The notes beneath the pieces were generated by a model. That model was not told where the DNA came from, did not search any database, and saw only the letters and a list, made by a program, of their open reading frames with translations. A stretch of 64,000 bases of DNA, from assembly GCA_000934665.2 (NCBI GenBank), contig JYFJ02000128.1, positions 1 to 64,000 of the forward strand. The letters are read 5' to 3'. This document shows positions 1 through 64,000 of the stretch, one piece after another (the stretch's first letter is position 1; each line of letters opens with the position of its first letter). Origin of the DNA: Catajapyx aquilonaris (taxonomy: Eukaryota). The translations under genes were made by a program, and so were the position numbers.

Positions 1-661
1 GGCGTAATGGCAGGAGTAGCAATCCTGTCGATCGCAGTGCCGCCTGGCGGATTTTCCACTTTTTTGGGGCTCAAGGAAAGCTGCGGTTGGCATACTACGC
101 AATTTTAGGTACTGTAGCAGAGTGGTCATGGGTGTAATCCGGCAGAGCCCAGCCAGTTGGAATTATTGAAGGGTCATGTTTTAAGTGTTGTCCGTCCGTT
201 TTTGGGACATGCTATTAGTTAATAAGTCATTGTAATGGGTTACAAGGGGGTTAAATAAACACCATGATTGTGTATGGAAGAAAGGTCTATGGTCTCATCT
301 CATTGGTCGACTAGACAGTTACCTAACCCGCCGCTTTCAAGTGGAGACACGGCAGGTAACCTTGCCTACGTTACAACTCGAAAACGACTTGCAGAGGTTT
401 GGATGTTGCAACTCGCGACTTGGGAGTCCATTTTGGATCCAAACTTCACAAAATCAATCTGTCCTCTGCCCTGGGTTTAACGATAACCTATATTTTATTC
501 GGAATAATTTTTGTCCAACGCCTAAAATATTTACTGCTACACTATCCGGACTATTCTATATATATTTATACGCCGATTACGAATAGACCCTCTGCCAGTT
601 TGATGTTTGTGCAGCTGGTAAATCATGCACCCCTTTTTCTCTCACATGCTACACACAGTCA

Positions 662-1495
662 TCAACTGTCATCTCCATTCATTGGAGTCAAATCAATACT
701 GGAGAAGTTGTCAAAAAATTTATTTATGACCACCAGATATAACGCCTCGTTGAAAAATAACCTTCGCTCCAAATCATCCGGACGCCATTTAACCGGGAGA
801 TTATTTGCTGGGAATCGAGTCCTCATCAGTGATTCTGAGCCTTCTAGCCTGCTAGCTAGGGCCTGTGTTTTTAGCTGAGGAAACGTCAAAAACAATGCGA
901 AACGTCAATAAAAGGCTGAATAACACTCTTTGATGACTAATTTAGGACACTGCAGTTTTAGTTCGTCCATCTTCAAGTATACCATCAGACGATCGACAAT
1001 CCGGATTGGCTCTTGATTATGGCCGATCAAATAGTTGGCAAAGTCCGGTTCCATAGACTCATAAATTAATATTAATACTGTATTGTCCCCATCGCTCATT
1101 ACCTTGTTGTACTCGTTCTCAGCTTCTTCATGGGCCTTTTCGTGTTGTATAGCTAGGCCTCATTCTTCGCCAGCTCCTCACTGAGCTTCTCTAGTTTACG
1201 GGAGAGATCGCCAATGTCCTTATCCAGCATCTCCATGTCCTCCGCGTCCAGGATATCGTGAAGGGTTTGGCGCCTTTTCTTCAGGTCAAGCAAACCTGCG
1301 TGGAATGGCACTGAGATTATTTGCACTTCCCCAACTCCCGAGACCACAGTCATGGTGTCTCCAAAGCAAGAAGAAGTACTTGCCGCTGTACAGCTGCATG
1401 AAGCCAGTTTCGTCTTGCTGCTGCTTCTTCTTCGTCGTCGTCGTCGGCGGCTGCTGCCCCTTCATCGTCATCCACTTCTTCTTCGATGAGTCCAT
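662..1495 (-). pseudogene. SSNA1/DIP13-like small coiled-coil gene with a 1-nt frameshift (pseudogene or assembly error)
   Basis: Exon 1 1384-1495 (GC donor GCAAGT). Exon 2 1103-1295 reads GLLDLKKRRQTLHDILDAEDMEMLDKDIGDLSRKLEKLSEELAKNEA, then in a shifted frame LAIQHEKAHEEAENEYNK before a GTAATG donor. Candidate exon 3 is 662-874, or read-through to 905. Resemblance to SSNA1 is from memory, not from a search. Confidence 0.55.
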
Positions 1496-1562
1496 TGAAC
1501 AAGAAGTCGATTGAACCCGAAATTAGAATAAGCGACGTTCGAATAAGCCTCAGTATGTTGAT

Positions 1563-1576
1563 GTTTCCATGGAAAC
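1563..1576. promoter_or_regulatory. RFX-binding X-box
   Basis: Perfect palindrome GTTTCCATGGAAAC fitting the X-box consensus GTHNYY-AT-RRNAAC, 67 nt upstream of the minus-strand ATG at 1495. Confidence 0.7.
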
Positions 1577-2105
1577 GGAGCACCAACAGTCGATATGCAC
1601 TTTACCATGCAACTTTATTACCAAAAGTAATAATCATTTGTCTATACATTACACTATACTTATAGAGTGTGAGATCCCCTTTGTGAAATATTTCTCACGC
1701 CTGATGTGTAACTTTTATGTCTCACGAAAAATACGCGTTCGTAAAAAACGCGCCAAGTCTGTATACGTATTCCTCTGGCGAAAAAATTTGTGAGATCAGT
1801 GGGTGCAAAGTTCTATACTTAGCCCATAGGGGCCGTGCGTGCAGCAGATGTGAAGCGGAAATGACAGCAAAAAAGGCACACTGTACAGAAAACACCACTT
1901 CAATGGGAGCAATCCATTATGCCCTAACACCTTGACACAAACCACATTGTTTGGGTAAGCTCAGACTGATTCACAAAAATGAGGTCAGAATAATGCACAC
2001 GTTGTGGGCTGAATATACAGGAATATGAATATAACACATGTCTCTCAATACAGTTTGGCTTCTGCATTTGATCTGGTCTCTTTTGTAAAGACTGTACTTG
2101 ACAAA

Positions 2106-4619
2106 ATGCAGTTACATGAAACAAATATAATTATAGTGGTGATTTTGGCCACACCATTTGGTACTGATATTGGTGCACCAGTGGTTTGCACTAGTGAATT
2201 TTGTGTCAGTGGTTTTGTTCAGAACTCTACGAATGGCTATCCTATATACAGTTACCAAACAATTCCATACGCAGAACCTCCGATTGGAAGTCTCAGATTT
2301 ATGGTAAGTTACTAATAGCCTACTCTTTTTAATAATTATTGTCATAATACACTGCTTATTTAGCCACCGGTACCCATCACGTATGGGGCATCCACAATCA
2401 ACGGAACCGCTGATATGCCATTTTGCCATCAATTCAACATCTTTGGACCCGGGCAAATTATGGGTCAAGAGGACTGCCTTTATCTCAGTGTATTTTCCAG
2501 AAGGGTAAGATTGAAAAATATTGATTGTCATATCGTCTGTAGCCAAACGTTTCTATTTGCAGCGTCCAGGCAATTCTTGTAATACTGGCTTGCCTGTCAT
2601 GGTGTGGATATATGGTGGGGCATTTTTGTCTGGAGGTGGAAGCCCATCTATGTACGATCCAAGAGTCCTTCTCAGAGAGGAGATAGTCATGGTCTCGATG
2701 AATTATCGCCTAGGTGCCTTTGGTATGTCAATATCCCCTTTGCATATTTTCATAATTCAGTCAATACTGAACGAAATAATGACATGACTTATGACTTCAC
2801 ATGCAGGGTTCCTGAGCACTGCAGATGATGTGATCCAAGGAAATATGGGCTTAAAAGATCAAAATCTGGCGCTTAAATGGGTTCAACAGTACATCGCATA
2901 TTTTTGCGGTAATCCTAATCGTGTAACAATTGCAGGCGAGAGTGCTGGAAGTGTAAGCGTTCACTACCACATGCTGTCTCCTATGTCTGAAGGTAAACCT
3001 TAATTATATATTTTTGGCACTAGTGCTGTGTTATTATTTAAGCTGTTTTGCAGGGCTATTCCAACAAGCAATCCTCCAAAGTGGTACTGCAAGCTATTCG
3101 TATTGGGCCTATCAACCACCAAATAAAGCACTTGCAAGGGCTAAACAGGCAGCAGGGTTGCTGAATTGTCCCAGTGACAATTCCACAATAATCCTGGAAT
3201 GTATGCAGGCATCCACTGCCAATGACTTGGCTGGTTTATATCCAAGAACAACTGTGAGATATATTTGGCAATTACGTATGTATAAGTTCACTTGTGAACA
3301 TATTAATACTCTTCTAGGAATGGGACATACTTTCTCTCGTGCCTTTTGCACCAACAAAGGAAGTAGCAGGAAGTGACAGGTTCATGGCCAAAAGTCCCCA
3401 AGAGAGCATGGCAGCTGGAGATATGGCCAATGTTACTCTCATGGCAGGGATTTGCGACTCGGAGGGAGACTTTCTAGGGTCAGGTTGGTGACTTTTGTGC
3501 ACAACTAGTGCTCCTTTGTGAACTAACTTACATATTTCATTCAGGAATTTGGAGGAGAGGAACATACTGGGAGATAAACAATAACTACAGCTACATTTTT
3601 CCTATACTTATGAGCTACGAGCAGTGTGCTGCTGATGCTAACAGAACTTCTAACATGATCCGCAAATATTACTTCAAGTTTAGGAGCATATCTAATGCTA
3701 CAATATCAGAATTCATCAAGGTAAGTGTTTCAAAGAGATTTTCTTGATCTACAGTACAGGTGTCAATTTATAAAAACCTAGTCCTAATTTTTAATTGACT
3801 TATTGTCTTATGGTTTGTGCACAGGTGTAATAATGCACCTAAAATATTATATACAGTATCATGCAAACATTTTGTCATTTATAACACTGGGACAACATAC
3901 GGGACCTTTAGTAAATATTGACCCATAAGTTATAGCACTTTTCACCTTTTTGCTTGCTCTGTTTCCATACTCTATAGTTGTAATTAGCTTGGAAAATATT
4001 TTCTGTACATTGAGTCATGTAAACAGATGGTGTCAGACAGCTTCATAATATCTGGAAGTTACAAGACCATCAGAGATCATGTAGCTTTGCGAGCCCAGCA
4101 GTTCCCAACATACTTCTACATGTACACATTCAGAGGACCTATCACAGTTTCACAGCAAACAGGATTTGTGACTGGTGGACCAGAATACCAGCCTCAAGGT
4201 GCTTGCAATATTAATTTTTGAAAGTATCATTACTATTAAATTTATTCTTGCAGGCACATCTCATTTTGATGACATGTATCCATTGTTCTGGTTTCCTCCT
4301 AGCAATTTATTAATGCAAGAGGGTAGTCCAATGAGAAGAATGTCAGACAAAATGGTTTCCTGGTGGACCAATTTCATATCTTATGGGTATGGCATTCAAA
4401 TAAGAAAAACCTTTCAGTGCTTCCATGTTTCATATTGCATTTAGGAATCCTACTCCTCCTGGTGGAAAAGAATCTGACGTGACTTGGGATCCAGTAGAGG
4501 TGGAATCATTCAACGTATTCAATATGTCACTGACACCACTGATGCAAACACGTTTCTTCTACAGACGTGTAGAATTTTGGGAAAGCATTAACCTTCAAAA
4601 TCCAGACTGTTTCAAATAG
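2106..4619 (+). CDS. Type-B carboxylesterase (carboxyl/cholinesterase family), secreted, 10 exons, about 568 aa
   Basis: Exons 2106-2303, 2364-2504, 2563-2722, 2807-2992, 3054-3253, 3318-3483, 3545-3720, 4027-4198, 4254-4386, 4445-4619, all GT-AG and phase-consistent. Motifs [47 protein letters not shown] (Ser), DSEG (Glu), GTSHFDD (His), and a hydrophobic N-terminus. Confidence 0.95.
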
Positions 4620-4783
4620 TGAAAACTAAGTTAAGCATGGCCATTGGACTGTGTACACATGGAGCATAGCTACCTCTGCCACATGTGTAATGTTAGAAGT
4701 CAAGTCCCATTTCAAAATGAATATATTGTACATCACTGGTACTTAATTTTCCATAGTAGATTGTGTTTGCCTGCCTGCTCTGG

Positions 4784-4789
4784 AATAAA
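4784..4789 (+). terminator. Candidate polyadenylation signal of the carboxylesterase
   Basis: AATAAA 165 nt after the stop codon. Confidence 0.5.
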
Positions 4790-5433
4790 TAATATATTTG
4801 TTCACATGAAACATTCTGTTTATTAACTATTTTAGATAACGGTGGATGGAGTATTTGTGCAACATAGATAGATCTGGGACTACAAATTCAGGGTGCAAGA
4901 GGGACGTGTGGAATGATAGCTATGCAAGGAGAAAGAAAATGTATGGATATACTGCCTAACACAAACCTAGAAGGAAAGGCAAGAACTTGCTTGTTTCTCT
5001 TTTACTTACGTAGCACCATTGTTCAGCAATAAAAACATACATAGGAGGTAGAAGGGGGGTCAGTTTGGAGGAAATGACACTTGATTTACCATAGATATAT
5101 TTTTCCTTTTTTGTTGGACTCTTGAACTGTGTGTCTTACATGTGATGGACACATCGAGTAGACTGATCACCTTCTATTACTAACTCGCATTGGCACAATT
5201 TTTCCTCGTACACTAACGAGTTTAACAGGCGAACACATGGGTGAGAAATGTAATAATAATAATAATTAATAAAAAAAATCACACTTTTCCCTCTCTTTTC
5301 CTGGGGGTTCTCTTCACAAAATACTAAACATGTATGATACCTCAGTCAGGTGTATTCCAAGGAAAAAAAAAATAGCCTGGGGGTTGTGAGTTCATGAGCA
5401 ACAACAGTAAGCAAATGAAGTTGCACATAAAAA

Positions 5434-5439
5434 TTTATT
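5434..5439 (-). terminator. Candidate distal polyadenylation signal of perlecan
   Basis: AATAAA on the minus strand about 950 nt after the stop at 6390. Another copy lies at 5892-5897. Confidence 0.45.
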
Positions 5440-6389
5440 ATTGTCAAGGGAATTGCACGTACCCTTTAGTCCCCTTACTAAAATGACTGCGCAAGGAAGG
5501 AAAATTAAGCGTCTATAAGCTAACGGCTAGTGTACACTACACTTGTTGCATGCAACAAAACCTGCTTCAGATCTGTTGAATGCAACATGCTTAATGCCTG
5601 TGTACACACACCTTAAGTTTGACACATGGAGCACCAGCAAACGATCACGCTCTCATTTTCTCAACTCGTTCTCACTTGTATTTTCTACCAATTCTATTCC
5701 GCATGTTGTGCTGTACAATACATGTTTCGATACAAAAGGCACTGTGATCAATCCTTCCCTCAGATAAAAAAATTAAACAATTAAGTGTAAAAAGACATCA
5801 TCATCCATTCCATATTCACTCCACAATCAAATGCATACATATCCCAATCGTTATTTAATTTCTTTTGCTCCGTTCCCCTCCCCCCCCCATATTTATTATT
5901 ACAAAATGTGGGTTCACTTTGTTGTGGAGAACCCTCAACACGAACAGGCTGCGAACTAAAAAGTAAGAATGGCAGTTTCTCATTGTTTCTCATTGTCACT
6001 TATGGCCTAAAAGTAACAAGTGGCAGTTACGGGCAAACCTGTTGTATTTTGTGTTCACACAGCTGGTGAACGACAAACTACTTAGGAAAAAACAAAAACG
6101 GTGGCAGTGCCATAGCAAAGTCTTCTAAAGCCATCGGTGACAACTGAGCCCACGCAAAGTAAGAGTTTCTACAACTGTCAGTGTGTATGAAATAAGCGTT
6201 TAGAATGAAAATCTGTGTTAAAACCACGCTCTGCCTTCAGTCCGTTGGTTCTCAAAAGTTGGGTTTTTTTTTCTGAGGTCGAATGCTTGTTAAAAAGAGT
6301 CCCTTCCTTTGTCACAAAAGTGTCTACATGCATCATCATCATTCGACTTGGCGTTTCACGAGGGGAGAAACAAAATGTTGTTAAGTCCT

Positions 6390-6489
6390 TTATACTTCAC
6401 GTGTTGCACGATTCAGTCCCTCCACAAAATTGTCCTCATAGTCTTCGTCGTCTTCGTCGTCTTCTGCTTGTTGCTGCTGCTGAGTATTG
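6390..6489 (-). CDS. Candidate distal alternative last exon of perlecan: acidic tail
   Basis: Acceptor TTTTCTCTTAACTACAG, phase-2 match giving [33 protein letters not shown]. Minus-strand AATAAA at 5892-5897 and 5434-5439. Confidence 0.7.
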
Positions 6490-9400
6490 CTGTAGTTAAG
6501 AGAAAACTTGTCAACATGTGTCCAGACAGAGATGAGTCACATTCATGGACATGAATACATGCACTATTCGTGCACTACAACTAACCACTGTTGGTAGTCC
6601 CAGAGTGAAGAGTGCATCTGCTAAAATATTGTCAGTTTCCACTCTCTTCTCTGTGAGTGGATACTGAATTTGCCTGCACTCTTGACTCTGGGATCGATGA
6701 CGATGGGCTTGAAAACAAGGTAACAATTTTGTAGACCGATAGTCAATGCTTTAAAAAATTGTAATTAGGTTAATTACATAGATAAATTCCACTACAACTA
6801 AAGTTTCATAAAGGCAGGAAAATGGTGATGCAATTTTTGTAAGTGAAAATAAGTGCTTGTTGCGCTGAATGGTTCACATGCTGCATACATATGGTATGCT
6901 TTTTATTATAGCATAAAATATAAAAAGAGGTGGTCGGGATATTTTGAACCATCCAATGTCACCAATGGACAATTCATACTTTCTCAGAATATGCCCTGAG
7001 GTTTTTGCCACACAATACTCTGTTCCCAAAACACGAGCCGAATTAAAAATTTCAACTGGCCCATCTCTTATCTTGCACAGTTACTACTCTAAGAAAAAAC
7101 ATGTCCTTCCCCTTCCTACGATATCTCCACACCCATGCCAACAATTTACTTGCCGTGAAACCCTCTTGCCGAGAAGGGGTGGGTGTAGCTGAGGCAGCTT
7201 GTGCATGTGAGACGCACAAAAAAAAAGAATATGTAACAAAAGTGGAGCCACCTACGAGAGTGAGCTCGGCATGTGAGTGAAAGGCATGTGTGTGGTGGTG
7301 GACAAGGTGACACCCAGGAGTGTGAGTGTGAGGAGCAGGCTGGGATGAAATGATTGGGAGGCATGGGAGGATGATCTGGAGGGTGATATTGAATTGTGCA
7401 AAGAAGATGCAGAAGACCATGACCCCCAAGAAGGGGTTGTGGTAGTGCGGGAGATGCGAGGCACCCGTGTGGGTCGGGTGCGTGAGATGCGTATGGAGGG
7501 TCGGGTCTGGTGTCGTGTGGTTGACGGTGGTGGTGTTGGGGTGGTGGAGGGTTCGCGCAGGTTCAGTACCAAAGAATCAGATGTCCAACGCCTCCTGAGG
7601 CAGCGTTAGAAATGGGGGCACAATAGGTAAGCCGAGACTCTTATCACAGCTGACTGCATTAGTACAATTTATGGTGTTGGACATGGCAAACTCACCTGGA
7701 GCAGGCACGAACATTCTCAGCGGAAACAGCACTGGCAAAGAGGTCAATTATGCCTGAGTTTTGGATCTGCACAGATCGTATGCAGCCTGAGAAGCCTTTG
7801 GTGTAGCGACTGGCAGTCATCAGTCTCAGGTCAGGGAGGCCACCTAGAATTAATTTTCATGTAGATAATTATAAGTTGCATGAAATAGTGATTATTTCAA
7901 CCCACACCAGCCAGATTCCCCACCCAACAGGTGGAAAGTCGAACCAAGTCCTTACCAATGTAGATGTTTCCTTGTGCATTGAGCATGAGCAGGATGCCAT
8001 GGCTCTCTCCAGATTGTTGCTGCACACCATCCAGTTCAATGGTTCCTTCTCTAGCAGTGCGCCGAAGCACAACTTTGTGGACCTTCCCATCATCTACTTT
8101 TGTGGTGGTTCGAATCTCAGCAGGACCTGACCCAAGTTCATAGCTGAACTCCAGGTAGCCACCAACAACTGCCCAAAAAAGTATTACGTGAGTACATTAT
8201 AATTACAATACAGCTTTGGACACTTTCTCATAAGATATGCATGTGAATCTGCGATAATATTGTGCTCATATGACATCAAATTCTCCCTTTCAGTGTTCAT
8301 CGCGTCATAAACAGAGTTTCTAACCTGCAAGTGCCAGATAGTCATGGGCTTTTCCATCTACATCTGGAGGCTGTCCATGCCAGAGGATGACTCCGTCACT
8401 CTCAATAGTTGCGAATTCCAGAGTGACTACTTCTGTTTCAGTGCTGGTGGCATGGGGGAGGTAGTCCTTGCTAAGCTCCACATATCCATCTCCCTGAAAC
8501 TTGACATCCTCTGCGAACTTCACCTCTGCAATGCAAGTAACAGAGATGTTATGAGAACTCTAATTAAATGAATTCAGGTGTTTACATATCAGTATGACTT
8601 ACGATCTTGGCAATTTTCACCAGAGAATCCTAGAGGACACCTGCATTTGTATGAATGGGATGTTCCAACACAACTGCCGCCATTCTTGCATGGCTGCGTC
8701 CGATGACATATTGAGTCCTCAACTTCACAGTTCTTTCCACTGAATGCAGATGGACACTGACACTCGTAATCATTGATGGCTACTCCAACTTCCCTGCACT
8801 GGCCATTATTGCGGCAAGGCTTGCGTTGGCAAGGGGATACACTCCCACAGTCCTCTACATTTGCAGCATCCACTACAGATGACACCAGGTCGAGGTCAAG
8901 CCCAGACACTTCTACTTCTGACACACACCCAGAGAATCCATCCATGACATCAACCCCAGGTGCCAAACGAATCCTCTGCCGATCAAACCCACCCACATAC
9001 AGTGGTGTACGAAGGTTGAGACCTCTGGTGGAACCAGGGCTCTGTCCTTTGACTTCCCAGTCTTCGTTTATGGTCATGATTCCTTCTTGCATGTCTCTAT
9101 CTGCAACCACTTTAAGCCACTCTCCAGGGCGAACCTCCTCCTCACTGCGAAGGACAGCAGGACCAGATCCCGTATCAAAGCGGAATTCCAGACGCCGGTC
9201 TCTGATAGCAAGGGAGGTGAAGTCGCCATGGCCATCTTCAGACTGCGCACAATACATCAGGACAGAGTCCTTCACCTCGTGAGGCTTGAATCGCATTGCC
9301 ATTCTCAACCTGTAAGTGACATTTTATTAGTATAATGTACGTACACCGATGTACACATGTGGACTGTTATTAGAACATATGACATGAAGGTCACTGTACC

Positions 9401-12400
9401 TTCTGAGCCCTTTAGGAGTTGGATATGCCACGTATGCATCGTCAGCGAAGGCAGGTTCATAGATGACGATATCCTTCTCACACCTGTCTCCAGTCTTTCC
9501 AAATGGACAGTAGCACTCAAATCCTCCATGGACATCAATGCACCGTCCACTTCCACATGCAGCTGGGTAGCAGGCCTCCCCAACCTTCTCACAGTCCCGT
9601 CCAGAAAAGCCTGCAGGACATATGCATGCATAGCCCTGGTCAGTGTGGGCCTCTTGACACACCCCTCCGTTGGTGCATGGGTTGAGGGCACATGTCTCAC
9701 ACGTTGTCACTCCCTGGGTGCTCACTGCGTCACGCACCAGATCTGCCTCGGATGTGCCTAGGATTAGACGGCTCACACACCCAACAAACCCGCGTGTGTG
9801 ACCTGCCAGTCGATGTATGCGCGAAGGGTCTGGAACACCCCCTATGTAAAGTGGTTCAACTAAGTCTAATCCTTGGAAGCGTCCCTCAGCAACACCAGAC
9901 ACAGGTGGTTGGTCATCTACCACCAGCACACCATCCTTCTTGTTCCGCTTCAGTTTTGCAGTGTGCCATTTCCCAACTTCTAAAGGCTTCTCAGATCGAA
10001 TGACAGCTGGACCAGAACCAACATCAAACCGGAATTCAGCATATCCTCCACTCAATCCGAATGACACAAAGTCACCTGCTCTTTCGCGGTCTTGCCACTG
10101 CCCATTGTAAAGTATCAGTCCATCAGTTGATTCAGGCTTGAATGAAATCTCAACATTGAACTGCAGGTATGCGTCAGGGAGTGTTGGTAATGACACGTAG
10201 CTGACTGGAGCCTGGGCAAAGTACGGCACAACACCAGTGACCACTAGCACAGTCGGTATGTCCATTGAGAGCTTGTTATTGCGTGCAGTGCAGACGTATG
10301 TTCCTGCCTCTGATGCTCTGACATCTGGTATGCTGAGGGAAGGTCCCTGAATCTGAGCCATCCGTGGGAGAATTCCACCCTGTTTCGCCCAGGTGAATGT
10401 GACGGGTGGCTCCAGGTCTGTGCGGCAATCCATCACGACCGTTGAACCAAATGGTGCAGTCCGGGTCTCCACTGGTTGATCCAGTACGGGCATGTCCGAG
10501 TGGGCTAAGCATCCAAAGAAAGGTGGGCCAGAAGGAGGGTGTGGGGGTATCAAGGGGAGGGTGGGTATTGTGATTAATCACTGCATGCCAGCCCAAGGCA
10601 ATTTGTGGGGGTGGGGTAACTGCCACTTAATAAGCTTGTGGTGTGTTTGATTAATTTGTGTAAGCATGTGTTCGATTAACGTGTGGAAGGGAGAGCATAT
10701 TGCGTGTGTGGTACTCACCAGGTATAACAGCCAGGTATAAGCGGCATTTAAAAGAACCATAAAATAATTGAGGGAGAGAGAGAGAGAGTCCCATTATTTC
10801 TCATTTGTGTGGCATCAGCTGTCCCTTGTGGCATTTAAGCAAGTGAATAATTATCACATGCCATTTACAATAAACATATTTACAGAGTAGCTAAATATTA
10901 TGAAAGGAAGTAAATGTAAACGCAGATTAAGCAGATTATGAAATGACAGGACAAAGAGAGAGATAGATAGATAGAGAGATGAAACAGGAAGTTCGGAGGT
11001 TAGTGAACACGAGGTCCATTGTCATCATCATCTGTTAAGTGAATGGAGTAGGGGAAGAGGGTGAAGAGACACACATTATAGAAGTTCAGAGAGAGAGATC
11101 TGAAACACACACATGCACTAATCCTATGACCTTACCTCCGCTGTTAAATGATATTAATCTGCCCACCAATTCATTGCTTACCCTGGATGGCCAGCACATA
11201 ATCATCTTCATACACCCCCGTGTCGGTCACAGCTTGGCAGCGGTAAACTCCACCATTGTCTGCATTCACTCCGACCACCCTGAAAAATGTATTAAAAAGT
11301 GTCACAACTACAAGTACTAAAGCGCCGAGTGCAAAACATATGAGAAAAGTTTTTGAACATGTAAATTTTGGATTGGGTAGAGGTGAGGTTTGCCTGCCTC
11401 TCTATGAACTTAAAAGTATGTTCATCTGCGCTAATTTCATTTGTCAAGTTTTCTTTACACTTTATTATGCAACGTAGCTTATATTACCTTATGGTGTTGC
11501 CCAGCACTTGGACATTGTTGGCGAGATGACTGCCAACTTTATGCCACTGGATTTCTGGTTGCCTCGTGTGACCTGAAGCCTCGCAGCTAATGTCGACAGT
11601 GTCACCCAGACGAACCTGATCATGGCTTGCCCACACTCGAACAGTCACATCAGCGACACCTGAAATAATGGTACCAATTCACACCACAAATTCAAGCCAC
11701 AGTGTTGCACGATTAATGACATGACAGGCATGCGTTGAGGTTCTACCATACTTCAAAACACTGGTTAGGTCGCATGCATAAAAAAAAGGTGTGTGTCGAC
11801 AAGACAAAAGAAGCGTGTGAAGTCTAGTTGCATCTGAGAATGAAAATGAAAATGAACCATTTCCATTTTCATTCTGTCTTTTTTTATTATCATGCACCAA
11901 CCCCGTCTAGGTCGGGGGACTTCTTCGCTGGAATCGTCGTTGTGGCAATCCTTCTTGTTGTTCTTCCTACGCATTTCCCGTTCTAAGAATGCTTCGATTT
12001 GAGTGTGGGAAGAAATTGTCAATTAAGCACTGGTTGTTAGCCTCCATAAACCATGTCAAGTTATTAGTGTTAACCTCTACAGCTATCATTTCCCATGCTG
12101 TAGTTTCCATCATGATAATCTCACTTACTTTCCACTTTGAGGATCACAAATTCGGTGGAGTACCCGGATGGGGTGCTTGCCTCGCATATGTACTTCCCTT
12201 CGTCGAATGATTGCACATTCACAATGCTCAGGATGCCATTCTCCACGAAAGAGTTATAAGGTAGCTGCTCTTCTCCCTCTTTTGTCCATTTCACCTGGGC
12301 ATAAGAGGCTTCCGGAAGGTTGCACTCCAAGTCCACCGTGGAGCCGGTAATAGCTATGTGAGTGCGCTGGTTGGGGTTCACTGGTTGAGGAACTTCTATA

Positions 12401-15400
12401 TACAGGAATGCAGGGTAGGCAGGGGAGAGGGGAACACATGATAATAATTGCATCAACTTTGCTAGAGAATCCACTCTAGCCAAACATAGAAGCGCAAATT
12501 AAAATATAACGTAACTGAAAGAGATTTGCGATCAGATTTACGCTGGTGACACAGAGTGATTTATGGTAAAGTGATCCCTCTTTGTTTTCAGAAGCCAATT
12601 TGTGTATTATTCTTCCACATTGTAGGGGAATTAGCCATAGGAAATAGTCACGAAAGTTGGAATATTGTTTCAAGCCTGTTAATATTTATCAGATCAGATG
12701 TTTCAAACCATTTTTGGCACTCATCATGATAAGAATTTCATAATCCCGTGATCCAATGAGGAGCTGGGTATTTGAAGTGAAATGTGTGCACTAATTGCCT
12801 ACCTTTTAGTGTTGGAAACTGCATCTCCTGATGAGTAACTGTCTTAGCAAAATATGTCATAAATGGCAATACAGCCAATCTCAAGCAAAATCTAAGCATT
12901 GTGGCATCTAAGTTAATAATTTTCTGCACTTTTAATTTCAGTAGGAAAATATTGCGTAAATCATTATCACCTGTGACACTGCATTACAATGGAGTTGCAA
13001 TGCATTGCTAATACTTTGGTAATACACTGGTAATTAACATGTGGGCACAGAAACAAATGAATTTTATAGTGTGTAAATTGCAACATTTGGTAAAATACTC
13101 CGTGCCACATACATAATTTTTCTTGTGATGCTAATAAGCAGAATGTGTATAACAAAAAGGGTACAAATAAAGGGTAGTGTTGTACTGTAAGAAATGTTGC
13201 CTATATGATTAAGAGAGAGCTCTTCTACACTGCTGAGTTTGGTTTCGAAACATGAAAAATATCCTTATGATCAAATGTTTTTGTGATAATATTGCCTAAT
13301 GATGTTAAACTGACTGCATGCTGAAATAAGTTTGCCTTCATTTGCAGCATCCACCATACCATATCACCCTGCATCTCCCAGGAGTAAAATCATTGGGCTA
13401 CCACCCCTCCTTACCATCCACAGTCACATGCGAATATCTGAACTTATTCCTGGAAACACCAAATCCTTTGGGACGCATGCAACAAAAAGGGAATAGGGAA
13501 TAAAACTACTTTAAGAAAGGAGATCATCCCACCATGAACAAAACTCACCGCTAACGATAACCTCAGCCATTGCCTCAGCAGTCCCAGCAGAGTTCTGTGC
13601 AAGGCAGATGTACCTGCCAGCATCAGTGACACGTATCCCTCGGAACTGCAAAAGTCCACCATCCACCTGCACCGTGGAAGGCAGGCGGTCATCCAGCTTC
13701 CTCCACTCGATGGAAATTGGCTGGTCTCCCGTTGCAGAGCAAGTTATGTGGACCAAGTCGCCTGGACGGACCACCTGGCGCACTGGGTTCAGCTGAATCC
13801 GGGGAGGGGCTGGGGTTGCGAGTGAAAATAATTAATGGCCTTAGGTTTGGAACGGTGCAGACACTAACACTGACCATGCACGGATGCAAATAAAAACAAT
13901 TTTAAGACTGAAAATTAAAAAGAGGGGTTGCCGTGGAAAGAGGCACTCTCTTCATTGCCAAGGTTTTCAAGCTATTTGAATATTTTCCACTTTCGGTAAC
14001 TTGCAGCAGAAGTAGCAAAATTTGAAACAAAAAAAAAAAGCAAGAAATGAAAGCAGTACTTTATAATTGAGTTATTTGTGCATAGTGTAAAAGCAAATAA
14101 CATTACCTGATGTAGAGTACATCAATTATACTCTGTAGTACAAGGATTGTACCTGGCCCATTTTACTTGCAGTACTTCAAAATAATGCATGAATCTACAT
14201 AAATTGTTCTCAAAGGTATGACCCAAAGTACTGTAAGGATTATTGAAAATAAATATCAGGGATTATAAACCCAATAATTTTCATTCAATTTCTTTAAATT
14301 TAGTTTGCGATCTAAGTTACTCCTTGTATGTAGTCAGAGCTTTGGAATATCTGCTGTTGCAAGTAGACAAACATGAAGTCAACCGCATAAAATATGCATT
14401 TTTTTTCATTATCTGAATCCAGATGTATCTCCAGCTACATGACGATGAGAGGAGCCAATTGGTTCCTCGACAAACCCTCCAGAAACAAAACAGTGCATGT
14501 GAAGCTGGCTTACCTCTGGCACCTTTAGCCAGACAGGGCAAAGAAAACATCAAATAGTGAGTAACACGACAAGACACACAGTGCAAAATACTTTGGGAGT
14601 GACAAAATGGGGTCAAATACTGTACACAACAGGTCTGGAAAGCAAAAGCTTTGCATAGTCTTTACCTCCGTCCCTCAACTGGCAAAGATCTCCTGAGAGA
14701 GGGCATAGAAGTAAGTTTAGGGGAAGGCATAGGGTGTAAATAGAGATGAAAAACCAATGCTCCCGTGCAACTCACCAATGACAACCAGCTTAGCAATGGC
14801 TGTGAAGACTACGTTTCCTCCGCTCACTCCTAAGCATGAGTACTCTCCAGCTGCGTCAGGTTGCACGTTGTTGATGTAGAGCACACCTTCCTGAATCTGG
14901 TGGTCTGCTGGCATGGGACCTCCGTCACTTCTGATCCAGTTGAGGTAGATGTCTGCATGGCTCCCGATTTCATTGTAGGCATAGCAGCGCATCTCAGCCC
15001 GGCCTCCAACAGGCACGCTGAAGACATCGGCAGAATGGTCAGGAGGCGGCAGAGGTGGGGCCACACCACGATCGTCCACTATCAGTTCAAAGCGCTCCTC
15101 TCGGATGCCACTTGGGCTACGGGCTGTGCAGCTGTACACTCCCTCATCTTCTTTGGTAGCTCGTGTTATCTCATATATGGCACTCTGGGGTGTTTCTCTT
15201 GGAGCCAGCTCTCGACCACTAGTGAGGAAGATAGTGATGTGATACAAGAAAGAAAAAAAGGGACAACTCTTCAGAAGGAAGCCTGGAGTTCTCAAGATTT
15301 CCATTCTCCTTGACTTACTCATAAACTCGTGCTTGTAACCTCCTCCATGAGACAGTCGGGGCTGGTTCTCCAGAAGCTCTGCATTCCATTCGCACCTGTT

Positions 15401-18400
15401 GCCCAGCTGCTACCCTGTGTGGTGTTGGTGGATTTATGGTGATAATGGGAGCACCTTGGATCTCCAATATGGCAGTTGCACTGGTGGTTCCTGCATCATT
15501 CTCTGCCACACACGAGTATTGCCCTGCTGCCTGGGATGTAACCCGGCTGAATCGGACTACTCCTCCATCCAGTAACTCTGCACTGGGAGGCATTGGTGCT
15601 CCATCCACACGATGCCAGCGAACCACGGGGCTAGGGATTCCACCTGTCACTCGGCACTGGAATAGTGCACTCCCACCTTCCGTCACAGATTGGTGTGTGT
15701 TGGGGTAGATTTCAAGTGAAGGTGGTTCTCGACCTAACGGATAATAATGCAACATTGTGAACTCAGAAAAAATTATATGTTTATAAGATGACACTTACGT
15801 TCAACCTCAAGGATGGCAGACGCCTCAGAAAATCCACTGGGATTGGTAGCTTTGCAAACATAAACTCCTCGGTCTCTCATGGTTGTGCCAGAAATCCTAA
15901 GCACTTCTCCTTCGGCATGCACATTGGAGCTCATCTCATCCCTGACCTTATTCCAGGTGACCACTGGTGTGGGTTCGCCTGACACAATGCACCTGAGCTC
16001 TGCAGTGCTGCCCTGCCCAACTGTTTGCCTGTCTGGCTCTATCCTGGCAGTGGGAGGATTTTCAAAAGAGGACACTATGGTCACCCGTGCCTGGGCCTGC
16101 TCAGTGGCTCCCACACTACTAGTGGCAGTGCAGATGTAAACGCCAGTGTCAGTTGGGCCCACATTGTAGATTGTCAAGAGGCCATCAGATGCCACAGCAT
16201 TGGACGGAAGAGGTGCTCCAGCGCGGCTCCATTGCACCTGGGATCCTCTTGGTGTTTGGCAACTCAAGCGGATTGTTTCTCCTGAATGGGCTTCGGTGTC
16301 TGGAGGGGATATGCTCACTTGGCTAGGGGCAGGAGGATGGGTTGGAGATGGGCGATTGTCCTCTGCAACAAAAATAAATATGAAGTTCCTAATCCATAAG
16401 ACAACATTCCCCATGTGCTTTTTACGTAATGATGCATACCTGCAGTATCACAATCAAGTGCATGTCTTGATTCATTCAGAATCTGAGTAATGCTCAAGCT
16501 GTACTGGAATGTTACTCACCTCCTTGAACGTAGATGATGGTTCGCTCTGACATTTCGCCCTCTGAGTTAGTAGCAGTGCAGAAGTACTCTGCTTCATCAG
16601 TCTTCCTGACTGCAGGGATGTACAGTACTCCATTCGCCACACTGGCTTCTGGGCTTATTCGGTTGTTTTGCCCTCCACTCCATTGGATGGTGGGAGGGGG
16701 GTTGCCTTCAGCAGTGCACGTCAGCTCGGCAGGCTCTCCAACACCTATCTGCAGGTATCTTGGGGTAATTGTCACTCTAGGAGATGAGGGCGGCCCTCCT
16801 CCTATTATGGGTAACGTGAGGTTTAGAATGTGTCATCAACAAAATTTGATTATGTGACTGACCTGCTACATTAAGTTGTGCCCTCTGGACCTGAATGGTG
16901 AAGCCGTCAGTGACAGTGCAGGCGTAAGAGCCAGAATCAGAAACACGGACTTCTGTGACGACTAACAAGCCCTGGCCATCATCATGTGATCTTCCAGGTG
17001 GCAACTCCCCATGCTCCTTACTCCATTGTATCCTCAGGAGATTCTGCAATTATTCAAGTGCACCCGATTCGTTAGTTAATATTAATGTAGCATTGAGTTT
17101 GCATATAAGCAACTTTGCAATCAAGATTATTATTAGTTGTTCTGTTTACTGTAATATTAACCAATATTGACTTTAAATTATTATATTTGACTCCACAACA
17201 GGGGTCAAATCTTAGATTTTTTGTCCAGGTGCAAATTGCTTACTTGGGGCTGGTTTCACCGAGCTCGGTGTATAATAAAACCAGGGTTCTTTTGGAAAAT
17301 CAGTACATATTTGCATGGATTTTCCTAAAGAAACCTGATTTTATCATATACCGAGCTCGGTGAAACCGGCCCTTGGAGGGCTTAATTTTTAATTACTGGG
17401 CTTAGCCATGTTAAAAAGCAGGACCAGCTGGAGTGCACACTTTGCACTCCAACATCCAATTTGGAATGCACGTAACAATTTTGGACCCCTGCCACTATTT
17501 GGTTATTCTTTTGTGCGTTTAAGGCTCCATAAAACCAGTTCTTTACCATAATAGGTGTCACGAACACAATTTGGATTCTTACAGTACGGTACATATTGTG
17601 CTTGTTAGAGTTGCAATTGATAAGTGAACTTAAAAAGTTTCATATAACAATCCCCATTACAGAAAATTGTTCTGAGATGTTTCTATGACTACCCATTGGG
17701 ATGCTAATACCTGATTGCCAATTAGTGATCGCCCTGTGCAGTGGAACCTGGCAGTGCTGCCTACTTCCACCACTTGGATGGAAGGTTCCGAAATGGTCAC
17801 AACAATTGTTGGGGGTGGTTGAGAAGTAGGGGGTTGGTCTGATCCTGAAAATAAAGGTATGTTAGCCAAGAGCACAAAACATATACCTCCAGAACACAGA
17901 ATGTGTGCACATGGTACTAAAAATGAGCCCAGAATAGGCACACCTTTGTAAGGCCACCCGTTTAATCCTTTGCATCCAATCAGCCTTTGCAGAATGCGGC
18001 TGAAATGTCCTCACAAAAGCATGTGTACAGGACGAGTCATAAAATTTTAGTCCCATGTACTGCAAGTAGACACTGACTTGTGAGATAAGTATTCCATGCT
18101 GAAAGCATAACAAGCATTACTGTGCACAAAGGCATAGAGTGCAATATTGGTTAGTCACATAATGCAGTTTATTGATGAATGTACGGTCATGAAAACAATG
18201 ACAACGGACAATGTGATTGCATTTTCACAGGGTGCTTTTTCACAAACAGTTAGCAAACCTGAAGTCTTAAAAAACGAAGTCAGTGTTCCTCGCTCATCTC
18301 CATTTTCGTCCACTGCCCTGCACACAACTTTCATGTAATCTGGCTGAATGATGATAGTGATTGCGTAATTATTTGCAAATTTGCTCCCTTTTATCAATGT

Positions 18401-21400
18401 CGACAGTTTTGATGGTGAGGTGGGAGGGGAAAAGGTGACAACAGAATCCCCGTTCACCACTTCCAACTCCAGCCTCACTTGATGTGTGCCAATGTACCGG
18501 CAAGCAATTGTCACTTGCTCACCAATTGCACCGAATATCGTCTGCGGCACAATCTCCAATAGTGCTCTGTCTAGAAAAATGGTGGTGTGTCGAGAGATGA
18601 TGAAGAAATGAGAAAGTATATGAGTACGATGGGGTATGATATTATGAATATACAGACTGATCCAAAATACTTGTCTGAGTCATATGGCTATTTGTTGGAA
18701 CTAATATGCTGCTTATTATTAAGTAGTTCACTTTTGCATGGTTACTCTCCATGTTACCAAAAGAATCAGCTCCTGAGATTAAATCAAGTGTCCCTATTCT
18801 TCTTCGAGCTTGCAAGGTGATCAGGCAAGCACAAAGTGAATTTTGTCATTGACACAAGATGACAATATTGTTCCAATGAACCTTGTAGCAGAGGATAGTA
18901 GCTAATAAGTTGGACAACCATTAACCACACCAAAGTGACTGCTTAAACAAGCAGCTTAGTGCCAACAAATAGCCATATTAGTAGTAGAAAAATTATTTGG
19001 AATCATCCTGTATTTTATGATCACTGTCATATTCACTTGCTTATGTGACAATTCAAAAAACATCCTTAACTATAAATTTCATTTTGCATGTCTTGATTGT
19101 ATTTATTCAAAATTATGTAAGGTTTTTTTAAAATTTCATGATGATGTTGAAGTTTAGATGGTGATGTATGATGTGTGTATGTGAAAAAATAAAATAATAG
19201 AAAACTAACTTTGATTTTTTTTTGTAGGCTAATAAACACCAGAGGTCCATTCCAGCAGAGAATTAATAAATGTGAAGACGTGAAATGTAGAACGATCAGA
19301 GTAACATTCGAATCATTAAGCAGTATGAAGGTTTATTGAAGCTTGAAGTTTGCATTAGGACTCTTGTTTTAAAAGCATTTATTTTTTAGACTGTAATTCC
19401 TTCATCAGAAATCTGGCTTCACTGTCAGAAATTGCACATCAATGGGAAGTTTTGGCAAAAATTTTGACCAAAATGTGACTAATCATTTATCATTTCAGGT
19501 CTTCATGTACGACAACAGCTTTTTAAAATTGGTATAAATGTGCAAGAACTCAGTATTTCTCTACTGTATTATACACCTAATGGGAGAAATAACTATGCAT
19601 TGGCAAGGACATTAGCACTTTCACTGATTTAATTCTCAACTGTCATGCAAAGAAACTAATGTTGATCCCATTCATCATGCTATGTTTAAGAAAATTCCCA
19701 TGCCACTATTGAGAGGCCAACAGTATGCACAACTTTACTCAACTTTACTCAACTCAGCCGAACTTAGGGCAGATTTTGTAAGAAGCCATAAAGTTTTTTT
19801 TATTGCAAACAAAATCAACGGCAGCGCAAAATTAGGAAATTATTTTAAAAATTAAATGAATAATAATTACCTTTTACATTTATAGACTCACCTCTTTCAC
19901 ACTGCACCCCATCGAAGCCTGGTTGACAATAGCAGATGACTCTTCCTCCTTCGAAGGCACAGCTCTCCTCCCTGTTATTGCAAGGACACGGCTTACATGA
20001 TCCCAGTGGTCCGCTGGATCTCTCACTTGAGTCTCGGTAGTATTTGGGTGCACATGTCTGAAAAGCAACAATGCTACACGTATTGGGAGTACAATTAATT
20101 CATGCTGTATCATTAGCAACACCAGAAGTGATTAGAGGGAGATAATATCACTCAAGTTTTGTGCTAAAATCTGTGAATTCTGGAATGCATGATAATAGTG
20201 TAAGATTCCATATAACTGACAGCACTGGAGCACATGGGGACCTTGGGAAGAAAACCAGCACAATTAATTCAGAGTCTAACGATAACATTACCTCGCATGA
20301 AGTTCCCCTGTAGCCTGCTGGACATTGGCACTCTTCCACCTCTGCTACAGTTTGCTGACCTGTGTACTGTGGAATGGCTGTGTCCATGATAACATTGCTC
20401 AAGTAGGTGGATTCCATGCGATCATTGTAGGTGGCACGGATGAGGACAGCTTCCAAGTTTGACAGAGCTGTTAGCATGTCAGAGCGGCTCACTGGGTGAG
20501 GGCCAGTGGAGCCCAGGTGGGTCCAGCGAGCTTCCCGCAGAGGAACAGTGTAAGTCTAAAACACAATGAAAACCAGTATATTTAAAAAAAATAGCTCTGC
20601 AATCGACACTTTTTTGTGTACTAATGTGAGCAGGTTCAACGTACCAAACTTCGGCCAGCTTGAACTTCCATGTCATTGACCCAGTAGAGCATCATCCCAT
20701 TACCAATGAGGACCACGTCAGTGTCAAAGTAGTTTTCACCCCCTGCTTGTGCTGTAAACCTCTGCGTGACAGACAACGTTCCTCCATAGGATGTCACCTT
20801 ATTTCCAGTGAAGAGTGGTGGGAGTGACCAGAAAAGCTTGTCAGATGGGCCAGTGGTGCGTGGGAAACTGTATCCAAGCTCATTCTCAGCCACATCCACT
20901 GTGATTCCCTCTGTCACTCTCTTGAACCTGGAGTTGTCTGTCAGGCTGAACCCGTGGGCAGAGTCAATGATTTGCATTGGGATCTGTGTCCTGTACAAGT
21001 TTGAAGCCCCACATTGGTTTGTGACACCAGAGCATGAGCACTGAATGCATCCAAGACTGTTTGATTCAAAAGGACCATAAGTCCCTCGACGGCATGTGTC
21101 ACAATTAGCACCCTCCACGTTTGCCTTGCACACACACTGTCGTCCATCTGGGCAATCTGGTTGAGCACTCCCTCTTGGATCACAGCGGCAGGTCACAGGG
21201 CCAATGGGACTGCAACAAAATTAATATTATAGTGAATGATCGTACACAAAAAACATATTTCATTGCGAAACAATGAAGGCAACACCGACTTGCAATCTCC
21301 AGGTGTTCCTCTGGTGGCGTCACCATCATATCCATCCTCACATCGGTCACAGTATGTCCCAATGGTGTGGTCCCGACAATTGCGACAAGTGCCTGACTCA

Positions 21401-24400
21401 GGATCGCATTCATTGGAGTGCCCGTTGCAGAAGCAGGTCTTGCACAGGCCCAGGTACACTCCCTCAGTTGACCTGGTGTAACCAGCGTCACAATCCTCAC
21501 AGCTTAGTCCTTTGTAACCAGATGGACATGCACATTGCTCCACAGCATATGCACGTGACTGCCCTGTGTTGCGTTCTGAGGCAGTGTCCATGTACACCTG
21601 GCTGATTGCAGCCTCTTGTGTGTTTGTGGTGTAGGTGGCCTTGATCAGAATGGAGTCGAGATCAGCCAAGGCCATCAGGAAGTGAGCTCTGTCTGCAGGC
21701 TGCCCATCTTGACGCTGCCAATGCTGCTCAAAGAATGGGACTTCCACGGTTTGGGCACGGTTTGGTGGGATTTGCTCACGACTGAAGTATAGCAGCTGAA
21801 TGTCATTGCCCTGAAAGTAAATTTTCCTTGTTGAACATGTGTCTTCACATAATTTCATTTCAATAAGCAACAAAAAAGTCCACATACACTAATTTCTACA
21901 TCTGGAGCATTGTTCCTGGAGCTCTGTCCCCCTGGGGTTGGTACGTATCTCACAGTGTAGTTCATGTATCCACCATAGCATGTGACCTTGTCACCCAAAA
22001 ATCGGGCAGGCAACCGCCAGTAGTAGACATCTGACCTTATTCTGTTGAAGTCACGGAACACAAGTTCCCTACTGCCTGAATTTATGGTAAGCCCGTCAGA
22101 TATGGCATCACTCTGGAACTGGTCTACGATGGTGAAGTCAGGCTGCCCAGTTGTAAAGACGGCATATTCCTGCAATATTGAATTACAGAAATTAAGTTCC
22201 TACTGATTCACAGAATATGACACATTTCATGCCGTGTATATCAGAAGTGGCCAGATATTGCCCTGACAATAATGTTGCTTATCCTGTACTAACACACCTG
22301 TTGCCTGTACATGGCGGAGCTGGAACACTGATTGGTTATTCCCATACAAAAGCAGGGCAGGCATCCGTACTGATTCTTTTCATTCAGGTAGAAAGTGTTG
22401 AGCTGGCATTGGTTGCAAGTTGATCCAACCGTGTAATCCTGCAAAAAAAGGTGCAACTTTTTCATGACCAGTTCTGGCAACGAAGGGATGAAATTCCCTG
22501 CAATGTATAGGTACTCACCACCATTAGAGAAAGCATAAGGAGAGATAAGTTGAGAGGTGTAGTTATAAGCAAGAATATGTTTGTCATATCTTACCTTGCA
22601 CTGGCACTGACCAGTTGCTGGGTTAGGCAATGGGGACAGACTGCCAGCCACATCACACGATCCCTCTGAAATGGAATCACACATGGATAAAACATAATAA
22701 TTTTTACTCATTACCTCGACAAGTGTCTGACGCCCAAAAAAATGCAGATGTGTCCTACCATCTGCTAACTGTCATCAAAATATTCACAGTACTATGTGAG
22801 ATTTTTTTTGCCACTGATAATGAACAAGAAAAATTGACATTTGCTGCAAATTCAGATTTTAAACTTGAAACAAATAGCAACATATGCTCTACTGAAATCT
22901 AATAAGGATAATTGTGATGATGGAGTAATTAGTAAATAATGGGTACTGACGTGGGATGCAGTCATAAGGCCACTGTGGATTCTGCGTGTACCCAGCGTCA
23001 CATTCATTACACTGACGCCCTCTGTACCCACTCCTGCAGTTGCAGGTGACTCTTCCATCAGTGTCTTTGTAGCAACCCACTCCAAATCTGGAAATACGTA
23101 ATAATCAGTACCAGCTGCTTCACCCTTACCCAAATGTAACACAGTGTACTACTTACTGCCTGGGAGCATCAGTGTCTGGACAAGGACAGGGACGGCATTG
23201 TCCTCCATCGCTGTAGTGCCCAGAGGGACAAGTTGGTGACACCTCCTTCTCACAGCGACCCAGCCACAGGTTTGATGGGACTCGGTTAAACCCATGAGCG
23301 CAGTCCTAAAAAAAGCAACATGAATATTGCTTTCAAACTTAATTACTCATCAAAATGTTGCTAGGGCTTGAGTGTGTGTGGCCCACGAATGCAAAAGCAC
23401 ATTAGGCTATATGTCAATTGTATCATGCTAATGCTTTACATTTTAATTTTAAGGCATGCTACAGTGGCGTAAACTGCAGAAAACAGTTTGTATGACAGCA
23501 GGGAGTTTTAAAAGCTACACTGGAACAAAACTTTCCATTGATGTTTTAAAAATGTGAACAGTAGTGCCTTACCTCACAGGACAGTCCAGTGTATCCCTCT
23601 GGACAACGACATTTCTCCACAAACACAGTCTGGCCTTGACCTGTGTCTGGCAGCACTCCAGTATCCATGCGCAGGTTGGTCAATGATGTGTCGACTGTTG
23701 GTCCCTCCAAGTACTGTGCCCTGTAAATAACAAAGGTCAATGCTTTGTCCAGTTCCCACTGATAATAACCTACAAACCTGATGAGAAGGTTGTCCAAATT
23801 CTCCAGTGCCATCATGATTTCTTCTCTGGAAGCCACCTCTTCCCCAATGACAGCAATATCTCCTCCTGGTCTCCCTCCGAGTGCCTTGTACCATTCTCCA
23901 TACCTGAATTGTGCCTCCACCTCATTTTCACGACCTGCTTGTACTGATCCACGTGGTATATGGAACAATGTCACACCATTGCCCTGGAATAATAATATGT
24001 GCGTGAAAGATAGATGAAGCAATATTCATGAAAACTTTGAATATTTTGTGTCCAATTTTTTACGTCAAATGGGGAAGTAGCCTTCATTTTGGAAACTACA
24101 TAATAAATTCGCCCATATTTTTGGGATTTTTTTGGCATATTCCATTTTAAGATATCAGTTTCAGTTCCGGAGTAATTGGGGTTTTTATGTAGGGAAATGG
24201 TGATGTCACTGTTTCCCTAGAAAATGTTGACGTCACGCGAAGTGAAATGAACGCAAAAATGGTGTTATAGAACGCGCCCCGTCATTGTCGTAAAATGCTT
24301 CGCTGTTGTTAGCAACCATCCCATTCCGTGAGCAAGATAGCGGCCGGGGCGCGTATTTATTCCAGGCCGCTCAAACTGCTTTGTACATGGCAGTGATGCC

Positions 24401-27400
24401 ACCAGGTCGGAAATATCTCTCTCCCGAATTCGGCACACGAAGGCCCCCTTTCTCCACCTCGATGGCCTACAGCGGCCGTGCGAATGCTTTCCGTCGCGTC
24501 CGCGGTTAATTCAAAGTCAAATTCCTCATATCTCGCAGTCAACCAGGCATTTCAGTGTACCCTTTCGATTGGCACCACCCGGCCGCCCCGTTTTTCCCGC
24601 CAATTTTGAAGGCACTTTCAAATGTGCCGTAATTTATCCAGTAATGTCATTTTGATGCAACAGAGTGATGGAATGTATGTTTACAGGCCTGGGCTAGCTA
24701 GTCATGAACAAAAATCCCAAATCCCACACCAAGGCTACTTCCCCATTATGGCATAAAGTCTCCTACTTACAGTCATGATGATGTCTGGTCCTCTCACAGG
24801 TCTGGCACTCCCCTGGAAGCGTATATTGTACTTGAGCCACCCACCATATGAGGCCAGTTGGTTGCCGAGATGCGACTGGGGCAGCCCAAAGAACACTTGC
24901 GATCCTGGCGCGCTTCCCAATTGCCTGCTGTCTTGCAAGTAAAGCTGAGCTCCTCCGAATCTGGACTGCAGGTAGGAACTAGGAAGTGGATTAACCTGGA
25001 CTGAACGTCCACCAGCACCATCATTCACACCAAAGATCCTAAGTTGCTCAGCAGGTGGGGACGGAAGCTGTGAGAACAAGAAGAACCAATTAGTACAAGT
25101 ATAATGTTTGAATACAATGACATTAATTACGAAAAGAAACGTGTGTGTTTCATCACATGAATACATTGCAGGCAAAAGCTTGTTAAATTATTATTTTTCC
25201 TTCGTGTGTTTAAAATGCACCTGAACTGACTGATGTTTTTCTTTCCTTTGAACTATACAGGCTTTCAGGATATAAATCATCTCAGACCTGTGAGGTGAAG
25301 AAATCAGCACTGTGGCATTCAGTGGCAATTCCAAAGCAGAAGCAGTTGAGGCACTCTCGCTGAGTTGCTGCAGCATCATTGAAGTAGCCAGAACGACACA
25401 CACCCTCAGGCCGTTTCACGGTCACAATTGCGTCAGGTACAGCAAAGGTGGCTCCCAGGTTGTTGATGGCTTCACAGCTGTAAGCACCCTGGTCAGCAAG
25501 CTGGGCATCAGTGCATGTTAAAGTCCCATAGCCATCCACACTGGTTGTTGTACACTTTGGAGGGATGTGCCCCCAGTTGAGGCGCCAGACTATCTCTGGT
25601 GTGGGAACCCCCACAGCTCGGCAGGATATAGTGAAAGTCTCTCCAATGTTCACCATTATCATAGGTGCAGGTGGAGTATGGATGGTTGGAGCAGCTGTAA
25701 ATTGAAACAATAGCCGGTTAGAGCAATTAATGCACTGACTAGTTTCAGATTAGTTCCTGAAATACCGGTACTGTATTAAAATCTCATTTGAGAGAGATTA
25801 ATATATTAATATGCAATTTATCGTAAAACTATTGTGTAGGAATGCCACGGGATATCTCCCTTGACATACTATAACAGTGAGGTCAATGTCTATAAATACA
25901 GTACCACATGAGAGAATCAAATACATACCACATCGCAGTTCATCACTTCGGTCTTGGCAATCAATTTCTCGATCACAGTGGAATGACTTCGGGATGCATT
26001 GGTTACCGTTAGCACATTGGAATTCATTGAAGCGGCATGGTGAACCTTGAATGAACAATCAGGAAACATTAGGAAGTGTAGACATATCTCATATTAATGA
26101 CATACGAAAATGTGCCTATCTGCCGACCTGCATGAGCCCTGTATTTGTGGCAAAAAAATAAAGTGTAAAGACTTTCTGAACGCCCCTCATATTAATATAT
26201 TTACCTGGAACAGGTGTGCCACAATCACGCTCATCAGAATTGTCACCACAGTCATTGTCTGAATCGCATCTCCATGTCTTGGGAACGCAACGGCGGTTGT
26301 CACACTGGAATTCATTGGGCTCACACGTATCTCCTGCAAATTAACATTAGGAAATGCATTAAAACGAACATCCCAAACATCAACTGCACCCATGTGTAGA
26401 GGTAATACTTACTGCATCTGAACTCATCCGACCCATCAGAGCAATCTGGTTTGTTGTCGCAAAGAAGCTCTTTCCGAACACATTCTCCGTTCATGCAAGT
26501 TGCCTCGTGTGGTGCGCAAGCTGGTATAGGAGGTGCGGGAGGTATCACGACTGAAAAATGCAACGCAAATGTTACACATGTGCATAGACCACAAGATATA
26601 TGCTATGCCTCTACCACATATAATATGACCATGTAATACAAACTCACCATTATTACCAAGTTAGCAAAAAGGACAGAAAAACGTGAATTTTTACCATTAG
26701 AATTTCAGATGCCTTGTGAAATTATACTCACATCTTTCCACCTGCAGAAAGACAGTGACCTGGGAACCTGGAGTTGTGGGAGCGTATCCTACTGCCTCGC
26801 ACACATAGCTGCCAGTGTGCTCCAACTTGATGTCTGGCATCTCGAGGCGTCCATTGATGTCCCGAGAGCCTGGAGGAAGTGGGAGGCCACCACTTCTGGT
26901 CCATCTAACTGGTGCCCGAATGAGGCCTTCATCTCTGCACTGGAACACTACTTCATAGCCTGCCAAATGCATAAGCAGCATTAGTTCACACGTCTGTGCC
27001 CAAAACTGAGTTAGTAAATCCCACCTGCTGCATATCTCACAACTGTTAGCAGGGTGAAGGAACAACAAAAAGGATTATTCATGGTTAAAAAAACATCACA
27101 CAAGTGGCCAAGACTCAATTATTACCAAATGTATATTCTTCCCCTACTTTTAATCTTTGATTGACTTTCTTGCACCTAATAACAGATGTCTAATGATCAG
27201 ATACGCAAGATTTCCCGTGCACTAATTTACGACTTTTTAAATTAATTTATTTAAATTAACAATCTTCACTAGCTTACCTTCTTTGCTGGTCTGCTCAGAT
27301 GGGTACGTCTTCAAATTGAGGTCAGCCTCTGCAAAAAATTAACTCTATTAGGTTTCATAATTTAGGTGCAACTCCTGCAGTTTAGTTCCTTTAGTAACTC

Positions 27401-30400
27401 AAGTGATGGAAGAAATTAACTGTAGTTGATTAAATTTCTACTCTACTATTAGGTTGATGTACTGTACCAAGTAGTAGTAGTTATCCCCTGTAAAATAAAA
27501 AATGGGAGGGCAGTTCCTTTTAAGTAATAAGAAAAATACAATGGTCTGTTATACATTTTCCATTTAAAACTTGACAGAAATTGGAAGAAGGATTAGCTCG
27601 GCCAACGATGAATTAGTTACAACAGACAAGACACAATCACACGGTATGCTCTGTAGTGTGATGCCTACTGAAAGTGGATTGGATGCTGGAAATAAAATTA
27701 AATCAGAAGAGAAATAAACCAAAATGAAACACAACCCTGGTTTTATGTGTTTGATGCTCATTCATGCCACTCGTTAAAAAAAAATTCAGCTCACACTTTC
27801 ATCTGGAACCTTTACCCACACACTCACACTTACGATGACAGTCTAACTCGTCACTCGTGTCGTAAGGGCAGTCAACCCGCCCATTGCAGCGTAAGCGCCG
27901 GTCTATGCAGGGCCCATTTTCACAACGAAACTGCCAATACTCACACCTAGACTGATCTAAAGACAAAGGTCTCAGTTAAGCTTAGTGGGAGGGTCTGCTG
28001 TGGTAGATGGCTCGTAAGGGAGAAGTGGGAGGGTACCTGAAACAAGATGGCATGCCCCCAAAAACATGGGATACTTACGGCAATTCCTCTCATCCGAGTA
28101 GTCCGAGCAGTCGTATTTCCCGTCACACACCAGGGAGCTGGAGATGCACTGTCTGGTGCTGCCACATGCAAATTCGCCAGGGAGACAGTCCACTGAAGCT
28201 GTGAAATTTAAAAATAACAAATCGATTACAGATCTCACATGGCCTTGCTATTAATGTATACTAATTCATCATTGAGTCAAATTCAACACTTACGGCATGC
28301 TAGCTCGTCACTTCCATCAGGACAGTTGGGAGACCTGTCACACCTCTGAGCCAGTGGGATGCACTGCCCGTTGTTGCAACGGAATTCATTTGCATGGCAA
28401 TCTGAAAAATTCCAATGCTATTATCAAAAAATTCCTCACTGCAGTTTGAGCAAGTGCCAAAGTATTGCAGGCAAGAAGCAGAGAGCGAAGATGCGAGACA
28501 TGACTGTAGCAGGTGCTGTTGCTATAATAAAAATGTGCCATCATCCATACACACTCTCACGCAAATGTCACCAGTCACGCACATTACACATTCATGCCAT
28601 TGGAGTAGAGAGCAGGGTATACAAACAGTTCAAGTCAGGGTCGAGGCAATTCTGTTCGTCCGAGAAATCTTCACAATCATAGAAATTATCGCACTGGAGG
28701 TGCTTGTCTATACACTGCCCGTCCGCACATGTATATTCGTTGGGGAGGCAATTCCCTGCCTCGCCTAGCAAGGACAGTTTTAAGGAAGAAAAAAAAAGAG
28801 AAAGAGAGAGAAAGAGATAGAGAAGGGTTAGGATATGTTACAAAGGAAGGCAAAGAAAGATGCAAACACACATGTTAGTGGGCAACTGCAGATGGTCAAG
28901 GGAGAAGTACATACCGCAATCTCGTTCGTCAGAGTAATCATGGCAGTCATAACGCCTGTCACATCGTTGAGACTGAGGAATGCAGCGGCCATCATCACAC
29001 CGGAATTCAGCCGACGTGCACACAGCTGTGAGACACACACAAGTCCATAAGCCATGTTACATTGGTTGCCCAAATAAAATGGTACTCATCAGCACAAAAT
29101 ATATTACAAATTACAAAGCATTCAAGTCAGAGGAGGACCTCAAGAAAATGTTCATTATTTAACCAAAAACCTGTGTCGGAGTTGATGGCTGTAGCAATAG
29201 TAAAAATAGTAGCAATAGTAGCTAAAAAATGCATTTTGTGTATTTCTCGAAATCATGTCCCCAATAAATTACATATTATTGAGTCATGAGAACTTTTAAC
29301 ACTGACATTTCTTGCTTAAACCAAGCAAAAATATTGTGATACTTCACAGATATTTTTTATTTGAATAACTGTGACTCTTGCGGTGATCACCTGCATTTTT
29401 GGTGACTTTTGGTGTTGTACCCTCATTTCGTAGCCACAGCTCCATTAATCTCTGGGAGCTGGTGCCGGATTCTGTATATTGTTAGTTTCTTGAGGTGTAA
29501 CCAACTATTCAGTTCCCATTTTATGAGTCCAAACCACTTTGCTAATTACAGGTTTCCTACTGTTCACCTGCCTTTGCAATGGGAGAGCCTTTCTCTTACA
29601 GAATCAATTGATCCCACCCCTTGGCAAGCTAAGGGATCCTCTCCCTGTGGTTTCACCACATAACTAAGTTTCCCTTAATGCACAGGAGGTAATACTTACG
29701 TGGAGGTGTAAATGGACAATCAATTTCATCAGAGCCATCCCTGCACTCAGAACGGCCATTGCAGCGGCTTGAGTACGGAATGCAATCTCCACTGCGGCAG
29801 GTGAAATCCGCAGACGAGCAGGTTGGCTCTAGAGAAGGAGTTCATTTATCATGCAATTGAAGACCAAGTGACATATTTCTAAAGAGGTCTACACATGGGA
29901 AGTTGAAGTTTTAGCCCATTATCCATTAATATGTGTGGGCTCTCTGTCCTTCATCCTGAAGTGACCTGCACCAAACTAGTGCTAACACCACCCATACGAA
30001 GACCCCTTTAGCATTTGTTACAAAACACCACAACACATAAATCTGAAAACAAACGCACCACACTCCTTTTCATCTGAATTGTCATGGCAGTCTTTGTAAC
30101 CATCACAGCGGTACGAAGATGAGATGCACGTTCCGTCAAGGCATTTGAATTGGTCAATTCGACATGCTGAGGAGGGAACAAACAGCAAACAATGGCAAAC
30201 TCTACAAACTAAGAAGTCATACCCACACCCAAACTCACAGCCTCATGAAACTCAATGTTTCCCTAATTAAAATGGTAACTAATCAAGTTTCTACCACACC
30301 TCATAGCATCTTAACAGACTCTCGAGTAGCCCTAAACACTATGAACCCACCAAAGTGCCAATACAAATCAATTACTGCAACAATCCATGTTTCATCAAAC

Positions 30401-33400
30401 AACAAATTTCATAACTAAAGTGCAGCTAAAATACACTCCATGCAAAACAGTCTCACGTGCAAGGGAATTTAGATACTTGGGGAGGTGGGAAAAACCAGAA
30501 TTAAAAGTAGGAAATATATATTGCAGGGAAACATACGGCAGTCACGTTCATCACTACCATCCCGGCAATCTTGCCTCTTGTCACATTGCTGGAACTGCTC
30601 AATACATGTGCCATCACCACATTGGAACTGACTTGAGGAGCAGGGAGGTGGTTCTGAAGAGCAATCACACATGTCACAATGGTGCCTCACATGACATAAC
30701 ATATAAGAAACCTACGACAGTCCCGCTCATCACTGCCATCCCTACAGTCAGATCTACGGTCACATCTTTGGAATGATTCAATGCAGGAACCATCACCACA
30801 ACGAAATTGGCCAGAAGTGCATTCAGGCGGTGCTGTGCATAAGTGAAAGTAAAACATCTGGTGTAACTAGGTGCACACAAAGAGCAAGCATCGCATTTAC
30901 CCATGTGGAAGTTTAAAACCAGGTTACAACTTTGGGGCGATATTCTTATAGAGTTAGTTATGACTCAAGCCACTAGAAGGTAGTTAAACAATTAGAATTT
31001 GTGGCAATTAGTGTTTCACTTAATTTCTTTAGCAACATACTGGTAGTTCTTTTGCCTAAATATCCATGATGAGAAAACTAAACTTCTAATTCCATTCTAT
31101 AAGTACCTTAGATTTTCCTTTGTCTTTCAGATAAAATGAATGCTATAATATTGCAGGACAGGCTGCAGTTGATTATTATTCCACATCATTTCAAATTTGT
31201 TTCATTTATTCCATCAAAGAGCAAGTTATTTAATTACTTTCATTAAAGTTTTTATGCCAACCCAAGGTTGTAACAAAGTTTCACTGCACATAAATGAATA
31301 AATGCGCTAAACATTGTTTAAAGCAAACAGTGAACATACGACAATCTCGCTCATCGCTGCCATCTCTACAGTCTTGTCTACGATCACACTTTTGATATGG
31401 CTCAATGCAAGAGCCATCACCACAACGGAACTGGTGAGATGCACAATCAGGTGGTTCTGTTCAAGAAAACAAACACAAGTGCCAGGATCTAAACATGTGC
31501 AAGAAAACGGTGAAAGGAAGATGAAGACACATACGACAGTCCCGTTCGTCACTGCCATCTGGACAGTCATATTTACGGTCGCACCTTAGGAATGAGTCAA
31601 TGCAGACGCCATCATGGCAACGGAACTGATGCGAGGCACATTCAGGTGGTGCTGTGCAAGTGAACAATATTTAACAAGTGCATCCCACAAAGGTAACAAG
31701 AAACAGTAAAATACAAGGAGAACATACGACAGTCTCTTTCGTCACTGCCATCTCTACAATCAGGTCTACGGTCACACTGTTGGTACGACTCGATGCAGGT
31801 ACCATCACCACAACGGAATTGGTCGGACGTGCAAGCTATGTGTAACATAAACAAACACAACAAAGTGCAGGCACTGGACTGGTGAAGAAAATACCCTACA
31901 CACTATTGTCGGTGAAACTCAAAATGCATCATAAATTTTGCACTGTCCTATTTTCAAAAGGATCCTATGTCCCATGTTTATGAAATTTCATTTCATGCTT
32001 TGCATATATTTCTTTTTAAAAGAGATGATTACAGACATGGCTATTGCTATGCCATATTTTGCTATTTTTGTATTAAACCTGTTTCACCAACAGCATGCAA
32101 AATTATAATAAGGCAAAACATACGACAGTCCCGTTCATCACTTCCATCCCTACAATCTGGCCTTCGATCACATCGCTGACTTCGGTCAATGCAGGTGCTG
32201 TCATCGCAACGAAACTGGTTGGCAGTGCAAAGAGGTGGTGCTGTGCAAGCAAACATATAAATGGAATGTTCTAACACACATTTGCAACTAACATCAATAA
32301 ATAAGGCAGAAATAAAGTGATAAATATAAATATGCCAACAAAAAGGATGTTTTAAAAAACCCTGAGAAACGCACGGCATCCAATTTCATCGCTGCCGTCT
32401 CTGCAATCTGGTCTCCGGTCGCAACGCTGCTCAGGTTCAATGCAGCGATCACCATCACATTGGTACTGATGAGGTGCACAACCTGTAATGAAATATGTGA
32501 TTGAAGCCAAGCTACAGGTAATGATAATGATAATGAATCTTTGGTAACACACTCTTCTCATACTTGGTTCACTCTGTCAGAACTGATATTTTTCAAATAA
32601 TGATGTATTTGTAACAAAAGTACTGCTTTAATAAAATTATGATAAATGGGGAAGACATACCAATGTGAAGAAAATAAATCTTCGAGAGAATATTTTAAAA
32701 TGTATGTGACAACCGATATTTTTGCATGTTGGCAGAGTGTAAGAACCAAGTATATCAGCAAGATGCACGTGCACATATGCCAATACGCTTACGTGATGGG
32801 CAGTCGGTCTCATCTGAACCATCCTGACACTCAGGATAACCATTGCAGTGACTGTGGCCTGGGACACATTCGCCATTTCGACAGGTGAACTCAACCGAGG
32901 TACATGTGGGTTCTGCAAAAGTGCTCATGATTTGGTCCCATCTACACTTTATCCCCTTTTCTTAACAAAGTTCGTGCTTAATAGATGTACAGTACATAGA
33001 GTATTTAGAGTAGAGGCTCCAAACCCTATCCACAATGTACGGCACAGAAACGATACGAATCCAGCCCAAGGCTTCTGATAAAAATTTGCCACCACTGCCC
33101 AAAAACACATGCCCAAATCTTTGCCAAGTCCAAGCGATTCGTGGTGTACCTACCACAGTCGAGTTCGTCTGAGCCATCTGCACAGTCCCGTGTCCCGTCG
33201 CACCGTTTCCTTGCAATAATGCAAGTGCGGCCGTCCTTGCACCGGAATTCTGTGTCTAGGCACTTCTCTGCAGACAAGACGAGAAGCCACTCCCATTGCA
33301 TGCAGCACATAAATGGACGCAATGAAATGTATGGGAATTGTCAACAGGCAATTCCAGACCTTCGTACGAGTCCATGCAGTGATGAGGCATGCGTATGACT

Positions 33401-36400
33401 GAAGCAAGCAACATGTAGTACAAGCAGGTCAAGCAAGTTTATGATAACCTTCACTTGATGGAACCAAAAATTAATTGATGCAGTTATGGCGTGTGACAGT
33501 GAAATCCATTTTTAAGCAAATTGTTTAGTAGGCTACATGACTGCGTACAAAAGCTGAAAAAGACTTCTTCCAAGACAGCACGGCCACCACAATTTGACAT
33601 CTGTTCTCTGCAGAATGATGGATGGCCCAACACCAGCTGCTGACTAACTACATTCTCAACATTTTCCCAATTTGCTAATAAAAATGGATTGACCACATTT
33701 TCACGCCCATATATGCATTCAGGCATCCAGTGAAGGCCAAGCAGAGTGCAAAATCAGCATGTAACCAACCTAGGTGAACTTCCATCCTGATTTTAAGCCG
33801 TACATTCCAACCGTAATTTTTTCAAATAAAGTGCACCAAAATATTGACTTTCCAAATTGATAGATTGGAATAAAGTGGTGATATAAAAAAAAAGCCCATA
33901 GACACTTACTGATGCAGTCACTCTCATCCACTCCATCAACACAATCGTACGAACCGTCACAGCGTTTGCTCTGGGGAACACATTTTCCATCACCACAAAG
34001 AATATCTTGATACCCACAGAGGTCGGCTAAGGGAGAGGTGAAACCAAATGAAGCAAAATTTCTTTGTTGCCCAGATGGTCATTGGTCATATCAACAGGTG
34101 GTTGCAAAATAATAAAAAAAGAAATGAAATTGAAAAAGGCAAACGAACGCGAGAGTAAGCAAACACTACCGCGGTACTCAAATTATTACATGTAATTAGG
34201 GTATATAATTCGTCCGATAAACAGTCCTCAAACCAGGCGTAGTAATGTAGGCCTACTCTATTGATGTCAAAAAATTAGATAAATATATACTGGTTATATT
34301 ATATCTATCAGGAAGTGAGAGCTAAAAAAAATCCTTCCCTGAAGTCACAACTGAGGGTGGCATTCAAGGTTCCATTGCTTCAGGATACGCTTGTCTGAAC
34401 TTTTTTTTTCACTTGAGAAAATAGCACCTTTCCAAAGCCTTGAAAACTCTTCAGATGAACCAAATATGACAAGAAGTACCACACCCTCGGAGGACAATCG
34501 CACTTTTCGTTGTAATTTGTCACACACTGAGCTCTTCGTTCGTTGCCTTCTTCAACCGGGGCAGGGGGTGGGTCGCACAAAAACAAGAAGAGTGACTCTT
34601 TAAAAAAAAAACACCCTCCCTCTCCCCCAAAACAAATGGAGAAAGACAAAAAAAGAAGCGGAATGAAAGCAAATGGAACGTACGACAGTCTCGCTCGTCA
34701 CTATCGTCAGGACAGTCGGAAATGTAGTCACATCGTAGGCTTTCATCGATGCACTCTCCAGAATCACAGACAAAAGACTGCGGCGGGCATGATGTTACTG
34801 GCACAATGGAATAGCTTTTAGCCAGCAAGTAGCGCAGTGAATATACGTACAACAGCAGCAAAGAGCAGCGCTTGGTATTGCACTCAGCCACTCTTTGCCA
34901 GCAGGGGTATACACATTGTTATCTACTACTGCACAGGGGGAAATCTAGTGTATTAAAATTAGTGCTCCATTCACTTCGGAAATGAATCAATTCATCTCAA
35001 TTCACTGACTTGGCCCATTCCATTTCACTCCATTCAACTTCCACTCATTCACTTTCACCTCCATTGACTAGTCATCATGAATTGCTTAAATCTCATTCAC
35101 TATTCATCATTTACTCAATCCATTTACAATGTCGTAATAAATCATTCAGATTCTTTCACACCGCGTGAAAATACTTTAATTCACATCCCATTCTGTTCCA
35201 GTCACCACTCATTCGCTTTATTCATTCATTTCATAATTAATTTTCTACTCATTTACATTCAGCTCCAGTGAATTGGACAGCCACACATTCACTTACAGTA
35301 TGAAGTAATTCCATTCCGAATTGAACAGTGCCAGTCATTATAGTATTAATGTTACAATTATTACAGTGAGGCAGAACCAAGCTTGGTACGTACGCAACAA
35401 TATTCTACAATACAGCTCGTATCAAGAATGGGTCTGCAACAACGTCCCCACAAAATGGGTGATAACATGCATTTGCCTACAGGGCATGCTCAACCGCTTC
35501 ATTGACTGGTGGATATTGGATTCAAAACGCTTTTTTGACCATTTGGTGGCAATATTCCCCCACCTCTCCCGTGGCTCCCGTTTCACAAACACCATCAAGC
35601 GGCCTAGCGATGCGTATGTCGTGGTCGCAATGGGGGTGGCCGCACCATGGACCAGGTCCGCCACTGTGACGCAAGAAGCGAAACAGATGCAGATTGATGC
35701 AATCTATACAGAAAAATTGTGCGAGGAATGTGCACACTTGTCATCATTCATGTATGGAATTTACCGGTACTTCCAAGTTTGGATCAAAGAGTGTTGAATG
35801 CAATAGTGGTGCTTGTGCAACGGGTGCACTTCACGCCCAGTCGCGGAAACGGCCGGACATTTTTTCAAAAGCTTAAAAAAAACAGCAAAGAGTGGACACA
35901 TACGGCAGTTAAGCTCGTCAGCCCCGTCGTCGCAATCCTTTTTCCCATCGCACTTGAGGGCAGGGGCCACGCACGTACCATTCTTACACTGCACGTCAGT
36001 AGCAGCGCAGGTGGTTGCTGAGCATAGCAGAGGCAACAAACATAAGGTCAAGTACAAGCACATACACACACCACATTAAAAGCAATAGGGATGGGCTGCA
36101 TAGTGATCGTACTTCTATGCAGTTATTGGGCAATAGAAAAGTGCCATTGACATAGCCCAAGCTGACCATCAATACTGTATCTGTATATCGACAGCTTCAC
36201 TCCGAACCCACATCACAAACCGATAATGGAAATCCTGATCCTGACCATAGCCAGGGACAGGTGAGTGATCACGTTGCATTCAACTCGTTTTGTGTACAAA
36301 AGCCGTCAGGGTGGGCATCAAATTATTCTAGCTATATGAACCGACTTGATCACGTTTGATGTGGGCTGCTTATCATCACCGCGCACACACACGCCATATC

Positions 36401-39400
36401 CAATGCATCCCCATGTCGCATCGGCAGTTTGACCAATTTTCAACTTTTGCAAAATTTGCCCAGTGGAGGACCCCCCAAGCAGCGCACATGCAGAGTCAAA
36501 CCACAGGCTTCAGGCAACAATGCTGAAGCCAAAAGCTCGATTTGTCCCCAACTGTTTCATCCTACCTTCACACCCTCTTTCGTCCGAACCATCAGGGCAG
36601 TCGGTTCTGTTATCGCATTTTTGGCGGTAAGGAATGCACGTGCTCCCATCCCCACACTCTATCTGCCACCAGACACATCCGCCACCATCTACCAACATCA
36701 TCATCATCAGTGTGGTCATGCCCATGCTAAACGTTATGCTGGCCGGCACACACATGAAACGTCTAAAAACCCTCCACGGATTTCAACCCACTGGGTTTCG
36801 GCTTGTTGGTGATTCACAAAACGGAACGGAGATGGATCGCTATAGGGTGAAACGCCTTGTTAGCTGCCCGGTCCACGGTGGTCAACCGCACAGGTTCACA
36901 CACTGAACAAGGTGCTAAACCCGTACTATTCAAAATTCATGCACTCATTTTAGTCTGCCTCGGGGCAAACACAAAAAAGCGAGTTAGCTACTTGTAAATT
37001 ATTGAACATGCTAATTGCGGCTGTAACGCGTTAATACAGTTACGCCTGTAGTGTCTAGGGGTGTGTTTGCGAAAATTAAATTGCAAAGTCTGGTTATTGG
37101 GTGTGTGGCTACCATTTACCCATCCGGGCCCCACTTGTTTTCAGATGTGGCTTGATTTCCACATAATGCAAGATTATCTTCATGCACACACTCAAAAAAA
37201 CGGCTAATTTCATCTGTTCCCCATGATTATGCAAATGCACTTGCGGGGGACGCGGTAATCTATTCGGTGCGTGCTTCAGCTTGCCGCCTTATATTGCATC
37301 ACTTCACTCGTATGGACGACGTTCATTTGCGCGCGAAAACATACCAACCCCTTGAGGTAATCGAGCTGCAGTAATTCAACTCAGTATACTTAACAAAAGG
37401 GCAATTGAAAATAAAAGTACACATGCTTTCGTCGAAAAAAATAAATGGTGTAGGATCAGGATATGTGGAGTTGTTGGAGGATACATACGGCAATCCCTTT
37501 CGTCGCCTCCGTCGGCACAGTCAGGGTTACTGTCGCACACTCGTCTGACGTCGATGCAGGTACCGTCATAGCATTGAAACTCCAGGCTGCTACACCTTGC
37601 TGTATGGTTAGGGGTTAGGGTAGGAAAAAAAATGACAAAATAAATGATACGCAAATATAAAAACAAATCCGAGTGGAGTAAGCAGTTGGCTCATTGGCTA
37701 AAACGCTCCATCGACGTATTTAGCCAATCAAATTAGCAGAAAGCCAGTTGCAACACGATTTCGATTTTCCTGCAACTTGGTTTTTTGGGGGGCTTCAGGT
37801 GAAAGCCTCCAAGTGCTTCTAGGAATTTAATTGCCTCTAACGGCGCCTCTGCTTCGAGTTAGTCCCACCAAAAACTAACCAACTGCTTTTCCCCACGATC
37901 GGTTCAACCAAACCGAAATAAAGGAACCCAAAAGCACAGAACGCATAAGAAAAACGACACTCGCACAAGAACGAATCACACATTAAACTTCACTGTCACG
38001 TGTACTTCCAGCAGACAAACAAATGGACGTAAAAAAATAAGCCTGAAAACGACACAACAGAACAAGTTTTTTGGGGGTTTTCGAAGAGAGAATAATACCC
38101 ATATACCCAGCATACGGCTTAGGAGAAGACAGTAGTTTGGATAGGGATATCACTCTATCTCACGCAGACGACGAAACGAGCTCATCGATTCCACTGAAAC
38201 GGACCATTTGGGCATCTTAACACACATCTCTCTCGCCCGTTTCCAGCGCCATCAGGGATGCGGGCTTCTTCTGTGCCCTTAACCCCTCCCCTTGTTTATT
38301 CCCAGGAAATCCTTTAAGTTTGATGAGACTATCAAGTTCTCCTTGCCGTAGAAAATAGTTAGGAGGACGACACCATAGTAGGGACCAAGATTTTGGCGAT
38401 AGGGATGTACTCGTACCGGGTACGCCAATCATACATTCGCAATTTTTTGTGTCCGGTATCTGCACAGCCCCTATGTGTTAGATGGCATGTTTGGTGGGAT
38501 GAATGTATGTAAATGTGCAATGAAAGGGTATGGAAAAAATGTTGGAAGCAAAATTAGTTTCAGTAAAATGCAAGAGAACATAAAACAGGTTATGGAAAAA
38601 AATAGGCAATAGCAAGGCAGGGTTGGTACCTAAAAACAAGCCAAAAAGCTGCAGAATATCCCCAGACATGGCATGAAGATTCCATTTGGATTTTTATCTA
38701 ACCGGCGGAGGATATACGTACAGCATCCTAGTTCATCCTCGCCATTTGGGCACTCCTTATGACCGTTACATCGTTGGCCAATGTTCAAACAAGATTTGTC
38801 ATCACACTCGAATTGATCCGAGCGACAACCTACTGGTGCTGCAAAGAAAATACTAGTAGCAAAAAAAATGTGGTGGGGGTTTGGGGGGGGGGGGGGGGAN
38901 GGGGGGGGGGAAAGGAGATAACGTCTTCACTTTGCATCCAAAACGGATCCAAAATATGGAGGCTTTTGCAAAAGTTGCTCTACTTTCAAAATGCGACGCA
39001 AAGTAACGCATCAAAATATGTTTCAGTAACTTGGAGAGCCAACTTTCACAAGTTCTCTAATAGCATCCTTATAGACTCCTTACTTGCATAATTTTCGATC
39101 TAGTTAAGAACTAGTGCTGGAATAAATTTACATGGCTAAAATTCTCGCCTGACCTGGATAAAACGCACTTGTAATCCCTTTTCAGCCCTCATAAAATTTT
39201 TGCAAATGGTCTCGCAAATCTTAATCACGTGGTCGTAACGACCATTCATTAGTCGATCACATAACTCATCGGGGTCCATAAATCGCTGTGGTGTGTACCA
39301 GAATGTAAGGACACTCACCGTCCCTTCAATAACAGCTCGTTGAACCATTAAAACCTGTTTTTTTTCACGCATCAATGTTTTAAAGCCTGCAGCGTGTACC

Positions 39401-42400
39401 CTGCTAATTGACTCTAATTCTGCTAAAAGCGGTAGTAAATCATTTACATGTAACAGTAATAAGCTGCTAATGTACCAAGCCTAACTGTTGCACTGTTTTG
39501 ACACCTCGGCCTAAAATATTGGATCCACTTTGATGCTGTGACAGACAGATAGCAGAAAAATAGGAACAAAAGCAAAATAATAATAAAAAAACAGTAAACT
39601 ATAATAAAACTAATAATACATGCCAATAGGTAGGAGTCATGCAACTTTTTTTGTTTAAAAAGTGTAAATTGTGTTATCATGCAACAATCCCAGTCCACAG
39701 TCCAGGATGTCCTTTCTTTAAAAAAAAATAAAAAATCCTTCCACCAAATTTTGTCTGAAAAAGTAGGAAGGTTGGGTTGCAAATACTAACCACAGTCCTT
39801 TTCGTCAGAGCCATCCGTGCAATCATCACGTCCGTTGCACTTCAAGTCCTCCCGAATACATGTTCGGTCTCCGCATTGAAACTCATTCCGTGCACATGAA
39901 GCTTCAAAATGAAAATGGGAGGTAAGGAAAAAAATGGGTTTGGCTCGTCATGAGAATGAGTTTGTGTACTGGAGATGATGGTTGGTCTACTGTGCTTACA
40001 AATAATAAATGGGGACTTGCCACACTCGGGGTATATGTATTAATGAAACCCAATTTTTAATACTTAGGTGACTTCAAAAAGGGGACGGCATTAATTATTC
40101 CTTGGTGTGATGCATGTGTGGATGTGAAACTGCTAAAAAATTGCTACCATTAGGGATGAACGGCCTCTCCCTCTAAGTGTATTGCAAGCGTACTGCTGTA
40201 TACACAATATTAATGAATCAATATTTAATACAACTTCCGTGTAGGCCTGTGTGCCTGGTTAAATTGGAGTGGATCCTCTTGCCACTATTCGCCTTCAGGT
40301 GTAAGTGTAACAAACTGCCAATATCTGGCAGCCCCTGATGATGCAAAATGGAGTTTCGCACATTTGTCAGGACAAAAAATATATGAACTTTTCCCCCCTT
40401 CTCTATAGGTTATGCGCAGAGGTAAAAAGAAAATAGCAAAATCCCTGAGCTTCCATAAATTTTCGCTGGACTTTTGGCGCGGCTGACAATGGACACGTAA
40501 GCGCCGACACGAAACCGTTTCTTTTCAAATGGGTACTCACGACAATTCCGTTCGTCGCTTCCGTCCTGGCAGTCCCTAGTTCCGTCGCATTTTCTCCTCA
40601 GGTTGATGCAGAATCCGTTGTCGCACTGGAACTGGGTCCGTTCATTGCAAGCTTGAAAAACAGGCATTAGTTAATATTAAGCGACATACACAGCCCAGTT
40701 GTATGAACACAAATGGATAAAAATTATTCTGGCGATATTAATCATGTCGCCATTGCCAAAATGAGGGGGGAAAAACCTTGCGAACCACCACATGGGAAGG
40801 AAACGTGCACTGTACCTGTCTCCTAAGTACTCCCAAAATTTCATGCATTTTGTAGCTAATGAACTGATCCGATAAATTATATCATTAATGATCTGACACG
40901 TGTTGATTAGAGTCTTCTGAGAGGGATTATTCGTTTCAGGAATACACACACCGCAAGGCATATAACCAGGTTATGGATAGGAAACTCACGACACTTGAAC
41001 TCGTCGGATCCATCTCTGCAATCGTCGTATTCGTTGCAACGAAGGTTGTCCGGGATGCATGTGCCGTCGGTGCACCTGAATTCGTCGCTGCGGCATTCGG
41101 GCGCTGCTGTTGAAAGGTCATCAACATGAACAAAACGCATTGCAATATGTGGGTCACAGTAACCCACGTGCCGGATGCAAATATTACGAGGTGTGTGTAA
41201 CTCATTCAGTCATGCACTCATGCCATATATATGTGGACAACACAGTGCACACGGACAATACATCTACACGTACGAATGTGCTGACAACACCACTTCAAGG
41301 GGGGACATGTTCCCCACACTTACAAAACAGAACAGATAAAAGTAAGTGAAACGTAAAACAAAGCGACACCCACAAAAAAAAAGTACGTGCTCAAACTGTC
41401 AAACGCCACTTGAGCACAGCAAGGTTACGACTCAACAAAAGGTAGCACATAAAAGTATTTCTGCAATATGGGGAGACCATAGCCCGGTCGAACAATTGAT
41501 CAAGCGTGTACAAATTGAATTCGCTTAATATGTAATTAAATTATTTTGGACAAACAGCCAAATAATTTAGAAAATAATGCCGCATCAGTCGCTACGTATC
41601 AAAGTTGCATAATTGCATTTTAAAAAGAGCCTTATTACAAGAGCAACAATTTCTGTTGAAATTGACGTATTCCTCTCGTTCCAGATTTGTTACCCATCTC
41701 CCGCATTTTTATGATCCTGCCATTATTATTTTCAGGTCATACCCTCGCTGGTTGATGGCCATTGAGGTCCGATCTAACAGCTGCCGTTCATAACTGGGGA
41801 ATAGCTGGCAGCAAACATTTGGTGGCGGGACGGAGAAAAAAAAATCAGGCGTTATCTTCATCCCAAAAGTGTTAAAGTCGCTCTAGGAATATATGAAGAT
41901 ACGAGCAGCCTGCGTAAAATGTCACTTTTTATGGCCCATCCCGACGGATGATTTCAAAAAAAGGGAGGGGTGGTGAGAGAGAGAAAATTAATTCTTATCT
42001 AGAACCGCCTCAGGGCGTTTGGTCACCAGGAATAGGACAAAAATCGAACTCTTCATCGCCGATCTCAGACGATAAGGGAGCGATTTCCACCCACATCAAC
42101 TCCACCCAACCATCATAAAAACATAATCTCTGGATTAGAACCCTCAAAATTGAATCCAGACGTCTGCATGTCGTCTCCAAATCCAAAAGAGATAGGACCT
42201 TTTTTTAAAAAAACATCACATCGCCACCTTGCTCTAACGACTGGGCAACACGTGGAGTCAATCACGCCATGTTGAGCATATGCCATCAACTGGTTATGAG
42301 CTATTAGAGAAAGTATTTAGCACTTTGTTATCGACAATTTGACCAAAGAATAATAATTTAAAACCCTCCACAAATTTTCGATTTGAATTCTAAATTGCAA

Positions 42401-45400
42401 GCCATCATCTTTCACGACCCGCCAGAAAAATGCGGCTGCCGAAAAAGAAATGAACCATTCCTCACCTTGCCCTGATTACATACATTTTGCTCAGATCATT
42501 GAACATCTCTCTCCCTCCCAGTTCTTTTTTTTTCGGTTCTACTCTCTCTTCCACAGCGAGAGTCCTGAGCTTATATAGGAGTCTGGAATGAAATGGTATG
42601 AGGTTGGAATGGGTATAAAGGGAAGGAGCGAATTCAGCGTTGACCTCCACAAATCCTCCACTTGGAGGATCCGACCCCGGCTGCACTTCATCAACCAGAT
42701 CCCACGTCTTCGACAGGGAAATATAAAAGCCTTCTTTGGACCCCAGGCCAACTTTGTCAAATGTTCTCGCTCAGGTTTTTGTGGGGGTGCCCCCCCTCCC
42801 CTCCACCCTCCCCCGCCCCGGAGAAACGAGGGAAGAGGAGATAAGCTTGTAAGTGAAGTCTGATCGATCCAACAGGAAGGATGTTCGACTAAATCGCGCT
42901 GATAATCATTCTCTAATTCCAACTCCAGCCTCCCCACCTTCCACCCAAGATTTTGGAAACTGCTTTAGGCAGGGTCTCTTAATGTCTTCAACATCACTAG
43001 TTGATAACCGCGATTAAAAATTTATGGCTTAAAAGTTGGGAATGAATTGTCATTGCCACCAATATTCAGCAAAAAAAATGACAAAATTGTAGGGAATGCA
43101 AAGTTGACACAATTTGAGGTAAAATTCACACCAAATTTTTAACTATCGTATCGCAAATTTCTGGCTGGATAAGTAGTACAATTAACTGGCAGAATAAATT
43201 TTGCTCTCTGAATAGTAGCCTACCCACTGGCGCTAAATAAGCACAAATATTCTTATTAGCTGCTCGTCATGCAAATTACCCTCCATCCCCCTTGTTATTG
43301 ACGAGTTCAAATCCTTCTACAGTATTTATCATCCGCTGGTAGATATATTTTTTGAGGGTCACTCAGCCAGTAGAAATGACTATTTGCATATTCCCCACGC
43401 TGTTCCAAATTAGGCTCCGGATATGAATGTACTCCACTATATCAATATCAGGACCGGGGGTGTACGCTAACATAATTTACAGTTGACTAAGTGAATCTTT
43501 CATAAGCACATGTAGCAAAACCTCTCTCCTCACCCACTGAAATTTCCCTTCTGCTCCATCACCACGTTACAGCCAAACCCCCCTCGAAAACATTTTCATC
43601 CCACCAGGGGGTGCTCCTATACCCCCCCCCCCCNCTCTCTCGATATAACCACCCCCTGAATCTACCACGGAACAGACTCGATAAATAAACGCATGCAGTG
43701 TATGACAGCAATAACCTCGGCCTCGCTATTTTGTCTCCATGTGATACCCGTTCGTATATACCAGTGTCGCCTCGTAAAATTAATTCCGAGAGCATAAATC
43801 ATCTCTCGTGTTGTAAAAAAAAATACACCCCCCCATTCCCTTGAATGTAAATGGAAAAGGAATTTTGTAGAGAAGATTGAAGCTATTTGGAAATGGGTGT
43901 GAAAATTTCCATCTCATGAAAGGTAGAAGGCACCTATTTCCTTGAGAGAAGTTGCATAGGAACACTTTGAACTGAACGGGAAGGGTGTAGTGAATATAAA
44001 AAAACACACACACAAGGTAGGTAGTTTGTGTGGATGTAGATTTTGCCCTGGGGTGTGCTTTGGTAATCCTGGAACCCTGGGCTTCTCGTCTCATTTCAAG
44101 CTCGGCCATATACAGAGACTAAGACACTTGCCTAAAACCTCAACTTTTCACTCCGAGAGTTTCCATGGCCCAGATACCTGCTCCATTCATGCTTTCCGTC
44201 CCAATTATATGGGAGCCAGGGAAAAAGCTATTGATCCCTCAGGCTGCCAAACTTTCAAAATCCTGAAGAGGACTTGCCTTTGGTTGCAAAGGGTTAAATT
44301 AGAAGAGGAGGGGGATTTTTCATCATTAGACCTCCCTTCGCGAGGGCACACAGGAGGAGGCCAGGAATTTTAAAATTAGAGGGTGGTCAGCGGTACAGGG
44401 TTTTCTATAATCTACAAAGCACGTCTTCATCTTCAAGGGTATCACCAAAAGAGTGGTCTCTTAATCTTCCAGGAAACTCTTTTAAAGACTGAATCAAGGT
44501 GTTTGCATATGGTTGAGGTATTTTGCATATAAAGGATTCGATTCATTAAGAGTTACACTTCAGAAAGTCGTTATACTTCACGGAACAATGCCTTTTGTGG
44601 TGTAACATTTTTCTTATGCACGTTTTATTACTGGTAAGATCCTTAACTCGAGCATTAGCAATAAATATTCCTGAAATTATAATGGCGGTTTGGATATATG
44701 GCAAGTACTACAGCGACGTGATTACTTTATAATGGCCGTGGTGCACTTACAGGTTGTATGAAATTTTAATTGCCTATATGACTGAGCGTCTATTACTGCA
44801 TTCCAAAAGTTTCGTTAGGCAGTAATTTTTTATATGTCCGACTAAATTCAACATAGCCATATCATGGCGCATAAAGGACAAAACTTATTCGTATTTTTAA
44901 ACATGTTTGCGAATTTAAAACGTGACTCAATTCACAATAACACACATCACAGGGCAACAGTTTGAAATTGCGATAATAACCTGTGATGTGCTTGATTGAT
45001 TGGCTTTTTAATAGCGCAAAAGCAACAAAGGCATCGCCAGAAACTACGACATGTCCCATAAAAATCATTCCAATTACCTGTGGCGATCGTACGTCCTCGA
45101 TGAATCAGGACCACACACAGGTCATTTTAGTTTTAAGCGCCAGATTAGGTACAGTTTTAGAAGCATCACAATATGACTTTAATGCATAAAAATACCGTGT
45201 TTATGTAATGAAGCTTCTTGTGTGGGATTCAAACACGCTGGGGACCAACACACACAAATTAGTTATACATCCGAGGATTTCCCTCAAGCTAAGCTCTGAT
45301 TACCCTGCTATGTTCTTTATAAATTCCTCTCTGGTTGCAAGCACATAACAATAGGGATCCCAGCCTGCACTCTTAATAAAAGGTACAATACATTTTTAAT

Positions 45401-48400
45401 GCTACAGGGCATGTTCCTCGCCTGAATGAAAGCTGAACATAATTAAAACTTGTATAGCTACAGTCCAGCGGATATTACTGATTTTTTTTAAAAAAAAGTT
45501 ACCTGCCATGTACGAGCACATTCTTCGAAAATCCATAACTCCTTCCTATATCTCTAGTTATACCGTGTGTAAACTTAGCATCGGCATGCCTTCCTGCCTC
45601 TCACCACAAAAATGACCTCGACCTCAGGTCTCTAATGACAGAGGTAACTCGACACTTCGATGTTAATGCTACACCTCTCAATTTACATGGCCACAAAGTA
45701 ATTGTTGGAACATTGACTGTGGTGAATGGAGTCCTTTATAGTTCGATCTAGGAAGCAGCTGCGGGACCGCAGTAATTGTAATGGCAGGGCTTGCGCCCCG
45801 TGACATTGGACCCATTTACATGAGTATTACCATAAGTATGAGCGGCCTCCACCCGTTTTACTGCGGTATTAGCGTGCAATATTTTCCCTGCTCGCGCCAG
45901 TTTTATTTTCATGCCTCCGGACAAACACACTAGATTTTCCGCTTTACTGTTTTAAATTTTTTTCCCCCCTACTCTACAAATGTGCATCTACTTGCAGGAA
46001 ATAATTAGGCTGAGGGACGAACGCCATTAAGCGGCCGATACAATGACGTCTTCCCGGGGCAGCCATTGGGTCTGCAGTTATTTCCGCCACATTAAACCCG
46101 GCTGTGAAAACCCCTTGGCAGCATCAGCAGACCGCAGTGACTCCCCTAGTGACCCTATCCTGACACATCTCCTGAGCCTTTAATGTGCGGCGGGGACCCT
46201 TTGTCGAAAGACCTTCCGCCCGGCAATTTCAATGCTCAGAGAAGAGATGAAAAGAACCAGCAGCTTCTGGACCACTGGACGTTAGAATGACCCTTCGCAA
46301 GCCAACTTTACGCTGATGTGGGTGGAAGGACCTCCACTTCATACCAATCGAATTTGACCCATCGATTCACAGGGGGCTATTACTGATTACATGAAAGAAG
46401 GTCTGGAGCAAGTCGACCGTTCTAATATTTCCAAAGCTGAAATATGAAAAACCTTCTTTAATTTTTTGAGTATAACGCCCTATAACCAATGACAGCCGAC
46501 TGTTATTTCCAACCCTAACCCATCCAGCCAATCCCAACCTCTGACCTTGGCCCACTTCAGTCCTCTACGGGGTTGGAACTAATGAAAAAAACAAACAGCT
46601 TGTTAATGGCCAGTCCCACCGGGTTCAGTTCATCCGTGGAATCCCATTTGGCCGATCAAACGCAACAGGTCACCTACTTTTTCAATCATTCACTCTTTAT
46701 GCAAAACTCGACTAGTATATGTGCACTAGTCAGAGCATTAATTAACATTCTTGAAGGCGATACAAAAAGAAGGGCCTTCGTCACGACTACAGCAGCCAAA
46801 GCAGCTGGAAATAATTTGGGTCCTCTCAACCAGGAATCGATGTGGGACTCATTATGAAACTGAGACCGTTGAGTCCTCTCTCTGTGTGTCCCCTCCCCAA
46901 CTCTACCCCCCTTCGACCGCCTATTCCAGGCCTAATGGACAAAATTATCCGAATTAATTAACTCCCACGCCCAGTTGCAGGGCGTGATTGAAGCTGGGAC
47001 CCGCCATTTTCGGGTCCACCGAGCGCCGCATGGTCAACCCAAATAGGTGGAAAAATCGTCCGGGGAAAGTGCCAAGCTTAACTCACTAGCACATGGGTGC
47101 CACACACAAAACGAGCTAACAAAAACCGGCGGGTTGGGGGGACAATAAACAAACCGAACACAAATCAGGCAATTTTCAGGGTAGGTACAGACCAACAACA
47201 ATAAAAAAAGAGAAAAAGCGTGACTATTAATTTGCGCGGATGTTGGGTTCGAATTATTTCGAACTAACCCTCTGATTACATTGCGGCCAGTTTGTGATGC
47301 CTGAATGCATGAGTACTGGAGGGACTATCTGACAAGTGTTGTCACACGCTGAGTGAGTACAAAATAAGTCAGACCTATTGATCCAGGAAAATTTTGCATA
47401 TTGTTGTTGGCTTTGCAGGAAACTTCTAATCATTCCTGGATGTTTCTATTGACTTAAATCAGGCTATTTGTATGACCCTTTTATTTCGAGGGGTGGTATA
47501 GGGAGGGCGAACTTTGCATTTTAATGCATATTCAGGGGACTCATAGGCAAGTCAAAGGTTTTCCATTTTAATTGGTAATTTTTTTTAGGGATGGAAAAAA
47601 ATTCCGAATAGTGGTTCATTTTTTTCATCGTGGCAGGTTTTATTCCGCCAAACATGGCAACTGGAATCAGAGGGTTAAATGCATACCATTCCAAACGGAC
47701 GGGTTTTCGAGCACACACACTTACGGCAATTAGCCTCATCCTCTCCACTGACACAGTCCATAATATAATCACAACGGCGGAACTGTTCCACACAACGTCC
47801 ATCATTGCATTGAAACTCATGAGGTCCACAAGAAGGCGGCTCTGCACAAACATGAACAGTTTCAATACCCAACACTGAAGCTAATTCTGGCATTCGCACT
47901 TGTGTTTAACAATCGTGTCAATCTGGCATTGTTATAGTCCATTTTGTCATCCAATAAGTTGTGACTAAACGACATCAGCAATACGTCCTAAGGGACACCA
48001 TGCTAACAGTACCGGTAGTGAAGACATTATCTTAGTTATTTATTCTTCCATGCTTTAAAACGTAACCAATTAAATATTATCACCACTGAGGTTGTGGCAA
48101 TGTTGTGCTGAGGTTCTGATGTTCATTCCCCCATGAAAATGAACACTGTGTAATCCAGTCGACTCCGGATGCATTTTGCCGGCGTATCTCTCCCACCATC
48201 AGCATATTGGCAACAATTTGGGACAGGACAGTTTTCGCAACCCTGCAGCCCTCCCACAGCCGTTACACTTTAGAGACAAGAGTGTCCCAATTTCGATACT
48301 TTTCCACCCTACTTCTTCTTCTTTGCTTTTCTTTTTTATCCTTCACCCCCACAAGCGACAAAGATGTTTCGCATCGAGCCCACTTGAGTGGTACAACTTC

Positions 48401-51400
48401 GCCCTCTTTCCTTAATCAGCTGCCATAAAACGAGAGGGGCTTCACGAGTAATCGAGGCTCGTCACCGCCATAATGGGTTATCAGTCCTGGAGAGTTTGCA
48501 TGTACTGTACGTTTATTGCTCCCGTTGTCGGAAAGTTCGAGTATCCGGTTAGTCTGATGGGGGAGAATTCCAGATTACCTTCCAATATGGCGAGTCTTGT
48601 TTCAAGACACAAAACAGACAGCTCTTTGGCTCTATATTTATACTCTGGGTCAAAACTCTTCATGCACTTACATTGCTTTTTGAGCAACATGTAGAGTAAG
48701 GTTACGGCAATGGAATTCTGCGGAGGATGCTGAAGGTTACAATCATGTCCTCTTCGAGTGCATGCACACAGCTGCCAAAGGGGCACAGCTTTTTTTTCAT
48801 ATCCAACAGAAAGTAATGGAAAGCGCTCAATTTTAGCCTAGTTGGAATGCATCCAGTGCAAGTTTACAAGTTCTTTGCTTCAAATAAATTGTAGCAAAAG
48901 AGATGCAGCTGGTGTTGTGGGAGGGTCGGAAGGGGTTTACCGCTAACGTGGAACGGTTTGTCACTGTAAGGTACTTAGTAAGGACGTTTTGGGTGCATGT
49001 TGTCACCGCTAAGCTTACTTTAAGCCCCTGCAAGATATTAGGATTCGGGAGGGAATTGAATTAGCTGAGAGGGGGTTGCATCCTTGCCGAGTCTTCGCCA
49101 TCAAAAAGGATCTGACATGTCATAACATGGGGCTTTGTACAAGCTTCTTCCCAAACTAAGACATTCATGGGTCGCCAAAAGGTAAAAGTACAAATGAAAG
49201 CCTGAAGTGAAGAACAGCTGATCATATAGTATCAAAATTGTCTCAGAAAATTCATAGAAAAAAATAAGGCACAACGCAATATGAAAACGTCACATCCTCG
49301 TATTTCAAAAAAAATTGAACAATCAGAGTCTCATAATAATTTTATTATGAGACTCTGATTGTTCTCAACAAGTTTTTAAATGAAAGGTACGACTTACGTG
49401 GCCCAGACATATAAACAAATCTTCACTTATTTGACAGGGGTGCACTTTTCTGTTTGCTTTGATAGTTTCGTAACCCCGAAATCTACACCTGTAACCTTTA
49501 TTCAACCTCTCGAGTAGAAAGGAAGATTGGCACTAGACTAAACCGAGAGGACTATAACTATGGACTAGTTGATTAAATATTTACGCTAATGCATTCATAA
49601 CTTCGGCCGGCAAGGGTGTAACTTACACCGAATGTCCTCTACATGTTACCTCTGCATTCCAGGCTAAGCAGCCGTAAAGGAATTTTTCCCATACGCGAAT
49701 TCAACACGTTCACATCTGCACATCACTTCCTGGAATTTTTCCTTTGCACTGCCGCCTAAACATAGAACAGTATGTGAAGGGCACGCATATTTTTCAGCAT
49801 ACGTAATTGCACGTACTACAGTCTGACTAGGGTAACCTCCGTCCTGCAGGTTTAGGACATTGTAACTATTGAAAAACGAACATATGCACTGAAAATTAGT
49901 CCCATTTATCACGTAGACTAAATTTACTAAAGCTTACATGTCTCAAGGCTCAATTAAAATCCATGCTACTGAAAACTCCCGTGCTGCCATAAAATACCGA
50001 AGCACTGTTCTACATTGCAATCTAGTTTCCAACAAAACCACAACTTCTCTGTAGTCACTGTGACCTGTCCAACGCAGATAAAAATTTCGCCCTCAGGAAA
50101 CTTCTCCTGCAAAAACACCCCCGCTCAATACTAGAATCCACTAAAAAATCCTTTTAAACCACATAAGTCTACGCACCTCTTAAATACGTCAATGTTTCTC
50201 CCTCCCTTCCAGTAATGGATATAAAACGCTTTTATTTTTAACGACCCAGACTAACTGTAAAAAATACAACCCCGCTCCCCAAAACGCAGAACTGTCGCGT
50301 TAACAAGTTAATATTCATTACAAAATCTTCCAACGCAAAAAGGCTCTGCAATTTCTGCCATCGCACTGTGCCTTCTTATCAACCCTGGGCCAGCAAAGTG
50401 CTAAAGCCGTTTCATGTATAAAATATTTCGGGTGGGATACAGCACGTAGATTTTTAACGCAATATCGACTACCCTATTGACGTCACATATGGGCCTACAC
50501 TGCACTCATTTTTTTTTCTTACATTGCACTCTAACAAGATGGCTAATTGATATCCTTGTGTATATGCAACCTAAACCAGACATGTCTAACGTGCTGCCTA
50601 ATACACAGGATATAAATTAGAATTCGGCGCCAGCTATAATTTACTCCAAGTCTAATCCTTGACCCGTGTCTCATTACTGCAAAACGCATGCTTACTCTTT
50701 GCTGCAAGTGGTATTATGGCACTTAGGCCTATTACGATTACTGCCAAGCCGATGCAAACAATCTGCTGCTTTAATGTGGGTCTGAAACGATGCAAATTTC
50801 GTTTTCACCCGGCCGCGGCCGTTCTAAAATTAAGGTACAGCGTAACCGACGCCAGACTCATCCTACAGTGCACTTCACTATGAATAATCTACGCATACCA
50901 AAAGGATAAGGATGAGGAGGGGAGGGGAAGGGGTCTATGTTTAGGGTCCTACATGCTGTGTTTATTCGGCCGTTTTCAAAGTGATAGGTTGCAACAGCAG
51001 TGCCGGGTGAATTCCCCTTTTCGAAGTTTCATTGCAAGCGATCAGGAGTCAGTTTCACGAGGCCTGTGCCAAAGGCGCCTTTGGTATTCCTGGCGACACT
51101 TCCGATTAGAAAGATAGAACACGTGCCGGTAATGCTCAATTTCGGATAGGCTGAGATAGGTCACGGGCTTGACACCATTCATTGCGCTGTAATAAGTTGA
51201 ACTAGAGTTGCCAAAGCCACTTAAGAATGTATCGGATTCGCCCTTTGGAATACTGAAGATTGCGGATGGGGGGATCATCATTCGGAAAAATTCATAAGAT
51301 TGTTCTGATCTGCAGATTTGGAGATATTTTGCATTATATGCAAAAATGGCAATTATTTGCAGAATAATCAGGCACTTTTTATTAATTGCTTCAGGATGTA

Positions 51401-54400
51401 AGCTCATACCAGCCTTAGGTGTCAGCCAGATCGTCTCGTTCTTTCGAGTAAAATGTCCAGTAGTAAATGCACTAAATGAGTCATTGTCACCTACCACCAA
51501 TACTTTTCAAACTCTTACAACTGTCCATAAGGCAGTGTCAGCCTAGTGACAGCTAGACAGGAAATTCGGGCATTGAAGTCTCCAGATTCCAAATTGGTTA
51601 AAACCATCTGGCTCTCTGACTTGTACTACGCTCCAATAACCGGATCTTCCTCTTCCCTTAACGAATCCCTTCTTTCCCCCAAACGATGACCAAGAGAACA
51701 CAATTTCCCCAGAGAAAAGAAGACCTCCGTGCCGCATTGAAAACGGCTGGGCTGCTGTAATTGAAGCCCCTCTTTTGTGAACAGGTCCAAAAATGGGGCG
51801 AAAGAAATCTTCCTTTAAGAAGACATGCAGACCCCCCCTCAACTAATCTTCCTCATCTTTCTCCCCACTTTCTTTCTCCTTCCGAGGGTTCAATTTTGGG
51901 TCGCCACTCACTTCCAGCGGAGGATTTTGCCAACTTAACACGTCTAAATCAAGTCCAATAAACGGAGGAGCCCTAGAAACAAGACGCGGCCTTCCAGCAG
52001 AGTTTGGGTGGTCTAATTGTCTCCAGAGAGCGCCACGTTTGAACGTGGAATAAAAAATGGCGCCCATCAAGACCAACCTTGGCCTCTAATTTGTAATGAA
52101 GTCCAGCAGCCGAGGACAAATTGCCAACACTAGACTACAGCCAGACGCGGTTTTCCTTTACAAGCTCTCTCCCTTTCCCTATTGTCGGCCGCAATAAAAC
52201 TTCCAGCACATTTTACTTTCAACTTTAAATCGAGTTAGGTAAAAGTTACACTCGGTACTGGCAAGGGCTTGAGGAAAGGGCCAGGTTACCCGCAGTTCAA
52301 AGCTTTCGGATCAAAATATCTGATCAGACTGCGAAACTTCGTCGAAAATCCCTAAGGAGAAGTGCTGTACTCTTTCATCCTTCCATTTTTTTTAAGATCC
52401 ATTTTTTCCTCCAGTCTCTATCTGGAGACTGAAAATATATCTCAATATGGCGTCCTCCCCACCACCTCCATTCCTAACATCTAGAAAATGATTGTCTGCG
52501 GCGGTTCCAATCTGTCACGAAGGAACTTATTGCCATCGACAACTCGTGACCTTTACAGGACCATTTTTGCCAAGGCTATTCCGAAATGGGTTTTCTGGAA
52601 GGTATTTGGCATCACGCTCGAATGTCTCTTCCCAAACTTTCCAAATCTGTTGTCGCGGTGAAAAGTCATACCTTAGAGGCTTACAGTGCAATAGGCTTAG
52701 TGTGCGCCAGTTAGGATATCCGATTGGGGCCCCAAAAGTTGGAAAGTTTTCTACAAGGTGATTCGCGATTTACTTCAGAAGCACTAGCGAGGTGGAAAAT
52801 TCACTGTAGTTTCACAGCCTTGTTCGTTGGAAGAAAGGTTGCAGTTTCAGGGCCTCTACTTCTTGAATTATGTGAGCATTAAGCCCTGCATTCCGATTGG
52901 CGGAGAAAAACACGGCCTCCAAGTAAAAAAGCTCGCAAAATAATCAGCCAAGCACATTACAAGAATTAAGAGAAAATCTTAACGACACTTAAGAAACGGT
53001 GAATTGGTGCAGCACTGCACGTGGAGCTATCTTTATTGACTAACAGCCCCAACTGCCTTTTATTACTGCAGCTGTTATCTCTATAGAAATAACCATGTCT
53101 CACGAGGTCTGCAAGTGCTCATTATTCACGACTACTACATGTGCGGAATGCATCGCAAAAAACACTTTTAGTCCTTTTACGAGTAGCCCATGCCTTTCGT
53201 CACTTCTCTAGAACTGCATGCAGTTGCCAATGGACGAGACTTGAACTCCTGACATTCCCAGACACACTTCAGTGCATTTACTCCTGTTGAGTCAATCATC
53301 CCAGCGTTTAATGCCATACCGAGGTTGATGGCTTCAGACACTTCTTCAAAAAATATTAAGGCCACACACGCTGCAACATATGGCATATGATTCTTTTCTA
53401 GTGTCATATTTGCATTCCATCATTTATTTGTGGACATTCCTATAGTTCCTTTATGGTAGCATTCTTCAAGTAAAGTAAAGTACAACATAAAAACAGGCTC
53501 CCACACTAAAACCAGGCCTACTCCAAGAAAAAAATAGCCCAATAAAAAAACCAAGTTCCGCCCCAGCTATTGAGACATAACTAATTCAGCACCGCCACTC
53601 TGCTGACAATCGCCAATTCATCACCCTCTAAACGGTTTCAAACCCAACCCGATACGGGTCGTGACGTACTTGATGAAGCCATACACCTGCACTGCACCTC
53701 TCCTGTCTGTCCGCATGGTACACACGCAGCATCCCTTCGCGATTAGCATTCACTTGATCGAACTACTCCCGTCATGTTTCCCTTTCAGGATACAACGAAC
53801 GTGCTGCGGATTTATTTATGAGATGCTCCGGGGAGGAGATTAGGAGGCCAAGATGAGAACAAAGAGGAAGAGAGCACATCTCTCAGGGTCTCCCAGAAAC
53901 TCAGGGTCTCTCCGGAGAGAAACCCCTCAAGCTTTTCGCGAGCCAGGGAGACCTTATTATCCGGACCCTTGGAGCGGGTGTATAGTCCTGCCCTGTTAGG
54001 ATCCTGGGGCATAAGAGAGGGCCAACCGACATGCAAATTTCTCCTTCCAAGGCAGACCTTACTGGTGCCAAATTTCGTGGTCCTCCTATCCAACTCTTGG
54101 ACTTATTGGATGCTGTACACGGGGGACATCCTTTGATCTCCTTTCACTTGCATGCGGCCATACATGCCAAATGCGTTTTGGTATGTTGCCATTGAAAATC
54201 GGAGATGAGTACAAAAAAAAAAAGTTGGCCCAATTATTTTCTACGGCAGCCATTTTTCCAGGGGCACAGATTGCCAGTAGGTCTGTATCGCATTAAATGG
54301 AGTATGAATAGTGCGACACGTTCCTCGTTTCAGGCGTTGTGGAATAGCAATTCCAGCACCGGAGCCGGGGTCCCAAAGGGTGTCTCCGGTTCAAAGCCTA

Positions 54401-57400
54401 AGACGATAAAGTGCATAAGCAGATTTGCATGATTTTCACTCAGTGTCCGAAATGGGACTCTCTGTGAACTTAATTCGATTACGACAATAATGTTTCTCAT
54501 CACTCGGCGGGTTGTAGGCGGCCTGATTAATTAGTGTTCTCAAGTGATTAGTTTATTTGGAACATCGATTCGCACTAATGCAATATTACATGCGACCCCA
54601 ATTTCATTCCCGCCAGAAAATTAGAAGTTAACGATCAAATCTCACGTGAGAATTAAGTTAACCCATGCACTGCGGGCCCAACGTAAATCCGCATCCCTGT
54701 TTCAACCACGTAACTTTTAACTATTAAAAAATGCGCAGATTTTTACGAGACATGCCGCGCATTGCTCGCTCGCGTCCCATTCAAACTATTTAACTCATGC
54801 AATTAGTACATTCTTTCCAAGTTGCCGCCCACCATTGCACACCCATGAAAACATGTCCGCCACTCTTCTATTATCCAATTCATCTTATCCTCGGCCTCAT
54901 CATCTATTCTCCTCGGACCATTCCACGTACCCCGTCTTTTTTTGTGTGTGTGTGCCCATATACCCCTCTGCGGTAGACCGATTTGCTCGTACAGGCGAGA
55001 AAATCGAGGCAATGGCACGCCTCCAACTGCAACCCTGGAAGGGGCAAATTCCTTCCTTAATCCGGGGTTTCGAAATGCTCCTCCAACTTGAGAAGCTGAC
55101 CCATTTTGAAGCTGGTCTCTAACCATCAGTCTTAATTTGCATACGCACCCTTGGTTTCTTATGGTTGTCTTTAGGCGACCCTTGGCGGCCGAGTAAACTG
55201 CAGATTATGGGCCTCTACTGGCCGGTCCTATAAGGTTTGACCCACCGATGGGTTGTCGTTGAGAGCTTTCGATGTCACCCATTTTCGGAGTGGAACACAT
55301 ATACCCTGGAGGATATATGAGGCTGTGGGGTGCCCGGGTTTTGTGGGCCCGGAGGCTAATGCAACATAAGCCGGCTCCATTTTGAAGGGATCAATTTTCC
55401 CGCGCTTGATCTCTTGACTCGCGATTCTCTGGTCTGACGCTATTCATTACATGGATACGCTTTGGTTTTCCGAGGGGGTGGGTAGCTCTGATGGGGGGTT
55501 TCCATTCCAACTCCTGCACACGTTGCAAGTCGTCGGAAAGGAGGTTAAAAAAATGATGACTTAACTTGGGTGATTCAATTTCGGCAAAAAAAGAAATTGA
55601 TGCTTCAATTTCAGGCCGGAATTGAATTCAAGTAGAATCACCATTAACATTATAAATATTATTGGCCTGAAGGACAAAATTGTACGTCTTGCAGAAATAT
55701 TAAAATGGTACGTGAGACTTTAAAAAATCACTGTTTACACAAAACTTGCATAACATTCAGTGCAATGACGTCAAATTTCCATATGTCATGGGCCGATATG
55801 AAAAAAATGGCACGCATTTTGCGTTGAAATGCCAAAAGCACCAAGGTATGTGCTTTACTGCATAATACAGCCAGTTATACCTTGGTAACGGGACTTCAAA
55901 GTAAGATTTGCGCCGTTTGAGATGTGACATCCAAGAAGGCATTTGCACAATTAGGAATATTATAATTATATGTTCTCTTTTCATTTCCGTCCAGTATTTT
56001 GGTCCCACGTCACGCCTACGCCTCGTCGCATATAACGCTGGTTGCCATGGTTGATAAATGAGCGAGTTTTAATCTACTTGGCACGGGAGTTGGTAACGTC
56101 CTGGGAATATATAATTTGCGTGCTAGTTAGCTACATTGTTGAAAGAGAGCTCCCCGCCTGCTCTATATACTACATGCGCCTATTGTGACTAGAGTAAATA
56201 GCCATAGAAATCCTCAGCAACATGCACAATAATTTTCATTGGCGATCTAGGAGCACCTGGGTAGTATGTTTACTTGTATGCAATAATTTTTTGACGCTTT
56301 GTTATATTATATTGTTTATGAAAACGGTACGAAAAGCTTTGTCTGATGTAACCTGTCCAAATTCTAGTATTTGTGAACAAAGCTCCATGCTGTGCAGAGG
56401 TTCGTGCCATGAATTTGATTTGGAAGCAGTAATCACCACTACTGTAGAGGGAACCTACAAATTACCTCGCGTTTATTAAGTGTACAGGGGTACTCATTAC
56501 CCCCCGCATTATCATGTTACCGGTTCGCCACGTGTGGAGATGGCTCTCACATACCCTGAAATCTCCATATATTATGCCCCCGGTATATCACCCAGCAAGT
56601 AGGTCGCTTGCTGTACTAAGGTATAGTTGGCCTGCCCTGCAGTCAATGGCTGCAAGGATATATCTACATTCGATGGCGAGGTGACCACTCGGCGCATCAG
56701 ACAATAAATCAGATGTCGTCCATATCTGAAATCACCGCAGGCATCATGGGTTCTGTAATCGACTTCCAAAATGCAGGTGGATGTTGTCCAAAGGATGGTG
56801 TATGAAAACCTAGTTTATACAATGCACAAAGGTGACTGTACTTCCGCGCTTTCCCATGACTATTGGCCCAAACCCAAAAGCGGCCTGGAGCCTGCTTACA
56901 TTTTCCACGAAATATTCGAATGGTTCACTGGATAGGCTGGCCTATCGTACGTTCTCTATATAACAATTTTTGAACGTTTTTCTGATCATTGTAGACATCA
57001 TAATTACTATAATTTATACAAAAAAAAATCTCGGATTGAATGGCTTAAAACTTCAAAAGAACTAATTCAACCATTTCAAGCGGCGCAAGAAAACCATTCC
57101 AAATAATTTAGAAAGCAACGCACGGTGATTTATGTATGAATAACTATAATGGTGCTTATGCCCTCCAGCATACAAAATTTTCCTGCTGAGGACCCCCGCG
57201 GTTACGACTAAACCGGCATTTAACCCCCACCGCGTCCATTTAACCCTTTCCTCCCCTTGTATCAGATTTCTCACACGTTGTCACTAATGACGGTCCTTCT
57301 CGGAGGCGCCATCGCAAACAAGACTTGATTAGGACAAGAAAAACCATGACTCACAACCTGGCGCCATTATGCGCCCATAGTTCCACCCCCCGAAAAAAAC

Positions 57401-59575
57401 ATAGAAACCAACAAAACACCAAAAAAATTTAGTGTTACCAGCATCTGGTTTGTCCACCCTGCTGGGAGGACATGTAGAATTGCTTTGCTATTCAAGAACC
57501 CATGAAACTTGACCGTGACGCACCTGGTCTGTACAATGAGCTCGCGTCATGTCCCTTTTTCCGCACGATATGTAGCGATGATACAAGCCGCTTACGTAAT
57601 TCACAGACCCCGCACATTCCTGCTCGTTATTCACAGGCATGTGCTCTTAACCTTTGTGCAATGAGGAAAAGGTGGTGGGTCGTTGTACCAGGTATGATCT
57701 CATTTCTGGTATCGGGGCTTGGCATCATCATCATCATCCCACGGGGGACACACCTAAATGTTGGGGTCCAATCGCCAGCAAATAATATGCAGATTGCAGT
57801 CAACAAAAGCGTTACGATTAATTCAGGATTGCTAATATTGGAACATGGTTTGTAATATGTTGCGTCACGGGGTAGATCGGCTGGTGACAGTCCTATTGAG
57901 GACTGTTTCAATATTGGCATATGCCTTAGCAAAAATTCCTGTCGTTCGTTGTTTTCAGATGCTATCCCCGATTGTTTTCGGAAATAGATCAATTATTCAT
58001 GGAATCGTTGGGAAAGTGCTTGTTATTCTGATGGCAGTGTCCACGAAACGTTTTGCATGAAAAATTATTCAAAACTATATCAGCCACAAGCCATAGATAA
58101 TATTGAACATCACGGTGTCCTGTCAGGGCCTTGATTACAGGTAAAATTGAGGGAGAACAATGTTTTAAAAGCAGATCCGTAGGTGAAGTTAATATGAGGT
58201 ACTGGAGCAAACACTACACAACCTTTCCCCCAGCTAATCTTATGAATTGTGGAAATGGACCGCGAATCTCCCCGCTATAGCGAAAAAATACTGTTGGTGA
58301 TGCAAACATCCCACTCTCACGGTGAGAGATGGCTAGTGATTCTCTTGCAAGTGCACATCGGCATGCAGAGTAATTATTGGAATGGTGGCGAGCACTCCTG
58401 ACCACCCGAAAAACCGCCTCCCGAGTCCGAAACCCCATGTCGCCAATGTTGTCCAGTATTGCCCTGCACTCCCAATTCGTCAACGTGACATGTTGGCCCA
58501 GCCTCATGCACTAGCAATTTTCCACCCATTAGCTGTTCTTGATCGTAAAGTAAATCCAAAAGTACAAAGAGTTGGCATGACCTGACATTTCGTACCTACA
58601 TGCCGATGACACATTCTTTCCAAAGGCGACCACTGTCATATTACACACTGTGTATATGCATATAAGCTGCCGGTATATTTAAAATTCGGGATTAAACATC
58701 ACTGCCGGACTAATTGGAAATGTGCAACTATGATTAGTTACATGGAAACCACGGGGGATATTTATGGAGTGGCATGGTTTGTTCCAAATCTTCTCTCCAT
58801 AGATGCCTACCGGTATAAAATTTATGAAGGCAACATGAGCGGTTTTACGTTGTCAGCCTGAAATATACTGTAAGGTCTTAACATCACGTGATTAATGGAA
58901 AGCCAAAATGAAGACCGACTCTGTGAAAATCGGGGGAAATGGAGGGTCCTTATTGCGGTAGCAGCGAGCTGTAGCCATAACACCGATAAGAGAAACAAGG
59001 TCAGCACAAACATTCGCATTTCTCACACCATTTACTGAATACAGGCCGACTCCAAAATGTGCTAGACCCAGCCAAGTGTAAAAACGAGGCATTTACCCGC
59101 ATTCAATATATCCACAAATTGATCTAGTCATCCCCTTTAGGTTTCGAGGTAATTAACTTAGCCTCTGCCTGTAGTAAGCAACATCCTAATTACCTAATAT
59201 TTCCTGCCCGGAACATCCGAGTTGCTTGAAATCGCGATTTGTACTAACATGCGAATCTCCCAAGATCATTAATTGCCCACCCGGAATGTCGCCTCCGCAC
59301 AAGTTGAACCTAGCTTCTGATTGATTACATGACCGTACCTCAGAATCATTCCCACAGTTCTCAAAACTTCCCGAGAACTTTCGGTTAACCGGCAGTGCAC
59401 GTCTTCCATTCCCCGCAATTCGAAGGATTCGCTTCAATAAGCCAGAAATCAATGAGCACTCCAACACGGACACCTCTCAATCTCCTGGTCCCTTACCTTG
59501 ACCTGTCACAACTCGAGAGCCGGTTCCAATCAGGCAAACCAATCCTAAGGTCCACAACCCCCACCGGAGCTCCAT
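6390..59575 (-). CDS. trol: Perlecan (basement membrane heparan sulfate proteoglycan core protein), 63-exon model, about 4267 aa with all cassettes and the distal terminal exon
   Basis: Domain order signal peptide - LDLa x26 - Ig - LDLa x3 - Ig - (laminin IV + LE) x3 - Ig x about 12 - LG-EGF2-LG-EGF2-LG is diagnostic of perlecan (HSPG2/trol/unc-52). Every junction traced by hand is GT-AG with matching phase, and summed exon length is 12804 nt (multiple of 3). The 5' signal exon link and the choice of last exon are inferred. Confidence 0.95.
6902..6907 (-). terminator. Candidate proximal polyadenylation signal of perlecan
   Basis: AATAAA on the minus strand between the proximal last-exon stop (7252) and the distal exon acceptor (6489). 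Confidence 0.45.
7252..7594 (-). CDS. Candidate proximal alternative last exon of perlecan: Ser/Thr/Pro/Arg-rich stalk plus hydrophobic C-terminal segment
   Basis: Branch-point-like CTAAC and CTCAG acceptor (AG at 7596-7595), across a 101-nt intron from the phase-2 donor after 7696. Open in the matching frame to the stop at 7252 (..[50 protein letters not shown]). AATAAA on the minus strand at 6902-6907. Confidence 0.65.
7696..10504 (-). CDS. trol: Perlecan last Ig and domain V (LG1-EGF-EGF-LG2-EGF-EGF-LG3)
   Basis: Exons 9400-10504, 8603-9309, 8325-8525, 7956-8168, 7696-7843. Laminin-G motifs [30 protein letters not shown] and EGF motifs C.NGG.C..Y.C.CP.GFSG..C. Confidence 0.96.
11182..18570 (-). 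CDS. trol: Perlecan domain IV: tandem Ig domains
   Basis: Exons 18259-18570, 17711-17844, 16863-17043, 16520-16801, 15799-16362, 15319-15733, 14776-15218, 13549-13809, 12129-12395, 11902-11982 (non-Ig cassette), 11488-11659, 11182-11279. Repeated C...G.P.P...W and D.G.Y.C.A motifs. Confidence 0.95.
11902..11982 (-). CDS. 81-nt symmetric cassette exon encoding a basic/acidic linker with furin-type sites
   Basis: TTCTTAG acceptor and G|GTTGGT donor, phase 1-1, open frame [27 protein letters not shown]. Confidence 0.6.
17247..17372. mobile_element. 126-bp MITE-like foldback element (PIF/Harbinger-like) in a perlecan intron
   Basis: About 55-bp imperfect inverted arms starting GGGCTGGTTTCACCGAGCTCGGT and ending ACCGAGCTCGGTGAAACCGGCCC, flanked by a 3-bp direct repeat TTG (17244-17246 and 17373-17375). 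Confidence 0.7.
19892..25067 (-). CDS. trol: Perlecan domain III: three laminin IV (B) domains with laminin-EGF modules
   Basis: Exons 24771-25067, 23778-23983, 23573-23720, 23157-23305, 22951-23087, 22595-22665, 22298-22438, 21888-22169, 21290-21810, 20645-21209, 20292-20555, 19892-20057. Motifs [10 protein letters not shown] / [10 protein letters not shown] / [16 protein letters not shown] and VE.C.CP.GY.G.SCE. Confidence 0.95.
25288..27328 (-). CDS. trol: Perlecan Ig - 3x LDLa - Ig segment
   Basis: Exons 27278-27328 ([16 protein letters not shown]), 26732-26959 ([16 protein letters not shown]), LDLa exons 26413-26550, 26205-26333 and 25929-26045, and 25288-25694 ([27 protein letters not shown], then the start of an LE module). 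Confidence 0.95.
27834..47841 (-). CDS. trol: Perlecan domain II: array of 26 exons, each encoding one LDL-receptor class A module
   Basis: Exons: 47725-47841, 40990-41106, 40541-40651, 39791-39901, 38722-38838, 37489-37599, 36566-36688, 35904-36017, 34684-34797, 33910-34026, 33154-33267, 32793-32912, 32375-32482, 32124-32240, 31728-31835, 31535-31651, 31340-31456, 30716-30832, 30537-30653, 30059-30166, 29700-29828, 28915-29025, 28627-28764, 28294-28401, 28079-28198, 27834-27956. Each has 6 Cys with the C..F.C..G.CI....CD...DC.DGSDE..C pattern, is 108-138 nt and is phase 1-1. Confidence 0.95.
49317..49364. repeat. Perfect 23-bp inverted repeat with a 2-nt spacer
   Basis: GAACAATCAGAGTCTCATAATAA-TT-TTATTATGAGACTCTGATTGTTC. 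Confidence 0.85.
59497..59575 (-). CDS. trol: Putative first coding exon of perlecan encoding a signal peptide
   Basis: ATG at 59575 gives [26 protein letters not shown] (basic n-region, hydrophobic core, V-T-G|Q cleavage motif), then a strong phase-1 donor CAAG|GTAAGG that matches the phase-1 acceptor of the LDLa exon at 47841. Not in the supplied ORF track. Confidence 0.75.
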
Positions 59576-59673
59576 CTCCTACAACACTTGTGGATTCTCC
59601 CACACACTGACCACACACAAATCACCAAATCACCAACATTCCCAGTTTGAATTAACCGCGCGTTTTCAAACCA

Positions 59674-59785
59674 CCAATCGGATTGTTGACCGTTACAACT
59701 CCTAGCCAATCACCGGCTTGACCGTTACACTCCCAGCCAATCAGATGCTTGACCGTTATTTTCACTCCCCCGACGGACCGGAAGT
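59674..59785. promoter_or_regulatory. Three-unit 31-32 bp repeat of CCAAT plus TTGACCGTTA, followed by an ETS-like site, upstream of the perlecan ATG
   Basis: CCAAT at 59674, 59706 and 59737; TTGACCGTTA at 59686, 59718 and 59749; CCGGAAGT at 59778. Confidence 0.5.
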
Positions 59786-62700
59786 GTGGTCCTTCTGGTG
59801 CTTCCTGTCCGATGGTCCGTCGGGTACTAACTTGGTCTGACTCCTCTCGCGCTCTGGACCCCGTGAGTCTGCACACTAGAAGGTTGGGGGTGGGTGTGAG
59901 AGCAAACTAGGAGGGGCGGGAGGGGAAACCGGGGAGGAGGCAGGGGATGGAGGGTGGGTTTTGAAGGAGCCACGCATGGTCGCTGCATCCAAGTTACTTA
60001 CGGTTTTCTCTTCGTGGGCAGACACACGATTGCACTGTTTGTCACACTGTTTTCCAAACCCTTTCAGGCAGCATGTCTCGTTTCAGCAAAATCCGATCCC
60101 TGCAAACCCCGTTGTTCGGGAGGACACGTCTAGCAAATGACTTCCTAATCCAGTTACGGATGGGAACAAAATTACTAGAGGGTTCATGTTTTCCAGTGGG
60201 GCGAAGTGAGCAGAATCTATTGAATCATATTCTGCTGGGGAAGGACTTATTTTTTTTTTAAAAAAAGTCAGTAATTGGATGATTGCAAGAAACAGAGTCG
60301 GAAATGATTTTCCAGCAATGGGAGCGTCAATGGCGGGTTATGTGGGGGTGAACTCATTTTGCAACAATATACTGCAGCCTGCTAAATTAAATCCCCGGTT
60401 TTCTGCCTGTCTGGGTAATTTAATTTCGGAGTTGGCTTTATACAATGTTTGCCACATTTAATTTTAATAAAAGTAACAAGTCATCCATATGCGCTATATA
60501 TATCCTTCGAAAAATATTTCGGCCTGGACCTATACAACCATCACTTTAACAATAAAAAAGTCAAAAAACTTTCAACAATTCACCAGTGCAGTTATAATAG
60601 TGGGTGTTTCAAACTGCATCTGAACTGGGTTCACTGAATTCAAACTCGGCCAATTTTGCCGATCGGAAGCGTTAAAATAATAATATTAAATGATGGACCA
60701 CACTAGAGTGAATGTTGCGAAATTAACGTATTGCCTGTCACATGCACGACATAAAATGTATGCATTTTAACTTTTTCGCGTGGGCTCTACATGCAGTGTA
60801 ACAAGGGCAATCCAATTAACAAAGTAATGGCCGCCTAAGACCCAATCATGACAGTAACAGCTGTCCAAAATATTTGCGCTTCATTTAGTAAAATCTCATG
60901 TAGATCTAGTCTCGAATATCATAGATATTCACTTAAATATTCTGCCCATTTGTCATTTTTTTGCCATTGTTATTTTTCCAGTGCTTTTTGATCCACGCGC
61001 ACAAAAGCTCTGTTAATCGAATTCCCTTGGCCTTGTCCCGTGGAACACCGTGTTGAACCTCATACAGCAAATACCAGAATGCACACCTCACCATACCAAA
61101 GGCATAAAAAAAACCACACCGAATGAATTCATAATGTCCAAATGTAAAAAAATTACATCATCCATTTCGAATGCAGTTTCGCATGACCACCCAATTGATA
61201 CACGCACAGAAAAAAGAAAAAAAAAACATTGCGCCACAACAAGCAGGCGTGTCTCATTACCACATAACATGACGAATACGTATTTATAGGTTCTGGCCCA
61301 CGGTTTTCAGACCATCACATAACTCAAAGCGTTCGTCAGACGCCTGGTATACAGTCTGATGCCATATTACATTATTGTGCAGACCACCCCCTTCCAATTT
61401 CTACTCTTGCTCATTTTTTTTGTGTGCTTCAAACCCGGCTCTTTACAGTCTGGAGTGGCTCGTGTGACGTAACAAACACTCCTCCCTTCAGGCCGAAAAC
61501 GGTATAGAGAATCCGGGTATCCTCCTAGGCTACATCGAAATGCCATCATGGGAAGTTTCTCAGTGGAGAGCCATTAACTTGTGGGCTGCTCCAGCAGGTT
61601 CATTTAAGTCAGGCCAGTTAGGATTACTCTGCAAGCTCGTTTTCACCTACGGGTTTAAGTATCAGTGCGCCTCATTATGGAGTACCCACTCCACAGCTAT
61701 AATACGATCAGTGTTCTTGATACCAACCTAAGCGGATGAAACTATCCGGGCAGTAATTGGCGGCCGAAATGAAACATCACAATCGTCGAGTGATATTTTA
61801 AAATTGCCCCTTTTATTGTCAGTGTTCTACGTGCTAATGGAAATCCTTCCCGCTGCGCAGTGATTAGCTGTCCAAACTGATAGCTCATTACATGCAGATG
61901 AAAATCATGATTGATATCCACCCGCAGAATTTCATGCCCGATCCCCAACTTTTATTCCACTTCGCCATGTTACGCAATCAGTTTTTTTTCCCGCCCTGCT
62001 GGATTTAGATAGTGTCGCCCACCATGCGATATTGCATCTCTCCTAGTGTACAAATCCAGACATATTGAAATACAACCCTATCCTGTTATGATTTCCTTCT
62101 TCCGGAAGCCTGATCTCTGTAACGGGGATTCCCCGCCAGCTAAAAGTCGACCTTATCAGCAGTTATTCGTCAACCTTAAATGATAACGCTGCCAGTTCGG
62201 CCTTGCGAACGTCGTACATTAGCTTCTCTCACCTCATAATTCATCCGGCATCCCGAGCGTCTGACGTAGACTCTAATGACGACGCCCCCTTCCCCCCCTC
62301 TTACACCCACATTCAACCCCCTCCTTGGAAGAAGACGCTCCTCGTCTTATATGCAAAAATTCGAAACCTCGATTGTGGAGGCAGTGCTGACCCCATTCTA
62401 AGGCTTACTGTCTTCACAAACATCCTTTAGGAGCTCTCGGATGAAAGCTTGCAAGCTTAGGGATCATTTTCGACAGCCATAATTAGACCTTTTCAGTCAA
62501 GTCATCGCCAGAACGATTGCACGCTCGACAGATCTAATTTATCTGACGTCCAGGGCCTCCTAATTTGTACCCGGTGTCACGGAAATTTGGATTCGGATCA
62601 CCAAATTGGCAACGCCGCTCCTATCCTGTCCAATCGCTGGCCTTTTTATCAAACGACGGCCGCTACTGATTGGTTGCGAAGGGCGAAGACGCGCTGCAGC

Positions 62701-64000
62701 GTTTGCAAGTAGTTTTATTTGTCATTTTAATGACTCCCGTCGCTTTACGACCACCGTATTTTTGATCGTTACGAGTACTTGGTTCTGCCAAAAATAGATG
62801 TTACATACTGCACGGCAATAAACCACACATATTGCCCTCAAAACTCGATACGCGCGTTATTACATACATTTGCGCAGAAATTGCTGTATTTTGGTGACGC
62901 TATTTATTTATTTTATTTATTTTATTGGATACCTGGTGGGACAATATTTGTTACTGTTCATGCGCGAAATTGTGTAATAGTAGGCACACTTGCCAAATTT
63001 GCAGACAGAATATTTACACACAGAACATCGCAATTTACGAATGGTCCACGAGCCAGCCAGAAATCCTTAAAAAAAACTCGTGTTTGCCTCCCCAGAACAA
63101 AGAAACCTTCACGGATGGTTTATTTCCTCTTAACATTCGTTGCTTATCATCGCTCCGGACAAGAATGAGGCTATTTTTCCTACGAGAGGAGCCATCAACC
63201 GGAGCTAAATGCCCTTCAAATTGCTACTCCAGGTTATTGCTGCCTGTGGAGCTTTAACGGCGCCACCAGCATCGATTTGGCACACCTGCAGCAAATTTAA
63301 TGGAGGGAACGAAATAAATCCCCGCACACTTAATCACTACCTCGCAGCAATCCGGGAAAATCTGAGAGGACTCATCAAAATAGCAAAAAACGAGAAAAAA
63401 TTCTGCAGGAAGATTTAGGTTCTGCAAATGGATTGAAAATTTGCTTTACCCTGGTCCCCAAAACCGCATTTTTGCAGCCGGTGCTCCAATATTGGCAAGT
63501 GCTAACCTACTGTGCATCTTCCCTTCTTTATGACTCAATAAAATACCCATTAACACAGAGTATTTAAATGTTATATATTCACCTCGTGTAGGGAGATAAG
63601 GAAAGTCTGAGTGCGATCGGTGGTAACGACCTTACGCCTTTTTCTGAGGTTGAATTTACATAAGGCATAATCCCACAGGAGGAGTCACACAACTTTTAAA
63701 CTAGAAAAGAAGGTGACCTCACACGGATTTGGCTTTATGCAAAAACAGAATCCACCGAAAAATTATTAACCTGCCTGTTGTCCCCCAGAGTTACAGTGCT
63801 ACGTGTGTGGACATGACTAAACAAACGGAATGAGGAACAGCAGGATGAAGAATGAACATGTACCATGTCGTTCTGGAGTGAAGAAATCCCCAGGCACATT
63901 GTTCTGTACGCCCACAACAGTTACACACAAAAAAGTAAACTGACGAGTTGGATCCTGGTGAAAAATTTAGTTAGAATAATTCATGGCCGCGAATAAGCAT

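Follow-up and report, generated by a model that had tools for sequence, protein, structure and literature searches.

The basement-membrane proteoglycan perlecan is regarded as a matrix molecule that is secreted freely, and the question raised by this locus of Catajapyx aquilonaris is whether its perlecan gene can close on different C-terminal tails through the choice of its last exon. The window, that is, the whole stretch of DNA analysed, comprises 64,000 nucleotides (positions 1 to 64,000 of contig JYFJ02000128.1, assembly GCA_000934665.2). An earlier note on this DNA had read a three-way switch from one splice donor, selecting a bare, an anchored or a polyanionic domain V; of this proposal the two spliced endings hold, the distal one by a contig joint and the proximal one by homology, whereas the bare unspliced ending does not, and the switch is one of conserved, two-way alternative last exons rather than three-way. 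In that form it is judged likely: from the donor at 7696, perlecan would receive either an acidic tail from a distal exon or, from a proximal exon, a stalk with a hydrophobic end that may serve as a surface tether.

The minus strand carries the 3′ end of a gene identifiable as arthropod perlecan (HSPG2/trol-type), its best named matches being perlecan models and its Pfam module order (LDLa, Ig, laminin B/EGF modules, then LG-EGF-EGF-LG-EGF-EGF-LG) being that of vertebrate HSPG2, Drosophila trol and C. elegans unc-52, with the same closing series. Domain II is represented by Ldl_recept_a (E 8.8e-13 and 3.1e-14) followed by Ig_3 (E 4.3e-15); Laminin_B matches of domain IV type (E 5.6e-25, 1.6e-12 and 1e-08) alternate with laminin EGF modules (domain III; EGF_laminin, E 9e-12); a long run of Ig repeats (domain IV) includes an I-set match (E 1.3e-29) in two stretches within one exon, with many Ig-like open frames between 18,000 and 10,000; and the Laminin_G and EGF matches of domain V follow in order over 10577-7696. 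The LG2-EGF-EGF exon is 49-52% identical to named perlecan models, and the nearest matches to LG2 are short fragments (52-58% identical), with Artemia at 43%. The features at the 3′ end are listed here in reading direction, with the kind of evidence in brackets.

9311-8603, minus strand: upstream exons LG2, EGF, EGF (contig pieces and joints, Pfam)
8525-8325 and 8168-7954, minus strand: upstream LG3 exons (contig pieces and joints, Pfam)
7841-7696, minus strand: last shared exon, C-terminal part of LG3, ...NVRACS plus the AG of a split codon (contig joints at both borders)
7695-7690, minus strand: donor GTGAGT, phase 2, with an in-frame TGA at 7694-7692 (read in sequence)
7695-7595, minus strand: candidate proximal-choice intron, 101 nt (sequence context)
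7594-7252, minus strand: candidate proximal last exon, coding part, 113 codons plus TAG at 7254-7252 (open frame, homology)
7593-7564, minus strand: conserved opening motif of ten residues (matrix from four relatives, motif family)
7341-7303, minus strand: hydrophobic segment of 13 residues, mean Kyte-Doolittle 2.12, with 16 residues after it (hydropathy)
6907-6902, minus strand: AATAAA, 345 nt beyond the TAG, a candidate poly(A) signal for the proximal exon (sequence)
7695-6490, minus strand: distal-choice intron, GT..AG, 1206 nt (one contig joint, depth 47.9, no differing letters)
6489-6390, minus strand: distal last exon, coding part, acidic tail of S plus 32 residues, then TAA (contig, sequence)
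6389-4819, minus strand: long 3′ UTR of the distal exon (contig to 5600; AATAAA signals)
5897-5892, 5439-5434 and 4824-4819, minus strand: AATAAA in the distal 3′ UTR (sequence)

The last shared exon (Laminin_G_2, E 3e-05) closes ...GCC TGC TCC AG at 7696, and the layout beyond it is that of one donor facing two terminal exons that exclude each other, both equipped with a stop and a poly(A) signal of their own. The window can in this respect be annotated soundly, with two genuine candidates for the last exon, of which one is proven.

The proven one is distal. The splice from 7696 to 6489 is used in this organism, since a 6187-nt intron-free contig from run X1 (100% identical) joins 8603|8525, 8325|8168, 7954|7841 and 7696|6489; X1 was the sole run found, its kind is unrecorded, and no run is on record as RNA. 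With the acceptor AG at 6491-6490 and the exon starting at 6489, the split codon AG|C yields serine and the frame ends on TAA at 6392-6390, its codon usage scoring 0.54 bits per codon in frame vs -0.24 out of frame. The end of the tail resembles spider ...EELEENFVQK and Cloeon ...LSLQLNRAF, and the addition of an acidic tail by splicing to 6489, as first proposed from the letters, is borne out by both the joint and the homology of the tail to many arthropod perlecans; it is the pan-arthropod perlecan ending and the form expressed in the single run X1. A nine-base repeat lies within the exon (6441-6464), and Pfam places no family over either tail in the window. The X1 contig is transcript-like, though a very young retrocopy would look alike.

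Sulfation of the tyrosine highlighted in this tail may also be considered. Its codon (6440-6438) is flanked by codons for acidic residues, which fits the tyrosine-sulfation consensus for secreted proteins, a Tyr with acidic neighbours. Among 15 short acidic tails compared, ten have Tyr within two residues of D/E, while four of the other five have Phe at that place and Cloeon has neither (the tails of P0011, P0044, P0199 and P0250, with extra cysteines, were read by eye, not by regular expression); replacement by Phe in four of the 15 argues against sulfation as the conserved point of the tail.

The proximal acceptor is preceded by TCTAAC and a pyrimidine run and lies in CAGGAG, a tandem acceptor (AG at 7596-7595 and 7593-7592), of which the start at 7594 sets Trp at +3 after C-S-R, matching relatives. 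The split codon AG|G would give arginine, for a tail of 114 residues (Arg plus 113 codons), the 113 codons being 52% Ser/Thr/Pro with 12 Arg. The best 13-mers of relatives reach Kyte-Doolittle values of 2.1-3.0 and in six of seven are followed by 0-10 residues, compared with 16 in the window. Splicing to 7594 is supported by the homology of its tail to annotated alternative C-termini of other arthropods; this acceptor is probably used in this organism, with the AATAAA at 6907 as its candidate poly(A) signal. No X1 contig covers 6490-7695, which is not counted against the proximal exon because contigs drop rare forms; the X1 sampled-word share, 0.38, is about that expected from the covered exons and UTR alone.

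Both acceptors are indeed in phase 2 with AATAAA downstream, at 6907-6902 for 7594 and at 5897-5892, 5439-5434 and 4824-4819 for 6489. The coupling of splicing to polyadenylation read from this arrangement amounts to the ordinary layout of alternative last exons. The X1 contig passes through the AATAAA at 5897-5892, the one credited to the distal exon, and reaches at least 5600 and about 760 nt further.

Comparison of the last exons among orthologues, proposed as a check in the earlier note, recovers both tail types in other arthropods, and both together in Cloeon and Artemia, so far as protein sequences tell. In Cloeon, Neocloeon, Gryllus, Hetaerina, Artemia, Hyalella and Trinorchestia, the annotated perlecan runs on past C-S/T-R/K to a hydrophobic-ended tail, the opening motif in relatives being C-S/T-R/K-x-x-W-x-P/S-S-S-L-V-F/L/Y directly after the last LG3 cysteine; the window matches it, with Trp and S-L-V-L at offsets equal to those in Gryllus and Cloeon. 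This motif opens the hydrophobic-ended tail in annotated perlecan models from about 24 insect and crustacean species. Written as C-x-x-(1-3 residues)-[WRH]-(1-3 residues)-S-[SD]?-L-V-[LFYKD] within the last 260 residues, it occurs in 68 of 470 compared proteins, whose species (about 24 named) include mayflies, damselflies, a cricket, a termite, many Hymenoptera and Artemia. Pfam assigns no family to the Gryllus or Solenopsis perlecan tails.

The isoforms of these relatives, which are automated gene models, divide as the window does. In the Cloeon RefSeq set, isoform X1 ends ...KCSSDSS...DLSLQLNRAF and isoforms X2-X7 end ...KCSRGMWVSSSLVL... with a hydrophobic end; in that of Artemia, 13 isoforms are hydrophobic-ended and X7 has ...CTSSTEGRGDIGFYESSENEV...; and Gryllus has six hydrophobic-ended models and one other. 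The Cloeon and Artemia sets thus hold both tails, divided at the same codon, and the junction R vs S corresponds to AG|G vs AG|C in the window. Cloeon dipterum XP_065349468.1 and XP_065349473.1 part at the codon used in the window, one into a W..SSLV hydrophobic tail and the other into a short acidic one; Artemia franciscana XP_065579051.1 and XP_065579048.1 part there too, the non-hydrophobic tail opening acidic and ending in an Arg run; and so do Gryllus longicercus KAK7791102.1 and KAK7791103.1, one ending with the ..W..SSLV.. motif and a hydrophobic close. The window stalk differs from those of all three in its length, which is about double, in its higher content of Thr, Pro and Arg, and in its 16 residues after the hydrophobic run.

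How much of the proximal exon exceeds chance bears directly on the contrary reading that only the acidic ending is made, the 7594 exon being a decaying relic of the ancestral hydrophobic-tail exon or a frame left open by chance in C-rich intron DNA. By itself, an open frame behind an AG means little here, as 18 AG positions in the intron leave at least 25 open codons in the donor's phase, and the 42% C content of the tract keeps all three minus-strand frames open from about 7150 to 7560; given composition, an open 113-codon frame has a chance of about 7%. (A tandem-repeat origin of the tract was rejected, only short arrays being found, none of which explains it, as was a plus-strand gene in the intron, where there are short open frames only, without support.) Codon usage, under a model of 2,324 tblastn-defined coding codons, is intermediate, at 0.088 bits per codon: all 392 true coding windows score higher (minimum 0.235), and 98% of 16,917 ‘intron’ windows score lower, in a background that still held real exons (the top windows, near 9750, are the LG1 exon). 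To this may be added a tail of 113 residues vs 55-105 in relatives, a hydrophobic run displaced from its end, and the lack of significant whole-tail matches: BLASTP of the 112-residue stalk yields E 5.9 and 4.0 with the amphipod models P0012 and P0024 and 0.33-3.2 with the Cloeon tail (P0057), the correct alignment being the one at 3.2, and a five-relative tail profile searched over 2,079 six-frame ORFs has no hit to the stalk frame even with the E limit set at 10. Whole-tail similarity being undetectable, homology rests on the ten-residue motif at a fixed offset and on overall layout. Two things exceed chance, the RNA joint 7696|6489 and this conserved motif directly behind the acceptor at 7594. 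The motif is intact at the exact offset; its site, 7593-7564, ranks first of 80,341 six-frame 10-mers under a matrix drawn solely from four relatives, the margin being small (23.5 vs 22.0 for the runner-up), and among 127,996 six-frame residues W...SLV[LF] has a single match, at the proximal-exon opening. Since the frame, moreover, stays open through the hydrophobic segment, as in relatives, and the acceptor has good branch-point and pyrimidine context, a relic or chance frame is considered unlikely.

A regulated bare domain V, translated from an unspliced or intron-polyadenylated mRNA and ending RACSR*, is far less probable still. The donor TCC AG|GTGAG and the unspliced stop are present on the minus strand as described (AGG at 7697-7695, TGA in frame at 7694-7692), and the AATAAA at 6907-6902 does lie inside the long intron. 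However, an early stop is the usual outcome of a phase-2 GTGA donor: read-through of four RNA-confirmed donors gives RKSY*, G*, an 18-residue peptide and R*, three of the four stopping within four codons, so that the stop after the unspliced donor is the rule here and offers no evidence of a regulated product. None of the relatives examined has an exact C-S-R end, and nothing speaks for the unspliced RACSR* reading as a third, purposeful outcome of the switch. The remaining alternative leaves the two-way choice intact and concerns function: the proximal tail might be made and yet be no anchor, acting as a binding or processing site on secreted perlecan or as a membrane-spanning helix with a short cytoplasmic stub. 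Such a role would accord with the 16 residues after the hydrophobic run in the window, with the lack of a Pfam family for the tail and with Hymenoptera tails, in which two hydrophobic or amphipathic runs are parted by charged residues and there is no single terminal run. The run in the window is short (12-13 residues) and lies 16 residues from the end (0-10 in six of seven relatives), so that it matches poorly the classical GPI signal, usually laid out as small residues and then a C-terminal hydrophobic run. Against a non-anchoring role, six of the seven relatives first examined have their most hydrophobic 13-mer 0-10 residues from the C-terminus, preceded by small residues (SGS, GAAS, SGSS) as in that layout, and a helix crossing the membrane would normally be longer than these runs of 12-14 residues. 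A tail made for another purpose is judged rather unlikely, and a GPI-type anchor, itself a tentative proposal to which we give somewhat less than even weight, would mean an ancient tethered perlecan isoform of insects and crustaceans, encoded by the R-W-x-P-S-S-L-V exon and kept here with a mucin-like stalk of about double length.

Under the favoured two-way switch, the phase-2 donor at 7696, after the last LG3 exon, would pair with either terminal exon. The distal choice (6489) would add an acidic, aromatic-containing tail of 33 residues; the proximal choice (7594) would add the opening motif, a Ser/Thr/Pro/Arg-rich stalk, probably O-glycosylated, and near the end a hydrophobic segment that may hold perlecan on the surface of the cell, a GPI-attachment signal being the likeliest means.

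If so, cell-surface perlecan could act cell-autonomously in insects and crustaceans, for example in growth-factor presentation or in starting basement-membrane assembly; antibody and GFP-trap patterns would need a different reading; and last-exon choice would be a simple switch, traceable across tissues. Both tails are already in public databases as automated isoform models from many species, and the listings and abstracts returned by full-text literature searches describe no membrane-anchored or alternative-tail perlecan. Neither the fly models examined, which end ...GTEPPVV, nor the moth models carry the hydrophobic tail, and its absence there would explain this gap and why Drosophila work never met the tail. 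In the vertebrate models examined, a few residues follow the final cysteine of LG3 (e.g. ...NTRECPS, P0073), likewise with no hydrophobic-ended tail.

Known 3′ end variants of unc-52 truncate whole domains, with no tail swap after domain V. Closer in layout are NCAM-120, the acetylcholinesterase H and T forms and fasciclin II, in which alternative 3′ exons switch between GPI-anchored and other forms; like them, the locus has a shared donor and mutually exclusive terminal exons, one with a hydrophobic GPI-type end, but GPI attachment of perlecan is only putative, and its other tail is a small acidic peptide rather than a transmembrane or oligomerisation domain. Within perlecan itself, unc-52 is described as encoding several isoforms through regulated splicing (PMC6266596). 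The perlecan locus described here resembles agrin in coding for an LG/EGF matrix proteoglycan with free and, putatively in the present case, cell-bound forms through alternative exons. Transmembrane agrin is the membrane-bound form of this related basement-membrane heparan sulfate proteoglycan, and whereas its anchor is N-terminal and encoded by an alternative first exon, the candidate anchor of arthropod perlecan is C-terminal and encoded by an alternative last exon.

The window carries, on its minus strand, a gene whose upstream stop-free stretches translate into a run of recognisable modules, with Pfam matches to LDL-receptor class A, Ig, I-set, laminin B and laminin EGF modules and a terminal series of, in order, Ig, LG, EGF, EGF, LG, EGF, EGF and LG. 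Together with the similarity of the LG2-EGF-EGF exon to named perlecan models (49–52% identity, among 43 significant matches), this series identifies the gene, by sequence comparison, as an arthropod perlecan (HSPG2/trol type). LG2 is best matched by an Artemia model, with no match above 58% identity when 1.84 billion representatives were searched, and the lineage is therefore thinly sampled. Open frames at 665–1461 (minus), encoding an acidic run and then a coiled-coil-like ...LDKDIGDLSRKLEKLSEELAKNEA..., resemble a separate gene lying downstream of perlecan in the same orientation; single N letters occur at window positions 38900 and 43634.

The last shared exon (7841–7696) encodes the C-terminal part of LG3, and the features at and beyond its end were read from the sequence as follows.

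7696, minus strand: end of the last shared exon, ...TCC AG, then GTGAGT
7696, minus strand: unspliced reading at this donor, AGG TGA
7596–7595, minus strand: AG of the proximal acceptor, exon start 7594
7594 to 7254–7252, minus strand: proximal tail, 113 codons, then TAG
6491–6490, minus strand: AG of the distal acceptor, exon start 6489
6392–6390, minus strand: TAA stop of the acidic tail
6907–6902, 5897–5892, 5439–5434 and 4824–4819, minus strand: AATAAA signals
6441–6464, plus strand: nine-base repeat array, unit GACGAAGAC, 2.7 copies

An earlier note had described one donor, two acceptors (7594 and 6489) both fitting phase 2, and AATAAA downstream, and this description is correct, its coordinates having been re-read in the sequence. 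Taken alone it does not exceed chance: 18 AG positions within the intron give at least 25 open codons in the right phase, and the proximal tract, at 42% C, leaves all three frames open, a 113-codon open frame having a chance of roughly 7% at that composition. A tandem CAGGAG of NAGNAG type (7592–7596, minus) forms the proximal acceptor and permits starts at 7594 or 7591; the spacing seen in relatives is kept only by 7594, the second AG losing one Arg and moving Trp from +3 to +2.

The distal ending is supported by RNA from the one public run containing the stretch, whose kind is unrecorded and whose share of words is 0.38, compared over 5600–9400. A single 6187-letter contig covers this region with zero differing letters and skips four GT..AG introns (8603|8525, 8325|8168, 7954|7841 and 7696|6489), which proves that the acidic ending is a spliced product, as had been claimed, unless the contig derives from a very young retrocopy; such an origin is unlikely because the run has 85,611 contigs totalling 32 million letters. 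The contig passes the AATAAA at 5897–5892 and reaches the end of the compared stretch, with about 760 letters beyond, so the distal 3′ UTR (within 4819–6389, minus) measures at least 790 nt; a length of about 1.55 kb is probable, with its end close to the AATAAA at 4824–4819, from which the contig end falls, by arithmetic, about 16 nt short. The signal at 5439–5434 is probably also passed, and the distal exon may use several poly(A) sites.

Splicing to 7594, proposed to add a stalk and hydrophobic tail, has no RNA support in the one run compared, and sequence-intrinsic tests leave the exon undecided (0.088 bits per codon, against 0.235–0.54 in true coding windows and a mean of −0.47 in ‘intron’ windows). 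Whole-tail BLASTP and a five-tail profile gave no significant match for the stalk, and no Pfam family matches the proximal tail. Perlecan models of Cloeon, Neocloeon, Gryllus, Hetaerina, Artemia, Hyalella and Trinorchestia, however, carry a hydrophobic-ended tail of 55–105 residues after C-S/T-R/K, and a search seeded with the Gryllus tail adds a termite, a second damselfly and some 17 Hymenoptera. A W..SSLV-type opening motif, directly after the last LG3 cysteine, is present near the C-terminus in 68 of 470 collected proteins; the window shares its Trp and S-L-V-L at identical offsets with the insect consensus, C-T/S-R/K-x-R-W-I/V-P-S-S-L-V-F/L/Y. When all stop-free six-frame 10-mers of the window were scored with a BLOSUM-averaged matrix from four relatives only, the ten codons opening the exon at 7594 ranked first of 80,341 (23.5 versus 22.0 for the runner-up); the score by itself is not an outlier, but chance does not account for where it falls, at the single site predicted. 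On this homology, the relatives’ tails settle the origin of the stalk exon as a conserved one.

The stalk, at 113 residues against 55–105 in relatives, appears to have lengthened through low-complexity expansion. A C-rich tract (7055–7605, minus; 34–42% C) has all three frames open for 117–174 codons, unusual for an intron here. Two thrips perlecan models have a hydrophobic end, yet no match to the opening motif pattern lies in the final 260 residues; the tails of these models may have another start or a greater length.

The third ending, RACSR*, obtained by reading unspliced through the donor, is taken as the trivial reading of unprocessed RNA. Four RNA-confirmed donors read in the same way give RKSY*, G*, an 18-residue peptide and R*, an immediate stop being expected because the phase-2 GTGA or GTAA donor consensus itself supplies it, and C-S-R was found as a protein end in no relative examined. 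The proposed three-way switch is partly supported, in its two spliced endings: one donor serves a distal last exon that is proven and a proximal one whose origin is conserved and which carries a stop codon and AATAAA of its own. A cell would either splice to 7594 and cleave after 6907–6902, or skip to 6489 with the long UTR.

The proximal product would bear a Ser/Thr/Pro-rich stalk (59 of 113 stalk-tail residues) and a hydrophobic segment keeping perlecan at the cell surface. GPI signals place a hydrophobic run near the C-terminus after small residues, and in six of seven relatives the most hydrophobic 13-mer lies 0–10 residues from the end, after small residues; the window run spans 12–13 residues, is followed by 16 more and fits this layout less well, and Hymenoptera tails have two hydrophobic runs. 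Surface anchoring is our preferred reading at a confidence that is about evenly balanced, set beside a short membrane-spanning helix formed by the run, or a tail peptide that serves for binding or for processing.

Short acidic tails carrying an aromatic residue occur after the last LG3 cysteine in models from stick insects, cockroach, bugs, beetles, spiders, ticks, horseshoe crab, sea spiders, myriapods, ostracod and copepod (for example ...SGEYLDELEENFVQK, ...NDIFEGLEGRVHK and ...DLSLQLNRAF, set beside the window’s own acidic end), identifying this as the common arthropod perlecan ending. The window Tyr in a sulfation-type acidic context is real as sequence; in 10 of the 15 tails compared a Tyr lies no more than two residues from D/E, and four of the remaining five have Phe there, Cloeon having neither. 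This Tyr-to-Phe exchange suggests conservation of an acidic aromatic peptide, not of a sulfate ester. Since the window tail is built from simple repeats (6438–6485, minus; five Gln codons, then the nine-base unit 2.7 times), its acidic run length looks free to vary by slippage.

Both endings recur within species, as automated models: Cloeon dipterum has the acidic tail (...KCSS...) in RefSeq isoform X1 and 13 other models and the hydrophobic tail (...KCSR...) in X2–X7, the R-or-S at the junction being the same choice as AG|G versus AG|C in the window; Artemia has the hydrophobic tail (...CTRRMRPESSSLV...) in 13 listed isoforms and another (...CTSSTEGRGDIGFYESSENEV...) in X7; Gryllus has the hydrophobic tail in six models and another in one. 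Further variants include ...CSRHVSEADNEITPRIH in one Gryllus model, an Arg run closing the Artemia X7 tail, and a long Ser/Gly/Trp-rich C-terminal tail in a 6021-residue perlecan; tails appear to be swapped especially often at the end of domain V.

In the part of the review consulted, several unc-52 isoforms and trol are covered and an alternative tail after domain V is absent (PMC6266596). At the level of abstracts, searches on GPI- or membrane-anchored, alternative-tail perlecan or trol isoforms, and on perlecan with tyrosine sulfation, returned no paper describing such an isoform. Switches of this type are classical, and database models of the isoforms are already available; a membrane-tethered perlecan is the bolder reading.

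Follow-up and report, generated by a model that had tools for sequence, protein, structure and literature searches.

The stretch of DNA analyzed here, referred to as the window, is 64,000 nt of Catajapyx aquilonaris contig JYFJ02000128.1, and it carries the 3′ end of a perlecan gene on its minus strand. The DNA is single-copy in genome G000. Domain V consists of three LG domains with EGF pairs between them and Ig repeats before them, and an ordered tblastn map of a mayfly perlecan, together with Pfam matches, places the LDLa, laminin, Ig and domain V regions in the order known from perlecan (HSPG2, or Trol in Drosophila), namely SEA, LDLa, laminin B/EGF, Ig and LG-EGF2-LG-EGF2-LG. Twenty-three LDLa motifs lie upstream in the window. 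Beyond it, SEA-region matches and three more LDLa motifs are found at 73.7–77.4 kb of contig C48 in the same genome, and the exon following the signal peptide is placed near C48:79,640. A scan of C48:79.7–114 kb under a strict filter gave no candidate for the signal-peptide exon; two related proteins, P0313 and P0156, begin with hydrophobic leaders as judged by eye.

In a quick tree of domain V, the gene is unplaced among arthropods and lies outside the sampled arachnid and malacostracan groups, and its nearest row is Timema at 61% identity. The genome holds one weak 7tm_6 match and one weak odorant-binding match. A second gene in the window, carboxylesterase-like by eye, lies on the plus strand at about 2000–4500 in convergent orientation towards the end of the perlecan gene, and a few hundred bases separate its last exon from the distal perlecan AATAAA.

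The features of the 3′ end are listed in Table 1. The phase-2 donor, 101-nt intron, CTAAC acceptor, 113-codon frame and AATAAA at 6902–6907 reported in the initial annotation were all verified, as were the small-residue run, the 12-residue hydrophobic core and the 16 residues that follow it. Positions in that picture of the gene end were right, but it missed two further outcomes of the same donor: the read-through TGA and a second, RNA-supported last exon at 6489, whose tail amounts to 33 residues by translation, split codon included. The tryptophan (W) that opens the conserved start of the proximal exon lies five residues past the last cysteine of LG3.

Table 1. Features at the 3′ end of the perlecan gene in the window
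Feature	Position	Strand	Basis
Last Ig repeat and domain V (LG1-EGF-EGF-LG2-EGF-EGF-LG3), five exons	7696..10504	-	Pfam Ig, Laminin_G and EGF matches; run X1 joints; tblastn map of full-length mayfly perlecan
Last LG3 exon, ending in the shared phase-2 GT donor	7696..7843	-	Sequence; donor used in run X1
In-frame TGA reached on donor read-through (candidate tail-less, soluble end)	7692..7694	-	Sequence; like arrangement in L002
101-nt intron to the proximal acceptor	7595..7695	-	Branch-point-like CTAAC at 7609, CAG acceptor; splice unseen in run X1
Coding part of the proximal alternative last exon: 113 codons plus TAG (7254-7252)	7252..7594	-	Sequence; GC 56.6%
Conserved ten-residue start of the proximal exon, W-x-[SP]-[SD]-S-L-[VI]-[LF]	7564..7593	-	Motif rank; held-out references
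Lineage-specific stalk rich in Ser/Thr/Pro/Arg (residues 12-73), with four R-x-x-R sites	7375..7560	-	Sequence; insect tails lack the stalk
Small-residue run, candidate omega (anchor attachment) site	7351..7386	-	Sequence and heuristic; putative
12-residue hydrophobic core, mean Kyte-Doolittle 2.36, then 16 uncharged residues	7303..7338	-	Hydropathy
AATAAA, candidate polyadenylation signal for the proximal exon	6902..6907	-	Sequence; AATAAA likewise after the L002 proximal exon
Long hairpin, single-copy, lying after the proximal AATAAA and before the distal acceptor	6598..6693	-	z -6.9
Coding part of the distal alternative last exon, giving a short acidic tail, TAA at 6392-6390	6390..6489	-	Run X1 joint 7696 to 6489; translation
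Distal-exon 3′ UTR, with its end close to the AATAAA at 4824-4819	4819..6389	-	Run X1 contig covers 6489-5400; end near 4840 by its length

Candidate roles for the long hairpin include a splice or polyadenylation regulator, an editing substrate or a new microRNA precursor; Rfam returned no matches in 4700–7900. A hairpin across the proximal acceptor was considered and dismissed as insignificant (z -0.7).

Run X1, the only public run with this stretch, is not recorded as RNA and behaves as spliced RNA. A single contig among its 85,611 records fits positions 5400–11400, with six GT-AG joints, and it joins the donor at 7695 to 6489, skipping 1,206 nt that include the proximal exon. The form seen in this run is the secreted one. 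The initial annotation had proposed a check for a 7696/7594 junction in RNA, and the contig gives solely the 7696 to 6489 joint, with zero cover at 6490–7695. Because contigs drop rare variants, the junction is neither seen nor excluded in this one contig run, and the zero cover is not proof that the proximal exon goes unused. The contig also has an upstream splice that closes the frame, and for this reason it may merge isoforms.

Other splice sites nearby suggest further ends and starts of the gene. In the region 11182–11031 and 11031–10504 (minus strand), run X1 uses an acceptor at 11031 in place of the in-frame one at 10504; the reading frame thereby gains a few acidic residues before it meets a stop, and the contig is thereafter unspliced. 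The product would be a shortened perlecan without domain V and the last Ig repeat, comparable to the 3′-truncated trol-RAG/RAX forms. At about 10718 (minus strand) there is a strong consensus donor, unused in run X1 and with a compatible-frame ATG upstream, which possibly belongs to the first exon of a short form consisting of domain V only.

Related proteins, all of them gene models or RefSeq predictions, were collected through protein searches, cluster look-ups and one profile search, giving 448 proteins. The profile search of representatives used the whole of domain V and was diluted by Notch/Crumbs-like proteins, 47 of the 150 rows listed being inspected. A strong LG3 match with the terminal cysteine motif was present in 188 of the 448, which yielded 68 distinct tails: 19 of four residues or fewer, 40 polar, six hydrophobic, one partial with the tryptophan motif and two of more than 200 residues, in a set biased by the presence of a beetle tail among the queries and counted exclusive of the Drosophila and amphipod proteins, which fell below the score cut. 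Arthropod polar tails are mostly short and acidic like that of the distal exon in the window, for example in Timema, spiders, Calanus, Ranatra and many beetles; in decapods and krill they are basic. Perlecans of named vertebrates, echinoderms and molluscs in the set end four residues or fewer past the last cysteine. As a side observation, the short acidic tail, often tyrosine-bearing (window 6390–6489; P0002, P0009, P0011), is widespread in spiders, copepods and insects and absent from those named non-arthropod perlecans.

Tails that start with the tryptophan motif occur in Dendroctonus, Asbolus, Abscondita, the XP_017768750 cluster (which we take to be from a burying beetle), XP_063983679 (presumably a hymenopteran) and Cloeon isoform X6. 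The first ten codons of the proximal exon match tail starts in one mayfly, four beetles and two hymenopteran-like sequences. The Cloeon RefSeq isoform has six of the ten motif residues in common with the window. All of these tails except that of Cloeon carry an added proline-rich motif, which is common to two Drosophila gene models, and then a hydrophobic end. Firefly model P0154 has the motif and runs on without a hydrophobic end. The insect proximal-type tails are 55–91 residues long and lack the stalk seen in the window.

Both tail classes can be found within one gene or 90% cluster, namely the XP_017768750 cluster, Dendroctonus and XP_063983679/693, and Drosophila palustris and D. subpalustris have the hydrophobic class, whereas D. 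innubila has the other. In the XP_017768750 RefSeq cluster, 14 of the 15 listed isoforms are hydrophobic and one is acidic; one of the hydrophobic isoforms lacks two residues at the junction, a hint that the acceptors listed in this cluster are read-supported. In Dendroctonus, three tails are seen (P0038, P0153, P0152), two of them short and acidic and one hydrophobic.

The genomic arrangement in another lineage is provided by metagenome contigs, which were scanned with the proline motif and gave two loci, near-identical to each other. One of these, L002, is an insect genomic contig whose last LG3 exon is 85% identical to XP_063983679. The donor there is phase 2 and runs into a stop on read-through. 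Its proximal acceptor, 535 nt on, opens an exon that encodes the tryptophan motif and then a hydrophobic tail, and this exon is followed by an AATAAA; a pyrimidine-rich acceptor 1,644 nt on would open a distal exon, predicted to encode a 17-residue charged tail. The predicted order in L002 is the same arrangement as in the window: read-through stop, proximal hydrophobic exon with AATAAA, and distal charged exon. In both loci the proximal acceptors (window 7595–7610; L002 2190–2201) are GC-containing and pyrimidine-poor with YGCY words, and the distal acceptors are T-rich. The common YGCY ending could be a shared site for a splicing regulator, if such words carry the meaning that we assume for them.

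How far the proximal exon exceeds chance was judged by an anchored motif score that used the mayfly tail start and three beetle tail starts as references and covered AG sites on both strands. With a motif window picked after the alignment had been seen, the first ten codons score 24.7 and rank first of 7,311 AG sites (next 18.2). The ten-residue start likewise ranks first among 127,936 six-frame 10-mers. When six insect references were used singly, two of them held out, the ten-residue ranks were 1, 1, 3, 1, 1 and 1 of 7,304; the ranks lay at 1–8 over 8–15 residues and at 1–22 at 20 residues. For the amphipod and Drosophila tails and for four acidic ones, the ranks lie between 900 and 4,187 of 7,304. 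On this basis the Drosophila start (2,949) was rejected as a motif match, its tail being tied to the beetle tails solely through the second, proline-rich motif, and amphipod P0019 (900) was rejected as a homologous tail. The latter has an S/P-rich stalk and a hydrophobic end but no tryptophan motif, and a diverged homolog, an independent gain and a model artefact are all candidates for its origin.

Composition is also exon-like. The GC content of the proximal ORF, 56.6%, compares with 49–53% in five RNA-supported exons and 33–47% in five introns, and it falls to 41% past the proximal stop.

Conservation does not extend to the tail as a whole. When the 2,075 ORFs of the window were searched with whole-tail profiles from four reference sets, the proximal ORF fell outside the top six each time (the whole-tail profile comprising six whole tails). 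Since whole-tail profiles miss the ORF, the homology of the proximal exon appears to be short and position-bound, covering about 15–20 residues. Pfam gave no family for the proximal tail, and the ESM Atlas gave no usable match for the tail of P0444. The search for an equivalent exon after LG3 in relatives, as suggested in the initial annotation, succeeded for the first ten residues, the frame and the phase, but not for the whole tail.

A chance ORF in the intron, with the acidic exon and read-through as the only real ends, would account for the skipping of the exon in run X1 and for the negative whole-tail profiles. It would also suit the frequency of the GPI-like layout, which our own permissive heuristic finds at 27 of 3,518 YAG sites in the window, so that this layout alone is weak proof against chance. 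Against it stand the first rank among 7,311 AG sites, with 60 AG sites inside the 1,206-nt intron to choose from, and the like architecture in L002. The motif ranks and held-out references already largely refute such an origin, which is very unlikely on sequence grounds and, as a reading of the whole locus, scarcely credible. The data instead support the proximal exon as an alternative last exon of perlecan with insect counterparts, most of which have a GPI-like hydrophobic end; the alternative last exon of the initial annotation thus gains relatives, but it is skipped in run X1.

The encoded tail has the layout of an anchor signal. Its best 12-residue hydropathy (Table 1) lies among the values of other proximal-type tails: Cloeon 2.78, P0156 2.66, L002 2.22, Dendroctonus 2.18, Drosophila 1.92, P0444 1.78 and Asbolus (partial) 1.22. 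Among distal-type tails, 15 had sufficient length for scoring, and none of them exceeds 0.78; by chance 25 of 192 distinct ORF ends have a 12-mer reaching 2.0. A serine run lies 5–12 residues ahead of the core. By the heuristic and hydropathy, small omega and omega+2 residues, a polar spacer and a C-terminal hydrophobic segment are all present, although the same heuristic fails three of the seven database tails (Asbolus partial, Drosophila and P0444). The best 19-mer of the tail averages 1.23, too weak for a type I transmembrane segment, and is followed by no basic residues; because of this value and the absence of charge in the last 30 residues, a membrane span with a cytoplasmic tail is disfavoured. 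The term "receptor-like", used in the initial annotation, was accordingly an overreach for a tail with neither a transmembrane nor a cytoplasmic segment, and the LDLa richness cited for it is normal for arthropod perlecans, the full mayfly protein having 22 Pfam LDLa stretches.

A real, conserved exon could nevertheless encode something other than a GPI signal: a short membrane anchor in some lineages, a cleaved peptide for ER retention or secretion timing, or a self-association segment, in which case the conserved start would matter, for instance by capping LG3 or adding a strand to it. Conservation does reside in the first 10–35 residues and leaves out the hydrophobic end. Each of the two hymenopteran-like tails contains a pair of hydrophobic patches, with 19-mers of 1.46–1.75, and Cloeon and Drosophila reach 1.94 and 1.84. 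The two hymenopteran-like tails also run on for 26–27 residues after the best hydrophobic stretch, and the Dendroctonus tail ends in basic residues. Usual GPI propeptides measure about 17–31 residues; the piece predicted to be removed, with the omega position set by heuristic, is about 35–40 residues in the window, long for this class, and about 27 in Cloeon and 25 in P0156, whereas the hymenopteran-like tails exceed even the window in length here. Yet GPI signals conserve a property at the very end and not a sequence, and the hydrophobic ends of the relatives, with their unconserved sequence, are therefore GPI-signal-like. In addition, small residues stand 7–12 positions before the core, and basic cytoplasmic tails are absent, in the window, Cloeon, P0156 and Drosophila. 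A tail of another kind is thus unlikely, though it deserves to be kept in mind.

The stalk belongs to this lineage. Residues 12–73 are 74% S/T/P/R, with 36 of the 62 being S/T/P and ten being R, and by composition the stretch is a candidate for mucin-type O-glycosylation. The mucin-type stalk of the initial annotation is present as an S/T/P/R-rich stretch, but it is not the conserved part, which comprises the ten-residue start and the hydrophobic end. The stalk contains two copies of one five-residue peptide (7445–7491), and the two differences between their coding sequences both fall on third codon positions, which weakly suggests that the peptide is under selection.

Stalk and tail together exceed every insect tail in the set in length, which, together with the zero cover and the skipping joint in run X1, fits an exon that functions in insects and is silent or decaying in this species, the stalk being drift in a rarely used exon. 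The acceptor, however, is intact, 113 codons are open, the motif is in register, and the exon-like GC drops after the stop. A dead exon should moreover have eroded, given how distant this lineage is from the closest relative sampled, at 61% identity in domain V. Loss of function in this species is accordingly improbable.

The reading that probably fits best is a conserved choice between a secreted and a GPI-anchored perlecan, laid out like the R, H and T forms of vertebrate acetylcholinesterase. One donor after the last laminin-G domain would lead to three ends. Read-through would reach an immediate stop. Splicing to the near acceptor at 7594, with polyadenylation at about 6900, would add the conserved ten-residue linker, a flexible stalk and the putative GPI-anchor signal. 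Splicing to the far acceptor at 6489, the route taken in run X1, adds the short acidic tail and would give the common secreted form. By analogy with acetylcholinesterase, polyadenylation near 6900 would remove the far acceptor and force the use of the near one or read-through. In the ER, a transamidase would cut at the serine run, drop the hydrophobic tail and attach the glycolipid, so that the whole protein would stay attached to the surface of its producing cell, with LG3 nearest the membrane. Shedding could follow through a phospholipase or a protease, for which the unconserved R-x-x-R of the stalk is a candidate site.

It may be, more tentatively, that a GPI-anchored perlecan has been kept across hexapods, and perhaps across all mandibulates, since before winged insects, that it has gone unrecognised in Drosophila melanogaster, and that it explains cell-autonomous, non-diffusing pools of perlecan such as those around ovarian niche cap cells; this broader proposal is possible but doubtful. 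The age is weakly suggested by the few odorant-receptor and odorant-binding matches, which hint at a non-winged lineage. Since the exon is contained in the gene models of two Drosophila species, a model organism is available in which to delete or tag it. Perlecan annotation misses this conserved exon in most arthropod records of the set.

Perlecan and trol are known for many splice forms, some cut short at the 3′ end, and for trol 23 isoforms with two transcription ends have been described, in an account whose consulted portions make no mention of GPI (PMC8405445). Perlecan is described as secreted and is set against the GPI-linked glypicans (PMC10328508, PMC4321038), whereas the proximal form predicted in the window would be GPI-anchored. 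In the titles and opening lines of abstracts of the perlecan and trol literature, mostly outside subscription journals, an anchored perlecan is unreported. In fly genetics, Trol is treated as secreted and long-range, and the glypicans and syndecan as tethered and short-range (PMC4321038), a division that would be less sharp if Trol could be tethered. Tethering would also offer a testable answer to a point left unexplained in print, namely why perlecan from niche cells is deposited cell-autonomously and spreads very little (PMC8405445).

Parallels are found among other proteins. In acetylcholinesterase, one donor serves a soluble read-through form, a GPI form through a proximal acceptor with its own polyadenylation, and another tail through a distal acceptor (PMC5388418). 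The splice architecture is the same as in the window; the protein is unrelated, and the likeness is one of analogy only. Its regulators are hnRNP H and CstF64. Brevican, a proteoglycan secreted into the matrix, has one splice form that is GPI-linked (PMC4859157), so that GPI splice forms of secreted proteins are known, and a GPI perlecan was not found in print. The GPI form of brevican loses C-terminal modules, whereas the candidate anchor in the window follows an intact domain V. Glypicans (Dally, Dally-like) are GPI-anchored heparan sulfate proteoglycans that act at short range and are shed by lipase (PMC4859157); in contrast to their constitutive anchorage on another core protein, the perlecan anchor would be optional, and, if the proposal is true, a splice switch would make perlecan both a travelling component of the basement membrane and a cell-surface proteoglycan.

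Follow-up and report, generated by a model that had tools for sequence, protein, structure and literature searches.

The LDLa exon array of Catajapyx aquilonaris

The window analysed here, a stretch of 64,000 nucleotides of Catajapyx aquilonaris contig JYFJ02000128.1, carries a tandem array of LDLa exons on its minus strand, from 47841 to 27834. According to our border table, each of the 26 array exons encodes one LDLa module, measures 108-129 nt, is a multiple of 3 in length, is preceded by AG and followed by GT, and lies in phase 1-1, with all exon borders predicted from sequence only. This agrees with the original prediction, down to the two outer borders. No 5′ end of the gene was detected in the window, which makes 26 modules a lower bound.

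Exon 1 (47725-47841, 117 nt) has a CAG acceptor and a GTAAGT donor and is followed by an intron of 6621 nt. Exon 2 (40990-41103, 114 nt) starts at a tandem CAGCAG acceptor (41106/41103), which had been predicted as a NAGNAG site. AAG acceptors precede exon 3 (40541-40651, 111 nt) at 40651 and exon 4 (39791-39901, 111 nt) at 39901, the latter also carrying a GTTAGT donor. Three in-frame AGs are found at the start of exon 5 (38722-38838, 117 nt), at 38838, 38832 and 38829. Exon 6 (37489-37599, 111 nt) is followed by exon 7 (36566-36688, 123 nt), whose pyrimidine tract (6 of 16 positions) is the poorest of the array. Then come exons 8 (35904-36017, 114 nt), 9 (34684-34797, 114 nt), 10 (33910-34026, 117 nt) and 11 (33154-33267, 114 nt), exon 12 (32793-32912, 120 nt), which shares 62% identity with module 21, and exon 13 (32375-32482, 108 nt), which has a GTGCGT donor with 4 of 8 consensus matches. 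Exons 14 (32124-32240, 117 nt), 15 (31728-31835, 108 nt), 16 (31535-31651, 117 nt), 17 (31340-31456, 117 nt), 18 (30716-30832, 117 nt) and 19 (30537-30653, 117 nt) encode a subfamily of similar, amplified modules; the introns on either side of exon 16 measure 76 and 78 nt, and the one downstream of exon 18 measures 62 nt. A second GTGCGT donor follows exon 20 (30059-30166, 108 nt). After exon 21 (29700-29828, 129 nt) lies exon 22 (28915-29025, 111 nt), whose module is related to the subfamily of modules 14-19 at 62-71% amino acid identity. Exon 23 (28627-28755, 129 nt) combines a GTTTGT donor (4 of 8 consensus matches) with a pyrimidine tract of 8 of 16 and a second in-frame AG at 28764. The array ends with exons 24 (28294-28401, 108 nt), 25 (28079-28198, 120 nt, with a second in-frame CAG at 28192) and 26 (27834-27956, 123 nt).

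The LDLa modules are intact and under purifying selection

To assign the modules, we used a cysteine-pattern scan and profile searches. Across the window, the scan returned 31 matches. On the minus strand there were 26 LDLa-like modules at 47830-27838 and a further three at 26518-25930; the other two matches, at 9620-9513 and 8756-8643, were EGF-like and not LDLa. All six array ORFs that were tested against Pfam PF00057 (Ldl_recept_a) matched, with E-values of 5e-9 to 1e-11 and scores of 36.7-44.9 bits, above the gathering cut-off of 24.1. For the remaining 20 modules of the array, an HMM built from the window's own modules was used, with which they scored 44-61 bits. Applied to all six frames of the window, this HMM gave 59 rows, 29 of which, at 44-61 bits, are the 29 modules, while the remaining 30 did not exceed 6.7 bits. 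Extra or decayed LDLa modules were thus absent from the six frames of the window at the level of this HMM, and the predicted total of 29, including three modules downstream of the array, was recovered exactly and with every module intact.

The acidic calcium-binding cluster of LDLa modules consists of D or N after Cys4, an acidic residue before Cys5, D after Cys5 and DE before Cys6. Six cysteines are present in all 29 modules and the full acidic cluster in 27. The exceptions are module 1, which has S at one position, and module 26, in which a one-residue insertion shifts a D. Outside the similar subfamily, modules are about 35-60% identical to one another. Comparison of the 28 pairs of similar modules gave a mean pN of 0.20 versus a mean pS of 0.88. 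The LDLa modules are intact and, as judged from pN/pS of the subfamily pairs, under purifying selection.

The array belongs to a perlecan/Trol gene

Judged by its sequence, the gene is, as had been proposed, a perlecan/Trol orthologue; it is of arthropod type and nearest to insect proteins. A 416-aa exon matches perlecan proteins with E-values down to 1e-227, and the closest proteins are those of cockroach, stick insect, bee and mayfly, with best identities of 52-69%. No protein of the species itself was among the matches, with 64-69% as the top identity in that respect. Pfam searches of the downstream exons found Ig, Laminin_B, EGF_laminin, Laminin_G and EGF domains. In tblastn searches, colinearity between tick Trol and the window began in the LDLa region and reached residue 4755 out of 4773.

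Downstream of the array, the minus strand continues with a small exon of 51 nt (27278-27328, phase 1-1), which had been predicted at this position and encodes the first strand of an Ig domain. It is followed by an Ig exon (26732-26959, 228 nt, phase 1-1), which separates the array from the last three LDLa modules. These are encoded by exons 27-29 within 25929-26550 (26550 or 26520 to 26413; 26333 to 26205; 26045 to 25929), again all in phase 1-1. LDLa modules followed by an Ig domain are a feature of perlecan domain II. The rest of the gene, at 7701-25749 on the same strand, is colinear with tick Trol residues ~1750-4755 and comprises Ig followed by domains III, IV and V. Domain III (laminin B/laminin-EGF) is represented on exon 21196-21888 by Laminin_B (E 6e-25) and EGF_laminin, and by tblastn matches to tick residues ~1750-2915. 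Domain IV appears as Ig-type ORFs from 18679 to 10577 (tick residues ~3050-3970), and domain V as Laminin_G and EGF on two exons, with a third LamG region at 8535-7954 found by tblastn.

When the N-termini of ten relatives were compared with the sequence upstream of 47900 and with the 6.6-kb intron, no credible match was obtained (best E 0.11). A strict signal-exon heuristic returned no candidates, nor was a SEA/domain I detected in the window. Drosophila and C. elegans perlecans are described as lacking domain I in a passage of PMC6266596, which also gives mammalian perlecan domain II as four LDL receptor motifs and one Ig. The domain II of mammalian perlecan (HSPG2) likewise has LDLa modules and then Ig upstream of domain III. 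The gene described here differs from it in its 29 modules versus 4 and in the SEA/domain I, for which the window gave no match. Among metagenome contigs, an exact exon word of 38 nt had zero matches, and a search of sequencing runs with 27800-37799 listed no RNA run.

Expanded LDLa arrays in arthropod perlecans

The order of LDLa array, Ig, three LDLa, Ig, laminin B/EGF, Ig repeats and LamG/EGF is shared with Drosophila Trol and other arthropod perlecans, annotated as ‘terribly reduced optic lobes’ or ‘basement membrane-specific heparan sulfate proteoglycan core protein’. All 18 relatives examined show a layout of N LDLa modules, an Ig domain (gap of 102-148 aa) and three LDLa modules. N ranges from 10 to 48 among them, so that the 26 modules found here exceed those of the sampled insects (10-22) and fall below those of chelicerates and decapods (27-48). 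By this sequence comparison, the size of the array is unexceptional, and the expanded layout with one repeat per exon is ordinary for arthropods.

In most relatives, the final trio of modules gives the reciprocal best matches to modules 27-29, and the trio is present in every relative examined. In the cockroach protein, 11 of 13 reciprocal best module pairs are colinear. For the other relatives, 6-7 of 11-12 pairs follow the same order, which is no clear colinearity, and one-to-one orthology of the array modules was not clear for tick, shrimp, mayfly, scallop, bee, mosquito, stick insect, damselfly, beetle or centipede. Conservation of module order is confined to the last trio and, in part, to the cockroach. 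Compared with the other arthropod perlecans, the gene is distinguished by its own amplified subfamily, modules 14-19.

Splice sites and the potential for in-frame skipping

Since all 26 exons are multiples of 3 and in phase 1-1, any subset of them could be skipped in frame, as the original prediction had stated. It had also cautioned that such symmetry is normal for LDLa exons; in keeping with this, the Ig exons and LDLa exons 27-29 of the same gene are in phase 1-1 as well. The splice sites that it had flagged are all present, namely the two AAG acceptors, the tandem CAGCAG and the weak donors GTGCGT (exons ending at 32375 and 30059), GTTTGT (28627) and GTTAGT (39791), where ‘weak’ refers to a ranking within the array only. 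CAG or TAG acceptors are found in 24 of the 26 array exons and GT donors in all of them. Eight of the 25 internal introns measure 62-159 nt, and such very short introns fit constitutive splicing. In the literature searched, the phase 1-1 rule was not found in connection with LDL class A modules; in a broader context, a note by Patthy on it was found. In passages of PMC6335736, symmetric module exons are described as prone to skipping, and exon skipping is associated with weak sites and long flanking introns.

LDLa modules vary between annotated isoforms of other arthropods

RefSeq isoform sets differ by whole LDLa modules in five of the seven cases examined (bug, butterfly, tick, mayfly and shrimp), with variable blocks of 6, 12 or ~24 cysteines; these ‘X’ isoforms are model predictions, and since alignments over near-identical repeats are ambiguous, some variable blocks may be artefacts. 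Whole-module differences were observed among 8 isoforms of Cimex (bug) and 8 of Pieris (butterfly). Among 18 isoforms of the tick Rhipicephalus microplus, 14 of the 15 variable blocks fall within the LDLa region, and single blocks are carried by between 1 and 17 of these isoforms. In Cloeon (mayfly, 4 isoforms) all three variable blocks are LDLa, and Penaeus (shrimp) has 33 variable blocks in 14 isoforms. No LDLa differences were found in the three blocks of Anopheles (3 isoforms) or in the eight blocks of the P0135 cluster (15 isoforms). Isoform names run up to X47-X48 for shrimp and tick species. Elsewhere in arthropods, existing annotation thus records such exons as in-frame cassettes.

The literature searched yielded no account of LDLa exons being skipped in an arthropod perlecan. 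Regulated splicing of a perlecan gene is known from C. elegans unc-52, whose cassette exons encode domain IV Ig repeats and not LDLa modules. Its splicing regulators, as listed in a passage of PMC6266596, are MEC-8, SMU-1/2, HRP-2 and CCAR-1. For Drosophila trol, a passage of PMC4321038 gives up to 58 exons and 22 polypeptides.

Search for docking/selector pairing

The array resembles Dscam-type clusters in being a tandem series of exons of similar size and identical phase. A search for intronic docking/selector pairing, which the original prediction had suggested, did not reveal such an architecture. No intronic repeat family was found, and all direct-repeat families of at least 6 copies are exonic. 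Inverted repeats occur as single pairs of 72-94% complementarity without a common arm, apart from an A/T-rich stretch. For any 9-10 nt word, the complement is common to at most 3 of 27 introns, compared with 1-3 in shuffles. One-to-many complementarity at 9, 11 and 12 nt equals that of the shuffles; only one A/T-rich 10-nt word rises above them, with complements in 3 introns versus a maximum of 2 in 20 shuffles. Since matching was by exact Watson-Crick words, with mononucleotide shuffles as the control, this search may overlook pairings that are weak or rich in G-U.

DISCUSSION

Our analysis points to the expanded LDLa domain II of an arthropod perlecan/Trol, in which a subset of the exons are probably simple, independent cassettes; we assign this reading a probability of roughly 60%. 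The use of one phase 1-1 exon per calcium-binding LDLa module of ~40 residues would be a legacy of growth by exon duplication. As expected from the family, translation would yield a string of 26 modules, an Ig domain and the conserved LDLa trio, and the array may serve as a multivalent ligand-binding arm. By analogy with the annotated arthropod isoforms, a subset of the exons would be included independently of each other and not in a mutually exclusive manner. Exons 3, 4, 7, 13 and 23 are the likeliest to be skipped because they have the weakest sites, whereas exons 15-19, flanked by introns of 62-78 nt, would be the least likely.

It is possible, although we regard it as somewhat unlikely, that all 26 exons are constitutive, that the array forms a structural or binding arm of fixed length and that the symmetric phase is no more than a trace left by exon duplication. 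Such an arm would agree with the integrity of every module under purifying selection, the preponderance of regular acceptors and donors, the short introns and the lack of a repeated intronic regulatory element in the array introns, as well as with the Anopheles isoforms, which are alike in their LDLa modules. On the other hand, the isoform sets of five of seven relatives differ by whole modules, and several exons have weak sites (AAG; GTTTGT, GTTAGT, GTGCGT; one poor pyrimidine tract).

A regulated combinatorial library, the strong form of the original prediction, in which many exons are independently included to give tissue-specific perlecan forms of differing ligand specificities, seems to us considerably less likely. 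In the tick, LDLa blocks occur in 5, 6, 8, 11, 14, 15 and 16 of 18 isoforms in differing combinations, and the numbering of shrimp and tick isoforms is high. In addition, modules outside the subfamily share only ~35-60% identity, so that omitting one or another of them would yield non-equivalent forms. However, ligand specificity is purely putative for every module, and the isoform models of relatives are predictions; furthermore, according to reviewer text in PMC6335736, skipped exons lie for the most part outside protein domains. A mutually exclusive, Dscam-like choice of LDLa exons by docking/selector pairing is very improbable despite the similar exons and the single 10-nt word, since no docking/selector signal was detected in the repeat and exact-word searches and isoforms of relatives hold many modules simultaneously; in contrast to Dscam-type clusters, any skipping in the LDLa array would use independent cassettes.

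A ligand-binding cassette library at this locus is plausible but purely putative. With low probability, 26 independently chosen cassettes might generate hundreds or more perlecan forms, which would tune the capture of lipoproteins, morphogens or matrix partners by the basement membrane. These would then constitute a matrix-side diversity system, operating by plain exon skipping and common to arthropods, of which the literature searched gives no description. Combinatorial use of the exons, if it occurs, would add perlecan to the few arthropod genes with large isoform families, and in this case the isoforms would be those of a protein of the extracellular matrix with a role in shaping morphogen gradients. 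The locus adds to the examples of a feature that is widespread among arthropods. At a broader level, the pattern in public annotation, with arrays of 10-48 modules and whole-module isoform differences in ticks, shrimps and insects, may merit comparative study, and its interest rests with the gene family and not with this window.

Exon structure and module integrity of the LDLa array

On the minus strand from 47841 to 27834, we found 26 short open stretches, each encoding one LDLa (LDL-receptor class A) module. Exon borders were inferred from the sequence as the AG upstream and the GT downstream of each module, in the sole frame that keeps the module open. In the resulting border table, all 26 exons are 108–129 nt long and, in agreement with the original prediction, a multiple of three and of phase 1-1. 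The acceptors are CAG (19), TAG (5) and AAG (2). All 26 donors carry GT, most commonly in the hexamers GTATGT (8), GTAAGT (6) and GTAGGN (3) and more rarely in GTGAGT, GTACGT and GTGCGT (two each) or GTAAGC, GTTAGT and GTTTGT (one each). The weak splice sites listed earlier are all present at their assigned positions.

Besides the CAGCAG at 41103/41106, four exons carry tandem in-frame acceptor AGs that lie 3–9 nt apart (38829-38838, 28192-28198, 28755-28764 and 26330-26333, minus strand), at which one to three linker residues could be gained or lost. The first array intron (41104-47724, minus strand) spans 6621 nt, 10 times the median of the other array introns. It contains long ORFs that match no Pfam family, such as 42542-42964, but no remnant of an LDLa module; mobile-element debris may lie inside. 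The only two N bases of the window, at 38900 and 43634, are each located within a G/C homopolymer run in an array intron, appear as X inside poly-G/P translations and probably reflect uncertain homopolymer length in the assembly.

All six array ORFs tested matched the Pfam LDLa family. A profile built from the modules and run in six frames over the whole window gave 29 strong matches at 44–61 bits, the total that had been predicted, and the remaining 30 rows reached at most 6.7 bits; the window therefore holds no extra, hidden or decayed modules. Six cysteines are present in 29 of 29 modules and a complete acidic cluster, which binds calcium in the LDLa family, in 27 of 29.

Gene identity

Downstream of the array on the minus strand, exons of 51 and 228 nt jointly encode one Ig domain. 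They are followed by three further one-module LDLa exons of phase 1-1, a second Ig, exons for laminin B and laminin-EGF, a series of Ig exons and finally LamG/EGF exons. The 416-residue LamG exon matches perlecan proteins (E down to 1e-227), and the alignment with the 'terribly reduced optic lobes' protein of a tick is colinear, running from the LDLa region up to residue 4755 of 4773 and stopping near 7701. Over six large exons, cockroach, stick-insect, bee and mayfly proteins come closest (52–69% identity). The source is accordingly an arthropod, probably a hexapod, and the collections searched did not contain its own perlecan protein. The N-terminal exons of the gene were not found within the window, so that 26 modules is a lower bound.

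Directly beyond the last perlecan match lie Pro/Thr-rich ORFs (7055-7605, minus strand), and charged, coiled-coil-like ORFs occur at 665-1601 (minus strand), both without a Pfam match; these could represent the 3′ UTR region and an adjacent gene, or else sequence of low complexity. The plus-strand ORF 2957-3373 matches Pfam COesterase (carboxylesterase; E 2.6e-8, profile positions 207–269 of 515) and belongs, as a fragment or an exon, to an esterase-like gene that adjoins perlecan on its downstream side.

Comparison with other perlecans

For comparison, we took the LDLa modules of 18 perlecan proteins (ticks, horseshoe crab, shrimp, centipede, priapulid, scallop and nine insects). In each of the 18, an array is followed by an Ig-bearing gap of 102–148 residues and then by exactly three LDLa modules. 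The number of modules before the Ig is 10 in Cimex, 18–22 in bee, cockroach, beetle and mayfly, 26 in the centipede, 27–30 in tick, 44 in horseshoe crab and 44–48 in shrimp, and Pfam module counts follow the same trend. The 26+3 modules of the window fall within this range, and such an array is usual for the perlecan genes of arthropods. In mammalian perlecan, domain II comprises four LDL motifs together with one Ig (PMC6266596).

For most relatives, modules 27–29 are the counterparts of the conserved trio. Of the 13 reciprocal best module pairs with the cockroach protein, 11 are colinear, whereas with four other species this holds for only 6–7 of 11–12, so that one part of the array is an old scaffold and another part is lineage-specific. 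The centipede Strigamia protein carries 2+24 modules before the Ig and then three, the same count as the window; its modules lack a colinear order, with 6 of 11 reciprocal pairs, and the equal count looks coincidental.

Within the array, modules 14–19 form a subfamily with 62–85% amino-acid identity, of which 13 and 22 are more distant members; other module pairs are mostly 35–60% identical. The likeness found by a repeat finder ends about 10 nt beyond the exons, and the introns do not align. Among the subfamily pairs (n=28), mean pS is 0.88, i.e. synonymous sites are saturated, mean pN is low (0.20), and the non-synonymous/synonymous ratio is 0.04–0.12 where computable. Thus the exons, including those most alike, are old duplicates under purifying selection, and each module is likely to be translated in at least some cases.

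Evidence on exon skipping

As indirect evidence, RefSeq isoform sets of relatives differ by blocks with 6, 12 or ~24 cysteines, corresponding to whole LDLa modules. Such differences occur in Cimex and Pieris (8 isoforms each), in Rhipicephalus microplus (18 isoforms; 14 of 15 variable blocks in the LDLa region, in differing subsets), in Cloeon (4 isoforms; 3 of 3 blocks) and in Penaeus (14 isoforms; 33 blocks). None were seen in Anopheles (3 isoforms) or in a cluster of 15 isoforms that has just five LDLa modules. The sets serve as leads and not as proof, since the isoforms come from predicted gene models and near-identical repeats align ambiguously. In tick and in shrimp, perlecan has its own amplified subfamily of near-identical LDLa modules, to which many of the blocks varying among the isoforms belong; either young repeats are really used as cassettes, or the variation is an artefact of modelling across the repeats. 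A search of sequencing runs for the region listed none of RNA, and an exon word searched against metagenome contigs gave no match.

Our literature search found no paper on LDLa exon skipping in arthropod perlecan. The trol gene is described as ~75 kb long, with as many as 58 exons and with 22 polypeptides (PMC4321038), and unc-52 splicing as regulated (PMC6266596). In PMC6335736, Patthy considers symmetric module exons prone to skipping; the note also sums up skipping as associated with weak splice sites, short exons and long introns on either side, and one reviewer counters that domains are mostly avoided by skipped exons.

Intronic docking/selector base pairing, for which the original prediction had proposed a search, did not stand out. 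All direct-repeat families with at least six copies are exonic, inverted repeats occur only as isolated pairs, and the one-to-many complementarity of intronic words of 9–12 nt matches that of the shuffles, with the exception of one A/T-rich 10-mer (complements in 3 of 27 introns versus at most 2 in 20 shuffles). A Dscam-like, mutually exclusive choice is therefore unlikely.

Skipping, if any, would be of the plain cassette type. In an inferred ranking confined to the array, the best candidates would be exons 3 and 4 (AAG acceptors), 7 (pyrimidine tract 6/16), 13 (GTGCGT, 4/8 consensus matches) and 23 (GTTTGT, 4/8; tract 8/16). Exons 15–19, between introns of 62–78 nt, would be least likely to be skipped.

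The array described in the original prediction is confirmed, and the proposal of a variable ligand-binding cassette library is partly supported: the potential of the array exons for in-frame skipping is real, their use as cassettes is plausible by analogy with relatives, and a functional ligand-binding 'library' would be speculation.
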